Shown: positions 1-64,000 of the stretch, one piece after another
Numbering within the stretch: the stretch's first letter is position 1
Layout of the letters: every line of letters starts with the position of its first letter
Origin: a virus
Lineage: Duplodnaviria; Caudoviricetes
Direction: 5' to 3' (one strand)
DNA: 64,000 nucleotides
Virus record (IMG/VR): IMGVR_UViG_2934336660_000001
Location: 1 to 64,000 of that record
Notes under the pieces: generated by a model
Told to the model about the DNA's origin: nothing
What the model saw: only the letters and a program-made list of their open reading frames with translations
Database searches by the model: none
Position numbers and translations under genes: made by a program

Positions 1-340
1 GCCGCCGCCTTGGTTTCGTCCTTGGGGAAGACCTTCGCCAGGGCGGTCTGAAGCGCCTCGTACTTCTCGCCTTCCATGGCACCTTCGCCGACGTGCCAGA
101 ACAGCGCGCCGTGAATCAGCGCCTCGGTCTCTGGCTTGCTGAGCTTGAGTAAGGGCCAGTGGTGCTCGGCGGGCAGCAGCCCGGCGTGGGTGATGGCGTC
201 CACCGCCATGAAGGCGAATCGCTCCGCCTCCTGGGCGGAGACACCGAGCAGCATGATCCCCTTGCGGGCCTCGGCCACCGCCGTGTAGCTACTCCAGTTG
301 ATCAGATCGCCATCACCGGTGGTCGGTGTGAACTGGCTCA
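1..340 (-). CDS. Hypothetical protein, runs off the left edge (MSQFTPTTGDGDLINWSS...)
   Basis: ATG at 340 preceded by purine-rich GGAGAGGAAGG; open to the window edge. Confidence 0.6.
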
Positions 341-681
341 TCTCACCCTTCCTCTCCTTGATCGTTCGTGGGGTTCATAACGGGGGCTTATGGACCTACT
401 GCCCGTGTGTGTTCGGCGAGGGTGTGGAGGTAGGCGGCGACCTGCCGGGCGAGCTGGTCACCCGGCACGGTCCGCACGACGAGGTCAGTCACGGCGCGCT
501 CGCTCGGCGTTCATTGCGGCAACGATGGTCGGGAGCATGTCGACCGGAACATCGGCAAGAGTGCGCAGGGTCGTAGCGGATCCGGCCTCGAAGCCGTCGA
601 GCCACAGGTCGAGGTCGGCACGGGTGTGGATGCCCGACCGAGCGGTGCGGTCGTCCGGCTCGAACCCGGTGGCCGGGCCTG

Positions 682-999
682 TCACCGCTGCCGTCCGGCC
701 TGCCGACGCGCCAGCGGGGGCGGGTTGAGACTGCGGAACGTGCCGTCCGGGTTTAGCGCCCACATCCGCCAGAAGTTGCCGACGACGCCTCGGTTGGTGG
801 TTGCGAACAGCGCTCGCTCCTCGGCGGTTTCCAACTGCACCTGACCGGGCTTCACGATCCCGTGGCCGCCCGCCTCATCGGTGTAGTCGACCGAGATCCA
901 GTCGTTCGCGAACTGTCGTGGCCGTGCGGTGCGGCCTCGGCTCTTACCTCGGATGATCAGCATTAGCCTCTCCTTGATCGTCTTGGTCTCTGTGGACAT
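682..999 (-). CDS. Hypothetical phage protein
   Basis: ATG at 999 (MSTETKTIKERL...), coding-like composition, part of an overlapping minus-strand gene string. Confidence 0.55.
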   Translation of the reverse strand: MSTETKTIKERLMLIIRGKSRGRTARPRQFANDWISVDYTDEAGGHGIVKPGQVQLETAEERALFATTNRGVVGNFWRMWALNPDGTFRSLNPPPLARRQAGRQR

Positions 1000-1251
1000 C
1001 GTCAAATGGGAGTTATCGCGATGCAGGGACGGGCGGGCCGTCGGCTTGCTCGATCGCCTCACGCAGCGAGATCCGCTCGGCGGGCGGCACAGCAGGTATG
1101 GAACGGTCGCGGCGGATCAGCACCAGTGACCACGTCCGACCGGAGGCGACCTTGCAGAACTTCGCCCCACCTCCGTGAAGGTGGGCGAGCACCGCGATGC
1201 GGCGCACGGGTATCCACCCCTCGAAGGTGTGCCGGCGAAGTCGACGCCAGA

Positions 1252-1686
1252 TCACGAAGCCACCCCCGCGGGCAGGTGCACGTCGCGGGCGGGGATGACG
1301 CCGGTGGGCCGGTACGGGGCCACCACCGGCCCGTCCAGCCACGCAGCCACATCGGCAACCAAGGCATCAACGTCGAAGCAGTGAAGGACACGCACGCCGC
1401 GGTGCTGCGCATACCGCACCTCCGACGCGGTCGCCTCACCCACAATCCCGTCCGGAACCACGGCGATCACCACATCGGAACGGTTCATGGCCGCATAGTG
1501 GCGGGCGGTCAAGTGGCGAATCTGCTCGGCGGTCGCAGGCCGCTCACCCGGCAGTGGTGGGCACGGGGCGTGAACAAGATGCCCAGCCAACGCCAACGCA
1601 CGTTCCACCCGGCGCAGGTCGTGGCCGGCGCGGGCCAGGCTGCCGCACAGGGTGATAGTCAACGGGTTCCTGACGTCGCTGCTCAC
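1252..1686 (-). CDS. Nucleoside 2-deoxyribosyltransferase (NDT)-like fold protein
   Basis: ITLCGS...HYAAMNRSDVVIAVVPDGIVGEATASEVRYA pattern typical of NDT/DUF4406-like proteins. Confidence 0.6.
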   Translation of the reverse strand: MSSDVRNPLTITLCGSLARAGHDLRRVERALALAGHLVHAPCPPLPGERPATAEQIRHLTARHYAAMNRSDVVIAVVPDGIVGEATASEVRYAQHRGVRVLHCFDVDALVADVAAWLDGPVVAPYRPTGVIPARDVHLPAGVAS

Positions 1687-1973
1687 TCGCCATCTCCAAC
1701 GGTCCGAGACAACGACTTGGGGTCAACGTAAGAGTCCGGCAGCCGTTCGCCGTGCTCTGCGAGTAGTCGGGCGGCGTTGGCTTTCCGCCAGCACGGGCAG
1801 TCGGCAAGGTTGTAGTCGGCGCTGCTGCCCTCGAAGTGGCAGGCCGTGTCCTTCTCGATGGCCAGCTTGCACAGGGCGGCCGAGCAGCACACACAGTTCG
1901 GGCACGGCTCGGACGCGGGACGCTCCCAGTGGTGGAAGTCCCCGGCGTTCCAGGTGATCGGGTTGTCGGTCAT
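1683..1973 (-). CDS. Small Cys-rich hypothetical protein
   Basis: CPNCVCCSAALC and CPC motifs; overlaps both neighbours. Confidence 0.6.
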   Translation of the reverse strand: MTDNPITWNAGDFHHWERPASEPCPNCVCCSAALCKLAIEKDTACHFEGSSADYNLADCPCWRKANAARLLAEHGERLPDSYVDPKSLSRTVGDGE

Positions 1974-2155
1974 CGGCGCTCCTCAGGCTCGTTGCGGCAG
2001 GTGGTGGAGCAGAAGTCCCGGCCACCCGGCTGGGCGACCTTCCAGCCGCACTGCTTGGCTCTGCTGCGCACCTGGCCGAAGGTGCCGATGTCGTTGAACG
2101 CGTTGAAGCAGTCCCGACCGTCGCAGGCGACCTCCGTGTACTGGCGGGCGGTCAT
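1970..2155 (-). CDS. Small zinc-finger-like phage protein
   Basis: CDGRDC...GW...DFCSTTC; ATGA overlap. Confidence 0.6.
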   Translation of the reverse strand: MTARQYTEVACDGRDCFNAFNDIGTFGQVRSRAKQCGWKVAQPGGRDFCSTTCRNEPEERR

Positions 2156-2793
2156 CGGCCCGCACCCGCCGAGGTATCCAGCAGGTCACGGGCAGCGGTC
2201 ACGCGGGCGAACGCCTCACCGTCGCCGCCGTGGTCCGGATGGGTCTGTCGAGACGCCTGCCGGAAAGCGGCGCGGCGCACCTCCGCATCCGACAGCACCC
2301 GTTCCGCCGTCACACCCGCATCCGCGTAGCCAGCCAGCAGCCGCGCTGCGTCGTCCGCGGTCATCTGCCCGCTGGGGGAACCCGACGGCAAGGCGGTCCA
2401 TCCACGATATTGCTCACCCGACTTCGACACCCCGTACCGGTCGACCGCCCGCAGTGCCTGCAACGACAAGGCGACCGCGCGCACGTTGGCCTGCCAGTGC
2501 GCGTACTCGTCGGTGGCGTAGGTGAGCGGCCCGTGCTTCGACTCGAACGACACTTTGACGCCGGGGAATCCGACACGCGCGTTGGCGCGGAGCATCCCAT
2601 CGCGACGCAGGTCCGCTGCCGTGACGTCGACTTGGATGACGACTAGGCGGGCACCGAGCAGCAGGGTTTCTTTGGCAATCAGGTCGAGGGTTGCCGACCA
2701 TGGGGCACGGAACGCCGAGCCGGATTGACGGTTGCGGGTGACAGGCCCGGTCCACGGGCCGAGGGGGCGTATCTCGTAGCGCTGGTCTGCCAT
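2152..2793 (-). CDS. Phage J-domain (DnaJ-like) protein
   Basis: C-terminal RQTHPDHGGDGEAFARVTAARDLL with HPD motif; AAGGAG RBS before ATG 2793. Confidence 0.8.
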   Translation of the reverse strand: MADQRYEIRPLGPWTGPVTRNRQSGSAFRAPWSATLDLIAKETLLLGARLVVIQVDVTAADLRRDGMLRANARVGFPGVKVSFESKHGPLTYATDEYAHWQANVRAVALSLQALRAVDRYGVSKSGEQYRGWTALPSGSPSGQMTADDAARLLAGYADAGVTAERVLSDAEVRRAAFRQASRQTHPDHGGDGEAFARVTAARDLLDTSAGAGR

Positions 2794-2864
2794 TGGGTGC
2801 TCCTTCGTGGTCTGGGTGGCTGCCGCTCGCGCCGGACACACGTTCCGGCGCGGCGGTACGCCCC

Positions 2865-3269
2865 TCAGGCCGTGCGGGCGTGCTCCCACGCCTCGTCTTC
2901 GTCCGGGTCAGCCCACCTGACACCACGCTCGGTGCGGTGCAAGCCCTCATGCCCGGCGGGACCAGCGACGCACGGCACGATCGGGTCGTTGTTCAGCGGC
3001 AGCAGTGCGGCATCGCACGGCATGAACAACGGCCGGTCGGACACGGGGAACACCTGCTCCGGGTTGCGGCACACCTGATCCCACGCCATCGGGTCGGAGT
3101 TGTCGTCGTCGAACCAGTGCTCACCCGGTTGCCCACCCCAGCCCTTGGCGGCGTCGTCGTCGCGCCAGAACAGGCGCAGCCGGGTGGAGGCGGTCGGGCC
3201 GTTGTCGACGACGACGCGGGCACGGTCGCCGGGCTCGGGGACGGTGGTGGCGGTCTGCTGGTCGGTCAT
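2865..3269 (-). CDS. Hypothetical protein
   Basis: ATG with GGAG RBS, overlaps the upstream stop. Confidence 0.6.
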   Translation of the reverse strand: MTDQQTATTVPEPGDRARVVVDNGPTASTRLRLFWRDDDAAKGWGGQPGEHWFDDDNSDPMAWDQVCRNPEQVFPVSDRPLFMPCDAALLPLNNDPIVPCVAGPAGHEGLHRTERGVRWADPDEDEAWEHARTA

Positions 3270-3772
3270 GCGTTGCTCCGATCGTGGTTGAGGGCCAGGT
3301 CGTACAGGCGCTGCACCTCGTCAGCCCCCAGACGGGTGTGCGCTTCAGCCCACGTCCCCGCAACTGTTCGGGCGTGACGGCACGCCTCGGCCACGTCCAG
3401 CGCCCTCAGGGTCGGGTGGTCGACGTACCGGGCGGGGTAGTTGTCGCGGGCGTACCCGTAGCCCTCCCGCACCGCCTTCCACACGAACATCAGGGCAGCG
3501 CCCCGGTCCAGGTCCGTCATGTCGTCCCACGACGGCAGGCCAGATGCGTCAAGCCACGGCTTCGGCTCCATGCGACCACCCAGGCAGCGGTTACCGCGCG
3601 GCCCGTGAATGGGCAGCAGGAACCGCTTGTGGGTGATGCCGTACCGGTTTTCGACGGCGGGCTGATCGTGGCGGTCGGTGAGCGGGTGCACCTCGTCGCA
3701 GGTCTTGCAGGCACCCGACCCGAGGGGGATAGGGCGGCAGGTGGGCTGGGTGGTGGTGCCGGTCTCGGTCAT
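3266..3772 (-). CDS. Hypothetical protein with CxxC motif
   Basis: MTETGTTT start with GGAG RBS; CKTC motif. Confidence 0.6.
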   Translation of the reverse strand: MTETGTTTQPTCRPIPLGSGACKTCDEVHPLTDRHDQPAVENRYGITHKRFLLPIHGPRGNRCLGGRMEPKPWLDASGLPSWDDMTDLDRGAALMFVWKAVREGYGYARDNYPARYVDHPTLRALDVAEACRHARTVAGTWAEAHTRLGADEVQRLYDLALNHDRSNA

Positions 3773-4006
3773 GCGGTGTCTCCGTCCGTCGGTTGGGTGC
3801 TGCCTTCGCTGGCGGTCTTGGTCTTCTCGGCGAGTAGGTCGGACAGCCACCGCACTTCCGCGTTGGCCCTGGCCGCAGCCTCTTCCGCCTTCCGCAGGTA
3901 CGCGGCGACGGCTTCCGGTGCTGCGTACTCGGCGAACGCCTTTCGGTTCTTGATCACCGCCACCGGGGAGTCCTCGCTTTCGAGTGGGACGGCAACGAGG
4001 TGCGGG

Positions 4007-4507
4007 TCAGTTGTTGGCAGGCAGGGCCACGGTGGCAATGAGCAGCGGGTGAGGCTGCCACGACACGTGGGCGTGCAAAACCCGACCGACGCCAGACGTG
4101 TCGGCGAACGCGGTCATGTCATTGACGTTGCCGAGCCGCGCGACAAGCTGCACCGTGCGGGCGTCGCTGCCAAGGTCGGCGGCCACATGACGGATCACGT
4201 CATCGGCCGTCCACGTAAACGTCACTGCCATCTGCGCGGCGTCGAACAACGACATCCGCTCGGCCACCTTCGACGCCCAAGCGGGGATGCGAGGGTCGCT
4301 GCGGTCGCGGATCGCATGGTCGGGCATGGGCATGCCCTTCGCCGGTAGACCCGCCTCGGCCCGTGCGGCGGTGGCGTCCACCTTGGCGAGAGTGATCGGT
4401 CCAGCGTTGACCAGCGCCCGGGTGCGCCGCTCGTGACTGGCGTTGGCCCAGTTTTCGGCCAAATTCGCCGTGGCTTCCTCACGGGTCTGTTTGTGGCCAG
4501 GGATCAT
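4007..4507 (-). CDS. Hypothetical protein, first gene of the leftward operon
   Basis: GAAGGAG RBS, divergent from the Phd-like gene. Confidence 0.7.
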   Translation of the reverse strand: MIPGHKQTREEATANLAENWANASHERRTRALVNAGPITLAKVDATAARAEAGLPAKGMPMPDHAIRDRSDPRIPAWASKVAERMSLFDAAQMAVTFTWTADDVIRHVAADLGSDARTVQLVARLGNVNDMTAFADTSGVGRVLHAHVSWQPHPLLIATVALPANN

Positions 4508-4527
4508 GTGTGACTCCTTCGCTGCTT

Positions 4528-4545
4528 GTGTACACCAGTGTACAC
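4528..4545. promoter_or_regulatory. Tandem GTGTACAC palindromes (Phd-type operator)
   Basis: GTGTACAC at 4528-4535 and 4538-4545 between the divergent starts at 4507 and 4573. Confidence 0.7.
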
Positions 4546-4572
4546 TCGTGGACGACAGATAACATCCGTGTC

Positions 4573-4776
4573 ATGGCGAAGAGGGGTAAGTTGACTGCCA
4601 CCGAGAAAAGCGTCCGAGACACGCGAGAGCACCTTGCCGACGTGCTCTATGACGCTGCGGGCGGCAAGGTCACTTACGTCACCAGCAGGGGGCGGCGCAT
4701 CGCTGCCGTCGTTCCACTGACTGTCGCGGATGATGCGGTGAATGAGTCCGGGGACGAAACCCAGTCGCCTACCTGA
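4573..4776 (+). CDS. Phd/YefM-family antitoxin-like DNA-binding protein (no adjacent toxin)
   Basis: SVRDTREHLADVLYDAAGGKVTYVTSRGRRIAAVVP is a Phd-type signature. Confidence 0.8.
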   Translation: MAKRGKLTATEKSVRDTREHLADVLYDAAGGKVTYVTSRGRRIAAVVPLTVADDAVNESGDETQSPT

Positions 4777-4826
4777 CACCGCGACATCCGGATGGCGGGT
4801 GCCCAATGTGTAATCAGCTCACCACC

Positions 4827-5378
4827 ATGGCTGGGGTGAGCAGACTCAACCAGAAGCAGAAGATCGGCCTCGGTGTCGCCGTGCTCGTCGGCCTGTGCTG
4901 CTGCGGCTCCGGCATCGGCAACGCCCTCGGCGGCAACAACCCAGGCGAGCCGAAACCGTCGCCAACCGTGCACGTCGACCAGCTCGTCAACGACGACCCA
5001 ACCCCGTCGGATGAGCAGCCCGAAACGGTGGCCGAGCCGACAACAGCAGCACCCCGCGAGCCCGCACCCAAGCCGTCCCGCAGCAGCAGCCCACCCAAGG
5101 AGCCCTACTACAAGAACTGCGACGCGGTGAGGGCTGCCGGCGCTGACCCCCTGTCTCCGGGTGACCCCGGTTTCCGGCCCGAGCTGGACCGTGACGGGGA
5201 CGGGGAAGCGTGCGAACCGGACGGCGGCAACGGCGACACCGGGCCAGCCCCCGACGGCGACGTGTACTACGCCAACTGCACGGCGGTGAGGGCTGCCGGT
5301 GCGGCACCCATCCGCAAAGGTGACCCCGGCTACTCCCGCAAACTCGACCGGGACGGCGACGGGGTCGGCTGCGAATAG
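4827..5378 (+). CDS. Membrane-anchored/secreted protein with two Excalibur Ca-binding domains
   Basis: N-terminal hydrophobic helix, Pro-rich linker, two YYxNCxAVRAAGA.P...GDPG....LDRDGDGxxCE repeats. Confidence 0.9.
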   Translation: MAGVSRLNQKQKIGLGVAVLVGLCCCGSGIGNALGGNNPGEPKPSPTVHVDQLVNDDPTPSDEQPETVAEPTTAAPREPAPKPSRSSSPPKEPYYKNCDAVRAAGADPLSPGDPGFRPELDRDGDGEACEPDGGNGDTGPAPDGDVYYANCTAVRAAGAAPIRKGDPGYSRKLDRDGDGVGCE

Positions 5379-5390
5379 CCCCCGGGCGCG

Positions 5391-5427
5391 ACAAAGCCCC
5401 AACCTCGATCAGGTTGGGGCTTTCGTC
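5391..5427. terminator. Bidirectional terminator hairpin
   Basis: AAAGCCCCAACCT-cgatc-AGGTTGGGGCTTT between convergent genes. Confidence 0.75.
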
Positions 5428-5433
5428 GCCGGG

Positions 5434-5832
5434 TTAGCGGCGGGCCACGTCCAGGATCGACCCGTAAAACTGGGAGCCGTCAACCAGTTCGACACGCACC
5501 CCGCCCGGTTTCGACGAGCCACCCCACTCCGCGTACGTCTGCACAGTGCGAACACCCGGATGCTGGCCTACCTGCACCACCTGTGCAATGGCCTGCGCCC
5601 AGGACACCGCATCCGTCGGGGCAGCCTGGACCGGCCCTGCCGGGGGTGGGTGCAGCCACCCGCCCACATAGGTGACACCCGACTCGGCTTTAACGAGCTG
5701 CATGCTGGCGGCACCGACGGTCACCCCCACGGGTTTCGGGCCACCGTCGGTTGACCAGCGGGTGACAGTGCCGGCCCACGGCTGGGCGGACAGGGAAGCG
5801 GCCAACCAGCCTTCGAAGTCGCGGACGTTCAC
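5434..5832 (-). CDS. Hypothetical protein coupled to hicB
   Basis: GTG start overlaps the hicB TGA (GTGA); MNVRDFEGWLAASL... Confidence 0.6.
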   Translation of the reverse strand: MNVRDFEGWLAASLSAQPWAGTVTRWSTDGGPKPVGVTVGAASMQLVKAESGVTYVGGWLHPPPAGPVQAAPTDAVSWAQAIAQVVQVGQHPGVRTVQTYAEWGGSSKPGGVRVELVDGSQFYGSILDVARR

Positions 5833-6347
5833 GCCGTACGCCTTCCCGAATCCGACTTTGCCCCCTGGGTTGAGCCTGAGTTCTCCGCCATCGACCACTG
5901 ACCTGAACCGGCGCGCGTCGTCTTGCGCATGCCAACCCGCGGCATCGCTTTACGGGGTGCCACCTGAGAGATGCGTTGGGGTTTAACGCCGATGAGAGCT
6001 GCGGCGTCGCGTACCGACATGGAGTGGCGAGACACCATCTCCTGCGCCAACAGCACCGTCTGCTGCGCTACACGCTGTTCGTCGATGCGAACACGGTCGC
6101 GTAGGGCTCGCAGTTCGGCGGCTGCCTCATCCAACTGCTTGTCCCCGGTGTGGTACTCGTAGGCGAGTCGCAGCGTCGCTTCGGCACCGTTGGGAAGATC
6201 CTCGGTGAGGGCGATGACTTCGCGGACGGCCTGGTCGAGGCCGGGGAGGTTGCGGGCGTAGGTGTGGGTGCCGTCGAGTTCGGGCACGTCGGCTAGCCAT
6301 GCGCCGGCCTCGCGGGTGACAACGACCCGGTATGCGTGTTCGCTCAT
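5829..6347 (-). CDS. hicB: HicB-like antitoxin with C-terminal HTH
   Basis: YRVVVTREAGAWLADVPELDGTHTYARNL N-terminal domain; SVRDAAALIGVKPQRISQV HTH; directly downstream of hicA. Confidence 0.8.
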   Translation of the reverse strand: MSEHAYRVVVTREAGAWLADVPELDGTHTYARNLPGLDQAVREVIALTEDLPNGAEATLRLAYEYHTGDKQLDEAAAELRALRDRVRIDEQRVAQQTVLLAQEMVSRHSMSVRDAAALIGVKPQRISQVAPRKAMPRVGMRKTTRAGSGQWSMAENSGSTQGAKSDSGRRTA

Positions 6348-6565
6348 CGCAGCCAGCCCTCTCCGAAGACGGGTTCCATGTCTTTCTCGATGGCTCGTAG
6401 GGTGCCGTTGGGTATGTCGCCGGGGTGTTGGGCGACGGTGGTTCGGGCGGTCACGGTTTCCCCGTTGTGGGTGGTTGACGCCTCGTAGCGGCGGTGTGAT
6501 CCGCGTTGGCGGGTCTCTTTGCCGCCAAGCTTCTCAATCCGCTGGTTGACTTCGCGCGCCCTCAT
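6344..6565 (-). CDS. hicA: HicA mRNA interferase toxin
   Basis: RQRGSHRRY...HPGDIPNGTLRAIEK HicA signature. Confidence 0.9.
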   Translation of the reverse strand: MRAREVNQRIEKLGGKETRQRGSHRRYEASTTHNGETVTARTTVAQHPGDIPNGTLRAIEKDMEPVFGEGWLR

Positions 6566-6572
6566 ACCGTAT

Positions 6573-6612
6573 AGCCTAGTAAAGCCGCTAGACAAACGTC
6601 AAGCGGCTTTAC
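6573..6612 (-). promoter_or_regulatory. hicAB promoter (TTGACG-18-TAGGCT) overlapped by an 11-bp inverted repeat
   Basis: GTAAAGCCGCT (6579-6589) / AGCGGCTTTAC (6602-6612); -10 lies just upstream of the ATG, suggesting a leaderless transcript. Confidence 0.7.
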
Positions 6613-6926
6613 ACTCGATCGGGCTACGGGGGTGGGTAGCGCAGCTCAGCAGTGCTCCAACGGCAACTGATCTTCGCCGGAATCCGCAGGCCACTCCAAG
6701 ATGACGTGGACGATTGGGTCACCGACGGCCCGCTTGTGCTTGCGCCGGGCGGACTGCTTCGCGGCCAGGATGGTGCTCGCCCGCCGGCTGGCCCACACGT
6801 GGTAGGGCACCATGTACCGGAATCCATCGGTGTCAGTCCTCGTCCCCATCCTGTGATTGTGAGGTCACTGGGCGACGTTTGTCTATTTATTGCGGGTTCG
6901 CGTTCTCGCAAAGACGCTGGTGGCGG

Positions 6927-7451
6927 TCACCGACGCAACCCAAAGCGCGGATGGTTGGGGTCGCAGACTCGGCACCGGCACGGGTCCGACCACACGGCCA
7001 CCTTCCGGCGGTGCCCGTCTTCCACAAGCTGCCGACGGGCCGGGTTGTTCGGGTCGCACCCGGCGCGGGCAAGGTAGGCGAGCGCCGCAGGTTCCCACCA
7101 CGCCAGGTCGTCGGAGTGCGGCTGCCAACCCCACAGCTCCAGCTCACCCAACCATCCGTTGCAGCCGGAGCACAACAGGCCGCGTACACACCGGCCGCAC
7201 GCGCTGCGATGGTCGGGGCAGCACACGTGGTCGTGGTCAACGAACAAGGGGGCAGCGTCCCAGCCGCGCAGGTTCCCCCCACCGCAAATGCCGCACACCC
7301 CTTCTTGGGCGTCACGCAGCTCCCGGTACCGCTCGGGGGTGAGGCGGTGCCGGGTGAGCGCCTTACGGGGCATCTCGGTGGAGCACACGTCGAAGATGCT
7401 CACGTCGGGAAGCTCAAGGACAAAGCGGAACTCGCGCGCGGCGCCGCTCAC
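6927..7451 (-). CDS. Endonuclease VII-family (His-Me finger) nuclease
   Basis: QEGVCGIC...VDHDH...VRGLLCSGCNGWLG. Confidence 0.85.
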   Translation of the reverse strand: MSGAAREFRFVLELPDVSIFDVCSTEMPRKALTRHRLTPERYRELRDAQEGVCGICGGGNLRGWDAAPLFVDHDHVCCPDHRSACGRCVRGLLCSGCNGWLGELELWGWQPHSDDLAWWEPAALAYLARAGCDPNNPARRQLVEDGHRRKVAVWSDPCRCRVCDPNHPRFGLRR

Positions 7452-8086
7452 AGGTGGGCGTTCTCCAACCTCTGCGCGGCCCGGGTGGCTGCCCGAACCT
7501 GGTCGATCAGCATCCTCGCTTCCTCCTCCAACGCGGCCTCCATGGCAGCGCGGCGAGCCGACATGTGCGCCACCAGCAACGCTTCCGCTTTAGCTGGTAA
7601 CCCGGCCTCCAACACGACAGCCACCTCTGGTGTCCCGCCTATGGGCGGTGTCGACAAGTCAACCGGTGTGCCGCCACCGAGGACGCGTTGGATGCTGCCG
7701 GTCTCCCACTGCAATGCCCGTTCCAGCGCGGCGGCAGTGCGGTCATGCAACCGATCCTTGTGGCCGCTCTCGACCTTCGCAACGGTGCGCTGGGAGATGG
7801 GTCCACGCTCGCCGAGCTGCTTTTGGCTGAGGCCAAGCACGATGCGCCGGTTCCGGACGGCGCGGGCAAGGCGGGCCATCGGGCTGGGCTGGTCGGGGAT
7901 CTCTGGTGGGGCGATGGCCACAGCGGGGCAGGGGAACGGCACAGGGGTGAGGGGCCTGCCGTCGGGGCTGTAGGAGCAGCCGCGGCAGATGAGTGCGGTG
8001 GTGTTGGGGAAGTCGTGGGGTATCCACGGGTCGTGGAAGGGTGGAGCGGAGTGGGCGGGTGGGGCGCTGCGGTTCCTGCGGGTCAT
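7448..8086 (-). CDS. XRE-family HTH regulator
   Basis: VRNRRIVLGLSQKQLGERGPISQRTVAKVESG...ALERALQW. Confidence 0.75.
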   Translation of the reverse strand: MTRRNRSAPPAHSAPPFHDPWIPHDFPNTTALICRGCSYSPDGRPLTPVPFPCPAVAIAPPEIPDQPSPMARLARAVRNRRIVLGLSQKQLGERGPISQRTVAKVESGHKDRLHDRTAAALERALQWETGSIQRVLGGGTPVDLSTPPIGGTPEVAVVLEAGLPAKAEALLVAHMSARRAAMEAALEEEARMLIDQVRAATRAAQRLENAHL

Positions 8087-8100
8087 AGGCCACCCCCGAA

Positions 8101-8120
8101 CGTTGGTTGATCAACGAACG
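8101..8120. promoter_or_regulatory. Near-perfect 20-bp palindrome upstream of the XRE gene
   Basis: CGTTGGTTGA/TCAACGAACG, one mismatch. Confidence 0.5.
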
Positions 8121-8164
8121 GCCAGGTTAACGGCTTGCGTGCGGGGGCGACAGGATCGTTCGGG

Positions 8165-9014
8165 TCAGTCGGCGTGGACGGGTCGGTGTAGATCGGGCCG
8201 GTTGCAGCACACATCCCAGCCGGAATGGGCAGGGCAGCATTCGGTGTCGCCCGAGGTGGGGCAGTAGTACGGCGCGCACTTCTTCCGGGTCAGGCCGGCA
8301 GCGCGAATGGCGTCACCAATGGCGGTGACAGCCTTGCCGAGGTTGGTCGCTACGGCGGCGATGGACAAAGCGTCGCGGGGTGACGTCGTCATGCGGCGAG
8401 TCCTTCCCGAATGAGTGGCGTGTCGGCGTGCGCCTTGTCGTTGAAACTGCCGGCGACGATCAGGTAGCCGCATGCCGCGCATTCGAGCACAGCACCGTCG
8501 GGTGGGGCGTCGAACCAGACCAGCGGGCCGGGGCACGGGGCATCGTCGGTCATGTCGTCGCTCCCTTCTCGTAGTCGGCGGCCGATGCCTCCCGGTCGTG
8601 GACGTCGCACACGTACAGCAGGTCGCCTGACGTGCGAGGGCGGCCGAACAGCACGCCATCGGTGGTCACCAGGTAGGTGACCACCGGCATGCGGAGGCAC
8701 TGGTCGGATGCGCACACGCGAGGCTCGTAGCGTTCCTGCTCGAACAGGATTGGTTTCGGGCTCATGGTTCCTCCATGTCAGATGGGTGCGGTGGTGCTGG
8801 CTTTCAGGATTGGCGACGCACCAAACACATGATCAAACACTTCGGTGCAAGCCGGGCATTCCCGGCCGTCATGGTCGCCGCAATCCCCGTCGTCCGGACA
8901 GCCCACCCGTCGTTCCGCCCACTGCTCGACGGGGCTCGACACGCCGCATTCGGGGCATGTCCACGTGTCGGAGGCGGGGGCATCCCACCAGCCCGTGCGG
9001 TCCTCGGCGGTCAC
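8165..9014 (-). other. Cluster of four tiny Cys-rich ORFs (8165-8392, 8389-8553, 8550-8765, 8778-9014)
   Basis: ATGA overlaps, RBSs, CxxC pairs. Confidence 0.6.
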
Positions 9015-9029
9015 GGTGCCTCCGTTCGG

Positions 9030-9950
9030 TCAGGCGTCAACCAGATGGGCGGCGGCACGTACTCGGTCGTCCCGGTCCGGCGCGAACAGGTCGTACACGG
9101 TCACCGGTAGGCCGAACGTCACCTCGGCCAGCGTGTCCGGCGCCAGCCGCGCCCACGGGCGATCCCGGCGAAGTCCGTCCATCGCCGTCTGCCACTGCTC
9201 GGCCCGAGGCAGGTCGTACCACTGATCAGGCGACAATTCATGTCCGGCGATCTCCGGGTTGGGGAACTGGTCGCACACCGAATACGACAGCACCACCGGT
9301 TCGTCATCCCGGGATCGCAGCAGTCCGGTTACCTGCCCCCAGCCCTGATCGGACCACTGGTCCTTGGGTCCGTCCGGGGTGTTTGAGTACCACAGGCCAC
9401 GCCGGTACAACCCGGCCGTCAACCCCTGATCGATGATGTCGGCCAGCCACGCACGGTCTGGGCCTTCCACCCAGCAGTGCGACTCGCACCAGCCGTCGAC
9501 CTTCGCCGCCACCCGCACCGCATCCGAGCCGGCAACGAGGGCGGTATTCAGGTCCACGTTGGTTGTGTGCAGCTCGACATCGGCCACCACCATCCGCAGG
9601 CCGTCGACCCGCAGCGCCACCCGCACGGCGTTGATGAGCCGCTGCTGAGGTTCATGGCTGGTCGGCCCTGCCAGGGGTTGTCCGGGCTGCCACCCTGCGT
9701 ACACCCGCTTGTTGGCCTGTTCCTGCGCTTCGGCGTCTCGAAGGTAGGTGTGCAGGTAGTTCGCGCCGTAGAGGCCATCCGGCACCTCCGAAACGAGGGC
9801 GAGAATGTCGCGCACCCGGTCAATGCCCTGCTGCGGGTCGAGACCCCAGGCTGTTTCGGCAGGGCCGCGGGCGAGACTTCGCAGCCATGCGCGTTCACTG
9901 CCGCGCAGCTCGGCGTCGCCAGAGGGGGAGTGGAAGTAGACACGGCTCAT
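9030..9950 (-). CDS. Hypothetical phage protein (MSRVYFHSPSGDAELRGSE...)
   Basis: 306-aa ORF, GGAGG RBS, ATGA overlap. Confidence 0.75.
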   Translation of the reverse strand: MSRVYFHSPSGDAELRGSERAWLRSLARGPAETAWGLDPQQGIDRVRDILALVSEVPDGLYGANYLHTYLRDAEAQEQANKRVYAGWQPGQPLAGPTSHEPQQRLINAVRVALRVDGLRMVVADVELHTTNVDLNTALVAGSDAVRVAAKVDGWCESHCWVEGPDRAWLADIIDQGLTAGLYRRGLWYSNTPDGPKDQWSDQGWGQVTGLLRSRDDEPVVLSYSVCDQFPNPEIAGHELSPDQWYDLPRAEQWQTAMDGLRRDRPWARLAPDTLAEVTFGLPVTVYDLFAPDRDDRVRAAAHLVDA

Positions 9951-12900
9951 CGGGTGGCCTCCGTCCGGGCGGGGGTGCGGGGAACCAGCAGGAACGTGTG
10001 CCGATCCTCGATGAGTGTCGTGTACCGGCCCGGCGCCGCACACATGCGCACGGGTGTGCCCGTCTCCCGCCAGCGCCGCAGCACGGTCACGTACTCGTCC
10101 CAGGCATCCGGGGTGGCATCGGGCAGCCACGCGGTGATCGAGGCCGTGCTGACGCGGGAGTTGGGGTCGCCGGGCAGGAACGTCTGCTCGCCGCCGGTGG
10201 TGTCCACGAACCGGCCGAACCCGTCCACCAGGTCGACGGTGAGGCTGCGGGTGTTCGCGTCCACGCCGACGCGGGTGACGGTCAGGCCGTCAACGTCGGC
10301 ATCAAGGTCGAGGTCGCCGGGCATGGCCAGCAGAGCGGCGGCAGGGCTCCGGCTCATCGCGTCGCCTCCTGCCGCTGCTTCACGATCTCATCCACCAGCG
10401 CCGCGATCACCACGCGAGGGTCACCGGGCGGGCAGGTGCACACCTGCGGCAGGCCAGCATCGCAGTGCCCGCACATCTCCATCCACGGGGCAACCTCGGC
10501 CAAGTCCAGGGGCAGCGACGCCGTCGGCTGGTCGGCGGTGATGGCGAAGTAGGCGACCCGCAGCCGCTCGCGCACCACATCCCCGTCGGAGACGACGCAG
10601 CCCTGCTGGACGCGCCCGTGGGGGATGAGCCGGAGGGCTTGCAGCATCGGCAGGGACAGGTTGCCGCGGATCCGCTCACGCTCGGCGGCAACAGCCTCGG
10701 CCACGTCAATCCGGTCAGCTCTGGTGATGATAGGCCCGCTCACGGTCGCATCTCGATCCGCAGGGCGTCGAACAGCGGAGCCAAGTCGTCCCGGCTCAGA
10801 TGCCCGTACCGGCCGGAACCGGAGCGCAGAACCACTTTGATCAGCAGTTCCTGGGCGGCGCGACGGGCGTCGTGCAGTTCGCCGAGAAGGCGTTGGCCCA
10901 TGTCGTCGGCGGTGGCGAGCTGGTCACGCCATGAGAAGGCTTCATCGGTCGTGGGATTCCCTTCATCGGTCATGGTCGTCTCCGTTCGTCAGGCGTTGAG
11001 GTCGGCGTAAATCAGCACCACGCGGGCGGCCTGCACCGCGCGGCACGCCGGGCAGCCGGCGAATGCCGAGATCAGCGTGTGCTGGGTGCGGTCGAACGGC
11101 ACCGGTTCGGTCTGGCAGGCAATGACGGCGAGGTTCGTCTGAAAGTCCATGTCGAGAACAAGATGACGGTCAAACACGGTCGTTTCCTTCGGGTCAGCCG
11201 CGCGAAACGGCGGGAGTAAGGTCGGCGATCCGAACGCAGGCGCGGCAGCCCACCGCAACGGTGTCCCGCATGACCACGACCGCGGCCGGACCGCGAACAC
11301 CCAGCACCACACCGCACAAGGCGGCCACTGGTGGCGTTACCGTCCGGCAGTCGCGGCCAAGAAGGGTGGCGAACTGGATGAGAGTGTCAGGGATGTCGGC
11401 GTAGTGGGTGCGCCCGGAGCCGTGCCGGCGCACCTTGACACGAGACACGGCTTTCACCGTCGTCCCTGCGTTCCGTCTTCGCGAACCAGCAACGACGTTT
11501 CGATGCCGTGCCCCACCCGGCCGTCATCCCAGCGAACCGACGCCCGCCAGTACGGGTCGGCGAAGTGGCCGTAACGGTCACAGCCGATCACCGTGCCGAC
11601 GCTGTTGGGGTCGCGCCAGGTGGTGACGCGCTCGCTCAGCTCCGGCTCCCACTCCCGCAGCGGCGGGTGGTCCTGGTCGATGGTCATGGTCATCTCCCCT
11701 CGGGTCGGTTACGCCAGTCGGCAGGGTCGGGGTTGTTCGGCATCTTCGCCAACGTCTGCCCGAGCTGCGCCCACTCCACCGCCTTCGCATGGTGGGTGAC
11801 CCGCAGGGCGGTCACCTCGAAGTCGCGTTGCATCCGGTCGCACACGGTGGACAGGTCGTCGGGGCACGCCCAGGTGGTGGCCACGTCGCCGATGCGGGTG
11901 ATCTGCCACATGGGCTCGCCGTCGCAAACCTCGCAGCGGAACGCGTAGCCGGATCCGGTGGGGGCGGTCATCAACTCACCTCCGTGTGGTGGGTGAGGAA
12001 GTAGTCCAGGTCGGCCACACCAGCGCCGGCAGCACCAACGTCGTACGTGACGTGCGGCTTGCCGTGGATGGTGGTCATGCCGGTGACAGTGAAGATGCGG
12101 CTGTCGTTGCCGGTCCACTGACTGTTGACCTGCGGAAGTGTTGTTGTGTCAGTCATTGGCACTCTCCGTTCACATCCGGGCGAACAGGGCTCGAATGGCC
12201 TGCCCAGGTGGACCCAACGGCCGCTCGTCGCACCTCGCGATCAAGCTCACTTCGTAGTCGTCGGCGACGATCAGCCGGTAGCCCTCCTGCGTCCGAACCG
12301 TGGTGGCGGTGGTCGCCGTTGAGTCGTCGCATCGCATCAGCTCGTATCGCAGCCACGCCGGCATGTTCGGCTCCAACTCAACGTCGTGCGGGCTCACGGC
12401 GCGGACGGTCAAGTTCTGTGTGCCGGTACGGATGCGGTCGCCGGGGTTCAGGTCGGCGGGAAGTTTCGCGGTCATGGGGATCTCCGTTCGTCAGCGGTCA
12501 GGATGTGATCGGGTGAACGGCAACCCACCGGTCATGGGCGGTTCGCACGTCGTCGGCCAACGCCCAACGGTCTGTGTGGAACCGGTACGCCTGCTCGCTG
12601 TGATCGATGCCGAGCAGGGTGACGCAGAGGATCGCCCACAGCTTGTCCAACACCTCCCCGTCGTCCCATCCGTGCTCGGCCGCGGTGACAGTCAGGTGGG
12701 GTTCGCTGGCGATGGCCTGGTCGATGAGGCTGGTGTTGATGGCGACGCCCGTCCAGTCGTACAGGGCGGCCTGGGCGGCTTCGAGTTCGAGGGTGCGGAT
12801 GTCGGTCATGGTCGTTCTCCGTTCGTCAGGATTCGTGTTCGCCGGAACACCACGTGCACGGCGGGTTGGGCGTCGCGTTGCAGCGGCATCCCGGCTCGTA

Positions 12901-13080
12901 CTCAACATCGTCAAGGTCGACGATGACCTTCGGCTTGGGGGCCGGCGGGTTCGCCTTGTAGCGGGCACGACGGCGGGCGTTGCGGGCGTCCTTCGTGGCC
13001 TGCCGCTCGGCGGCACGGTGCGCGGCGATCAACTCACCGAGCTGCTTCGCGGCGGCCCAGAAGTCATCGGCGGTTCGCAT
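9947..13080 (-). other. String of about 11 small hypothetical genes (including 9947-10357, 10354-10743, 10740-10973, 11194-11457, 11454-11693, 12170-12475, 12498-12809, 12826-13080)
   Basis: Head-to-tail overlaps; recurring CTGACGAACGGAGA start-associated motif. Confidence 0.65.
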
Positions 13081-13085
13081 CTCGG

Positions 13086-13727
13086 TCACTTCTCGCCCCT
13101 CGTCCACAGCTTCTGGAACGCGGCCAGCGGGCCCATCTGGAACTCCCCGTCGTCGTTCCGCGCCGCCAAGGTGCAGAACTCGCGCACCTGCTCATGGCGG
13201 ACGATCGCCGTGCCCGCACTGAACTCGCCCGTCACCCACGAGTAAAGGTTCAACCGGATGTAGAAGTTGTTCGCCGCGTCGACCATGCCGACGGGGCAGC
13301 GGTCGTTGTCCAAGCCGACGGCGAGCACGTCACCGGGCCGGACGGGGGTGACGTCCTTGCGGTACTTCTGCCCGGGGGTGCGGCGCTGCTTCGGCTTGCG
13401 GTTCCCAGTCGACTCCGGGGCGAACAGGAGGCTCGATCCGTCGTCGCGGGGCTTCAGGAGGACGCACCGCACCTCCCATGATCCGCCGAGTACGTGAGTG
13501 AGGGCGTCGGCGATGGCCGTCGACTGCGACGCGATGGTGACATGGATGGGCGACTTGAACTCGATGATCGCCTTCCCGTCCGTCGCTGACTGGGGGATCG
13601 CCTCGTGCAGGATCGCGGCGACACGCCGGTTGGTGCGTAGGACGTGGGCGACCACGTCGGGCCATTGGGGGAGCGTCGGGTAGGAGGGGATGGGCGTCGG
13701 GTTGGGAATGAAGTCAGGGTCTGTCAT
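13086..13727 (-). CDS. Protein with an N-terminal DnaX (DNA Pol III tau) C-terminal-domain-like region
   Basis: WPDVVAHVLRTNRRVAAIL...DGKAIIEFKS...IADALTHVLGGSWEVRCV resembles the actinobacterial DnaX C-terminal domain. Confidence 0.55.
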   Translation of the reverse strand: MTDPDFIPNPTPIPSYPTLPQWPDVVAHVLRTNRRVAAILHEAIPQSATDGKAIIEFKSPIHVTIASQSTAIADALTHVLGGSWEVRCVLLKPRDDGSSLLFAPESTGNRKPKQRRTPGQKYRKDVTPVRPGDVLAVGLDNDRCPVGMVDAANNFYIRLNLYSWVTGEFSAGTAIVRHEQVREFCTLAARNDDGEFQMGPLAAFQKLWTRGEK

Positions 13728-13779
13728 GCGGGTTGCCTCCTAGTTCGGGGATCTCGTCAAGGTTTGGTACTCAACCCGT

Positions 13780-14382
13780 TCAGCCCTGCTCGCCGTGCTC
13801 AAAGCGGGCCGAGCGGGCTGCGATATAGGCCGAAAGAACTTCGGGCGGACAAGGGATTTGGCGGTGGTAATGCGTGAGGTTGATGTTGCTCGTAGCGGGA
13901 CCGCTCGCTTCCAGAAGCGTCTGGACCTCTAAAACCTGCGGGCCAGCCACAGGCATCACCCCTACCGACTTCGTGTCGCTACGCAGCAGAAATACGGAAG
14001 GTAGGTACATCGCCAGGCCCCGGATTGAGGCAACTCTCATGTGAACCAAGGTGCTGTGTTGAACCGGCTCGGGGATCGCCCCCAGCACCAGCACTCCGGG
14101 GCTAAGTAGGTTCTCGCTCGGATTCGCTGGCAGTTCGCCGGCAGCTAGGGCAATCCTGGCGCGGTCGCGGTTGTCGGCCTTGCCCTTCACCTCAACCCAT
14201 TGATCGAGGGTCGGCAGGTAGAAGTCGGGTAGGTAGCGGTCGCCATTGGACAGGTTGTAGCCTTCAGTCTCGTACTGCCACCGGATGTCGAGGTGGTCGA
14301 AGAAGACGGCCCAACGAGCCTCTAGGCGGGAGCGGAAGCGACAACCGGCGTACCGGGTTTCGATAGGTTTCGGGTCGGTCAT
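13780..14382 (-). CDS. PD-(D/E)xK-family phage nuclease
   Basis: FRSRLEARWAVFFD...YLPDFYLP...WVEVKG. Confidence 0.8.
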   Translation of the reverse strand: MTDPKPIETRYAGCRFRSRLEARWAVFFDHLDIRWQYETEGYNLSNGDRYLPDFYLPTLDQWVEVKGKADNRDRARIALAAGELPANPSENLLSPGVLVLGAIPEPVQHSTLVHMRVASIRGLAMYLPSVFLLRSDTKSVGVMPVAGPQVLEVQTLLEASGPATSNINLTHYHRQIPCPPEVLSAYIAARSARFEHGEQG

Positions 14383-15509
14383 CGGTTGCTCCAATCGCTG
14401 TAGACACTGTCGTCTTCGGGGTTGCGGTATGCCTGATGGCTGCTGCCGAGATACGCGCCGATCGGCACGTCGTAGCGCTCCTGGTTCTCGTGACTGTTCC
14501 GCAGGATCCTCGGGTTACCCCGCTGGCCGCTCCGGGGCTGCTCGTTGCCCCGGGCGAGCCGGTCTCCACGACACGCCGCGCATCGGCGTGAGGCGTAGGT
14601 GGGGTGGATGCGGCACCGGCCGCGCCCGTTGTTGGTGCAGTCGGGGCAGTCGATGACCTTCGCGCTGTCGCCTTCGTACATGTTGCGGACTTCCACCTTG
14701 CCGCTGTCGTGGCAGGTGACGCAGTCAGGGCTGGTCGTGTCGTCACTGTCGCTGTTGCCGATTGGCCGGGCCAACTCGGTGAGCGCTTCTTGAACGTGGA
14801 AAGCAAGGTGACCTTTGCTGTGCAGGTCGGTCCACCAACCGAGCCCTCGGATGTGGGGGTTCTTGCCCTCGATGAACTCGACGACATCGGCGGCGAGGTG
14901 GGGCGGGCATCCGGCTTCGATGACCATGCGCTGCTGGGGTGCGAGGTTTGGATCTTCTGACGAAGTCGAGCCGTCTCTCTCTCGGTCTTCGTCAGGTGAG
15001 TCGCGCGGAGCAGGAACGGACGTTCGAGCCGGAGAGAGAGAAGTTGATGGTGGTTTTACTGATGGTCCTAATGGTTGCGTTCCACCATCGGAACTACCAG
15101 CACCAGAAGCGGAACTACCAGATGCGATCTTTGGAACTACCGTGGTTCCACCATCGGAACTACGGTCACTAGTTCCACCATCGGAACTACCAGCGGGGAT
15201 CGTGATTCGGTACAGCGTCGGCCGGCGACTCGTCTCCCGGACTACTGTCAGCCAGCCAGCCTCCACCAGTGCAGCCACGGCGGCGCTCACGTTGGCCCGA
15301 CGCCCGATGCCGGCCTTAGCCATGAGCCGGGGATAGGTGAGCCAGGCGAGGTCGGCAGTCGCGGACTTGTCGTCGTTTTTGTCTCGGGCGTGACGGGCAT
15401 ACGTCTCGGCTACGGCCTTTTCCGTCGCACTCAGATCCTCGGACTCCCACACGGCATCGCGGTAGATGTCCCGGACCCAACGCCCGGTCGCCGGTCGGGG
15501 GTCGGTCAC
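14379..15509 (-). CDS. Replication initiator-like protein (N-terminal wHTH, C-terminal Zn fingers)
   Basis: LSATEKAVA...WLTYPRLMAKAGIG...AALVEAGWL wHTH; internal GSSDGGT repeats; CVTC/CPDC/CAAC; start codon uncertain. Confidence 0.7.
   Translation of the reverse strand: MTDPRPATGRWVRDIYRDAVWESEDLSATEKAVAETYARHARDKNDDKSATADLAWLTYPRLMAKAGIGRRANVSAAVAALVEAGWLTVVRETSRRPTLYRITIPAGSSDGGTSDRSSDGGTTVVPKIASGSSASGAGSSDGGTQPLGPSVKPPSTSLSPARTSVPAPRDSPDEDRERDGSTSSEDPNLAPQQRMVIEAGCPPHLAADVVEFIEGKNPHIRGLGWWTDLHSKGHLAFHVQEALTELARPIGNSDSDDTTSPDCVTCHDSGKVEVRNMYEGDSAKVIDCPDCTNNGRGRCRIHPTYASRRCAACRGDRLARGNEQPRSGQRGNPRILRNSHENQERYDVPIGAYLGSSHQAYRNPEDDSVYSDWSNR
15079..15190. repeat. Iteron-like repeats inside rep gene 1 (putative origin)
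   Basis: GTTCCACCATCGGAACTAC at 15079, 15145 and 15172, plus GGAACTAC half-sites at 15111 and 15133. Confidence 0.75.
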
Positions 15510-15513
15510 GGGT

Positions 15514-15762
15514 TCAGGCCGCAGTAACCACGTCGGCCTGTGCGCGCTCCAGCTCATTGAGCAGAGCGGCCCACCTGAGGGCGTGTTCGCCGCGAGGCTT
15601 CGTCCGCCCCTCTTCCCAGCGCCAGATGGTGGATCTGTCGACGCCGATAGCGCTGCCGACGTCAGCGAGGGACAGGCGGGCGGTGAGGCGGATGGCTCGC
15701 CCGGTGCCGTCATTGGCCCGTCGGCGGGCGGTGGCGAGTAGCAGTAGGTGATCGGTGTCCAT
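15514..15762 (-). CDS. Cro-like XRE HTH protein
   Basis: RLSLADVGSAIGVDRSTIWRWEEGRTKP. Confidence 0.8.
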   Translation of the reverse strand: MDTDHLLLLATARRRANDGTGRAIRLTARLSLADVGSAIGVDRSTIWRWEEGRTKPRGEHALRWAALLNELERAQADVVTAA

Positions 15763-15887
15763 GGGTTCATTCTGCCCGAAGAACAACAGGCACGCAACAT
15801 CCCTACTACCTTTCCATCCTCTTGCCTTACGCGTGACGCCTACTTGCCGACCCGTTGACGTGGACACGGAGCGAAATCCCCTACCGT

Positions 15888-16331
15888 ATGGGGGTGACCA
15901 GCCAGCCAGCCACGTTGCCGCCCTCCACCCAGCACCAATGGCCCGACCCCGAAGACGGGCCGTGGCTGGCCACGCTCGCCTGGCAGGTCATCGACGGACG
16001 CCCGGAGTGCACGGGGCTGACCCTCGCCGCCGACGGTCGAATGCTGACCGCGTCGGTGGTGCGCAAGATTCCCGTGGCCGACTGGATTGCCGAAGATCGC
16101 GCCAGGTTGGCGCCGACACAGCCGGCAATCGGTGGACTGCGCGCCTCAACGGTTGAGCGGCTGAAGACAGCCGCCGAGGTGTACCAGCGGGCCAAGAGCG
16201 AAGGCTTGCCGCCCACCAAGGCTGTCGCCGCGCACTACGGCATCTCGCACGGAGGGGCGTCGAACCTCATCTCCCGCGCCCGCTCGGCAGGTCTGCTGCC
16301 ACCAACATCACCGGGAGTGTCGACCGGGTAG
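15888..16331 (+). CDS. DUF6214-like protein with C-terminal HTH, divergent from the Cro-like gene
   Basis: IDGRPECTGL...LTASVVRKIP; PTKAVAAHYGISHGGASNLISRARSAGLL. Confidence 0.6.
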   Translation: MGVTSQPATLPPSTQHQWPDPEDGPWLATLAWQVIDGRPECTGLTLAADGRMLTASVVRKIPVADWIAEDRARLAPTQPAIGGLRASTVERLKTAAEVYQRAKSEGLPPTKAVAAHYGISHGGASNLISRARSAGLLPPTSPGVSTG

Positions 16332-16416
16332 CGGAATCGCCCAAATAGCTGTTACGCAGCGAAGTTGTCCGAGTTGATACCTGTAGCCGCATGGTCAAAG
16401 TCGTAGACTCGCCCGC

Positions 16417-16983
16417 ATGGCCGTACCAGCGAGGGACATCGCCGCAGCCCTCCGGGATCGCCTTCCCGGCATTGGGTCCATGAAGCTGCACAAGCTTCTC
16501 TACTACTGCCAGGGCATCCACCTCGCCCACGTCGGCGAGCCGGCGTTCCCCGAGACGATCTCAGCGTGGGACATGGGGCCGGTCGTCGGATCCCTGTGGA
16601 AGGCCGAAGCCGACGGCACGACCACGCCCGCGACCACGCCCGCCACTGCGGAGCTGGACAACGCGACGCTGGGCACCATCAGCTACGTGATCAGCACCTA
16701 CGGGAACCTGTCCGGCGCGGACCTATCGAAGCTCACCCACCAGGAAACCCCGTGGATCCGCGGTGACGAGGAACGACGCAGACGCGGCGAGCCCAGCGCC
16801 AAAATCCGCACCGAATGGATCGGCGACTACTTCAGCAACCCGGCCCGGGACGAGGACGAAGCCGTCGTGGACGCGGACATGATCCGCAAGTGGCTGTCAG
16901 AGGTGGCGGCGAGCCCTGAGCCTAGGCCGGGGGAGCCTGCAACCAGGGAGAGTTTGGCGGCCTGGGCGCAGCGTGCCGCCTGA
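16417..16983 (+). CDS. Panacea-domain (SocA/DUF4065) antitoxin
   Basis: MKLHKLLYYCQG...ISAWDMGPVV...LSKLTHQETPW; TAGACT -10 at 16404 suggests a leaderless mRNA. Confidence 0.9.
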   Translation: MAVPARDIAAALRDRLPGIGSMKLHKLLYYCQGIHLAHVGEPAFPETISAWDMGPVVGSLWKAEADGTTTPATTPATAELDNATLGTISYVISTYGNLSGADLSKLTHQETPWIRGDEERRRRGEPSAKIRTEWIGDYFSNPARDEDEAVVDADMIRKWLSEVAASPEPRPGEPATRESLAAWAQRAA

Positions 16984-17269
16984 GCCCGAGTGGCAGGTGT
17001 TCGGCTACGACGATTGCCTTGACTTGTGGGCTGCCGTTGAGGACCCGCCTGCCGAGCTGCGCATCCTGGTGGTGAAGTGGCTGATGTCTCGCCTGGAAGA
17101 CCCGCACCGGGGGGTGAAGCGGGTCCGGGACTTCCCGAACTTGTGGTTCGGGAAAGTCGCCGAGTCTGACCACGGGTCGGGCGCTGCGGTGTGGTGCACC
17201 TACGAAATCGACGAAGCCAACCGCAGGGTTCACCTCAGGGCCGTTTCAACGCTCAACAACCCCGTCTAG
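16973..17269 (+). CDS. Putative RelE/ParE-like toxin paired with the Panacea antitoxin
   Basis: 98 aa, overlaps the antitoxin, LEDPHRG...CTYEIDEANRRVHLRAV RelE-like C-terminal strands. Confidence 0.55.
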   Translation: MPPEPEWQVFGYDDCLDLWAAVEDPPAELRILVVKWLMSRLEDPHRGVKRVRDFPNLWFGKVAESDHGSGAAVWCTYEIDEANRRVHLRAVSTLNNPV

Positions 17270-17279
17270 CGGGACGGGG

Positions 17280-18086
17280 TCACGAGAAGCGGACGTACAC
17301 CACTGTCGCGTCGTCAGATCGTTTGTTGCGTGGCCAGCGGACCCCGCTCGGGTCGGATCGTTCAGCGTTACGAACGTGGTCGATGAGGCTGGCCGGCCCA
17401 TACCTGTCCAGCGTGTCGAGCATCCCGGTAGTGGACATGAGCCCGAACGATGCGGCACGCATTGCCCCGTCGGTAACCACAGCCATTCGGGTTACGTCCT
17501 TGCGGGCGAAATCGCCGGTGATGGCATGCCAGGCCGCGCCTGGGTTGGCCTCGGCCACCCAGTACCCCCCGTCCCGGTTTCGGGCCGCCAGTTCGAGTGG
17601 CTTCATCGACAGCAGGGCAGCGGCCTTCTCGGGCGATCCGATCGGATGCCGGTCCGCCTCGGTGCGCTGCTCTCTTGCCGTGTGGCTGACGCGGTCGTCA
17701 GTGACTGACTCGACCTGGCCGCCCACGTCGGCAATTACCGACACGTCGCCGAGCACCAGGTACTCAACGGTGTCGTCACTGATGCGAACGATCCCAGCGG
17801 CGGCCGATGGTGAGCCGGGGTGGGTCAGGTCGCAGGCGGGGTGAAGTGCCGCCACGTCGGCGATGGCTGCGGCAAGCGCGTCCGGCAGGGGCGCATCTTG
17901 GTCGTCGGCGCGGGTGGCAACTGCGGCACCTAGTTTCGTCGCGTACCAGGCCACCCCGTGCACACACCCGGTGTCGGTGCGGGCTGTGGCGCCGTCGAGT
18001 ACCGCGATGACGTGCGGCGTGGTTGACACCCAATCTTCGTTGGGGCGATCGGGGGTGCCGGGTTCGCTGGCGACGACGACGCGCAT
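17280..18086 (-). CDS. Protein phosphatase 2C-like domain protein
   Basis: PNEDW...VLDGAT...LVLGD...VTDG...SDDAT metal-binding motifs. Confidence 0.8.
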   Translation of the reverse strand: MRVVVASEPGTPDRPNEDWVSTTPHVIAVLDGATARTDTGCVHGVAWYATKLGAAVATRADDQDAPLPDALAAAIADVAALHPACDLTHPGSPSAAAGIVRISDDTVEYLVLGDVSVIADVGGQVESVTDDRVSHTAREQRTEADRHPIGSPEKAAALLSMKPLELAARNRDGGYWVAEANPGAAWHAITGDFARKDVTRMAVVTDGAMRAASFGLMSTTGMLDTLDRYGPASLIDHVRNAERSDPSGVRWPRNKRSDDATVVYVRFS

Positions 18087-18958
18087 TAGCCCACGCCTTC
18101 GTGCCGGTGAAGGTCGGTCAGCGGGGTCACTGCGGTGATGGCCTTCGTCTTCGGGTTGTATTGGCTTTCGACGAGCACCGAAAAGCGGCGAGTCTTGCAC
18201 TGCTCCCACAGGTCACCGATGTTGGCTTCAACGTAGCTGGCCGCGCCGTTGGTGCCGGCGGCGTGAATACCGGCGAGGAAGAGGAAGTTGCCCTTGCCGT
18301 CGGGCCGGGGTAGCCGACCGATGTACGCGTAGTCGGAGTGACCGCCCGCGTCGGAGGGAGAGCGGTACTCCTTGCCGTTGGCCCGGTCGATGAGGTAGTT
18401 GCCGTTGTCGTCCTCGGCGAATCCGAAGCGTGGATCTGCTTCAAGTACCTGTCCGACAAAGGGCAGGAGTCGAGGCCCGCACAGCACGATGAGGCCGGGC
18501 CGGTTCAGGTTGACGTGCCCGGGTGGGGCCACTACCTCGATGGGTTCCGTCTTGAGGCCGAGTGAACGCGCTAGTTCGGCGAGCCGTTCGTAGGCGGCGG
18601 TGGCTTCGCCCGAGAGGAGGGTGGATTGTTTTCCGTCGGTGCGGCCGGCTTCGGGTTTGCCGCCGACCGCGATGGTGATGATGGTGCCGCTGCCGAGGAA
18701 TGCCCGTTCGGGACGAGGCCCGGCATTGAGTAGTTGCCCGACGCGGGCGCGGGTCATCCCGAGTTGCTTGCCGATGTCGGTCTGCGACAGGCCGGTCGAC
18801 ATCATTTCTTCGATGGCCCCTCGGCGGACCTGTGCGGCTTCGTTGACGACGGACTGGTGCTCGCCGATGAGCTTGTTGGCGCTCATGGCGCGCACGGCGG
18901 GGTCGGTGATTTGTAGGAGGTCGCGCACCTCCGGGTGTTGAGGCTGGGGGTCGGTCAT
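18086..18958 (-). CDS. HTH (sigma70 region 4-like) regulator with a C-terminal putative sensor domain
   Basis: GLSQTDIGKQLGMTRARVGQL; C-terminal LIVLCGP...DYAYIGRLPRPDG...LAGIHAAGTNGA; TAATG coupling to the PP2C gene. Confidence 0.7.
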   Translation of the reverse strand: MTDPQPQHPEVRDLLQITDPAVRAMSANKLIGEHQSVVNEAAQVRRGAIEEMMSTGLSQTDIGKQLGMTRARVGQLLNAGPRPERAFLGSGTIITIAVGGKPEAGRTDGKQSTLLSGEATAAYERLAELARSLGLKTEPIEVVAPPGHVNLNRPGLIVLCGPRLLPFVGQVLEADPRFGFAEDDNGNYLIDRANGKEYRSPSDAGGHSDYAYIGRLPRPDGKGNFLFLAGIHAAGTNGAASYVEANIGDLWEQCKTRRFSVLVESQYNPKTKAITAVTPLTDLHRHEGVG

Positions 18959-18976
18959 GGTGACAGCGTACTACTT

Positions 18977-19049
18977 CGCAAGCCCCCCTTGCGCTTGGGA
19001 GTGGTGGTAGCTACTGTGACTCTTGTGCCGCTGTAAAGGCCCCCTTGCG
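18977..19049. promoter_or_regulatory. Divergent promoter/operator region
   Basis: CGCAAG-ccccc-CTTGCG palindrome at 18977-18993, second GCCCCCTTGCG at 19039; TTGCGC-17-TACTGT on the + strand. Confidence 0.6.
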
Positions 19050-19158
19050 GGAGTCAAGTAGCGGTAGCGCAGCAAGGTAAGGAAAACCCCTGCACCAGCA
19101 GGTCCGGGAAGACAGCGCTGGTGCAGGGGCCCCACGGACTCCCCGAAAGGGAACCGCT

Positions 19159-19650
19159 ATGCAGCAGGCTATCAACGCCGCCCCTGTCATCAGCGCGCCC
19201 GCCGAGGGCGACACCCGCTACTACGGCCCGTACCAGGTCACTCTGTCCCTGACGGTCGACAACGCGTTCAGCATCAACGTCCACGCTCGCACCGGCGGCC
19301 ACCGCTACGACGAGCTGTGCTTCACCACCGCCGACGTCGACACCGCCAACCTCGTCCACCGGATCATCAAGGACGGCGGGGAGCAGGGCGTTCAGCCCGA
19401 GGGCATCCGCGAGGCACTGGACGCGGCGCTCCGTGAGGAACTGCTCCAGGTGCAGGAGCGCCACGACACGCCGTCCCGCAACCGGGTTGAGCACATCAAC
19501 CTGGTGCTGGACCGCCTGGAGCAGCCGGTCGACACCGCCCGCATGGACGAGCTGGCCGCCACCCTGGGTCGCCCCCGGAACATGCGGGAGCTGCGCGACG
19601 CCATGCAGGCCGGCATCAACCGGCAGCGGGCGGAGGTGGCAGCCCGATGA
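19159..19650 (+). CDS. Hypothetical protein, first gene of the rightward operon
   Basis: AAAGGGA RBS following a leader hairpin; GC3-rich codons. Confidence 0.75.
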   Translation: MQQAINAAPVISAPAEGDTRYYGPYQVTLSLTVDNAFSINVHARTGGHRYDELCFTTADVDTANLVHRIIKDGGEQGVQPEGIREALDAALREELLQVQERHDTPSRNRVEHINLVLDRLEQPVDTARMDELAATLGRPRNMRELRDAMQAGINRQRAEVAAR

Positions 19651-19988
19651 CCGCCCCCACCACAGCAACCGCCGCCTTCGACCCCATGTCGCAGCCGTGC
19701 CCCGACTGGTGCGTGCAGGACTCGTGCCCCGACCCGGGAGTGGTCGACCACTACTCCCGCGAGTGGGCGGGCCGTGACTACATGGACGGCGCGGAGTGGC
19801 GCGTTCAGGTCGTGCAGACGGTGACGGTCGCGGGCCCGAACCTGGCCTACATCAACGTCAACCGGGCTACCGGTTCGTACGCGTCGACAGCCGAGTTCAC
19901 CCGGGCGCTCATGCAGGCCGAGGTGCTGAAGAACCGCATCAACGCCGACCGGGCTGCCGCCCTTAACCGTGCCGGCGGTGCCCAATGA
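19647..19988 (+). CDS. DUF6907-like small protein (CPDWC...H)
   Basis: PCPDWC...VDHYS motif. Confidence 0.55.
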   Translation: MTAPTTATAAFDPMSQPCPDWCVQDSCPDPGVVDHYSREWAGRDYMDGAEWRVQVVQTVTVAGPNLAYINVNRATGSYASTAEFTRALMQAEVLKNRINADRAAALNRAGGAQ

Positions 19989-20299
19989 GCGACAACCAGA
20001 ACACCCCGGAGATCATCCACCCGGACTGGTGCCAGCGGGACCGCTGCGTCACCCACATCGACGGATCGGTCACCCACGGGCACCTGTTCGGGACGATCGC
20101 CGCCGACGAGGTGGAGATCGACGTGACGGTGGAACGCACCGACGCCCCCGACGAGAAGGGCAAGGTCAAGGCCGGTCCGGCGCGGGCGTACACCCGGATC
20201 AACCGCACGGGTGTCATGTCGGCGGGGAGCTTGGACCGGGTGACGCGGCTGATGGACAAGGCCACTGCGTTCTCCGGGCAGCGGATGGGCCGGTACTGA
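19985..20299 (+). CDS. Paralogous DUF6907-like protein (HPDWC...H)
   Basis: HPDWCQRDRC...THGH. Confidence 0.55.
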   Translation: MSDNQNTPEIIHPDWCQRDRCVTHIDGSVTHGHLFGTIAADEVEIDVTVERTDAPDEKGKVKAGPARAYTRINRTGVMSAGSLDRVTRLMDKATAFSGQRMGRY

Positions 20300-20300
20300 C

Positions 20301-21689
20301 ATGGACACCGTCGACATGCTGCGGGTCCTCACCGACGTTGCCGATGAACTGGTCACCGCCGACCAGCACGACACGTACGGCATCCCCGCCGATGTTCCCA
20401 CCGGGGACGGCGAGGCGTACCGGCTGCTGCTCGTGGATGCGATCACCCGCGCGTGGGTGATGCGGCCTTTGCCGGACGACAAGCCGGGCACCGTGCCGCT
20501 GGTGTTGACCACGTTGGGTGAGTTCGTGGCCGCACGCATGAACCCGGGCCGGTACACGTCGGGGCGGGTGTTCGAGGTGCGTGACGGCAAGCTGGGCACA
20601 CAGGCGGTGGCCCGGTGAACATCAACCGGCGTCCGAGTCGCCTGTCCGCGAATACGCCGTCCCGGTCGGCGCACGAACTGATCTCGCGGGCGGCCGAAAA
20701 CCCGGCGGTGGCCCCGGTGAACAGCCCCTACCGGCCGCGCCGCAGTGTCACCCGGAACGTGGTCTGACATGGCCCGGGTGGTCGGCATCAACGACAGCAA
20801 GAACATGCGCGAGGTTGAGAAGATCCGCGCCGACCTGGACAAGCCGGCACCGAAGCCGCAGCCCAGCCCCAGCAGGTAGCACCCCGCCGGCCCCGTCGAG
20901 GGGGCGGAGCCGGCACACCCAACCAAGCCTGATTTATCCTGATCTAGGGAGATTCACCATGTTCGCCAACGCGACCAGCCGCCGTCTCGCCCGCGCCACC
21001 CGCACCACCGTTCCCGTCGAGATCGCCGACGACGCCGGCACCGTCACCACGTTCCGGCCCGCCCGCCGCCCGGCCCGACGCAACATCGAGCAGGCCGCCA
21101 TCCGCGCCTCACAGATGGGGCTGAGCTTCTGATGGCCGCCAATCTGACCGGACCGCAGCACGTCAAGGAGGCGCTTCGCCTCGCCGAGCAGGCCGAGCAG
21201 CCCACCTGGGACGGGGTCAACCGCCCGTCCGACGAGCAGCGGTACCGGATGTTGATGCGCGCGCACCTGCACGCCAACCTCGCCCGCACCGCCGCGATGG
21301 TCGACAGCCACCACTACAGCGACGGGTCGGTCAGGCAGGACGGCGACACGCGCCGCGCCTGGCACCAAACGTTCTCCGTCAAGCCGTAACCCACCAGCCT
21401 GCACGTGAGCCTCCCGGGTTCGGCCATCACGTCCGAGCCCGGGTGCGGGGTCACCGCAGACCAGCAGCCCAACAGCAGGGAGTCCTACATGCGCCAATTC
21501 TTCATCGCCTACCAGTACGAGCGGTCCGAGCCGGGCGGAATTCGCATCGGCCTCGCCAACTGCATTCAGCGGTTCGCGTTCCATCCGCTGACCGACCCGG
21601 GTCGCGCCGGTGCGGAGATTGCCGCCGCCGCGGGCATCGAAGCAGCGATCGTCATCAACGTGCAGGCCGTGCCTTGCAACGACTTTTGA
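20301..21689 (+). other. Small hypothetical genes (20301-20618, 20769-20879, 20959-21132, 21132-21389, 21489-21689)
   Basis: RBS-ATG starts and overlaps. Confidence 0.6.
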
Positions 21690-21777
21690 TGCCTGTTCCA
21701 GGCACACCACCCCCGCCGAAGCCCACCCCGTGGCCGCCCGGCGGCGGGCACATCTAACCCACCACAGGGAGACACCA

Positions 21778-22251
21778 ATGACCGACACCGTGTCCACCCC
21801 CAACTACAGCAGCGTCCGCGACGACCTGCGCACCCAACTCGCCCGGGTTGACACGAAAGCCCTCGGCCTGTCCGCAATCAACCTCGGTGCCATCGGTCTG
21901 CTCGGCGCGGTCGTCGTGCAAGCCAACACCCCCAATGGGGTTCGTGTCGGCGCGGGGGCGGGGCTCGCGGTGGTGCTGTGGTCGCTGTGGTTCCTGCTCG
22001 CCGCGGTCGCCCCCAACCTGACCGGGAATCACGGCTTCGTGGCGTACGCCCGCGCGAACACCCCCGCCGACCTGGATGCGGCGATCGTCGCCGACCAGGC
22101 CGACCAGCGGCGGGAGATTCGTTGGCTTTCGAGCACGGTCAAGCGGAAGTACCAGTCCGTTGGCAGCGCGGTCCGCGGGCTCATGTACGCGCCAGTGGTT
22201 GCCGTGCTGGTTGGGGTCGTCTGCACGTCGGCCGTCTTCCTGCTCCGGTAG
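21778..22251 (+). CDS. Pycsar-effector-like (DUF5706) 3-TM membrane protein
   Basis: QLARVDTKA-TM-TM-VAPNL...GF...LS..VKRKY..V..AV-TM; AGGGAG RBS. Confidence 0.65.
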   Translation: MTDTVSTPNYSSVRDDLRTQLARVDTKALGLSAINLGAIGLLGAVVVQANTPNGVRVGAGAGLAVVLWSLWFLLAAVAPNLTGNHGFVAYARANTPADLDAAIVADQADQRREIRWLSSTVKRKYQSVGSAVRGLMYAPVVAVLVGVVCTSAVFLLR

Positions 22252-22330
22252 TCAACCGAAGGCGGCATTCACCGCTGCTGGCGGCGATCAAAAGCCCACA
22301 ACCCCAGAACACAACCTGAGGAGCACCCAC

Positions 22331-23907
22331 ATGAGCAACCAGAGCACCCCCAGCAACCCGGCGATCAGCGCCATCACCCGCACCGCAGACCTGCGTGACG
22401 CCGACCGGGCCCAAGCCGACGCCGCGTGGGCGACCACCGAAAAGATGCGGCAGGAGTTGCTGGCCAAGGCCCGCGAGTTGCGCGCCAAGCACCAGCAGTA
22501 GCTGACGGCGGGGTGCGGCTGCCCTGAGAAGCCACCGCACCCCGCCCTGATCCCCAACCAGAGATCACACCCGGCAGGGGCACCACCCCCACGCCGGGCC
22601 AGCCAACCCCCCGAAGGAGGCCACCATGGCCAAGGGTAGGAGCACCAGCAGCGACAACACCAGCACCAGCACCAACGACCGTGCGATTGCCCGCACGGCG
22701 GCGAACCAGGCACTGCCGTACACCGACCCCCGGGCCACCTACCCGAGGGCGTTGGAGTACCAGCAGCGCATCCGTGACGGCGCCGCCCGCCGGGGTGCGC
22801 AGTGACCGCGAACACGCCGCGCGCCGAGGTGGGCGACAAGGGCCGCTTCGACGGTTTCCCAGGTCGCACCAACACCAGTGGTGGCAGCACCCGGTGGGTG
22901 GACGGCGAGTACGTCACCGACCATTCGGCCACGTCCACCCCGACCAGCCGGTTCGTGCGCACCCCGGGTGGCAAGTCGTGACCGCCCGAGAGCAGGTTGA
23001 CGCCCTCGGTGCCTCGCAGGTTCGGTGCCTCCTGTGTGCCCACGCCCCGTGTGACTGCCCGACGTTCGGTACGCCCGAGTACCTGGCGTTGGTCAACCGG
23101 CTGCACGGCACCAGCTTCGGCGGCCGGCAGTGACCGCAGGCGAGCAGGGTGCGGGGGTGGCCGGTGACGGTCGCCCCCGCACCACCCGGCAGGTCGACTA
23201 CGAGCCCGCGCCCACCGTCTGCCCGGTCTGCTTGACCGACCTGAACACCACCCAGTCCTGCCCCCTGAACTGCCTGACCCGTGAGGACGCAAACCGATGA
23301 CCCCAGCACTGCTCACCGCCGCCCCTGCCCGCCTTCACCGCCGGCACACACCGCCCGCCCCTGGCCGGGTGCACATCGCTCAGGCCGACCGGATTCGCCG
23401 GCAACTCGCCAAGAACGAGGCCGTCACCGTCGCCATCACCGGCATGGGCCGGGGCTGGTTTGTGCTGTCCGTTGGCGACGGCACGTACGAGGTGTGGCGG
23501 GACCGCAGTGCGCTCACCGTCGCGTGGACTGACGTCCCCGTCGCCGGCATCTGAGACTGGCTGTCATGCCGTTCAACCGCGCCCCGCAGCTCTGCTGGCT
23601 GGTCCTCGCTGAGGGTGACTGGCTGGGCTGTGGGGCGACGGTCGACGACGCCGTGTGGCTTGCCGCGAAGGTGTGGGCGCAGGAGATCGCCGGTGGTGCC
23701 GTGCCGGACGGGCCGCCGTATCTGTCGCAGGCGGTGGAGTTGTGTGTGGAGTTGCGGTGCGCGGGGTGCGGTGGGGTGTTCACGGACCCGTTGACGGGTG
23801 GGCCGGCGCACGGCGAGTCTGAGGTGGCGGTGGTGGCGTTGGCGGGCGAGCACGGCTGGGTGGGGGAGCGGTGCCCGGCGTGCGTTGCTGCGGAGGGGAC
23901 GCCTTAA
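22331..23907 (+). other. Small hypothetical genes (22331-22501, 22626-22805, 22802-23133, 23297-23554, 23566-23907)
   Basis: Strong RBSs (GAGGAG, AAGGAGG), coding-like composition. Confidence 0.55.
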
Positions 23908-24140
23908 CCCGGCTTCTTGGGTGGCCTGCCCCGAGCCGTGGTCGGCTTGAACGCAGCAAGGCGCTTGAGCATGGCTGCGGGGTTCTGGTTGACCAACTCC
24001 ATGCACGCGGACACGAACTCGGTCATGGTCCACCCGTTGGCGTCGAGTGTCTTCTTGGTGCGTTCTTGCAGCTCGTCGCCGGGGCGGATGCCCATGGCCT
24101 TGTTTCGGTGTCGGTCGCCGGGCGGTCTGGGGTCGGTCAT
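23904..24140 (-). CDS. Ribbon-helix-helix-like repressor
   Basis: DRHRNKAMGIRPGDEL beta strand plus two helices, GRPPKK tail; divergent from 24220. Confidence 0.65.
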   Translation of the reverse strand: MTDPRPPGDRHRNKAMGIRPGDELQERTKKTLDANGWTMTEFVSACMELVNQNPAAMLKRLAAFKPTTARGRPPKKPG

Positions 24141-24156
24141 GAAGAAAGTGTGCCAT

Positions 24157-24202
24157 GTGGCTAGCCATTAATCCACAGGGGCGCTACTATATGGATAGCC
24201 AC
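24157..24202. promoter_or_regulatory. Operator pair GTGGCTAGCCAT / ATGGATAGCCAC flanking a TACTAT -10
   Basis: Inverted 12-mers at 24157 and 24191. Confidence 0.65.
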
Positions 24203-24219
24203 TTACCGAGGGAGTCAAG

Positions 24220-24675
24220 ATGCGTCGCACGATCACCGACACCGCCGACCGCCTCCGCAACACCGACACCCTGACGGTCGACGGCAAGCCGGCGCTGATC
24301 CTCAACATCGACGACGCCGCCACCCCCGCCCGCCCGGCGCGGCTCGCGCTGACCGTCAGCGACCCCCACGGCTGCCTTGCCGACCTCAACGCCGGCTACG
24401 TCACCTACCTCGACGCGGGCGACACCGTCACCTTCGAGCCCGGCAGCACCCACCTCGCCGACGTGGCCGGACGGCGCCCCGGCGGTCCGACCGACGGCCA
24501 GATCGCCGGGATCCTCGCGTTTGAGTCCGCCAACCCGATCGGTCGCGTCACCTCCTACACCCTGTTCTCGGACGAGGCCATCGAGCAGCGGCGCGCGGAA
24601 CTCGCCGCCGAGCGGGCCGCGAACCCGGTCACCAACGAGAGCGTCCGCGCGATGCTCGCCGACCTGCACCGCTGA
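24220..24675 (+). CDS. Hypothetical protein
   Basis: GAGGGAG RBS, GC3-rich. Confidence 0.75.
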   Translation: MRRTITDTADRLRNTDTLTVDGKPALILNIDDAATPARPARLALTVSDPHGCLADLNAGYVTYLDAGDTVTFEPGSTHLADVAGRRPGGPTDGQIAGILAFESANPIGRVTSYTLFSDEAIEQRRAELAAERAANPVTNESVRAMLADLHR

Positions 24676-24690
24676 CCACAACACCAGAGC

Positions 24691-24792
24691 GTGGCCCCGC
24701 TCCCGTGAGGGATCGACCGGCTGAGAGGTCACAGCCTCAAAAGCGCCGGTCAGACTGCGGGCTTCCGAAGCTCCCCTGGGGAGCGGGGCCAC
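24691..24792 (+). ncRNA. Candidate structured RNA (multi-branch junction)
   Basis: Perfect 14-bp outer stem GTGGCCCCGCTCCC/GGGAGCGGGGCCAC enclosing inner stems. Confidence 0.35.
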
Positions 24793-24819
24793 CCCAACAC
24801 CGCACACGGAGGAGTCGAG

Positions 24820-27800
24820 ATGCCACGCAAGGCCACCCGCCCCATCTGCGAGGGCTGCCGCACCTGGCTCGACGCCCCGGGTGTCACCCCCAGCACCAAG
24901 AAGGCTGGCTACTGCACCGATTGCGCCCCCGACAAGGTGACGCACCTCGTGCTTGCCGGTGACTTCGACACCTTCTGCGGCACGTCGATGCGGATCGTGA
25001 ACGACGACAACGACGCCGACGCCACGGTTTACGACGCCCTGTTCGGCTCCAACCACACCAACTGCCTCAACTGCGCCCGTGTCCTGCGTGACCGCAACAA
25101 GCGCCGCTGAGCACCCCGCCGGTCGGCCGCAGGAGGCCGCGCAGCCCGGACGTCATGGTCCGGACCGGCGACAACAGCCGAGGGCACCACACCGCAACCC
25201 GACCAGCAGCAGGGAGCAGCGACATGGCGATCCGAGCCGACATCATCCGCGAGGCCATTGACCAGATGCGCAACGACCCTGACCCGCGCTGGCAGGCCGT
25301 TGCCGACTTGCTTGGTGGGGGGCCACTCAGCTACGCCAGCCTGCTTGACCGCAACCCCACCCAACGTCCGTCCGACTATCCGGACGCGGACCGCGCTGTC
25401 GCTGTCGCCACGGCATACCTCGCCCGCTAACTCGTGAGCCGTCCTCCGACCAGCAGCAAGGAGCCACCACGATGAGCACCAAGCAGCCAGCCGACCTTCC
25501 TGAGGGCAGCATCGTCGCCAACAACACGATCGCCCTGTTCCGTGTCCTGTCCGGCATTGGTGTGGTGTGGAGAGGCACCGACGGCCGCCGCTACGACGAT
25601 GCCTCGGTCGACGAGCTGCTGTCCGGCGGTGCTGTCGTTCTGCGTGATGGTTTCAGCGCCTAACCGTCGTCTACGCCCACGACCCGACCAGCAGCAGGGA
25701 GAACCAAAATGGACGCCCAGACGCACACCCCCAGCACGCCGACAGGCGTTGACGCCGACGGAATCCCGATCCACGCCGGCACGACCCCGTCCGAGTGCTG
25801 CTGCGTTGACCCGGGCCAGCCTCACACGCTGTCCTGCGAGAACGTCACCCCGGCGCAGGCACTCGCGTTCATCAACCGCCGCTGACCAGCCACAAGGAGC
25901 GCGACATGCCGACCACAAAGCCTGGACGGGTCATCCGCCTGCGTGACCGCGAGTGGACGTTGCAGCGGCTCGGCGGGTACATGCCGTGGCAGGTCACCCA
26001 CCTGCCCACCCAGGTCGTGTTCCGCGACTCGTCCGAGGCGGACGCCCGCCGGCAGATCAAGAACGGGTGGTACGGCCGGAAGGTCGCCGACCGGATGCGC
26101 CCCGAACCGCCGTCACGACGGGACTGGTGGCAGGACCCCATCACCGGTGTGTGGCACCTGTGGAAGGGCGGCATGTTCGATTGGACGTGCTGGGTGCACG
26201 ACCGGGTGTGTGACCCGTTGAAGCCGATCACCGCCGACGACATTCTGCGCATGGCCGCCCGGGACGGCTCGGTCGACGACGACGTGTTCGTGGTGCTGCG
26301 GCAGGCCGCCGAAAACCGGTCCATCGACCTGAACACCGACCCGAAGGGGTGATCACCGTGGCCAACACCATTCGTATCCCGTTCGACCAGGGTGCCGTGA
26401 TGTGCGACCGGGACCAGCTCGCCACCGCGATCCTGCTCCGCATGGAGCACAACGGGAATCAGCGGGCGATCCGGGCTGCCCTCATCGAACAGCACAACAT
26501 CAACCCGTCGGACGCCACCTACCTGACCGTCGCCGCCCGCATCTGCGCCGAGCGCGGCATCGAGCCCTGAGGAGCGCCGCCATGCATGTTGTGCACAGCC
26601 CGGAGCAGTTGATGGCGTGGAAACGTGTCGACGTGGAAGCCCTCGTCGGCAAGCACATCAGCTTGCGCACCGCAGACGACTACCAGTTGTACTGGTGCGA
26701 CCCGCACGGCTACCGGGGTGCCTGGACGGAGATGGGCGGCGGTGTTGTCACCAGCGCCACCCTGGACGACCGGGGCGAGCAAGTCACTGTCACATACACC
26801 GACGGGTCGTGGACGTACTGGCTTGCCGGGCAGGCCGTTTGCGTCACTGTTACCGGCTCGGAGAGGGGCTGACCATGTCAAAGCCGTATGCGACCTCGCT
26901 GATGCCCGTCGGCACCGTCATCGAGGAACCCGACGGCACCACCTACAAGAAGATCATCGACTCCCGGCGTGACTCGTTCCCGTGGGTCACCGCAGACGGG
27001 GGCGAATACGGGGACGAGCGGATGGCGCACCTGCTGGACGACGGTGCTGAGTTGGTGGAGGAGTGGTGACCATGCCGCACGAGACGAAGACCGCCAAGGA
27101 TCTGCCCGCAGGGGCGGAGGTGACCGGACGGCACACCGTGTGGGTGAAGGGCCGGCCCGGCCACGTTGAGTGCTGGACAGCGTCCACCGGCGGGCACCTG
27201 TCCGACGGCACCATCGACCGACTGCTGTCCGAAGGCGCGTCCATCACCCGCGTGCCCACCGGCACCCACGTCAAGGAGCAGACCGCGTGAACGTGTACAC
27301 CCTGCAACCTCGCGTCGCCCCGCCCACCCAGGCGATCCGTGACGCCCTCAAACTGCCCGCCCACACCACCCACGTGCGGTGGCTGATCGCCGCCGACAAC
27401 CACAACTGGGTTGTCTACCAGCTGCGGCAGCGGGGCTGGCCGGACATGCCCACCACCCAGACCGGGGTGCACCTCGCCCACGGGCGTGACGTGGATGCGC
27501 TCGCTGGTGCCGGCCTGCTCGCAGAGCGGGCGGTACTCGTCACCCCCGACATCCTGGTCGGTTCCGGTTTGGTGGTGGCCGCGGTGGATGCGGGCGGTGC
27601 TGTACGGCCGATTGGAACGCTTGACCGCAGCGTCACCGCCGTTCGGTTCACCTCTGCCGGCCATTCCTGCTCGAACTGTGAGGGCGTCGACCCGGCGTCG
27701 TGCCTGTTCAACGCGAAGGAGAAGTGACATGACCGACCGCATGATCAGCGCCGCCGTTCAGCACGCTCTCGACCGCGCCGACACCGCGGACAAGCTCGCC

Positions 27801-29221
27801 CAGGCGGCGTGGCTGCGCGGCGACCGGGACACCGCCCAGGCGACGGCCGCGGTGCGCGACGCCCACGACACCGCCGCAGCGACCATCGGCGCACTCGCGT
27901 CCAGCAGGGCGGCCGACCGTGGCTGACCTGATTCGCGCCGCCGACTTCAACAACGCCGACCCGACCCCCGACCCCGACACCTGGACCGTGGATGGGATGC
28001 GCGCCGCTATCACCCATCTCGCCCGGCGGCCTGTCGACCTCACCCGGCGAGGACTCAAACGGCCCATCGTTGAGCGGCAGGTGCAGCTCGTTGACGCCTA
28101 CCTGTACATGGGCAGGGAGCGGGTGACGATGGAGTGGCAGCGTAACGGCGAGCCGCATCGCACCTCCGTCCACCTGGACGAAGTCCTGTCGATCGAACTG
28201 GCGGCCGACCGTGGCTGACCGTCGACTGCCGTACGCGCGCACCCTCGCCGTGCTGCGCATCCTGTCCTGGCCGTACCGGTACCCACCGCTGAGCTGGCTC
28301 GTCGCGCTCACCGACTGGCTGGCCGCCACCAGCCGGCGGATGAACGTCACCATCGCCATGTCCCTGTTGACCGTCGTCACCTCGATCGCCTGGAAGGTTG
28401 CCCATGGTTGAGCAAACCGACCTGACGTTGCCGCTCACACCCGCGAGGCTCGGCCGTGCGGTCGACGAGATCGTGGAGCGCGCCTTCCCCACACCCCGGC
28501 AGGAGTTGTGCATGCCGGTGGGGGAGATGGTGCGCGCGTTGACCGCGCTGTGTGGGAAGGCGGTGCAGCTCGCCTACGACGACGCCGCTGGCATCGCCAA
28601 AAACGCGCGTGAACGCCTCGCCCGGTACCTGTGCCTCCGCTCCGTAGGTTCGAACTGGGCTGCCGAGATGAGTAAGGCGTGGGACCGGGGTGAGGTCGAC
28701 CGCGACCGATGGCAGGCCGAAGCCGACGAACTGCTCGCCGTCATCACCGGACAGGACCAGCCGTGACCGACTCCACCGCCGACCTACCCACCCTGCTTGG
28801 GCTGGCGTCCACCGGCACCACCAGCGTGCACGCAGCCTGGCTGGACGGTAGGCCCACCCTCTGCGACCGCACCGCCGTGCGGTGGCTACCCGGCCGGGCT
28901 CGTGCCGCCGTGACGTGCAGGTCGTGTCGCAGCCGGTACGAACGGATGCGGTGGGGTGCCAATGACTGGGCACCACCGATCAGCGTGACCGAGATGGTCG
29001 ACGCGGGTTATCTCATCACCGGACAGGAGAACTGACATGTTCTGAGGGAGGGGCTGCCGATGAAGCGTGTAGACACCGCCGCCCTGCGGTTCTGGGCGCT
29101 CATAGGTGCGGGCCTGCTCGGATGCGGGTTTTGTGTGTGGACGGATCCGTTGAACTGGATTGCGTGGGTGTTCGGGTTGGCGTTTCTGCTCGGGATGATG
29201 GGTAGGGCTGGCCGCCGTTAG
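24820..29221 (+). other. String of about 17 small hypothetical genes (e.g. 24820-25110, 25224-25430, 25472-25663, 25709-25885, 25906-26352, 26349-26570, 26582-26872, 26875-27069, 27072-27290, 27287-27727, 27729-27926, 27919-28218, 28211-28411, 28404-28766, 28763-29035, 29060-29221)
   Basis: RBS-start pairs, overlaps, shared start-associated motif. Confidence 0.65.
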
Positions 29222-29561
29222 TTGTGCGGGGTGGCCGGCTTTGCTGTGTCGGCTTCCATCACCTTCTTGCTATCCGACGGATAGCGCGGTAGGCGCTGAG
29301 TATGGGTGGCGTCGTATGCACACCACGGGTTGAGGCGAGGAATGCCGTGCACCTTCTGACCTAGTTCGCGAAACGGGCCGGACTGACCGCCTTTAACACG
29401 GACAAACCGACCTGGGTCAGCGCTGCGCCGGTCGGCTTCGTCGCTTTTGCTCACTGGACACCCAGTTATGGCCACCGCATGTATAGGCGAAGCCCAACGA
29501 CGAAGAGAGCCAGCGACCCCGGCACTGTGCCGGGGTCGCTGCTCGTTGAGAGGAGACCGAC

Positions 29562-29705
29562 TTGACCAACCACGCCCCACGCCGACGCAACCGCACGCAG
29601 CCCAACTCCCACATCGGAGCCGACCGGATGGCCGCCGGGATTGGACTCGGCGCTGCACTGGTACGGCTCGCCGCCGAGATCGTTCGGGCCAGCAGCGGCC
29701 AGTAG
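29562..29705 (+). CDS. 47-aa peptide with hydrophobic C-half, bracketed by hairpins
   Basis: GAGAGGAG RBS, TTG start, ...RMAAGIGLGAALVRLAAEIVRASSGQ*. Confidence 0.45.
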   Translation: MTNHAPRRRNRTQPNSHIGADRMAAGIGLGAALVRLAAEIVRASSGQ

Positions 29706-29712
29706 TTGAGCA

Positions 29713-29758
29713 CGAAGCCGCCCACCCTGAGCATCAGCAGCGGCGGGCGGCTTCGTCG
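29713..29758. terminator. Hairpin between convergent genes
   Basis: ACGAAGCCGCCC...GGGCGGCTTCGT. Confidence 0.6.
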
Positions 29759-29765
29759 TGAGCCA

Positions 29766-30587
29766 TCAGACGGGCTGCTCCGGCAGGCTGAACCCTTCGC
29801 GCAACAGCCAGTTGCCCAACGCGTCCCCGCCTTCCCTGTCGAGCAGAGACGCCACGTAGCTACCCGGACGGTCGATCGGATTCTCTGACCGCTGCCGCAG
29901 CGCGTCGTAGATGGCGTTCGTGGGGAACGTGCCCCGGTTCCAGTCCTTGACGCCCTGCGACATGATCCGTTCGCCAAGGGTGGCCCGGAAGTCGTCACGG
30001 TCATTGAGGTACCAGTTGCCTCGCTGCTGCGGGATCGTCGGCTGATCGTCCACGGCAGCAGGTTGTGAATCGAAGTCACCCGCCCCGGAAGGAGCGAAGC
30101 GAGTGGAGGGGGAGCGATTCACTTCTGTGCAGGGTCGATCTAGTTCACCTTGATGTAGTTGTGGTTGTTCTAGTTCGTGTGCGCTCTGGCTCACTACGGT
30201 GGTGTGCTGTGGAGCACCAGGGGTGGTGTGCTGTGGAGCACTACCCTCAGCGGCCTCTTTCTTCGGCCAAGAGACGCACAGCAGCGTGTACCGGTTGGTG
30301 TCGTTGACGTTCCTCTGCTCGTTGCGGCGGCACTCTTTCTCGACCAACCCAGTGTCGATCAGCTCCGCGATGTAGCGGTCGACGGCACGAGCGTTCTTGA
30401 GGTTCATCCGCTTGGCGAGGTTGGACCGTGAAGGCCACACGTGCGAGTCGCCACGCTGGTAGTTGATGTGCGTCAGCAGCAGCGCGTACAGGTAGGCGGC
30501 GTTGACGGTCAGCTTTCCTGCCGCAACGAGGTCGAGCAGTTCAACGGGGAGCCGGACGTGTAGGTCCGGGGGAGGGGTGGCGGTCAT
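29766..30587 (-). CDS. Second replication initiator-like wHTH protein
   Basis: LTVNAAYLYALL...VWPSRSNLAKRMNLKNARAVDRYIAELIDTGLV...NRYTL. Confidence 0.75.
   Translation of the reverse strand: MTATPPPDLHVRLPVELLDLVAAGKLTVNAAYLYALLLTHINYQRGDSHVWPSRSNLAKRMNLKNARAVDRYIAELIDTGLVEKECRRNEQRNVNDTNRYTLLCVSWPKKEAAEGSAPQHTTPGAPQHTTVVSQSAHELEQPQLHQGELDRPCTEVNRSPSTRFAPSGAGDFDSQPAAVDDQPTIPQQRGNWYLNDRDDFRATLGERIMSQGVKDWNRGTFPTNAIYDALRQRSENPIDRPGSYVASLLDREGGDALGNWLLREGFSLPEQPV
30198..30241. repeat. Iteron-like 20-bp direct repeat inside rep gene 2
   Basis: GGTGGTGTGCTGTGGAGCAC at 30198 and 30222. Confidence 0.7.
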
Positions 30588-30635
30588 CGCACACCACCGG
30601 GTCGCACAGACGTGCGCAACGAGTAGACTCGTAGG

Positions 30636-30716
30636 CTGGACATGGGTCGCCTCCACGCGGCGATCAGGGCCCGGCGCGAAGGTGCTACCAACACCTGCCG
30701 GGCCCGTTCTGTATTT
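30636..30716 (+). ncRNA. Candidate countertranscribed antisense RNA opposite the rep2 leader
   Basis: TAGACT -10 at 30624, two hairpins, the second with a CTACCAA loop, followed by a T-rich tail. Confidence 0.4.
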
Positions 30717-31074
30717 GTCGTCCCCAATCCTACCGGGTGTCCGGATCTTGCTGACCAACGCCAATGCCCTGACCGGCGGCCGGTATGATCGGCGTGCAGG
30801 GCGCTCCCGGGATGTGCGCTCCGCACCGCCTTACGGCCCCGTCACAAGCGGGGCCGTTCGTGCATCCGGGGGCCGTATCCTGGTTGTGGCTCCGTTCTCA
30901 CTACCGGGAAACCGCACGGCCGAAAGCGACAGCGGGTGAAATCGCCGAACAGGGCGAGAGGTGCGTTCCCGCCGAGGTAGGAGGAGCCGACCCGCACGAC
31001 GAAGCCCCGGCCGTCACCGGTCCGGGGCTTCACTCACCAGCGGCACTTCGCAAGGCGTCCAGCCTGGGGCCGCC

Positions 31075-31266
31075 CTAGGCCAGCCGCATAGTGACGGTGA
31101 CCTCTCCCGTAAACGGGTCTTCGATCGAGTGCTCTGTGGCGTGCCCGACCACCGGACTCGGGTTCACGGCTCGGTGAATCCGCCATGCGACCTCGCCTAC
31201 AAGTTTCAGCTCATCTTCCTCAGCCTGAGGCAGGCGCGGCTCGGGCGGGCCATCCATGGCGTCCAT
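31075..31266 (-). CDS. Small hypothetical protein (MDAMDGPPEPRL...)
   Basis: GATAAT -10-like element just upstream of the ATG; hairpin upstream. Confidence 0.5.
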   Translation of the reverse strand: MDAMDGPPEPRLPQAEEDELKLVGEVAWRIHRAVNPSPVVGHATEHSIEDPFTGEVTVTMRLA

Positions 31267-31369
31267 CTGCTGATTATCGCGCAAGGGGGCAGCAGAAAGC
31301 CCCGGACGCCTGCCGAGGTTCGGCATCCGTCCGGGGCTCAACGCAGCTTTGCAGGGCTGCACCACCAGC

Positions 31370-32773
31370 CTACGGCAGCAGCACGTCCCGCCACCGCCAC
31401 GCCAGTTCGAGACACCCCGCGCCGGCAGGGGCGACCTTCCCCGAGTCGAGTAGCCCGCGCACCCCGTCCTGCGTGAACGCGTACCGCTCGGCGACAACCT
31501 GGCCCTCGTCGTTGCGGTCCACGAAGTCAGCAGCGAGGGAGTCGAACACGTCGGCGTCGACCACCAGCACCGTCAGGATCTCCCCGACCAGGGTCAGCGC
31601 GTCCAACGCAACACCCAGGCAGTGCACCGACAGGCGCCCGTCGGCCCGCGCCTCATCGAGCTGCGCGAACGGCCCCGACGCGTAGTCGACCGGCCGGCCG
31701 TGCCCGTCGCACTCCGGCATGCCCAGCAGTTCCTCGGAGAACTCGCGTTGGATGTTGCGCCACAGGTCGAAGTCCAGGGCGCGGGCGGCGGGCAGGATCG
31801 ACGACGGTTGGAAGATGCCGCTGGGGATGACTTGGAGCATGCCGCCGGCTGCCGCCACGGCGCGTGGATCCCTGCGGTGCATCAAGAACTCAGCGGAGTC
31901 GCCGTCACGGCGGATCGTCAACGTCGAGATGGCGGGCATCACCGGGCGGCGGGCGCACACGAACGGGTTGCCGATCAGCCGCCGGTACGGCAGGTCCCGC
32001 ATGTGCGGGTGTGCCGACGGTTGGCCGTCCGCGTCTAACGCCACGTACGCCAACTCGTGGGCGGTCGGTTCGAACACGTCCACGGCGCTGAAGTAGGTCG
32101 TCTCCCCGAACGACATCGCCCCCGCGCTGGGCGACCAGTCGACGCCGAGCATCCGCCACGACAGGCGATCCTCAAACAACCGCGGCGGCGCCAGGTCCCT
32201 GACGGCACGCGTGTACCGGTCGTACGAGCGGGACAACGTCAGGTCCGGTAGCGACCGAGCTGCCTCCCGCTCCGTCCCATCCAACGCAGGCTCCGGTGCG
32301 CCCGGAACCTTCGTCACGGTGATGTCCGCCAAGTCCACGGGCGCATCCGGGATCCAACCCGGGCCGGCAATCAGTCCGGTGTCGCCCAGGCGGTGCTCCG
32401 GGTACAAGTCGGCGGCCACCTGCGACAGGCGGTGCCGGTTCTGGTTCAGCAGCGTGCGGGTTGCCTTCCACTGGTCCTGCGAGTCGCGCACTCGCGGGTC
32501 CTGCTCGACGTCTGGCATGAAGTCCTCTGCGCTCGACCGTTGACGGGGAAGCAGCGCCGGGCCCGCAGTGATCCCCAGGTCGGCCACAGCCACCCCGAAC
32601 ACCCGCGCCAGCTCGCGCCGATACCGCAAGGAAGGGGGCACCTCGCCCCGCTCCCACCGACCCACATGCGCCTCAGTGACCGCCGGCCCGATCTGGTCGG
32701 CGACGTCCCGCTGCGTCCACGACCGTTCCTCGCGCAGGGCGCGAATCCGGTTCGGTGCGTCAGTGGTGTTCAT
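31370..32773 (-). CDS. XRE-HTH fused to a NUDIX-like domain
   Basis: N-terminal RALREERSWTQRDVADQI...WERG; C-terminal FLMHRRD...QVIPSGIFQP...NIQREFSEELLG. Confidence 0.75.
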   Translation of the reverse strand: MNTTDAPNRIRALREERSWTQRDVADQIGPAVTEAHVGRWERGEVPPSLRYRRELARVFGVAVADLGITAGPALLPRQRSSAEDFMPDVEQDPRVRDSQDQWKATRTLLNQNRHRLSQVAADLYPEHRLGDTGLIAGPGWIPDAPVDLADITVTKVPGAPEPALDGTEREAARSLPDLTLSRSYDRYTRAVRDLAPPRLFEDRLSWRMLGVDWSPSAGAMSFGETTYFSAVDVFEPTAHELAYVALDADGQPSAHPHMRDLPYRRLIGNPFVCARRPVMPAISTLTIRRDGDSAEFLMHRRDPRAVAAAGGMLQVIPSGIFQPSSILPAARALDFDLWRNIQREFSEELLGMPECDGHGRPVDYASGPFAQLDEARADGRLSVHCLGVALDALTLVGEILTVLVVDADVFDSLAADFVDRNDEGQVVAERYAFTQDGVRGLLDSGKVAPAGAGCLELAWRWRDVLLP

Positions 32774-32950
32774 GCTTGCCGCTCCCCGGTGGCTGTCGCA
32801 GCGTCACCCACACACCAGCGTATGACCATCCACCGATCATGCGGGCGGGCTGGTGTGCGGATGGGCTGCTCGTGGCGTTCCTGCGACGTGTCGCCCGGAT
32901 CACGCTGGCATCAGCACGGCAGGCAGTCATCAGGAGGTGAGGGGAGTGCG

Positions 32951-33307
32951 TCAGGTCGGGTCTTCGGAGTCGCCGTGGAAGGCGCGGCGCCGCTCGTCCA
33001 GCAGCCGGATCACGTCGGCTGGGTTGCACTCGCGCTGCGGCTTCTGGGGTGCGCCGGGGATCTTCCGGTGGCCGATCACCCCGGCTTTCACCAGCGTGTG
33101 GACCTTCGTTCGGCCCATGCCGAGCAGGGTGGCAACAGTGCCGGTCTTCAACCACTCGCCAGCACGTACCCGGCGTTCAAGGTCGGCGACCTCGTCTTGT
33201 GGGCGCTTGGCGCGCTGTTCGTCCCCCATCACCACTGCTCTCAGCCGCTGGAATTTGCGGTGAGCGTACCCACCGTTCGAGGTGTTCGCGATCACCGCCG
33301 TGGCCAT
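32951..33307 (-). CDS. Excisionase-like/MerR-type HTH protein divergent from the transfer operon
   Basis: EWLKTGTVATLLGMGRTKVHTLVKAGVI; start may be 33229. Confidence 0.7.
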   Translation of the reverse strand: MATAVIANTSNGGYAHRKFQRLRAVVMGDEQRAKRPQDEVADLERRVRAGEWLKTGTVATLLGMGRTKVHTLVKAGVIGHRKIPGAPQKPQRECNPADVIRLLDERRRAFHGDSEDPT

Positions 33308-33336
33308 TGATGCTCTTCCGCTCCGATCGTGCTAGT

Positions 33337-33403
33337 GTTCAATCTGTTCGCGCAGTTCAATCTGTTCGCAAGTCTGGCACAGGAAAGCCGATAACGCGAA
33401 CAG
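33337..33403. promoter_or_regulatory. Direct repeats GTTCAATCTGTTCGC x2 plus an inverted half-site
   Basis: 33337-33351, 33355-33369; GCGAACAG at 33396. Confidence 0.7.
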
Positions 33404-33424
33404 CCAAAAGCCCAGCCAGAGGAG

Positions 33425-34987
33425 GTGCCGCCGGTGATCGTCAACGCCGTCACGTTCATCCCCGACCCGGGAGAGCCGGTCCGCCCGACCGCGCCCGCAG
33501 CCCCCGTGGCGGCGGACCCGTCGTGGATGGATCAGGCGCTGACATTCGCCGACCAGCACCAGCAGGTCATCGCCATCGCCGCCATCGGCATTGCGAACCT
33601 GATCGCCCTTCGGCTCCTTACCAAGGTCATCCGCCGCAAGAAGGGCACCCCCGCAGTCAGCGAAGGTCGGGTGCGCAAGGCGCTCGTCTACCTGGCTGCC
33701 AGCATCGGCTCCGCGTTCACCCTCACCTCGATGTGGAACGTGTTCGAGCACTCGTTCAACATCGACAACTGGGGCGTGCGGCTCGTCCTCTGCGGTGTCT
33801 TCGAAATCATGATGCTGTCGTCGGCCGTGAACTCGCGGGCGTTCCGCCTGCGTCGGGCCAAGCAGCAAAGCGAGCTGAGCACGCCCACCGAGAGCCCGGC
33901 CGCCACGCCAACCGCTGAGCGACGCGAACTCGATGTCGACGGAATCGCCGTGTGGGTGTTCGCCGCAGTCGCCGGTGTCATCTGCTTCACCGACTCCACC
34001 AACCCCGTCGAAGCGGGCATGCGCGGCTTCCTGCCCCTCGCCGTCGCCTGGATGTGGGAGCGGGCCATCGCAGCCGACCTCCGCACGTTCGCCCGCACCG
34101 TCCGCGACAAGAAGATCAACCTGCGGATCAGCACCGAACGGATCCTCGTCGCCCTCCGCATCGCCGAACCCACCGGGCGGGACGTCAGCGAAGTCGACAA
34201 AGCCCGCTACCGGTCCGCGTTTACGATCGCCGCGTTCAAGCTGCACACCCTGCGCGCCGACAAGGCCCTGCACTGGCGGATCAGCATCGCCCGGTGGAGG
34301 CTGCGCCGAGCCGGCCTCGCCATCATGAAGCGGTCCGGTGTCGCCGAACTGGTGGCCGCCCGCCGGGACGTCGCCACCCTGTACGGCATTGAGGACTTCA
34401 CCGCCCCCGACGCCGTCGGGCACCTCGCCGGATGGCGGGACCGTGTCATCGACGTCACCCCCGCTGACGGTGACACCACCAACGCTACTGACGCCGCCAC
34501 CCTGACGCAGGCACCCGCCCAGTCGCCCGCCGTCACCGGTACCGCCACCAACGCGCCCACCGTGACGCGCCCCGCCGTGACGCCCACCGTCACACAGTCA
34601 GCCGTCAGCGGTGTCATCGTCACCAACACCCCCGCCACCAACGGTCGGGTGCGCCCCCTCAGCCGCGACGTCATTGACGCCGAGTTCGCGTCGTGGACCA
34701 CCCAGCAGGTGGAGGACTACGCCGCGGAACGTGCCCGGCACGTGCTCGCCGAAACCGACAACAAGACGGCTGGGATGCGCGAATACTTCCTGATCTGCCT
34801 GGCCCTGGGCGTCGAGCCGAAAGGCAGCGCCATGGCGAAAGCCGTCGGCGCGTCCGGTGGGTTGGGCCGCGGTAAGGCCATCGAGTGGCATGGGGCGCTG
34901 GCCGTTGATGACGCCGAGTCGGTGCTCCGTGGCGCCCTCGCACGCGTCACCGCTGAGCGCGCCGCTGGGGGTGACGACCGTGACTGA
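33425..34987 (+). CDS. Multi-TM protein resembling actinomycete plasmid spread/transfer proteins
   Basis: About 5 TM helices, Thr/Pro/Val-rich linker, possible C-terminal HTH; GGAGG RBS. Confidence 0.55.
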   Translation: MPPVIVNAVTFIPDPGEPVRPTAPAAPVAADPSWMDQALTFADQHQQVIAIAAIGIANLIALRLLTKVIRRKKGTPAVSEGRVRKALVYLAASIGSAFTLTSMWNVFEHSFNIDNWGVRLVLCGVFEIMMLSSAVNSRAFRLRRAKQQSELSTPTESPAATPTAERRELDVDGIAVWVFAAVAGVICFTDSTNPVEAGMRGFLPLAVAWMWERAIAADLRTFARTVRDKKINLRISTERILVALRIAEPTGRDVSEVDKARYRSAFTIAAFKLHTLRADKALHWRISIARWRLRRAGLAIMKRSGVAELVAARRDVATLYGIEDFTAPDAVGHLAGWRDRVIDVTPADGDTTNATDAATLTQAPAQSPAVTGTATNAPTVTRPAVTPTVTQSAVSGVIVTNTPATNGRVRPLSRDVIDAEFASWTTQQVEDYAAERARHVLAETDNKTAGMREYFLICLALGVEPKGSAMAKAVGASGGLGRGKAIEWHGALAVDDAESVLRGALARVTAERAAGGDDRD

Positions 34988-37219
34988 CCCCGTTACCCGC
35001 ATCGAGCAGGTGCGTCACCCGGCCGTCACCCCGACGCCCGTCACTGCCCCCGTCACGTTGGTCGCCGCTTCCGCGTCGGCCGTCACTGGTGACGCGCCCG
35101 TCACCGTCACCGAGGGAGCCGCACTGCTTCACGACCTGACGCACCTTCCGGCCGACATTCACCGGAACGCGCTCGCGTACCTGCGGGGGCTGTGGCCGGA
35201 GTACCCGAAGACCATGCCGAACCTGATCACCGAACCGGAGGAGGACCCCGATGAGCGTTGACCACCTACCCGCCCGCACCACCACGGTTGCGGCAACTGG
35301 CACCACCGAGATCAACACCGTTGGCGACGAGGCTCCCCCGTCAGCGGGGAAGACGCTGGACCACGCCAACATCCACGCGCACAAGGACTGGCGGCACATC
35401 GCCTCCGAGTGGGTGGGCCTGGCCGCCGCGTTCACCGCCGCCGCCGCGGTCGGCGGAATGGCTACAAACACGCTGCTGGCGGTGTCCCACACCCTGGCCG
35501 TCATCGCGGGCGCGCTGGTCGGTGTGCTGGTGTGGCTGCTCGCCGAGAAGTACCGGGAGGGCCGCCGGTGGGTGTACGCCGAGACCGACGTCCCGTACAA
35601 CGGCGACATGCCCGGAACGCCCTGACCAGTGCAAACGCGAGGAATTCGAGACTCCATGGCATCGAAAATCTATGAGATCAACGTCTTCAAAGATCAGCGG
35701 CCGGTGCGGGACATGCCCGCGTTCCTGTCCGCCGTTGACCTCGAAGACGGCGAAAACACCGAACGCACCCTCAACCAACATCTGCTGGGCGCGGTGCGCC
35801 GCGCCAACGCCCACCGCAGCGACATCCATCGATTCCATCTGGAATTTCGGGACATCGATGCTGGCGGCAAGGCGCGCGGGCCGGTGCTGTTCCGCTGGGT
35901 GATGCCCGCATCGGAGGACGCGTGATGGCCGGGCGGTCTAGGAAACCCGAGGTCAACCGGCAGCAGTGGCATGAGAAGCGGGTCGCCGCTGCCCGCACCC
36001 CCAAGGAAACGCTGTGGGCGCTGTGCCACTGGCTGGTGGCGGAGGCGTTCCACGCCGGACCGGACCAGATCCAGGCCGCGACCGTGATGGTCCGCGACCG
36101 GATCAATGAGCTGACCGAGGCCAGGAAGGAGGCGACCCGATGACGACGACTGTCACCGAGCGTGAAATTCGATCCCCCCACAATGGGCGGATCCCGAAGC
36201 TGGACAGCCCGCCCGCGCCCGCGCGCACGGGCGCGAGGGTACCGGTCACGTTGAGTTTCAGCAAGGCGTGGGCTGCGCTGCGCTCGTCGTGCACCTCATG
36301 GTGGGCGTGGACGTCACGTCCGGCGTCGCTGGCTGACCTGTGGGCAGGGTCCGCCGTCGACTCGAAGCGGATCCCCGCCAACGTCGGCGTGCTGCGCATC
36401 GCCTGGCAGGTGTCGAACTGGACCGACCGTCTGCTTATGTTCGGCCTCATCGCCGTCGCCCCCACCTTCCTGACCGGGCCGCTGCGGTGGCTCGCCACCC
36501 GACCCACCCGACGGTGGGGGTTCTACCTCATCCTCGCGGCGTTCGCCGCCACCTTCGCCCTCGGAAAGGGGTGACCTGCCATGTTCAACGTGGGTATCGG
36601 CTTCGGCCTCGTCATCATCGCCATCACCGCCCAGTTCCTCATCTCGAAGCGACTCAAGCACGCGAAGGTGTCCAAGGCGTTCTCGTGGATTGCGTGGGGT
36701 GGCGCGCTGCTCGGCGGGGTGGGCATGTCCTCGGAGTTCGGCAACGCCGTCGGCATCAGCGCCGGTGGGGCGGCTATCGCCTCGCTGGCGGCGCTGATGT
36801 TCATCATCGTGGACGTCGCGGACCGGCGCCCCGACTGGCCGGCGTTCATCCTCATCTGCCTCGCGCCGACGCTGATGCGGATCTGCGGCGGGCCACTGGG
36901 CAACCTGTACGACGCGGCCCTCACCCCACTCGACGGCATCCTCACGGGGCTGCGCGCCTTCATGGGGATGTGACCAGTGAGCATCCTTCGCAGCAGCGTC
37001 GCCGCGGCAGCCCATCGCTTGGTCTGCGGCACCACCGCAGACCAAGCGCCAGAGGACGGCTGCGTCGGGTATGGCGCCCCGGCTGCCGACGCCTACGTCA
37101 CAACGGGATGCGACCACTGTTCGGCCCCGGGTGAGGGGTTCTGCTGGACGTGCATCGACAGCTCATTGATCAGCCTGGCCGACCTGACTGTCTTCGCAGG
37201 CCGCGAGCGGAAGGAGTAA
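34980..37219 (+). other. Seven small genes of the transfer operon (34980-35261, 35251-35625 2TM, 35656-35925, 35922-36143, 36140-36574 TM, 36581-36973 4TM, 36977-37219 Cys-rich)
   Basis: Overlapping starts/stops, hydrophobic helices. Confidence 0.65.
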
Positions 37220-37222
37220 GAC

Positions 37223-38314
37223 ATGGACCCGATCTCCATCGCCGTGACGGTCCTCGCCATCTACGGCATGTTGCAGCGGTCGCCTCAGTGGGCTGGGGAG
37301 ATGGCCGAGGAGTGGCGGGCCGCCCGCCGAGGTGAGGTGTCCCCGGCTGCTGCGGCCCGCAGACAGCGACTCATCAACGCCGGTGTGGATCCGGCCGCCG
37401 GCGGACCGATGCGCCAGTACGTGGGCAACCGGTGGCGGGAGCACTGGCTTGACGCCGACGCGAAAGCCACCCAAAGGCGCGCCGACCGACTCGACAAGGA
37501 AGCCGCCGGGGAGGTGCTGTCGCGCCGGGAGCGGATGCAGTCGCGCCTGGACGACGAGGTGACCCGCCGCGCCGAGCAGTGGCGTACCCGGGAACCCGGC
37601 GACATTGTGCCGCCGGTGTCCACCAACAAGGGTGGCGACAAGCCGGGGCCTGGCACCCCGGGTGGTGGTGCGCCCTCCCCTTCGAGCGACACCACCCCAC
37701 CGAGCACCCTGCAACCAGCTGCCCGCGGCGGAAGCGCTAACACCCGAACTGACGTCGGAGATCCCGACCCGATCCCCGACGACTTCGACGGCGTGTACAG
37801 CAGCACCGTCCACGACGACGACTACTACACCAACCCGGGCCGCCCTCGGGAGCAGCCGACCACCGCGAACCCCGGTGGCGGCACCAGCGCCACCAACGAC
37901 CGTGACCCGATCCGGGTGGACGCCACCGTCGGCGCCCACGCCCGCAGCAACACCCAACCCGCCGCAACTGCGGCGATCACCGCAGGAGGAACCACCATGT
38001 CCAACGCCGTAGCACAGCAGGCCGTCACCGGTGTCATCTCCGGCGCCGCCGAGGCCCGCGCGATCCAGGCCGCCCTCGCCCGCGCCACCGAGGACTACGT
38101 GGCGCAGCTCAACCGGCTGCGCGCCCGCATCTACTCCCTCGGCGAGCAGACCCTGGGCACCGTCCAGATGTCCGGCAAGTCCCACGTCGTCGCCAACACG
38201 GCCGCCGCCGCTGAGGCCGCCGCCGCGGCGACCGCGAACGCCCGCGCCTGCACCAACGAGGTGGAGCCGCTGCTGGGCAACGTCGCCCGCGCCTTCGACC
38301 GCATCAACAGCTGA
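37223..38314 (+). CDS. Transfer-associated protein: N-terminal TM, Pro-rich linker, helical C-terminal domain
   Basis: AAGGAG RBS; directly upstream of the FtsK ATPase; strong internal RBS+ATG at 37997. Confidence 0.65.
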   Translation: MDPISIAVTVLAIYGMLQRSPQWAGEMAEEWRAARRGEVSPAAAARRQRLINAGVDPAAGGPMRQYVGNRWREHWLDADAKATQRRADRLDKEAAGEVLSRRERMQSRLDDEVTRRAEQWRTREPGDIVPPVSTNKGGDKPGPGTPGGGAPSPSSDTTPPSTLQPAARGGSANTRTDVGDPDPIPDDFDGVYSSTVHDDDYYTNPGRPREQPTTANPGGGTSATNDRDPIRVDATVGAHARSNTQPAATAAITAGGTTMSNAVAQQAVTGVISGAAEARAIQAALARATEDYVAQLNRLRARIYSLGEQTLGTVQMSGKSHVVANTAAAAEAAAAATANARACTNEVEPLLGNVARAFDRINS

Positions 38315-38339
38315 CCCGCACCACGACGAGGAGGACGCC

Positions 38340-40793
38340 ATGGCAGTGACAACGCACCGGCCGGTGGCGCTGCCCAACAGCGCGCCCACCCCGACGACGA
38401 ACCCGACGGTGAAGCCGACCCCCATGCCGGTCCCGGTGGGGGCGGCCCGCATGCAGGCGTGGTACATCGACGCCGCCGACGACCGGCGCAAGCGCATGCC
38501 GCACCTGGTGCCGGTCGACGACGACAATCACCGCACCGACCACGTCCGCCACCAGTGCCCGAAGATGCGCAACCTCAACGGCGGCGGACGGGAGCGCTGC
38601 GAGGAGCACGCCTGGCTGCGGCCGACGGATCCCGCGTTGTTCTGCCAGCGGCACGGGGACAAGCTGGAGCCGCCGCAGGCAGCGCCGAAGGCCGCGCAGT
38701 TGTTTGTTGAGGCGAAGCGGCTGCACGGGCGTACCGCCGCGGCGTGGGGGCTGCCGGCCGCCGCCGCCGCGACGGACCTCATCGCCGCGCTCGCCGACCT
38801 GCCGCCCTCGCACGTCGGCGTCACCGCACCCGCGGCCGCCGGCGTCGTCTTCGTCGTGACGAAGCGGAAGCTGACCAAGCGCGCCATCGCCCGCAACCGC
38901 ATCGAGAAGGGTCAGCGCACCGGCAAGCGGATCCAGGCCATCACCCGCCGGGCCCAGCGCGCCGCGCTCACCGCCGGGGAGACCGGCCTGTGGGCGACCG
39001 CGCTGGCCGCCACCGATATCAACACCTGGGCGGGGCGCATCGTCGCCGCCGCGGGCATGGTCCGCTGGGCGTTCAGCATGCGCTCGTGGTGGGCCGCCAC
39101 CGACGCCCGACGTGCGCCGGCCCCGCCCCCCGCCCCGGTGACCGTGGACGTGACCGCGGCGGAACAGCCGGTGGATGCCCCCGACCCGCTGCGCCTGCGC
39201 GCCATCACCACCTGGGCGATGCTCATCGGCCTCACCGGCGGGCCCCTCGCTGGCACCGAACTGGTCCACTACCAGCAACTGCCCGCGTGTGAGGTCGGCG
39301 CGGCCACCCGCACCCGGCTGCCGAATTGGACGGCGAAGGTCGTCGCGAAGGTCCCCGGGTCCATCAACATGCGCGAGTCGCGACCGAACCTGCTCGGCCG
39401 CATCGCCGCCGCCTACGGGTGCACCTACGCCGACGTGTCGTTCAGCGCCGACGAGTCGGACCTGTCCATCGGGTGGCTGCGGGTGCAGCCGGACAACCCG
39501 CTCGCCGAGACGAAGATTTGGCCCGGCCCGAAGGTCGCCAGCGACTGGCGTAACGGCCGGTCCCGGGTCGGCCGCTTCAACGACGGCCGCGACATCTGGT
39601 ACCAGTGGTGGACGAAGACGGGCGCGATCCACGACCTGATCTCCGGGTGCACCGGCTCCGGCAAGTCCGAGCTTGTCGCGCAACTGCTGCTAGCGTCCCT
39701 GCACTCCGAGGGTCAGGTCATCGACTGGGTGGGTGACCCGCAGGGCGGGCAGTCCTACGGGCAGTTGAAGGACGCCGTCGACTGGTTCGCCCGCGACACC
39801 TCCGAGATCCGGTTGATGCTGCTCGCGGCGCTCAAGGAGATGCTGCGCCGCAACGACGAGTTGTCCGAGAACAACATCAAGACGTGGCGTCCCAGCCTGG
39901 ACATGCCGCTGCTGGTCATCACCCTCGACGAGGTCCAGTCGATCATCGAAGACCCGATCATCCTGGAGCTGGTGGAGAAGCTGGTCGGGATGGGCCGCAA
40001 GTGCGGCATCAAGATGCGGCTGATCACGCAAATCCCGGCGGCGTACAACCTGGGCGGTTCCACGTACATCAAGGAGCAGTTGAAGGCCGGACAGACGCTG
40101 ATCTTCCGGGCGATGACCGATGTTGCCGGCCGCTCCGCCGTCGACAGTGACTGCCCCGTGGACCCGACAGAGTTGCCGTCGGTGTGGGGTGCGAACACCT
40201 GCGCCGGTGGGGACACCACCGCCGGGTTGATGTTCGTGCAGGGCGTCAACGGCCGTGACGTGTACGGGCGCGCCGACTACACCGGCGACGACATGGGTGT
40301 GTGGCTGGTCGACGGTGAGGGCCAGTCGACGTTGACGCCGGGGGTGTTCGGCCCGGAGGCGCAGCAGGAATCGGGTGTGCTGTGGGGTGACCGTAAGGAA
40401 CGCGCCCGGCGGCTACTCGCGGCTGGCCGGTCGGACGCGGATCTGCTGTCGGGTGGGAAGGCCATCGAGCTGTTGGAGGCGGCGGCGGTCACGCAGGCCA
40501 CCCCGGCGGCGCAGCGTCCCCCAGAGCAGCCATCACCGGCCGCGCAGAAAACCGCCCGGGTGTCCCGTGACGTGGTGTTGGAGGCGGCGCGGAAGGCCGC
40601 CAACGATCGAGGTGTGGTCACGAGGGATCAGTTGATCGCGGAGCTTGCCTCGATGGTCGAGCCGATGAAGGACGGCACCCGCGACAAGGCGCTCACCGAC
40701 CTGATGGCTGACGGCAAACTCCGCCGGGTCAAGAACGGCTTGTATGAGGTTCCGGGTGTCGCGGCGACCCTGTTCGACGGGGCGACCAACTGA
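38340..40793 (+). CDS. FtsK/SpoIIIE-family (TraB-like) DNA translocase
   Basis: N-terminal membrane segments, Walker A HDLISGCTGSGKS, Walker B LLVITLDE, GMGRKCGI..ITQ, C-terminal winged helix. Confidence 0.85.
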   Translation: MAVTTHRPVALPNSAPTPTTNPTVKPTPMPVPVGAARMQAWYIDAADDRRKRMPHLVPVDDDNHRTDHVRHQCPKMRNLNGGGRERCEEHAWLRPTDPALFCQRHGDKLEPPQAAPKAAQLFVEAKRLHGRTAAAWGLPAAAAATDLIAALADLPPSHVGVTAPAAAGVVFVVTKRKLTKRAIARNRIEKGQRTGKRIQAITRRAQRAALTAGETGLWATALAATDINTWAGRIVAAAGMVRWAFSMRSWWAATDARRAPAPPPAPVTVDVTAAEQPVDAPDPLRLRAITTWAMLIGLTGGPLAGTELVHYQQLPACEVGAATRTRLPNWTAKVVAKVPGSINMRESRPNLLGRIAAAYGCTYADVSFSADESDLSIGWLRVQPDNPLAETKIWPGPKVASDWRNGRSRVGRFNDGRDIWYQWWTKTGAIHDLISGCTGSGKSELVAQLLLASLHSEGQVIDWVGDPQGGQSYGQLKDAVDWFARDTSEIRLMLLAALKEMLRRNDELSENNIKTWRPSLDMPLLVITLDEVQSIIEDPIILELVEKLVGMGRKCGIKMRLITQIPAAYNLGGSTYIKEQLKAGQTLIFRAMTDVAGRSAVDSDCPVDPTELPSVWGANTCAGGDTTAGLMFVQGVNGRDVYGRADYTGDDMGVWLVDGEGQSTLTPGVFGPEAQQESGVLWGDRKERARRLLAAGRSDADLLSGGKAIELLEAAAVTQATPAAQRPPEQPSPAAQKTARVSRDVVLEAARKAANDRGVVTRDQLIAELASMVEPMKDGTRDKALTDLMADGKLRRVKNGLYEVPGVAATLFDGATN

Positions 40794-41530
40794 TGACCGC
40801 GCAGCGTCAAACCCGCGTGCCCCGTCGGCGCCCGCCTGCGGGTGAGCGCCGCAAACGCGCCGTGTACGGGATTATGACCCTCGACGTGGACGCCCGCGGC
40901 ATTCCGATCCCGGGCGCCGCCCCGGTGGTCGGATACATCGGCCAGTCGCGGCAGACGGTGTGGCAGCGGGAGCAGCAGCACCGCGATGAGCAGCCGTTCT
41001 CCGATTTGATCGTCGGCGGTTCGTGGACGATCGAAGAGGGCTGGTGGACGCAGCAGCAGTTGGATGAGCGGGAGCAGCACTACATCCGCCGGGGGGTGTC
41101 TCTGCTGCCCGGCCAGGAGGCGCAACGCCCGAAGTACAACATTGACTGCAATCGGGAAAACCGGGACCGGATCAAGCCGTGGGATGCGGTGGCGCACCGG
41201 CAGGCGCGTGAGCCGGGCTGGGTGAAGCCGGCGAAGGGCTCGTTCGTTTCCCGGCAGCGCACGTACGGTCCGCCGCAGAATATGGCTCGGGCGGTGCGAC
41301 GCCGGCCCCGGTTTCGGTGGACGCGTCGCCGGATCCGTGCGGCTGTGCTGACTGGTGTTTGGTTGGTCCTGTTCGCCGGGTTTTGGTGGGCTGGCTGGGA
41401 TGTGTGGCACGGCTGGGATGGGCCCCGCAACGCGGCAATTGGTACCACTGTGGTGATGGCGTCTGCGGCTGCCGCATGGCAGTGGGCGTCGAAGCCGCAG
41501 CGCCGCCGCCGCCGCAGGTCCCGCCGGTGA
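40793..41530 (+). CDS. GIY-YIG nuclease with two C-terminal TM helices
   Basis: AVYGI...GYIGQS...R.QQH...E..YI...PKYN, then two hydrophobic helices; TGATG coupling to FtsK. Confidence 0.75.
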   Translation: MTAQRQTRVPRRRPPAGERRKRAVYGIMTLDVDARGIPIPGAAPVVGYIGQSRQTVWQREQQHRDEQPFSDLIVGGSWTIEEGWWTQQQLDEREQHYIRRGVSLLPGQEAQRPKYNIDCNRENRDRIKPWDAVAHRQAREPGWVKPAKGSFVSRQRTYGPPQNMARAVRRRPRFRWTRRRIRAAVLTGVWLVLFAGFWWAGWDVWHGWDGPRNAAIGTTVVMASAAAAWQWASKPQRRRRRRSRR

Positions 41531-41775
41531 GTACCTGGCGGTGGGAAGCGTTCGATTCATCCGGCACGGCCATGATCGCCGACACCCTTACCGACCCGTT
41601 CGCGGAAACACCTACTGAGGCCGCCGACCTGGGCATGGCCCGGTTGCTGATCCGGGTTGAGCCGGATTACGGGCAGTTGCGGGGGTGGCGTGTGCGGGCG
41701 TGGGCTGATGGTTGTGGTGAGGCGTGGGCGGACGCGGACGAGTGGTTGCAGGTTGCTGAGGGTTCCCGCCGTTAG
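41527..41775 (+). CDS. Small hypothetical protein ending the transfer operon
   Basis: GTGA overlap. Confidence 0.55.
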   Translation: MSTWRWEAFDSSGTAMIADTLTDPFAETPTEAADLGMARLLIRVEPDYGQLRGWRVRAWADGCGEAWADADEWLQVAEGSRR

Positions 41776-41961
41776 CCTGCTGGTGCGCGACCGCATCCGT
41801 TGACTGCTGGTGTGACGTGGGTGTTCACCCGGCACCTTGGCCCGTTTAAGCGGGTGTTGTGGGGGCGGCTCGGTCTGGCGGAGGCGGCGCAGCAATCGGC
41901 GGCACTCGACCGGCTGCGCGGGTAGGGCAGGACACGCCAGGACTGAGTCCTGCATAGGTGC

Positions 41962-41998
41962 TTTACATCTGACCCCCCAACTCGTATAGTTGCTATAC
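41962..41998 (+). promoter_or_regulatory. Promoter TTTACA-17-TATAGT overlapped by palindrome GTATAG-ttg-CTATAC
   Basis: Near-consensus sigma70-type spacing upstream of 42020. Confidence 0.7.
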
Positions 41999-42019
41999 AG
42001 GCAACCGAGGGGGGCGACG

Positions 42020-43303
42020 ATGGACACCACAACCTACCAAGCCGGCGACGAAATCGACATCAACGGCACCACGATCATCCTCGGCACCCGCAAAGGCAAC
42101 ACCGGGATCCGCTGGAACTGGTACGCCCCCGAGTCCGACGAAGCGGGCGTCATCTACCACCCAACCCCCGACGCGGCCATCGACGAAGCCTGCCGCTCCC
42201 TCGCCAAGCGTTGCACCTGTGGTGCTGTGGCCGAAATGGTCAGCTCCACGCGCCCCGTCTGCGCCAACTGCATCTGACAGAGAGCCCGTCATGCCCCAAA
42301 CCTGCATCCAAGATTGCCTCCCGCACGGCCGGATGTGCGAACTCGACGCCGACCACACCGACGACCACGAGTGCGTCGACTGTCCCGGACAGCAACGGGC
42401 GCGGTGGCGGGAGGCTATCGACGCTCGTGTTGCCGCACACCGGGCCGCCGAGATGGTCGAGTCAACCCCCGACGTCGACTGACAGGACGCGACACGATGG
42501 AACTTACGAACGCGCAGCAGCAAGCTCTACTGACCCGGGCAGTCGACGCCGTTAAGGCCCGGTTCGACGTCGGCCCCAGCACCGATCCGGACGAGGTGTC
42601 GCGGCGTATCGAGGTGGCGACCCTCGCCGTCACCGACGCCGTCACCCGCGGCGGATGGCTGCACAGCCAGATTGCCATCCTGTCCGGGGTTACCGGGCTG
42701 CGGGTCATCGGACTCATCTCCGACTGGTCGGCGCAGGCCCAAGCGCTGGGGCGGGAACGGCACAACGCGAAGGTGTACGCCGATCAGGTGAGGGAGGCTG
42801 CCGCGGCCCACGCCCGGCAGCGGGTTGGCGCCCAGGGCTATGGGGCCAAGTCGCAGATCGCGCGGGAGATCGGCGTGACCCGGCCCGTGGTGGACGCGTG
42901 GATTGGGCAGGCGCAGGGGGGGTGACATCTGATGGACAAGCTGGCCCGGCTGCGCCACTACACGGCCGTCTACTACGCGCACGCCACCCAACACCGCACC
43001 TCACGTGCTGCCCGCGAGTGGATGGAGGCTGAAGTGCCTGCCGCCGAAGCGGCCCGGTGGGCGAACGCCGGCTACCTGCCCGCCGAGGCGGAGCCGCTGA
43101 TCGCCGACGGTGTCACCCCGGAAACTGCCACCGAGATGGACCAGCTCGCCGACGACCTCGCGGGTGGCCCCGAAGCGCGGGCCATGCAGGTCATTGACGC
43201 CATGGTTGCCGACGGCACGCTCGTTGATCCGGCGCGGGTGCGGCAGGTTCAAGACCCTGACGACCCAACGCACACGATTGTGTGGATCTCGCCGGACGCG
43301 TAG
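42020..43303 (+). other. Four-gene operon (42020-42277, 42291-42482, 42497-42925 with C-terminal HTH, 42932-43303)
   Basis: RBSs; KSQIAREIGVTRPVVDAWI HTH in the third gene. Confidence 0.65.
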
Positions 43304-43421
43304 GTGGAGAAACCCCGACGGAGCAGCGAGGCTGCGGCCGTGATGCCGGGTAGCGTTAACTTCGGCGGGCCGTCGGGGTAGAGGCCGACTGCCCGCCCCC
43401 GACCTCTACCGGGAGCCTCCA

Positions 43422-44675
43422 ATGACAGGCAAAACACCCGCCAAGCAGACCATCGGCGAGAAACTGAAGCGTCACCGCAAAGCCAACCGGCTCACCCAAG
43501 AGCAGTTGGCCGAACGCGCGGACCTCAGCATCGAGATCGTGCGGAAGCTGGAACAGAACGTGCGCCGCTCGACCAGCCTCGCCACCCTCCATGCGCTCGC
43601 CCGCGCCCTCAACGTGCCCACCACGGCCCTCATGGGTGACGCCGCTGAGGCCGCCGCCCGCGCCGAACCGGACCACCGGCCACTGTCGCTGGCCGCTATC
43701 CGCCGCGTCGTCGCCCCGGTGCGTGGACTCAACGGCACGCTGCTGACCCTGCCGGCCGGCGATCCGCCCACCCTTGACGTCCTCACCGGACGCCTACGCG
43801 CCGTTGACCGCACCTACCAGCGCAACAACTACGCCGAGGCGCTGTCAGTGTTGCCGCCGCTGCTCGCCGACGTTCGCGCCGCCGTCGACATCGCCAACGA
43901 CCGGGACCGGCCGGACGCGTACGCGCTGCTGGCCCGCACCCAACACCTGACCGGGAACCTGCTCATCCAACTGCGCGCAGGTGACCTCGCGCAGACCGCG
44001 CTAACCGGGGCGCTTGACGCCGCCCGCCAGTGCGGCAATGAGGACGTCGCCGCCACCGTCGTCCAGGGCATGTGTTGGCTGCTGATGCGGCAGGGTCGGC
44101 TGGCCGAGGCCGCCGAACTTGCCACGGCTACGGCCGATCAGGTGGAGCCGCGGTTTTCCCGGGCCACCCCGACGCAGTTGGCGGCGTGGGGGTGGCTACT
44201 GGTGGCGGGTGCCGCCGCATACGCCCGCGACAATCAGCCGGGTGTCGCAGCGGACCTGGTCGACGCGGCGCAGGCCGCGGCCGTACGGATCGGCGAGCGC
44301 GCACCGGAGCCCGGACATCTGATGATGGTGGGCGGGTTCGACTCGGGGCGCGTGCAGATGGCCCGGGTGGAGAACGCCGCGGTGGCTGGCGACCCTGGGC
44401 GCGTGTTGGATTTGGCGCGGCTGGTACCGGCGGGGCCAACGCCGGTGGGGTCGAGTTGGCAGCGCCACCGGCTAGATGTGGCGTGGGCGCACGCGCAGCG
44501 CCGCGAGCATGGCGACGCCACCGCTGTGCTGGTGGAGTTGCGGCACCTTGCGCCGGCATGGTTGCGGCAGCAGCGGTACGCGCGGGAAATCGTGAACGTC
44601 ATTTCTGATGGGCGTCGGCGGGCGATGACAGAGGATCTGGCGGATCTGGCGTCGGTGGTCGGCTACACACCCTGA
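43422..44675 (+). CDS. XRE HTH regulator with a long helical (TPR-like) C-terminal domain
   Basis: LKRHRKANRLTQEQLAERADLSIEIVRKLEQ...LARAL; Ala/Leu helical repeats. Confidence 0.85.
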   Translation: MTGKTPAKQTIGEKLKRHRKANRLTQEQLAERADLSIEIVRKLEQNVRRSTSLATLHALARALNVPTTALMGDAAEAAARAEPDHRPLSLAAIRRVVAPVRGLNGTLLTLPAGDPPTLDVLTGRLRAVDRTYQRNNYAEALSVLPPLLADVRAAVDIANDRDRPDAYALLARTQHLTGNLLIQLRAGDLAQTALTGALDAARQCGNEDVAATVVQGMCWLLMRQGRLAEAAELATATADQVEPRFSRATPTQLAAWGWLLVAGAAAYARDNQPGVAADLVDAAQAAAVRIGERAPEPGHLMMVGGFDSGRVQMARVENAAVAGDPGRVLDLARLVPAGPTPVGSSWQRHRLDVAWAHAQRREHGDATAVLVELRHLAPAWLRQQRYAREIVNVISDGRRRAMTEDLADLASVVGYTP

Positions 44676-44987
44676 GGTCGCACACGGTGTACCAGTTTGG
44701 TTGCTGACGGTGGCTAGCGGTACGTGGGGTACCTCCCGTTTGCCCAGCTCATCGGCCACGCTCAACATGTCAGTACATGTTGGCTGACCGAATGGCGCAG
44801 CGGCCCGTGGCCGGGTTTGGCGGGGGCTGTTGTTGCCGACCTTTTCGGTGTGGCGGCTGGTTGGACCCCCAGCCTGACCGGCCGCCACCCACCCCGATCG
44901 CAATGGGGGTTCATGTGGACGTGTGGCGTTGGCACAACGGTCGGACGGCACGAGACACCCAAGCTGACGCATTCTCAGGCGGCGACC

Positions 44988-45451
44988 GTGACCACTGACC
45001 TGAATGTGCCCGCCGGCACTGACCTGGTGTTGCTGGCCGGTGAGTGGTTCCCCGAGCCGACCGTCCCTGCCGACCGCGGTGAGATCGTCACCGTTGTTGC
45101 CGTGTACCAGCGGGAAATCGGCGGCCGGGTGTGGGTGCGCGGTCACGTGTGTAAACGTGCCGACCCCCCGGACTGTGGCACCGGGTCCTGCTTCGAGCAT
45201 CAGGTGCTCACGTCGGCGATCCGGGCGAATGTGGCAGGTGCCCGATGAGCCGCATGGATGAGCCCACCACCCCCGCGTTCGTCTCGCAGATCGCCCAGCA
45301 GGTGATCGGCAGCCACGAGCAGGGTCAGCAGTGCCAGCGTTGCACCGACGCAGGGTGTGATCAGGTGGATTGGGCGCGGATGATGCTGCGCGACCTGGCT
45401 GCGGCCACCACGGCGGAGCAGCGGTTGGCGATAGCGGACGGCACTGGTTGA
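44988..45451 (+). other. Two small Cys/His-containing genes (44988-45248, 45245-45451)
   Basis: ATGA overlap; the first may start at 44913. Confidence 0.5.
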
Positions 45452-45538
45452 GCGTTGCTCGCACCCGACAGGACCGGCCTCACCCGATGCGGGGTGAGGC
45501 CGGTCCTGTCTTTTGTGGCGGTGCCGGAAAGCGCATTC

Positions 45539-45811
45539 CTAGCTGTCAGGGGTCGGCCGCTTCTTGGTGCCACCCGAGACGCCTCGGGCGATCTGGGAGG
45601 CGCGTGCCGGGTGCAGCCCCAGCTCCTCGCCTACCTGGTCCCAGGTGCGCCCCTGCTTCAGCTCGGTGACAGCAGCGGCGCGCTCGGCGGCGATGAAGCG
45701 TTGCAGGTCGGGGATGGCGTCGAGGGCGGCGGACAGCGCTTTGGCCCGGTCGGCGGGGTCGGTGAGGGTGAGCGCCTGGGGCAGTGCGGCGATGGGGTCG
45801 GGGAGCGTCAT
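45539..45811 (-). CDS. Small HTH repressor
   Basis: GRTWDQVGEELGLHPARASQIARG. Confidence 0.8.
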   Translation of the reverse strand: MTLPDPIAALPQALTLTDPADRAKALSAALDAIPDLQRFIAAERAAAVTELKQGRTWDQVGEELGLHPARASQIARGVSGGTKKRPTPDS

Positions 45812-45821
45812 GGTTCGAGGT

Positions 45822-45886
45822 TAGTGGGTCCCCCTCGATAAATCTAGTGGGTACCCCTTGCATCTCTAGTGGGTACCCACTAGGCT
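45822..45886. promoter_or_regulatory. Triple TAGTGGGT(A/C)CCC operator with promoter TTGCAT-17-TAGGCT
   Basis: Copies at 45822 and 45845, and a perfect 18-bp palindrome CTAGTGGGTACCCACTAG at 45866-45883 filling the -35/-10 spacer. Confidence 0.8.
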
Positions 45887-45918
45887 ATAGATACAAGCCA
45901 GCGAGCAGGGGAGACGAC

Positions 45919-46062
45919 ATGGACCGCATCGAGGCGAAGACCCGGGAGATCATGGCGATGGACCCGAAGATCAGCCCCACCCGCGCCAAGATCCAGGCCA
46001 TGAAGGTCGTCGGCGATGACCAGCGCGCCGAGTACCACCGCCAGGTGATGGACGCCAACTGA
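45919..46062 (+). CDS. 47-aa hypothetical protein under the 45.8-kb operator
   Basis: GGGGAG RBS; MDRIEAKTREIMAMDPKISPTRAKIQAMK...; hairpin follows. Confidence 0.7.
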   Translation: MDRIEAKTREIMAMDPKISPTRAKIQAMKVVGDDQRAEYHRQVMDAN

Positions 46063-46130
46063 CCCCCAGACGCACGAAAGCGCCCCGCCCAGCCGAAAGG
46101 CCAGGTGGGGCGCAGTGCGTTGCGGGCGGG

Positions 46131-46493
46131 TCAGCCCGTGATGGCCGGCGCCTTGGAGCGGATGCCGTTGTCGGACGCCGCCGGGGCCGCCGCCACACCG
46201 AGCGCCTGCCCCGCCGTGAGAACCAGCAGGATCCACTCGTTGCCGTCCAGGCCGCCGAGGATCAGCGTCGCGGCCACCTGGAGCACGGCGAGCAGCGTGT
46301 TCACGGCGGTCTTACTCCACCGGTACTGCGGGGCGAGCGGCACGAGGTAGGTGCCGGCGGCACCCGTCACGGCGATGGCGACGGCCACCCACTCGGTCCC
46401 GTCGATCGAGTTGTCGCCGGACACCGACACGTAGACGACAATCAGGCCAGCGAAGAACGTCGAGGCCAGGGCCTTGCCGTAGGTCTGGAACAT
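46131..46493 (-). CDS. Holin-like 4-TM membrane protein
   Basis: Hydrophobic, internally duplicated (DGTEW/DGNEW), end of the lysis cassette. Confidence 0.65.
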   Translation of the reverse strand: MFQTYGKALASTFFAGLIVVYVSVSGDNSIDGTEWVAVAIAVTGAAGTYLVPLAPQYRWSKTAVNTLLAVLQVAATLILGGLDGNEWILLVLTAGQALGVAAAPAASDNGIRSKAPAITG

Positions 46494-46508
46494 CGGGGCT
46501 CCTAGGGT

Positions 46509-46721
46509 GTGGTCGTGGTGCGTGGTGGATACGCCCGGCAGCCGGACGGCTCACGGGCATGGCAGGAATGGCGGCCGGACGCCTGCCCGAACGGGCACAC
46601 GCGGCTGGGTGCGGCGACGTGGGCGTGCCGGGTGTGCACCTGGCCCACCCGGGCGTGGCCGTGCCTGGAGGGCGACTGCCGGGAGGTGGTCTGGGATCCC
46701 GACCACGTCCACGGGGAGTAG
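46509..46721 (+). CDS. Small Zn-finger-like protein inverted within the lysis cassette
   Basis: CPNGH...CRVC...C...C; fills the gap between two minus-strand genes. Confidence 0.5.
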   Translation: MVVVRGGYARQPDGSRAWQEWRPDACPNGHTRLGAATWACRVCTWPTRAWPCLEGDCREVVWDPDHVHGE

Positions 46722-46722
46722 G

Positions 46723-47064
46723 TCAGCCGCAGCGCTGCGACGGCGGCGCCGGCAGCGGGTTCGCCCGCCGCGTCTCGTTCGCCTTCTCCCGCGACTCGTT
46801 GTACGTCCGCAGCGCGTCGATCCCGGCCCGGGGCTGCTCACCGATCGACCGGAACAGCACGTCTTGGGCCTGCCGGTCCTGCTCTGCCGCCGCGTACCGG
46901 GCGGCCTGGGAGCGGTTGTTGGCCTCGTTGTAGTCGGCTAGGCACTGCGTGAGCTGGCGTTGCTGCACACCGATGTACACCGACAACAGCAACGCCACCA
47001 CGGCCACCACCTTGACGGCCATGTCAGCCGCGGACGAGTTCAGGGCGCGTACCACCGGGGTCAC
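46723..47064 (-). CDS. Membrane-anchored coiled-coil lysis-region protein
   Basis: One N-terminal TM, two Cys. Confidence 0.65.
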   Translation of the reverse strand: MTPVVRALNSSAADMAVKVVAVVALLLSVYIGVQQRQLTQCLADYNEANNRSQAARYAAAEQDRQAQDVLFRSIGEQPRAGIDALRTYNESREKANETRRANPLPAPPSQRCG

Positions 47065-47162
47065 CGGTCATCACCGCCGATCTTGTTGAGCAGGGGACGC
47101 AGCGCCAAGCCGAGGCCGCCGGCCACCGCCAAGGACAGCAGGACTTGCAGGCCATAGCTCAC
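47061..47162 (-). CDS. 33-aa single-TM peptide (MSYGLQVLLSLAVAGGLGLALRPLL...)
   Basis: GTGA overlaps on both sides, GAGGAG RBS. Confidence 0.55.
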   Translation of the reverse strand: MSYGLQVLLSLAVAGGLGLALRPLLNKIGGDDR

Positions 47163-47371
47163 GAGGTTGTCTCCTCAACGGGGGTGGGCGGGGAAGGGTC
47201 CTGCGCACCGCGCCGGCCCAGAGCGGGCGGGGCCAGGGCCAGGACCAGGAAGGCGGGTACGCCGAGCAGCGCGGCGTCGGGCAGCTTCCCCTGGGCGAGG
47301 TAGGCGATGACCACACCGACCCAGGTACCCAGCCCGACGAGCATCACCAGGTTGCGGAGCCACGTCGACAT
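47159..47371 (-). CDS. Holin-like 2-TM protein
   Basis: Directly after the endolysin; two TM helices. Confidence 0.65.
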   Translation of the reverse strand: MSTWLRNLVMLVGLGTWVGVVIAYLAQGKLPDAALLGVPAFLVLALAPPALGRRGAQDPSPPTPVEETTS

Positions 47372-47399
47372 GCTGCTCCCCGTCGATCGTCGTGATGAT

Positions 47400-56900: not shown

Positions 56901-56985
56901 TGCGGACCTCGTCAGCCCCGCCGCGCAGCCCCCGCTTGAACTGGGCAAGCTCGGCAACGAACTGCACGGAGATACGACGTGCCAC
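53920..56985 (-). CDS. Tape measure protein
   Basis: 1021 aa, Ala/Gly-rich helical, follows the tail chaperones. Confidence 0.9.
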   Translation of the reverse strand: MARRISVQFVAELAQFKRGLRGGADEVRNVKREAVAAQREVAALGDVGEKAGRQLGDGIVRGADGKLRDSRGKFVKAGQDSGKGFGDGFEQGTRRGFSKVAGILGGGLLTAGGAAPWQGLAAIPAVAGVASASLQTIPPLLAAIGGGLGAIPSLAAGSAASIGTVKLATAGLGDAIKETFADERDPYLQLSRNGQQFVTVLGSQRHALADLRHLAQDTVFAGLDREVNDLAQVALPFARTQVVRFGQTWNTTFRQVAALGRDPGFLNGLDAAFDTADGFFDKVNQRIPATGRSLGLLFTSSVPAVNAWGDGLLAYGDQFNEWIDRTARSGQLDRFFQDAAKQADALLDIGQEIFTLIARIGGMQSGSTLLRDMADALARFNNEAHNMQSVEGIIRTGNAAIEGVVDVLVVLGETLGETLADPGTAAAVGMFFDVLRVGAEVVGGLAQVFGLLPDPIQAVLLAGAGLVLLGGRLHSAFGKAGAAVGGLTDRLNAAGPAGERAARGVDASAKAAGRAAVALVALQAAQVVLQQFRDAAPDVERLSKALQEYAVTGKVTGEATRVFGAGLGDLGKDVNAASDSWFPKLGRSIEGIIPGARELNEAIFGGSWTGGAENVKALDDALVRLVETSGKTAGIEAWNRVLSESGMNADELIKLLPGYEQAMKNADMSAGSATATQQLLSGSMQDAITTMGSYTRAWEVLNGAQLSSDEAALAAKDAIDEVSEAFKTNKDVVTGNSRAALENRIAVGQAAQAAAEAAQKKYDETQSIDVANAAYDSYIAALRRTLDQTNLTDAEIDTLLATYAKMPPVKQTAVSAPGTGAATQQVTDFNFAVRNVPPSKTVPFWASTGEATAAVNALKSKINELQSKHIYISGTVRWTSTGDLKVPGGTLRKDRWGGVHEGGYAKAATGLLREAEVFTPRNPGRYMIAEPQTGGEAFIPKVGDRERSISIGRRAMEWYGMAVVPKAWLSANRWGIQAASQGNAVAAAPAGGGPVTVNLSAYSNQFSLSQVMQDLAMRGAR

Positions 56986-57003
56986 CGGACACCCCCAACC
57001 AGG

Positions 57004-57456
57004 TCAGAGGGCGTTGCGGGGTTTGGGAGAGCCGCGTCGTACCCGCACCACGCGGGGAATGAGCGCCCGCTTGTCGTCGGGGTCCGCCTTGTGCAACCGC
57101 ATGGCGGTGGTCACCGCGCACTCGGCGGGGGTGACCGGCCAGTAAATCCACTGGGCGCGCGGGTTGTTCCGGTCGGCATCTTTCGACTGGCACACCGACG
57201 CCGGGCCACCGCAGTGCGGGCACAGGTCGTTCTCGTATTCGGCGAGGGCCAGCATCCAACCGCGTTGTTCCTCATCCCACGCCGACTCCACCCACTCGGT
57301 GGAGCGCACCACCCTGCCGTCGCCGTCGTGCTCATACTCGGTGACCCGGTCAGGCGTCCAGCCGTCGAACTCGCGCAGGCTCAGCCCAAGCCGCCTCGCA
57401 GCATCAACCCTCGCTAGGAGGCTCGGATCAGCTGTGAGACGGCGAACGAGTTTGGG
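57004..57456 (-). CDS. Tail assembly chaperone extension (gpGT-like) reached by -1 frameshift
   Basis: The -1 frame is open from C CCA AAC through 57004. Confidence 0.75.
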   Translation of the reverse strand, partial: PKLVRRLTADPSLLARVDAARRLGLSLREFDGWTPDRVTEYEHDGDGRVVRSTEWVESAWDEEQRGWMLALAEYENDLCPHCGGPASVCQSKDADRNNPRAQWIYWPVTPAECAVTTAMRLHKADPDDKRALIPRVVRVRRGSPKPRNAL

Positions 57457-58028
57457 ACGTCAACCTTGCGGATACACAGGTGGAGGGCGGTGTTCTGAAG
57501 TTGGGCGAACTGCCACTCCGTGAGTTTGCCGTCTTCCACCGGCTCGCCGGCCTTCTCCAGCCGTGCCCGCTCATCGTCGTTGTCGCCCAGCAGTTCCCGC
57601 CACGTGTCGTCGTCGAGGTCGTCGGGACTGTACGTGCACGACCGAATGAGGGCTTCCATGAACGCCTCAACGTTGTAGCCGAGCTTCGCGTCTTCCTCGT
57701 TGTCTTTGCGCGGCGGGTGCTGCTTGAGCAGGGCGTCCCACGCCTTGCGGTGCAAGGCGCGCATCCGGAACACGATGGTGTCGGCGCGCATCTGGTCCTG
57801 CACGGCGGTGATCTGCGCACCGATCTCGCGGGCACGGTGGTCCCCGGCGAGCCGCTTGTCCTTCGCCGCCGCAGCCTCAGCGTCAGCCAACTGGCGGTGG
57901 AGGTCTTCCCACTCGGCTTGCAGGTCACCACGCAAGCAGATGTCAACGGTGCGCTCCGGCAGCGCCGCCGACTTGAGGCGGTCCTTCGTGCTCAGCCGGC
58001 CAGGTTCGGCAGCGGTGGCATCCGTCAT
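57414..58028 (-). CDS. Tail assembly chaperone (gpG-like)
   Basis: Between tail tube and tape measure; slippery heptamer near its end. Confidence 0.8.
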   Translation of the reverse strand: MTDATAAEPGRLSTKDRLKSAALPERTVDICLRGDLQAEWEDLHRQLADAEAAAAKDKRLAGDHRAREIGAQITAVQDQMRADTIVFRMRALHRKAWDALLKQHPPRKDNEEDAKLGYNVEAFMEALIRSCTYSPDDLDDDTWRELLGDNDDERARLEKAGEPVEDGKLTEWQFAQLQNTALHLCIRKVDVPNSFAVSQLIRAS

Positions 58029-58234
58029 GACAGCGCCTCCACAACCCGCACCACCGCGTCGGGCAGTTCGATCCGCGCGGACTCGGGCAGAAGCACCAGT
58101 TCCAGCACAGGCCGGTCGCGCTCCCACGTGAGCCGCAGGGCATCTGCCTTCACAGCGGCGGAGATGTCTACGCCGTCAACGGTCAGGTGGTACTCACCAT
58201 GGGCGTCACCGGGTGCAATCACAACTTTCGACAT
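58025..58234 (-). CDS. Small hypothetical tail-region protein
   Basis: AAAGGG RBS, ATGA overlap. Confidence 0.6.
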   Translation of the reverse strand: MSKVVIAPGDAHGEYHLTVDGVDISAAVKADALRLTWERDRPVLELVLLPESARIELPDAVVRVVEALS

Positions 58235-58272
58235 AGTCAGCCCTTTCGTATCAGCCCTTGGACACGGTTGAA

Positions 58273-58310
58273 GGCGGTGTGGGCTAAGGGCTGAGGAAGC
58301 CCACACCGCC
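58273..58310 (-). terminator. Hairpin after the major tail gene
   Basis: GGCGGTGTGGGCT...AGCCCACACCGCC. Confidence 0.55.
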
Positions 58311-58330
58311 AGATCAGGGGAGTGCGAGGG

Positions 58331-58831
58331 CTAGGCGACGACCACGGCGTCCTGCACGACCGGGCCGGTGATGAAGGGCTTCTGCGTCACCGTCAACACG
58401 CTGTTCGCGGTGCCAGGCTGCTTACGCCGCCAACCCATCTTCGCCGGGTACACATCCACGATGTCGCCGGCCGTGACCGCCTGGTCGTAGGGGACGCCGA
58501 TGCGGGCCACCCAATAGCCGGTGGTCAGCCGAGTCAACGCCAAGTACAACTCGTTGTCGGCAGGCGAGTCTGGGTTGTGGACGTACGACACGTTCAGGCT
58601 GTGCTGAAGGCGGCCTGGCTGCTCGTACGTGGACGTGGAACACAGCCGCTCATCGGTGACGGTCTGCTCATCCGTTTCCGGGGTCCACCCCTCGGCGGTC
58701 AGGTAGCACGACGCGTCGATCACTGACGGGGCGGTGAGTTCGGCGACGGTGGGGTTTTCGGGGTCGGCGAGTGCAGGCACCCACCAGACGGCCTGGTTAC
58801 CATCGGCGGGCACCGAATTGGGCATCGTCAC
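58331..58831 (-). CDS. Major tail tube protein
   Basis: PTVAEL...DASCYLT...DERLCS...PGR actinophage tail-tube pattern. Confidence 0.85.
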   Translation of the reverse strand: MTMPNSVPADGNQAVWWVPALADPENPTVAELTAPSVIDASCYLTAEGWTPETDEQTVTDERLCSTSTYEQPGRLQHSLNVSYVHNPDSPADNELYLALTRLTTGYWVARIGVPYDQAVTAGDIVDVYPAKMGWRRKQPGTANSVLTVTQKPFITGPVVQDAVVVA

Positions 58832-58837
58832 TGTGGG

Positions 58838-59551
58838 TTACCTTCCTTCGCTCGCTGTGTCAGCCGGCGCGTCTGTCGAGGTGTTGGCCTTGCTGCGGCG
58901 GGTACGCCCGCCGTCAGTCGGGGTGTTCGGGTCGCCCGGAGCCGCGGCGTCCGAGGACTGCCGCTGCCCATCACCGCGGGGGATGAACTCCTCACCGCCC
59001 GAAGCGGGTTCGGTCACCACCGAGCGGGCGGGGGTGGCTGACCGCCCGTCTTTACCGACGAACGGCTTCGCCGGGCGGGGCACCGCGCGGGTGCCTTCCA
59101 GATCCGGCCACCGGTCGGGGTCGTTCACCGGCTCCACACCGCGCCGGTGCTCCAACGCACGGGCATCCAGGTCGAAAAGGTGCCCGGTTTGGGTGTCACG
59201 CACCCTGATCCACTTCGGCATGACGTCCCCTTACCGCTTCACGACAATGCGAGTGACCGTGGTCGTTGAGGACCACGTGATGTGCGCCAACCGGTCCGAC
59301 GGGTCCCGGTACACATCCAGCAGCGGAATCTCCCACAACTGCCCGGCCGGAATGCTGAACACCTTGTCCGGTGCGGCCACCCCGTATGACGTGTTGCCGG
59401 GCACAGCGATGGTGCAGGTGATGGGCGAACCGGAGCCGTTGTTGACGAGCAGCGAATACCCGCCGCACTTCGCGGTGTCATTCGCCGCAGCGGGGAGGAG
59501 CGCCAGGTTGACGCCTTCGAAGGAGGCGGTGCGTACGGGAATCTCAGCCAT
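58838..59551 (-). other. Two virion-region genes (58838-59221, 59231-59551)
   Basis: RBS-ATG starts within the structural operon. Confidence 0.65.
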
Positions 59552-59990
59552 CAGGGCTCCGGGATGAGTTCAAGGTGAATAGGGCGAACGTGAAGTACGG
59601 CGGATGACCGTCGGGGGTGCGGGCCTGCTCATCCCGCTGTGGCTGTGGTGGCCCGGCGGCTTCCGGCTGCTGGGTGATGACCGAGCAGTTGCGGCCGGGA
59701 ATGGTGGGCCGACGGCGGTGCAGCAGCGCGGATGCCCGATCGAGGGCGGTAATCGCCTCACGCGGGTCACGGCCCACCGCCGTGATCTGGGTGGTGGTGG
59801 CTGTCTCACCGCCGTACCCGTTGAGGGTGATCGTGGGGCGCATTGCGGGTGGCGGCCACAGGATCAGGTGCGGGTACTCAAGCGGCCCATCAACCTCGTC
59901 GACCTGGCCGATGAACACGCGGTAGGGAAGGGGTTCGAGGAGGTCCGCCAAACCTTGGGCGTGCGCCCACCCGACGTCGGTGTCAGCCAT
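59544..59990 (-). CDS. Tail terminator-like protein
   Basis: Position; YPHLILW...TQITAVG. Confidence 0.6.
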   Translation of the reverse strand: MADTDVGWAHAQGLADLLEPLPYRVFIGQVDEVDGPLEYPHLILWPPPAMRPTITLNGYGGETATTTQITAVGRDPREAITALDRASALLHRRRPTIPGRNCSVITQQPEAAGPPQPQRDEQARTPDGHPPYFTFALFTLNSSRSPDG

Positions 59991-60336
59991 CCAGAACCTG
60001 CCCACCCAAGGCTTCGGCGGCGGCGTAGAACATGGGTTCCACCACGTCGGCGGCCTGATCCATGAACGGCTGCGGGGCCTGACGGCTTGTACCGTTATGC
60101 ACCCAATGGTCATACGAGACGTTAGGCCCGGTCTCTCCAGAGATCACGTCGGAGCCTGGGCCGCCGTTGAAGTCCGAGGTGATCGACGACCGCAGCAGGC
60201 CAGTGAGCACTGGGGCGCGGGCCTTACCGATCTGCTCTGTTCGCAACGTGGACGACCGCACCAGCCCGTGCACATTCCGGCCCAGTTCCACCCCGGCGCC
60301 GTCCATGTCGTCGGCAAGCCGGTCAAAGTCGTCCAC
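59983..60336 (-). CDS. HK97 gp10-like neck protein
   Basis: APVLTGLLRSSI...HNGTSRQAPQPFM. Confidence 0.85.
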   Translation of the reverse strand: MDDFDRLADDMDGAGVELGRNVHGLVRSSTLRTEQIGKARAPVLTGLLRSSITSDFNGGPGSDVISGETGPNVSYDHWVHNGTSRQAPQPFMDQAADVVEPMFYAAAEALGGQVLDG

Positions 60337-60349
60337 CAGCGCACCCCCT

Positions 60350-60784
60350 CTATCGGGTGGTGGGCTGCCTCAACTGGCAGACGAGGTCCCGCTGCCACGA
60401 GATTGACGACCCCGACACGGCGACCACCGTCAAGGTTCGGGGCGGCTCCAACAGGTCAGGGTTCGTGGCGGTCGCGGTGAGCGTCACCAGGTCGTTGGTT
60501 TGGTACACGACCGCGCCGACGGGCAGGGTGATGCGCACATCAGCCAATGGGGTGGTGGTGTCCGCGACCACCGGTTGCCCGGCCGCCGACAGGTACTGGT
60601 AGCGGCACGGCCCCTCATACAGCAGTTCAGGCGGCGGGTACGTGTTCTTACCCGCTGCATCGTCCCACACCGCCTGCTGCGCCGGGCGTTCCACCCGGCA
60701 CTCGGCGGTGGCCTGTTTGTCGGCGACCGGGCGGTGGTGTTGCTCGAACCGGGGATGGATCAGGTGGGTGTTCGGCAGCGGCAT
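60350..60784 (-). CDS. Head closure protein (DUF6093-like)
   Basis: LYEGPCRYQ...ITLPV...NDLV. Confidence 0.7.
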   Translation of the reverse strand: MPLPNTHLIHPRFEQHHRPVADKQATAECRVERPAQQAVWDDAAGKNTYPPPELLYEGPCRYQYLSAAGQPVVADTTTPLADVRITLPVGAVVYQTNDLVTLTATATNPDLLEPPRTLTVVAVSGSSISWQRDLVCQLRQPTTR

Positions 60785-60788
60785 CCGG

Positions 60789-61157
60789 TCACCACCAGAC
60801 CCGGTACGCGGCATGCGGGTCGAAGTCGACGACCGAGATGGCCCACGCCTCCGCCCCGCCCACCACATCGTCAACGTCCTGCCGTGCCTGATCCCGCAAC
60901 GCTTTCGCCTGCGCCCGCAGTTCGGCGGCCACCGCAGGGCCGTCGGTGCTGAGGTCCTGCGTGGTGATCTTCTTCGATACCAGCAGTTCGGAGCGGGAGA
61001 TTGTTTCCAGCGCCGCCGCAGCGGCCCGCTTCACCCCACCCTCCAAGGCGAGGAACGCCAGGATCTCATCGTCGGTGAACAGCGGGTCAGCATCGCTCAC
61101 GTCGGTAATAAGTAGCCGCACCATGCCCACATTGGTGGTGGGGTCAGTCGTGATCAC
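60789..61157 (-). CDS. Head-tail adaptor
   Basis: VRLLITD...LFTDDEILAFL. Confidence 0.75.
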   Translation of the reverse strand: MITTDPTTNVGMVRLLITDVSDADPLFTDDEILAFLALEGGVKRAAAAALETISRSELLVSKKITTQDLSTDGPAVAAELRAQAKALRDQARQDVDDVVGGAEAWAISVVDFDPHAAYRVWW

Positions 61158-61181
61158 ACCGCCCCCAGGTCAGACGCAGGG

Positions 61182-61652
61182 TCAGCCGTCGGCGTCGATG
61201 ACCTTCGCGGCCACACAGGCGGCAATGATGTCGTTGCGGCCCGCATCGGGGGCGTAGGCGACCTTGGCGAGGTTCGCGAACGCCTGCCACGCATCAAGGC
61301 CGGAACCCTTGCCGTGACGCGGCGGTGGCGGGGGCAGCGACGGCCGGGCGCCCGGTGCTGGTTCGCTCACCTCAACCGGGTCATCGTCGGTGTCGTCCTC
61401 GTCCGCCGCAGGTGGTTCGTCGGCGGCCGGCTCAGACACCGGTGTGACCTCATGCTGAGGCCAACGCTCCGGTGCGGGTTCGCTGATCCGGACAGGCCCG
61501 CCCGGCGCCGGCTCCCCACCGTCCGCCGAAGCGGGGGCGGGAAGCCGGGCGTCAAGCAGGTCGTACAGATCCGAAACGGCGTCGACCAGTGCGGACAACC
61601 ATGGGCCGTCCGTGCCGAACGGTGTGCCCAGATTCGGTCGGACACGGCCCAT
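61182..61652 (-). CDS. Hypothetical virion-region protein
   Basis: Starts just after the capsid stop; acidic Pro-rich linker. Confidence 0.65.
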   Translation of the reverse strand: MGRVRPNLGTPFGTDGPWLSALVDAVSDLYDLLDARLPAPASADGGEPAPGGPVRISEPAPERWPQHEVTPVSEPAADEPPAADEDDTDDDPVEVSEPAPGARPSLPPPPPRHGKGSGLDAWQAFANLAKVAYAPDAGRNDIIAACVAAKVIDADG

Positions 61653-61654
61653 GA

Positions 61655-62893
61655 TCAGGCGCCCGTACCGTTCGACACCACAGCCGACTTCGGGTCCATA
61701 AGCGTTCCGCCCAGAACCATGCGAACCCGGTACTGAATGGCGTCGTGCTCGAAGTCGCCCTCCTCCGGGGCAACCGGCCCGCCGCCGACGCGCATCGCGT
61801 TCGGCGACTTCACCCACAGCTCCGGGGTTTCGTGGCCGATGAGGAAGCCCAACTCCATGGCGGGGCGCCCAACGGTCGGGTTCGCGAACACGTACCAGGC
61901 GGTGTTGCCGTTGGTGGTGTTCACGATCGGCAGCCACGGGTTCACCACGACGGACACCCGGTTGCGCATCCAGTTCGCGACCCGAAGCTGATCGTTGCCG
62001 GTGCCCGGGCCGCCGCCGGTCGCGGCAAGGATCTCGGTGGCGTTGACGATGTTGTTCGCCGCGACCTCCAACGCCGGAGGCACCACGAGGGTGACACCTT
62101 CGACGTAGATGGGGCCACCGTCGGAGTCCTTCTGCTGGCCGAGGGTCTGCATGGCGTACTGAAGGCCCTGAACGGTCAGCGCCGGGTTGGTGGGGGTGCC
62201 CGCACCGGTGACCGTGGCGTTGACCTGGTTGCGGTTCGCGTTGGAGAAGAAGGTGCTGTTGGGGCCGCCGGAGCCGGAGAACAACTGCGCGGCGAACTTC
62301 TCCTCGGTGCGGCGGGCGGCGTTGCCGAGTCGGGTCGGCAGTTCGGTGAGGGCGTCCAGGTCGTCGTTGACCATGGTCTCCCACGAAACGGCGATCTGGT
62401 CGCCGTACTTCGCCACCGCGTACTCGTAGGCGGCGTCGGTGACGGACCGCACCTTGTACGGGGCGAGTTCCTTCACCTGGTTCAGGACACCCTCACCGCC
62501 GTCCAGCGTGAAGCGCTTCACGGTACGGAAGTCCCGAACCCGGCCCCGCTTGGCGTACGACGGCCACTGCACCGGGCGGGTCTGGTACGCGGCGAGGAGC
62601 TGCCGGTCGATGATGTCACCGAACAGGTTGGTGAAGTCCGCCCGGGACATGGCCTCCTGGAAGGCGACGGTGGCCCGGCGGTCACCTTCGATGGTGCCCC
62701 GGTACAGGCGGGTGAGGTGCAGCAGGTTCCGCTTGTACTGGGCGGATTCCTGGCGGCGCTGCCGGCGGTTGCCGGTGAGCAGGGTGCCGTCGCCGCCGAA
62801 GATGTTGTTGGTGGCGGCACCCTCGGTGCCGGCCTGGAAGGTTTCGAGCTGGCCCAGCGTGCCAAGACCAGCGTCGAGCATGGAAGTCGTCAT
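61655..62893 (-). CDS. Major capsid protein (Mu gpT-like)
   Basis: VRDFRTVK...KYG..I.VSWETMVNDDL..L...P..LG.AA..TE...LVVPPALE. Confidence 0.9.
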   Translation of the reverse strand: MTTSMLDAGLGTLGQLETFQAGTEGAATNNIFGGDGTLLTGNRRQRRQESAQYKRNLLHLTRLYRGTIEGDRRATVAFQEAMSRADFTNLFGDIIDRQLLAAYQTRPVQWPSYAKRGRVRDFRTVKRFTLDGGEGVLNQVKELAPYKVRSVTDAAYEYAVAKYGDQIAVSWETMVNDDLDALTELPTRLGNAARRTEEKFAAQLFSGSGGPNSTFFSNANRNQVNATVTGAGTPTNPALTVQGLQYAMQTLGQQKDSDGGPIYVEGVTLVVPPALEVAANNIVNATEILAATGGGPGTGNDQLRVANWMRNRVSVVVNPWLPIVNTTNGNTAWYVFANPTVGRPAMELGFLIGHETPELWVKSPNAMRVGGGPVAPEEGDFEHDAIQYRVRMVLGGTLMDPKSAVVSNGTGA

Positions 62894-62907
62894 GTTCGGC
62901 GGGTCTC

Positions 62908-63264
62908 CTAGTAGCCGACGCGGACAGGGATGGTGGCGGTGGCGCCGGATGCGACGGCGGCCATGGCGTAGCCGAAGCGGACGCCGTTTGTGTTGTCCTT
63001 GTTGATCTTGTGGGGGGTGGCGGCGGTGTCGTAGTAGACGATGTCGCCCGCCGCGATGGCCGCGTCCGTGGTCGTCTCGCCCTTCACGGATAGGTCGAAC
63101 GTGCCGTCGAGGGCGCAGGTGGTCACACCGTTGGAGTCCTCGTTGGTGAGGGCCACACCGGGGATCTGCCCGCAGATGACCGGGTCACCCGACTGGGGGG
63201 TGGCTGGCGCCGTGCAGACCAGCGGCGCGCTCTCGGTCCACATGTACACGGTGTTCTTCGCCAT
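62908..63264 (-). CDS. Capsid decoration protein (DUF2190-like)
   Basis: MAKN...SGDPV..G...GVAL...GTFDL. Confidence 0.8.
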   Translation of the reverse strand: MAKNTVYMWTESAPLVCTAPATPQSGDPVICGQIPGVALTNEDSNGVTTCALDGTFDLSVKGETTTDAAIAAGDIVYYDTAATPHKINKDNTNGVRFGYAMAAVASGATATIPVRVGY

Positions 63265-63266
63265 GA

Positions 63267-64000
63267 TCAGCCACGGCCCTTCGACGCGATCGACGCCTGA
63301 GCCTCGGTTAGACCCAGGGTGGTGAAGAAGTCGTTCATCTCCTTCTCGAAGCCGTCGTCCTGCGGCGACTCCTGCCGGGCGGTGCCCAGCCCGTACGGCT
63401 GGCCCACACCGGCGGCCTCCAACGCCTCAGCGCGAGCACCCCGCACGTAGGTCGCCTCATCGGCGATGACCGTGGTGATCGTTGCGGTCAGCGCCGTCTC
63501 ATCCACCACACCCTCAGCGGTCGTCGGCACCTGGCCGAGGACCCGCGAGGTGACCCGGGGGGTAATCTGCGCGACCACGTCGGCGTGCTCCGGGGCACGC
63601 AACGCGACAGTGACCGCCTCGTTGGCGCGCTCACGGTTACGCAGCGACCGGTTCTCCGACTCGCGGGCCGTGTTCGCGGCCTGCACAGCGGTCAGGGCGG
63701 CCTGCATCTGGGCGAGCTGAGCGGTGACCGCCTCCAAAGCCGCAGTCGTCTGCGCGTTCGGCGCGGACTCGGCGGCCGGAGCAGTCACGGGGGCGGTGTC
63801 GACGACCGGTGCCGTCCCCGCCTCAACCGGCGCGGTGCCGGTCGTGGTTCCCGACATAGCGGGCTCCTTATCAATGGGTGGGTTGGGTGCGGTCGGCGGG
63901 GCGCCGTCCGTCACGGTGTGGGGGGCCGCCGGAACGGCCTCGGGGGTGGGGGACGGCACGGTGCCGGGCGCACCCGGGTTGGGGTTGGCCTCAGCAGCCG
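63267..64000 (-). CDS. C-terminal scaffold part of a probable protease/scaffold gene (5' end outside the window); internal start at 63857
   Basis: Coiled-coil, Ala/Pro-rich; AAGGAG RBS before MSGTTTG. Confidence 0.65.
   Translation of the reverse strand, partial: AAEANPNPGAPGTVPSPTPEAVPAAPHTVTDGAPPTAPNPPIDKEPAMSGTTTGTAPVEAGTAPVVDTAPVTAPAAESAPNAQTTAALEAVTAQLAQMQAALTAVQAANTARESENRSLRNRERANEAVTVALRAPEHADVVAQITPRVTSRVLGQVPTTAEGVVDETALTATITTVIADEATYVRGARAEALEAAGVGQPYGLGTARQESPQDDGFEKEMNDFFTTLGLTEAQASIASKGRG

What the first reader, a model, noticed from the sequence alone, without database searches (positions are those of the whole stretch)
33300..41775. Tailed-phage region carrying a TraB/FtsK-type conjugation module: candidate conjugative phage-plasmid
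Seen: a co-oriented 12-gene operon of membrane proteins plus an 817-aa FtsK/SpoIIIE ATPase (membrane N-terminus, Walker A GCTGSGKS, C-terminal winged helix), with a divergent HTH regulator and repeats. It is contiguous with phage accessory genes and lies about 4.5 kb from the lysis and virion operon, with no integrase or att-like boundary that I can see. Established: Streptomyces plasmids and AICEs move dsDNA between hyphae with a single TraB translocase plus Spd membrane proteins. Inference: the element may spread both as a virion and by hyphal conjugation.
Basis: partly seen in the sequence, partly recalled or inferred. Interest (0 to 1): 0.85.

Follow-up and report, generated by a model that had tools for sequence, protein, structure and literature searches.

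The report
Plasmid-type DNA pump module in prophage
A 108-kb integrated tailed phage of a filamentous soil actinomycete carries, as a conserved part of its genome, the kind of membrane DNA-pump operon that actinomycete plasmids use to push double-stranded DNA between hyphae, so it may spread without virus particles, as already shown for two Streptomyces plasmid-phages.

Summary
Window 33425-41775 is a co-oriented 12-ORF operon. It encodes five clear membrane proteins and an 817-aa FtsK-family ATPase with Walker A GCTGSGKS and a C-terminal winged helix. A divergent HTH gene and operator-like repeats lie upstream.

The ATPase groups with plasmid Tra/TraB-type translocases, not with chromosomal FtsK or EccC. 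This rests on a tree and on profile comparisons (E 1e-30 and 1e-16 over 420-467 columns, against 161 columns for FtsK).

The element is not a plasmid. It is a clean 107,964-bp insertion in comM, with a large serine integrase, an RDF-like gene and att junctions outside the window.

Four related 100-115-kb phages in Micromonosporaceae keep the module between the lysis genes and the accessory arm, although their virion genes differ. One of them is assembled in both integrated and excised circular form. IMG/VR holds 43 further viral contigs with related ATPases.

None of the other module proteins shows detectable homology to Spd proteins. No clt-like site was found. Function is untested.

Conjugating Streptomyces plasmid-phages (pZL12, pFP4) are a published precedent. 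I therefore read this as an integrative variant of a known kind.

The parts
31370..32773 (-). 467-aa XRE-family HTH regulator flanking the module on the left
   Evidence: Pfam HTH_3 E 4e-11. PHROG repressor families. 72% identical homologue at the same place in G302.
32951..33307 (-). 118-aa divergent HTH (HTH_17/excisionase-MerR-like) regulator candidate
   Evidence: Pfam HTH_17 E 2e-4, 22 bits, below the cut-off of 27. Homologues in G301 and G302. The G281 counterpart scores HTH_17 E 1.7e-8.
33275..33369 (.). Operator-like direct repeats GTTCAATCTGTTCGC (two exact copies, one degenerate) in the divergent promoter region
   Evidence: the repeat finder family D5. TRF row 33336-33367.
33425..34987 (+). 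520-aa membrane protein (3 TM segments), first gene of the operon. Positional analogue of plasmid DUF2637 proteins, but homology is not shown.
   Evidence: TM scan. ESM Atlas lead to DUF2637/SpdB clusters at 0.91. Pfam 0 of 24 family members. hhalign against plasmid DUF2637 proteins gives prob 0.06%.
35010..35261 (+). 83-aa Pro-Val-Thr-rich ORF holding 6-7 CCGTCAC(C) repeats
   Evidence: k-mer cluster. Sequence read. GC3 0.83. The same motif occurs 11 times in G301, but G302 and G269 have other motifs.
35251..35625 (+). 124-aa membrane protein
   Evidence: TM scan. Homologues in G301 and G302.
35656..35925 (+). 89-aa protein conserved in the related phages
   Evidence: 47-69% identity in G301, G302 and G281.
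35922..36143 (+). 73-aa protein conserved in all four related phages
   Evidence: 44-79% identity.
36140..36574 (+). 144-aa membrane protein conserved in all four related phages
   Evidence: 52-85% identity. dN/dS 0.25-0.70.
36581..36973 (+). 130-aa polytopic membrane protein
   Evidence: 3 TM segments. 85% identity in G301 and G302. dN/dS about 0.3.
36977..37219 (+). 80-aa ORF
   Evidence: ORF list and GC3 0.80.
37223..38314 (+). 363-aa protein with a low-complexity middle part, directly upstream of the ATPase. Conserved in all four related phages.
   Evidence: 41-66% identity. No Pfam or PHROG match. The Atlas gave no usable lead.
38340..40793 (+). 817-aa Tra/TraB-type FtsK-family dsDNA translocase. 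It has a beta-rich Cys/His N-domain, long helices 117-258, a pre-motor domain, a P-loop motor and a C-terminal winged helix.
40862..41530 (+). 222-aa protein with a conserved GYIGQS...R..H...YN N-terminal motif (GIY-YIG-like by eye only), two C-terminal TM helices and a poly-Arg tail
   Evidence: Alignment A7 of 9 sequences. No Pfam family. The AF2 model is too poor to search, pLDDT 52.
41530..41775 (+). 81-aa last ORF of the operon
   Evidence: Sequence read. GC3 0.74.
41962..41990 (+). Promoter-like site TTTACA-17-TATAGT that opens the next transcription unit and so marks the end of the module
   Evidence: 10 of 12 matches, the only site found in 32700-43500.
43422..44675 (+). 417-aa XRE-HTH plus TPR-like phage regulator flanking the module on the right
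   Evidence: phrog_5823 E 1e-120. Pfam HTH_3.
46131..48272 (-). Lysis cassette: three small TM (holin-like) proteins and a 290-aa endolysin candidate (by position only)
   Evidence: TM scan. phrog_17055 for 46131-46493. The holin-like genes are 57-90% identical in G281.
49571..63959 (-). Virion operon: GDSL lipase, tail proteins, 1021-aa tape measure, tail tube, DUF6093, major capsid, cement protein
   Evidence: Pfam Phage_TTP_16 E 4e-50, Phage_capsid_4 E 1e-42, Phage_cement_2, SPP1_Dit.

Best explanation
The window lies inside one 107,964-bp temperate siphovirus-type prophage inserted in the host comM gene by a large serine integrase. Window 33425-41775 is an integral, conserved operon of that phage.

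Its core is a Tra/TraB-type hexameric dsDNA pump: an FtsK-like motor with a C-terminal winged helix. It is accompanied by lineage-specific small membrane proteins.

Most likely mechanism (inferred, not shown):
1. The phage's own integrase and Gp3-like RDF excise the element.
2. The pump docks on a site in the circular phage DNA through its winged helix.
3. It translocates unprocessed double-stranded DNA across hyphal contacts and septal cross-walls. The membrane proteins play the part that Spd proteins play for plasmids.
4. The DNA re-integrates at attB in comM.

The phage would thus spread or establish lysogeny through a mycelium without virions, besides ordinary infection. The divergent HTH gene with its repeated operator would keep the operon under separate control from the oppositely oriented late genes.
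For: One element:
- The comM halves flank the low-GC stretch.
- An uninterrupted attB in G303 aligns to attL and attR with a 3-bp overlap.
- The 541-aa frame of a large serine recombinase abuts attR. A PF18897 RDF-like gene is present.

ATPase type:
- NCBIfam plasmid_TraB is the best family, E 2.9e-19. EccCa reaches only 0.005.
- In the tree of 30 motor domains, the five phage proteins form a 100/100 clade. That clade lies inside a 97/98 clade of 14 with plasmid Tra-like ATPases. This larger clade is sister (88/84) to Micromonospora TraB-type proteins. FtsK (100/99) and EccC fall outside.
- hhalign of the 52-sequence family gives: against a Streptomyces phage-plasmid Tra and a linear-plasmid Tra, prob 99.85, E 1e-30, 467 columns (residues 288-807); against Micromonospora TraB-type proteins, prob 98.75, E 1.5e-16, 420 columns including the winged helix; against FtsK, only 161 columns.
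- Foldseek's best PDB matches are the conjugation coupling protein TcpA (E 1e-14) and the FtsK motor (E 1e-13).

Context:
- The plasmids with the nearest ATPases have the same gene order by size.
- The module keeps its position in G302, G269, G281 and G301 while capsid identity falls from 85% to undetectable.
- dN/dS is 0.25-0.5 for most pairs.
- The G281 assembly holds attP, attL-type and attR-type contigs that share one crossover point, so a family member excises.
- 43 IMG/VR contigs encode relatives. 20 of the 43 loci have a head, tail or lysis PHROG within 10 kb.

Precedent:
Against: - No transfer, expression or binding data exist.
- No clt-like site was found. The CCGTCAC cluster codes for Pro-Val-Thr repeats. 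G302 and G269 have other motifs there although the winged helix is nearly identical in all five proteins. No clustered k-mer is shared by the five elements.
- Apart from the ATPase, none of the module proteins tested is detectably related to plasmid proteins: tblastn found the ATPase only, and hhalign gave prob 0.06-0.15%.
- The plasmid_TraB score of 69 bits is far under the 800-bit cut-off. The same model also scores chromosomal FtsK at 59 bits.
- pIJ101 Tra, the only experimentally known Tra in my tree, sits unresolved on a long branch.
- The N-terminal hydrophobicity of the ATPase is weak.
- The source run's contigs show only the integrated form.
Confidence: 0.55

Rival explanations
1. The pump and its membrane partners act on other DNA, not on the phage's own. 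An example would be an entry-exclusion or surface-exclusion device of the lysogen against incoming plasmids, AICEs or phages. Alternatively, they serve a membrane step of the lytic cycle.
For: The operon lies in the accessory arm, beside genes with defence-like domains: SocA/Panacea, PP2C and a PycTM-like 2TM protein. It is oriented against the late genes. No docking site was found on the element itself.
Against: PADLOC gives only weak P-loop matches for the ATPase (mad8 2e-5, SspH 1e-4) and an AbiEi match of 5.5e-4 at residues 780-807. It gives nothing for the other 11 module proteins scanned. The full-length architecture matches plasmid Tra proteins. Those have a known transfer role in the cited Streptomyces systems.
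Confidence: 0.2
2. The module is a passenger: a plasmid or AICE fragment captured by an ancestor of these phages and carried along without a role for the phage.
For: The nearest non-phage relatives are plasmid genes. The accessory genes of the module are poorly conserved beyond the closest relatives.
Against: All five ATPases have open frames, and all have a Walker A motif matching G..G.GK[ST]. dN/dS is 0.28-0.44. The position is fixed across phages whose virion modules were exchanged. Related ATPases occur in 43 IMG/VR contigs.
Confidence: 0.12
3. The module is a separate AICE or integrated plasmid that inserted into the prophage and would be absent from packaged DNA.
For: It has plasmid-type content, and a regulator gene stands on each side.
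Against: No integrase, Rep or tRNA lies in or near it. No flanking direct repeats stood out. The same block stands between the lysis genes and the accessory arm in G302, G269 and G281, and inside the G301 prophage. The circular G281 form includes it.
Confidence: 0.03

Closest known systems
Streptomyces plasmid-phages pZL12 (Zhong et al. 2010, J Bacteriol 192:3747) and pFP4 (Chen et al. 2012, Plasmid 68:170)
   Same: A tailed-phage genome that also carries actinomycete tra genes and is reported to conjugate. I saw only passages citing these papers (PMC3583192, PMC4170104, PMC4487206). A 90,155-bp circular Streptomyces plasmid, NZ_CP109510.1, shows such a layout: GntR, an operon ending in a Tra ATPase, then terminase, capsid, tape measure and lysis genes. 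That it is pZL12-like is my guess from size and layout, tested by no call.
   Different: Those are about 90-kb plasmids; ParA and ParB of pZL12 are named in the PMC4487206 passage. This element is 108 kb and integrated in comM by a serine integrase, with no ParAB found. Its host is Micromonosporaceae. Its ATPase is only 24% identical to that of NZ_CP109510.1. The pZL12 and pFP4 papers and sequences themselves were not available to me.
Tra/TraB-Spd-clt system of Streptomyces plasmids (pIJ101 Tra, pSVH1 TraB)
   Same: A single FtsK-like ATPase with a C-terminal winged helix, followed and preceded by small membrane-protein genes, with a divergent repressor gene. The pIJ101 layout was seen. The mechanism is as quoted in PMC3583192.
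   Different: BLASTP to pIJ101 Tra gives only E 0.007. The accessory proteins are unrelated by the tests run. No clt repeats were identified. The regulator is an HTH_17-like protein, not GntR.
[quoted passage not shown]
   Same: Integrated, excisable, and carrying a Tra translocase (review PMC2440964 and PMC3218068, passages).
   Different: The AICEs named in the abstract of PMC2440964 measure 10.9-17.3 kb and sit in tRNA genes; a Rep gene as a defining AICE component is from the PMC3218068 passage. Here the element is a 108-kb complete phage in comM. It has phage DnaB/DnaC/DnaN replication genes and a large serine integrase.
Tra-like module of Kitasatospora indigofera linear plasmid NZ_CP108210.1 and Streptomyces sp. 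NBC_00841 plasmid NZ_CP108855.1
   Same: These have the nearest non-phage ATPases, 32-35% identical over about 360-420 residues. The order by size is the same: a large membrane protein, small genes, a protein of about 300-400 aa, the ATPase, then a protein of about 200-240 aa.
   Different: No phage genes are annotated on NZ_CP108210.1. Only the ATPase is detectably homologous.
TcpA coupling protein of Clostridium perfringens pCW3, and the FtsK motor domain (solved structures)
   Same: Best structural matches of the predicted motor: E 1e-14 and 1e-13, TM by target 0.61-0.65.
   Different: 15-17% identity. TcpA works with a relaxase-type system. FtsK lacks this N-terminal region and pre-motor domain, and aligns over the P-loop core only.

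Membership tests
Tra/TraB dsDNA translocases of actinomycete plasmids and AICEs | FtsK/SpoIIIE-type P-loop motor with Walker A and B | tested here: met
   GCTGSGKS at 436-443 and ITLDE from 527. Pfam PF01580 24.7 bits. Foldseek FtsK/TcpA E 1e-13 to 1e-14.
Tra/TraB dsDNA translocases of actinomycete plasmids and AICEs | C-terminal winged helix-turn-helix | tested here: met
   AF2 helices and strands at 742-803 with pLDDT above 90. The region aligns to the C-termini of TraB-type proteins in hhalign.
Tra/TraB dsDNA translocases of actinomycete plasmids and AICEs | Groups with plasmid Tra proteins rather than FtsK or EccC | tested here: met
   Tree of 30 motor domains and profile comparisons. Caveat: pIJ101 Tra is unresolved, and no other experimentally studied Tra was in the tree.
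Tra/TraB dsDNA translocases of actinomycete plasmids and AICEs | Reaches NCBIfam NF041214 (plasmid_TraB equivalog) cut-off | tested here: not met
   69 bits against a cut-off of 800. Micromonospora TraB-type genes reach 453-473 bits, also under the cut-off.
Tra/TraB dsDNA translocases of actinomycete plasmids and AICEs | N-terminal membrane anchor | tested here: inconclusive
   Long helices at 117-258 in the model, but the best hydropathy is 1.41 and the helices carry charges.
Tra/TraB dsDNA translocases of actinomycete plasmids and AICEs | A clt locus with short repeats bound by the winged helix | tested here: inconclusive
   Only coding Pro-Val-Thr repeats (CCGTCAC) were found, and they are not conserved among relatives.
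Tra/TraB dsDNA translocases of actinomycete plasmids and AICEs | Transfers double-stranded DNA between hyphae | not testable with these tools
   Needs matings.
Spd / SpdB / DUF2637 spreading proteins | Sequence membership (Pfam DUF2637 or SpdB families) | tested here: not met
   hmmscan gave 0 of 24 family members at E 0.01. hhalign against four positionally equivalent plasmid proteins, two of them annotated DUF2637, gave prob 0.06%. Only an ESM Atlas lead at 0.91 and one UniRef name point that way. The SpdB_N and HTH_SpdB_C models named by the Atlas may not be in the Pfam copy held.
Phage-plasmid | Complete phage gene set | tested here: met
   Capsid, tail tube, tape measure and lysis genes are in the window. 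MuF, 508- and 574-aa portal/terminase-position proteins, DnaB, DnaN, RusA, RDF and integrase are in the flanks. TerL homology to G269 is 54%.
Phage-plasmid | Plasmid replication or partition genes and extrachromosomal maintenance | tested here: not met
   No ParA/ParB/Rep by Pfam. Clean integration in comM. One contig of the source run spans attR, and no other junction was seen.
AICE | Int, Rep and Tra together in an element of about 10-25 kb | tested here: not met
   The element is 107,964 bp. The integrase lies 64 kb from the Tra gene. No AICE-type Rep was found.
Type VII secretion EccC | Multi-domain EccC architecture and family score | tested here: not met
   It has a single P-loop domain. 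EccCa scores E 0.005. The genome's four EccC genes form the outgroup clade.

The most novel reading that the evidence does not exclude
Large temperate phages of mycelial actinomycetes routinely carry a TraB-type pump. They use it to move their excised double-stranded genome between hyphal compartments and between mycelia. They would then be at once phages and integrative conjugative elements. In that case this Micromonosporaceae lineage would be an integrative counterpart of the Streptomyces plasmid-phages, with a set of membrane partners unrelated to known Spd proteins.
Probability: 0.4. Interest if true: 0.7.

Novelty: new variant of a known kind. Interest (0 to 1): 0.5.

Why it matters
If the pump moves phage DNA, lysogeny could spread through a mycelium and between strains without adsorption, receptors or capsids. 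That would blur the line between prophages and conjugative elements in antibiotic-producing actinomycetes. It would also explain why this gene family turns up in many predicted actinobacterial viral contigs (43 loci) but not in the isolated phages of the GenBank-derived collection.

The idea has an experimental precedent in Streptomyces plasmid-phages. The gain here is therefore in scope: an integrative form, another family of hosts, and a conserved but unrecognised set of partner proteins. It is not a new principle.

Tried and rejected
- **clt search:** local repeat, tandem-repeat and k-mer cluster scans gave only coding low-complexity repeats. A check for co-variation with the winged helix was negative.
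- **Spd homology:** tblastn of the module proteins against five plasmid loci and pIJ101 found the ATPase only. Pfam at E up to 10 gave nothing of use. The hhalign comparisons were negative.
- **PDB by sequence:** nothing below E 0.47.
- **222-aa protein:** the AF2 model has pLDDT 52.3, so no fold search was run. The GIY-YIG likeness rests on my reading of motifs only.
- **363-aa protein:** the ESM Atlas gave no usable lead.
- **Sequencing runs:** no RNA holder is listed. Laying the one full holder (contigs, probably the source) on attR showed one contig across the junction and no joints or loose ends. This says nothing on excision.
- **comM in relatives:** the comM halves were not found in the fetched flanks of G301, G302 and G269. 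Their attachment sites differ or lie outside what I fetched.
- **Phage collection:** the window ATPase matched only 10 Bacillus phage records, at 30% identity over 18% of the query. The Tra of NZ_CP109510.1 matched none. pZL12 itself could therefore not be compared.
- **Accessions and papers:** NC_003904 was not in the collection. The pZL12 paper (PMC2897331) is not held.
- **Earlier scan notes:** none by place or by sequence.

Full report
**What is there.**

The window is G000:C1:243681-307680 of a 7.57-Mb, 36-contig genome. The closest protein homologues come from Micromonospora. Gene calling by third-position GC gave 110 ORFs in the window.

Between 33425 and 41775 there are twelve co-oriented + strand ORFs. 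They have no internal stops and GC3 of 0.74-0.93. Five are clearly membrane proteins.

The 817-aa protein at 38340-40793 has these features:
- Walker A GCTGSGKS at residues 436-443, and a Walker B motif.
- A marginal Pfam FtsK_SpoIIIE match of 24.7 bits, against a cut-off of 24.
- PHROG matches to 'FtsK/SpoIIIE-like protein' families.

A divergent 118-aa HTH gene lies at 32951-33307. Two exact copies of GTTCAATCTGTTCGC lie at 33337-33369 in the shared promoter region. A promoter-like site at 41962-41990 opens the next unit. Holin-like genes start 4.4 kb downstream, and the tail and capsid operon follows. One caveat: the N-terminus of the ATPase is only weakly hydrophobic.

**The element as a whole.**

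The window lies in a stretch of 67-69% GC within a 71% GC contig. To the left are dprA and the 3' part of comM. To the right are the 5' part of comM, preceded by a large serine recombinase.

An intact comM from a genome of the same genus (G303) aligns to the left junction up to its base 1944 and to the right junction from its base 1942. The insertion is thus clean, 107,964 bp long, with a 2-3-bp crossover. The phage-side arms form an inverted repeat. In window coordinates the ends are -2885 and 105078.

The right arm holds MuF, portal- and terminase-sized genes, DnaB, a DnaC-like loader, DnaN, two WhiB genes, RusA, a Gp3-like recombination directionality factor, a C5 methylase and an antirepressor. 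No ParA, ParB or plasmid Rep was found. This is an integrated temperate phage, not a plasmid.

**Is the module part of the phage?**

Yes. tblastn of 185 ORFs of the element against fetched regions of four other genomes gave the following.
- **G302 (Micromonospora sonchi record).** A collinear prophage of about 106 kb: capsid 85%, ATPase 73%.
- **G269 (another genus).** A more distant collinear phage: terminase 54%, capsid 41%, ATPase 63%.
- **G281 and G301.** Both have the module and many accessory and replication genes, but other virion genes. G281 has a Mu-like portal, a Clp protease and a 1115-aa tape measure. G301 has an E-type capsid, an SPP1-like portal and a 1745-aa tape measure.

In G302, G269 and G281 the block sits between the lysis or tail genes and the accessory arm. 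In G301 the virion genes lie on the same side, but 8 kb of other genes intervene and no lysis gene was placed. All five ATPase frames are open. dN/dS is 0.28-0.44.

G281's contig C5 repeats its first 11,938 bp at its end at 100% identity, so it is a 114,874-bp circle. Contigs C10, C11, C12 and C6 of the same assembly join non-phage DNA of 71-72% GC to the phage at exactly one point beside the integrase gene. That assembly therefore holds both integrated and excised forms. A member of the family excises.

In a sample of 301 genomes of the family, 8 had a match at E 1e-20 or better. This count includes G000 and one unpublished genome, G213. The distribution is that of a mobile element.

**What kind of ATPase?**

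- **Family models.** NCBIfam's best family is plasmid_TraB (E 2.9e-19, 69 bits), far under its 800-bit cut-off. EccCa scores 0.005. The same model gives chromosomal FtsK 59 bits, so this score alone decides little.
- **Plasmid relatives.** tblastn against plasmids found 135 records, 117 of them Streptomyces. The best are 31-36% identical and are annotated as helix-turn-helix proteins. NCBI gives the same label to pIJ101 Tra.
- **Tree.** A maximum-likelihood tree of 30 motor domains puts the five phage proteins in a 100/100 clade. This lies inside a 97/98 clade of 14 with plasmid Tra-like ATPases, including that of the phage-plasmid-like NZ_CP109510.1. The larger clade is sister (88/84) to Micromonospora TraB-type proteins. 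FtsK and the genome's four EccC paralogues fall outside. pIJ101 Tra is unresolved on a long branch, and two long branches join each other. One row without a P-loop motif was left out.
- **Profile comparisons.** These agree with the tree: E 1e-30 over 467 columns and E 1.5e-16 over 420 columns against two Tra groups, both reaching the C-terminal winged helix, but only 161 columns against FtsK.
- **Structure.** The AlphaFold model (pLDDT 87.2) shows a beta-rich N-domain, four long helices, a pre-motor domain, the motor and a winged helix. Its best solved matches are the conjugation coupling protein TcpA and the FtsK motor.

**What is not shown.**

- Only the ATPase links the operon to plasmid transfer modules.
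- The 520-aa first protein stands where plasmids have DUF2637 proteins, and the ESM Atlas points to DUF2637/SpdB clusters. But hmmscan found nothing in 24 family members, and hhalign gave 0.06%.
- The 222-aa protein after the ATPase has conserved motifs that I read as GIY-YIG-like. No tool supports this.
- No clt-like site was found.
- PADLOC does not place the operon in a known defence system.
- No RNA run is listed, and the source contigs show only the integrated junction.

**Breadth.**

A pattern scan of IMG/VR with the family alignment returned 43 loci encoding relatives at 24-79% identity, on contigs of 10-173 kb. I scanned 81 proteins of 330 aa or more from these loci against PHROGs, leaving out the ATPases and the 5.2 kb upstream of each. 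Twenty of the 43 loci had at least one head-and-packaging, tail or lysis family at E 1e-8 or better within 10 kb. Often the terminase and portal lie about 5 kb downstream of the ATPase. The other 23 loci showed none in this limited test.

Isolated phages in the GenBank-derived collection lack the family.

**Comparison with what is known.**

Streptomyces plasmid-phages that both conjugate and form particles are in print (pZL12, pFP4). I saw this only in passages of papers that cite them. The pZL12 paper is not held, and the pFP4 paper I saw only as a cited reference and did not look up. My searches for TraB with prophage or phage-plasmid terms found no paper on integrated prophages with such modules, and none on Micromonospora. 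These searches cover open-access texts only.

Earlier notes of this scan describe the same idea in other genomes. They are unchecked AI notes, not independent evidence.

**Verdict.**

This is a real, conserved Tra/TraB-type module inside an integrated 108-kb phage. It is an integrative variant of the known conjugative plasmid-phage theme. The transfer function is plausible but untested.

Noticed in passing
window 15089-15184: Five to six direct copies of GGAACTAC(C) within 95 bp, overlapping the 3' end of a weakly scored 58-aa ORF call (14996-15172) and running into the gap that follows. Iteron- or operator-like.
   Followed up: no
window 49200-49243: Cluster of palindromic TGGTGGATATCCACCA-like words between the HNH/lysis genes and the tail operon.
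   Followed up: no
window 45822-45875: Four copies of ACCCACTA between a divergent 90-aa HTH gene (45539-45811, -) and a 47-aa ORF (45919, +). Operator-like.
   Followed up: no
window 16417-18086 and 21730-22251: Defence-like genes in the accessory arm: a SocA/Panacea antitoxin domain, a PP2C phosphatase and a PycTM-like 2TM protein (Pfam 28.3 bits; PADLOC 5e-5). A PycTM-like gene next to a NUDIX gene also stands in the G281 phage. A 'Pycsar effector family protein' lies two genes after the Tra-like ATPases on Micromonospora plasmid NZ_CP108881.1.
   Followed up: partly
L126-L129 and G281:C5 (L047, L048): One assembly holds attP (circle), attL-type and attR-type contigs of the related 114.9-kb phage. 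They share the crossover around ...gctatttcc/tggggg... beside a 513-aa serine integrase gene.
   Followed up: yes
L077 (NZ_CP108881.1, Micromonospora plasmid) 8530-12983: Two adjacent ATPase genes. One is a Tra-like 643-aa protein that groups with the window's wider clade. The other is an 807-aa protein that groups inside chromosomal FtsK.
   Followed up: partly
window 61655-62893: The best matches of the major capsid protein in the phage collection are two Methanoculleus virus records (39% identity) and 184-200-kb Streptomyces phages at 32-35%.
   Followed up: no
window 48223-48834 and L006:16212-17195: Two HNH endonuclease genes in the prophage. One is beside the lysis cassette. The other lies among the replication genes of the right arm, between a 109-aa ORF next to the DnaC-like loader gene and an antitoxin-like gene.
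   Followed up: no
window 4806-5378: A 190-aa protein with two Excalibur calcium-binding domains (E 5e-32) in the accessory arm.
   Followed up: no
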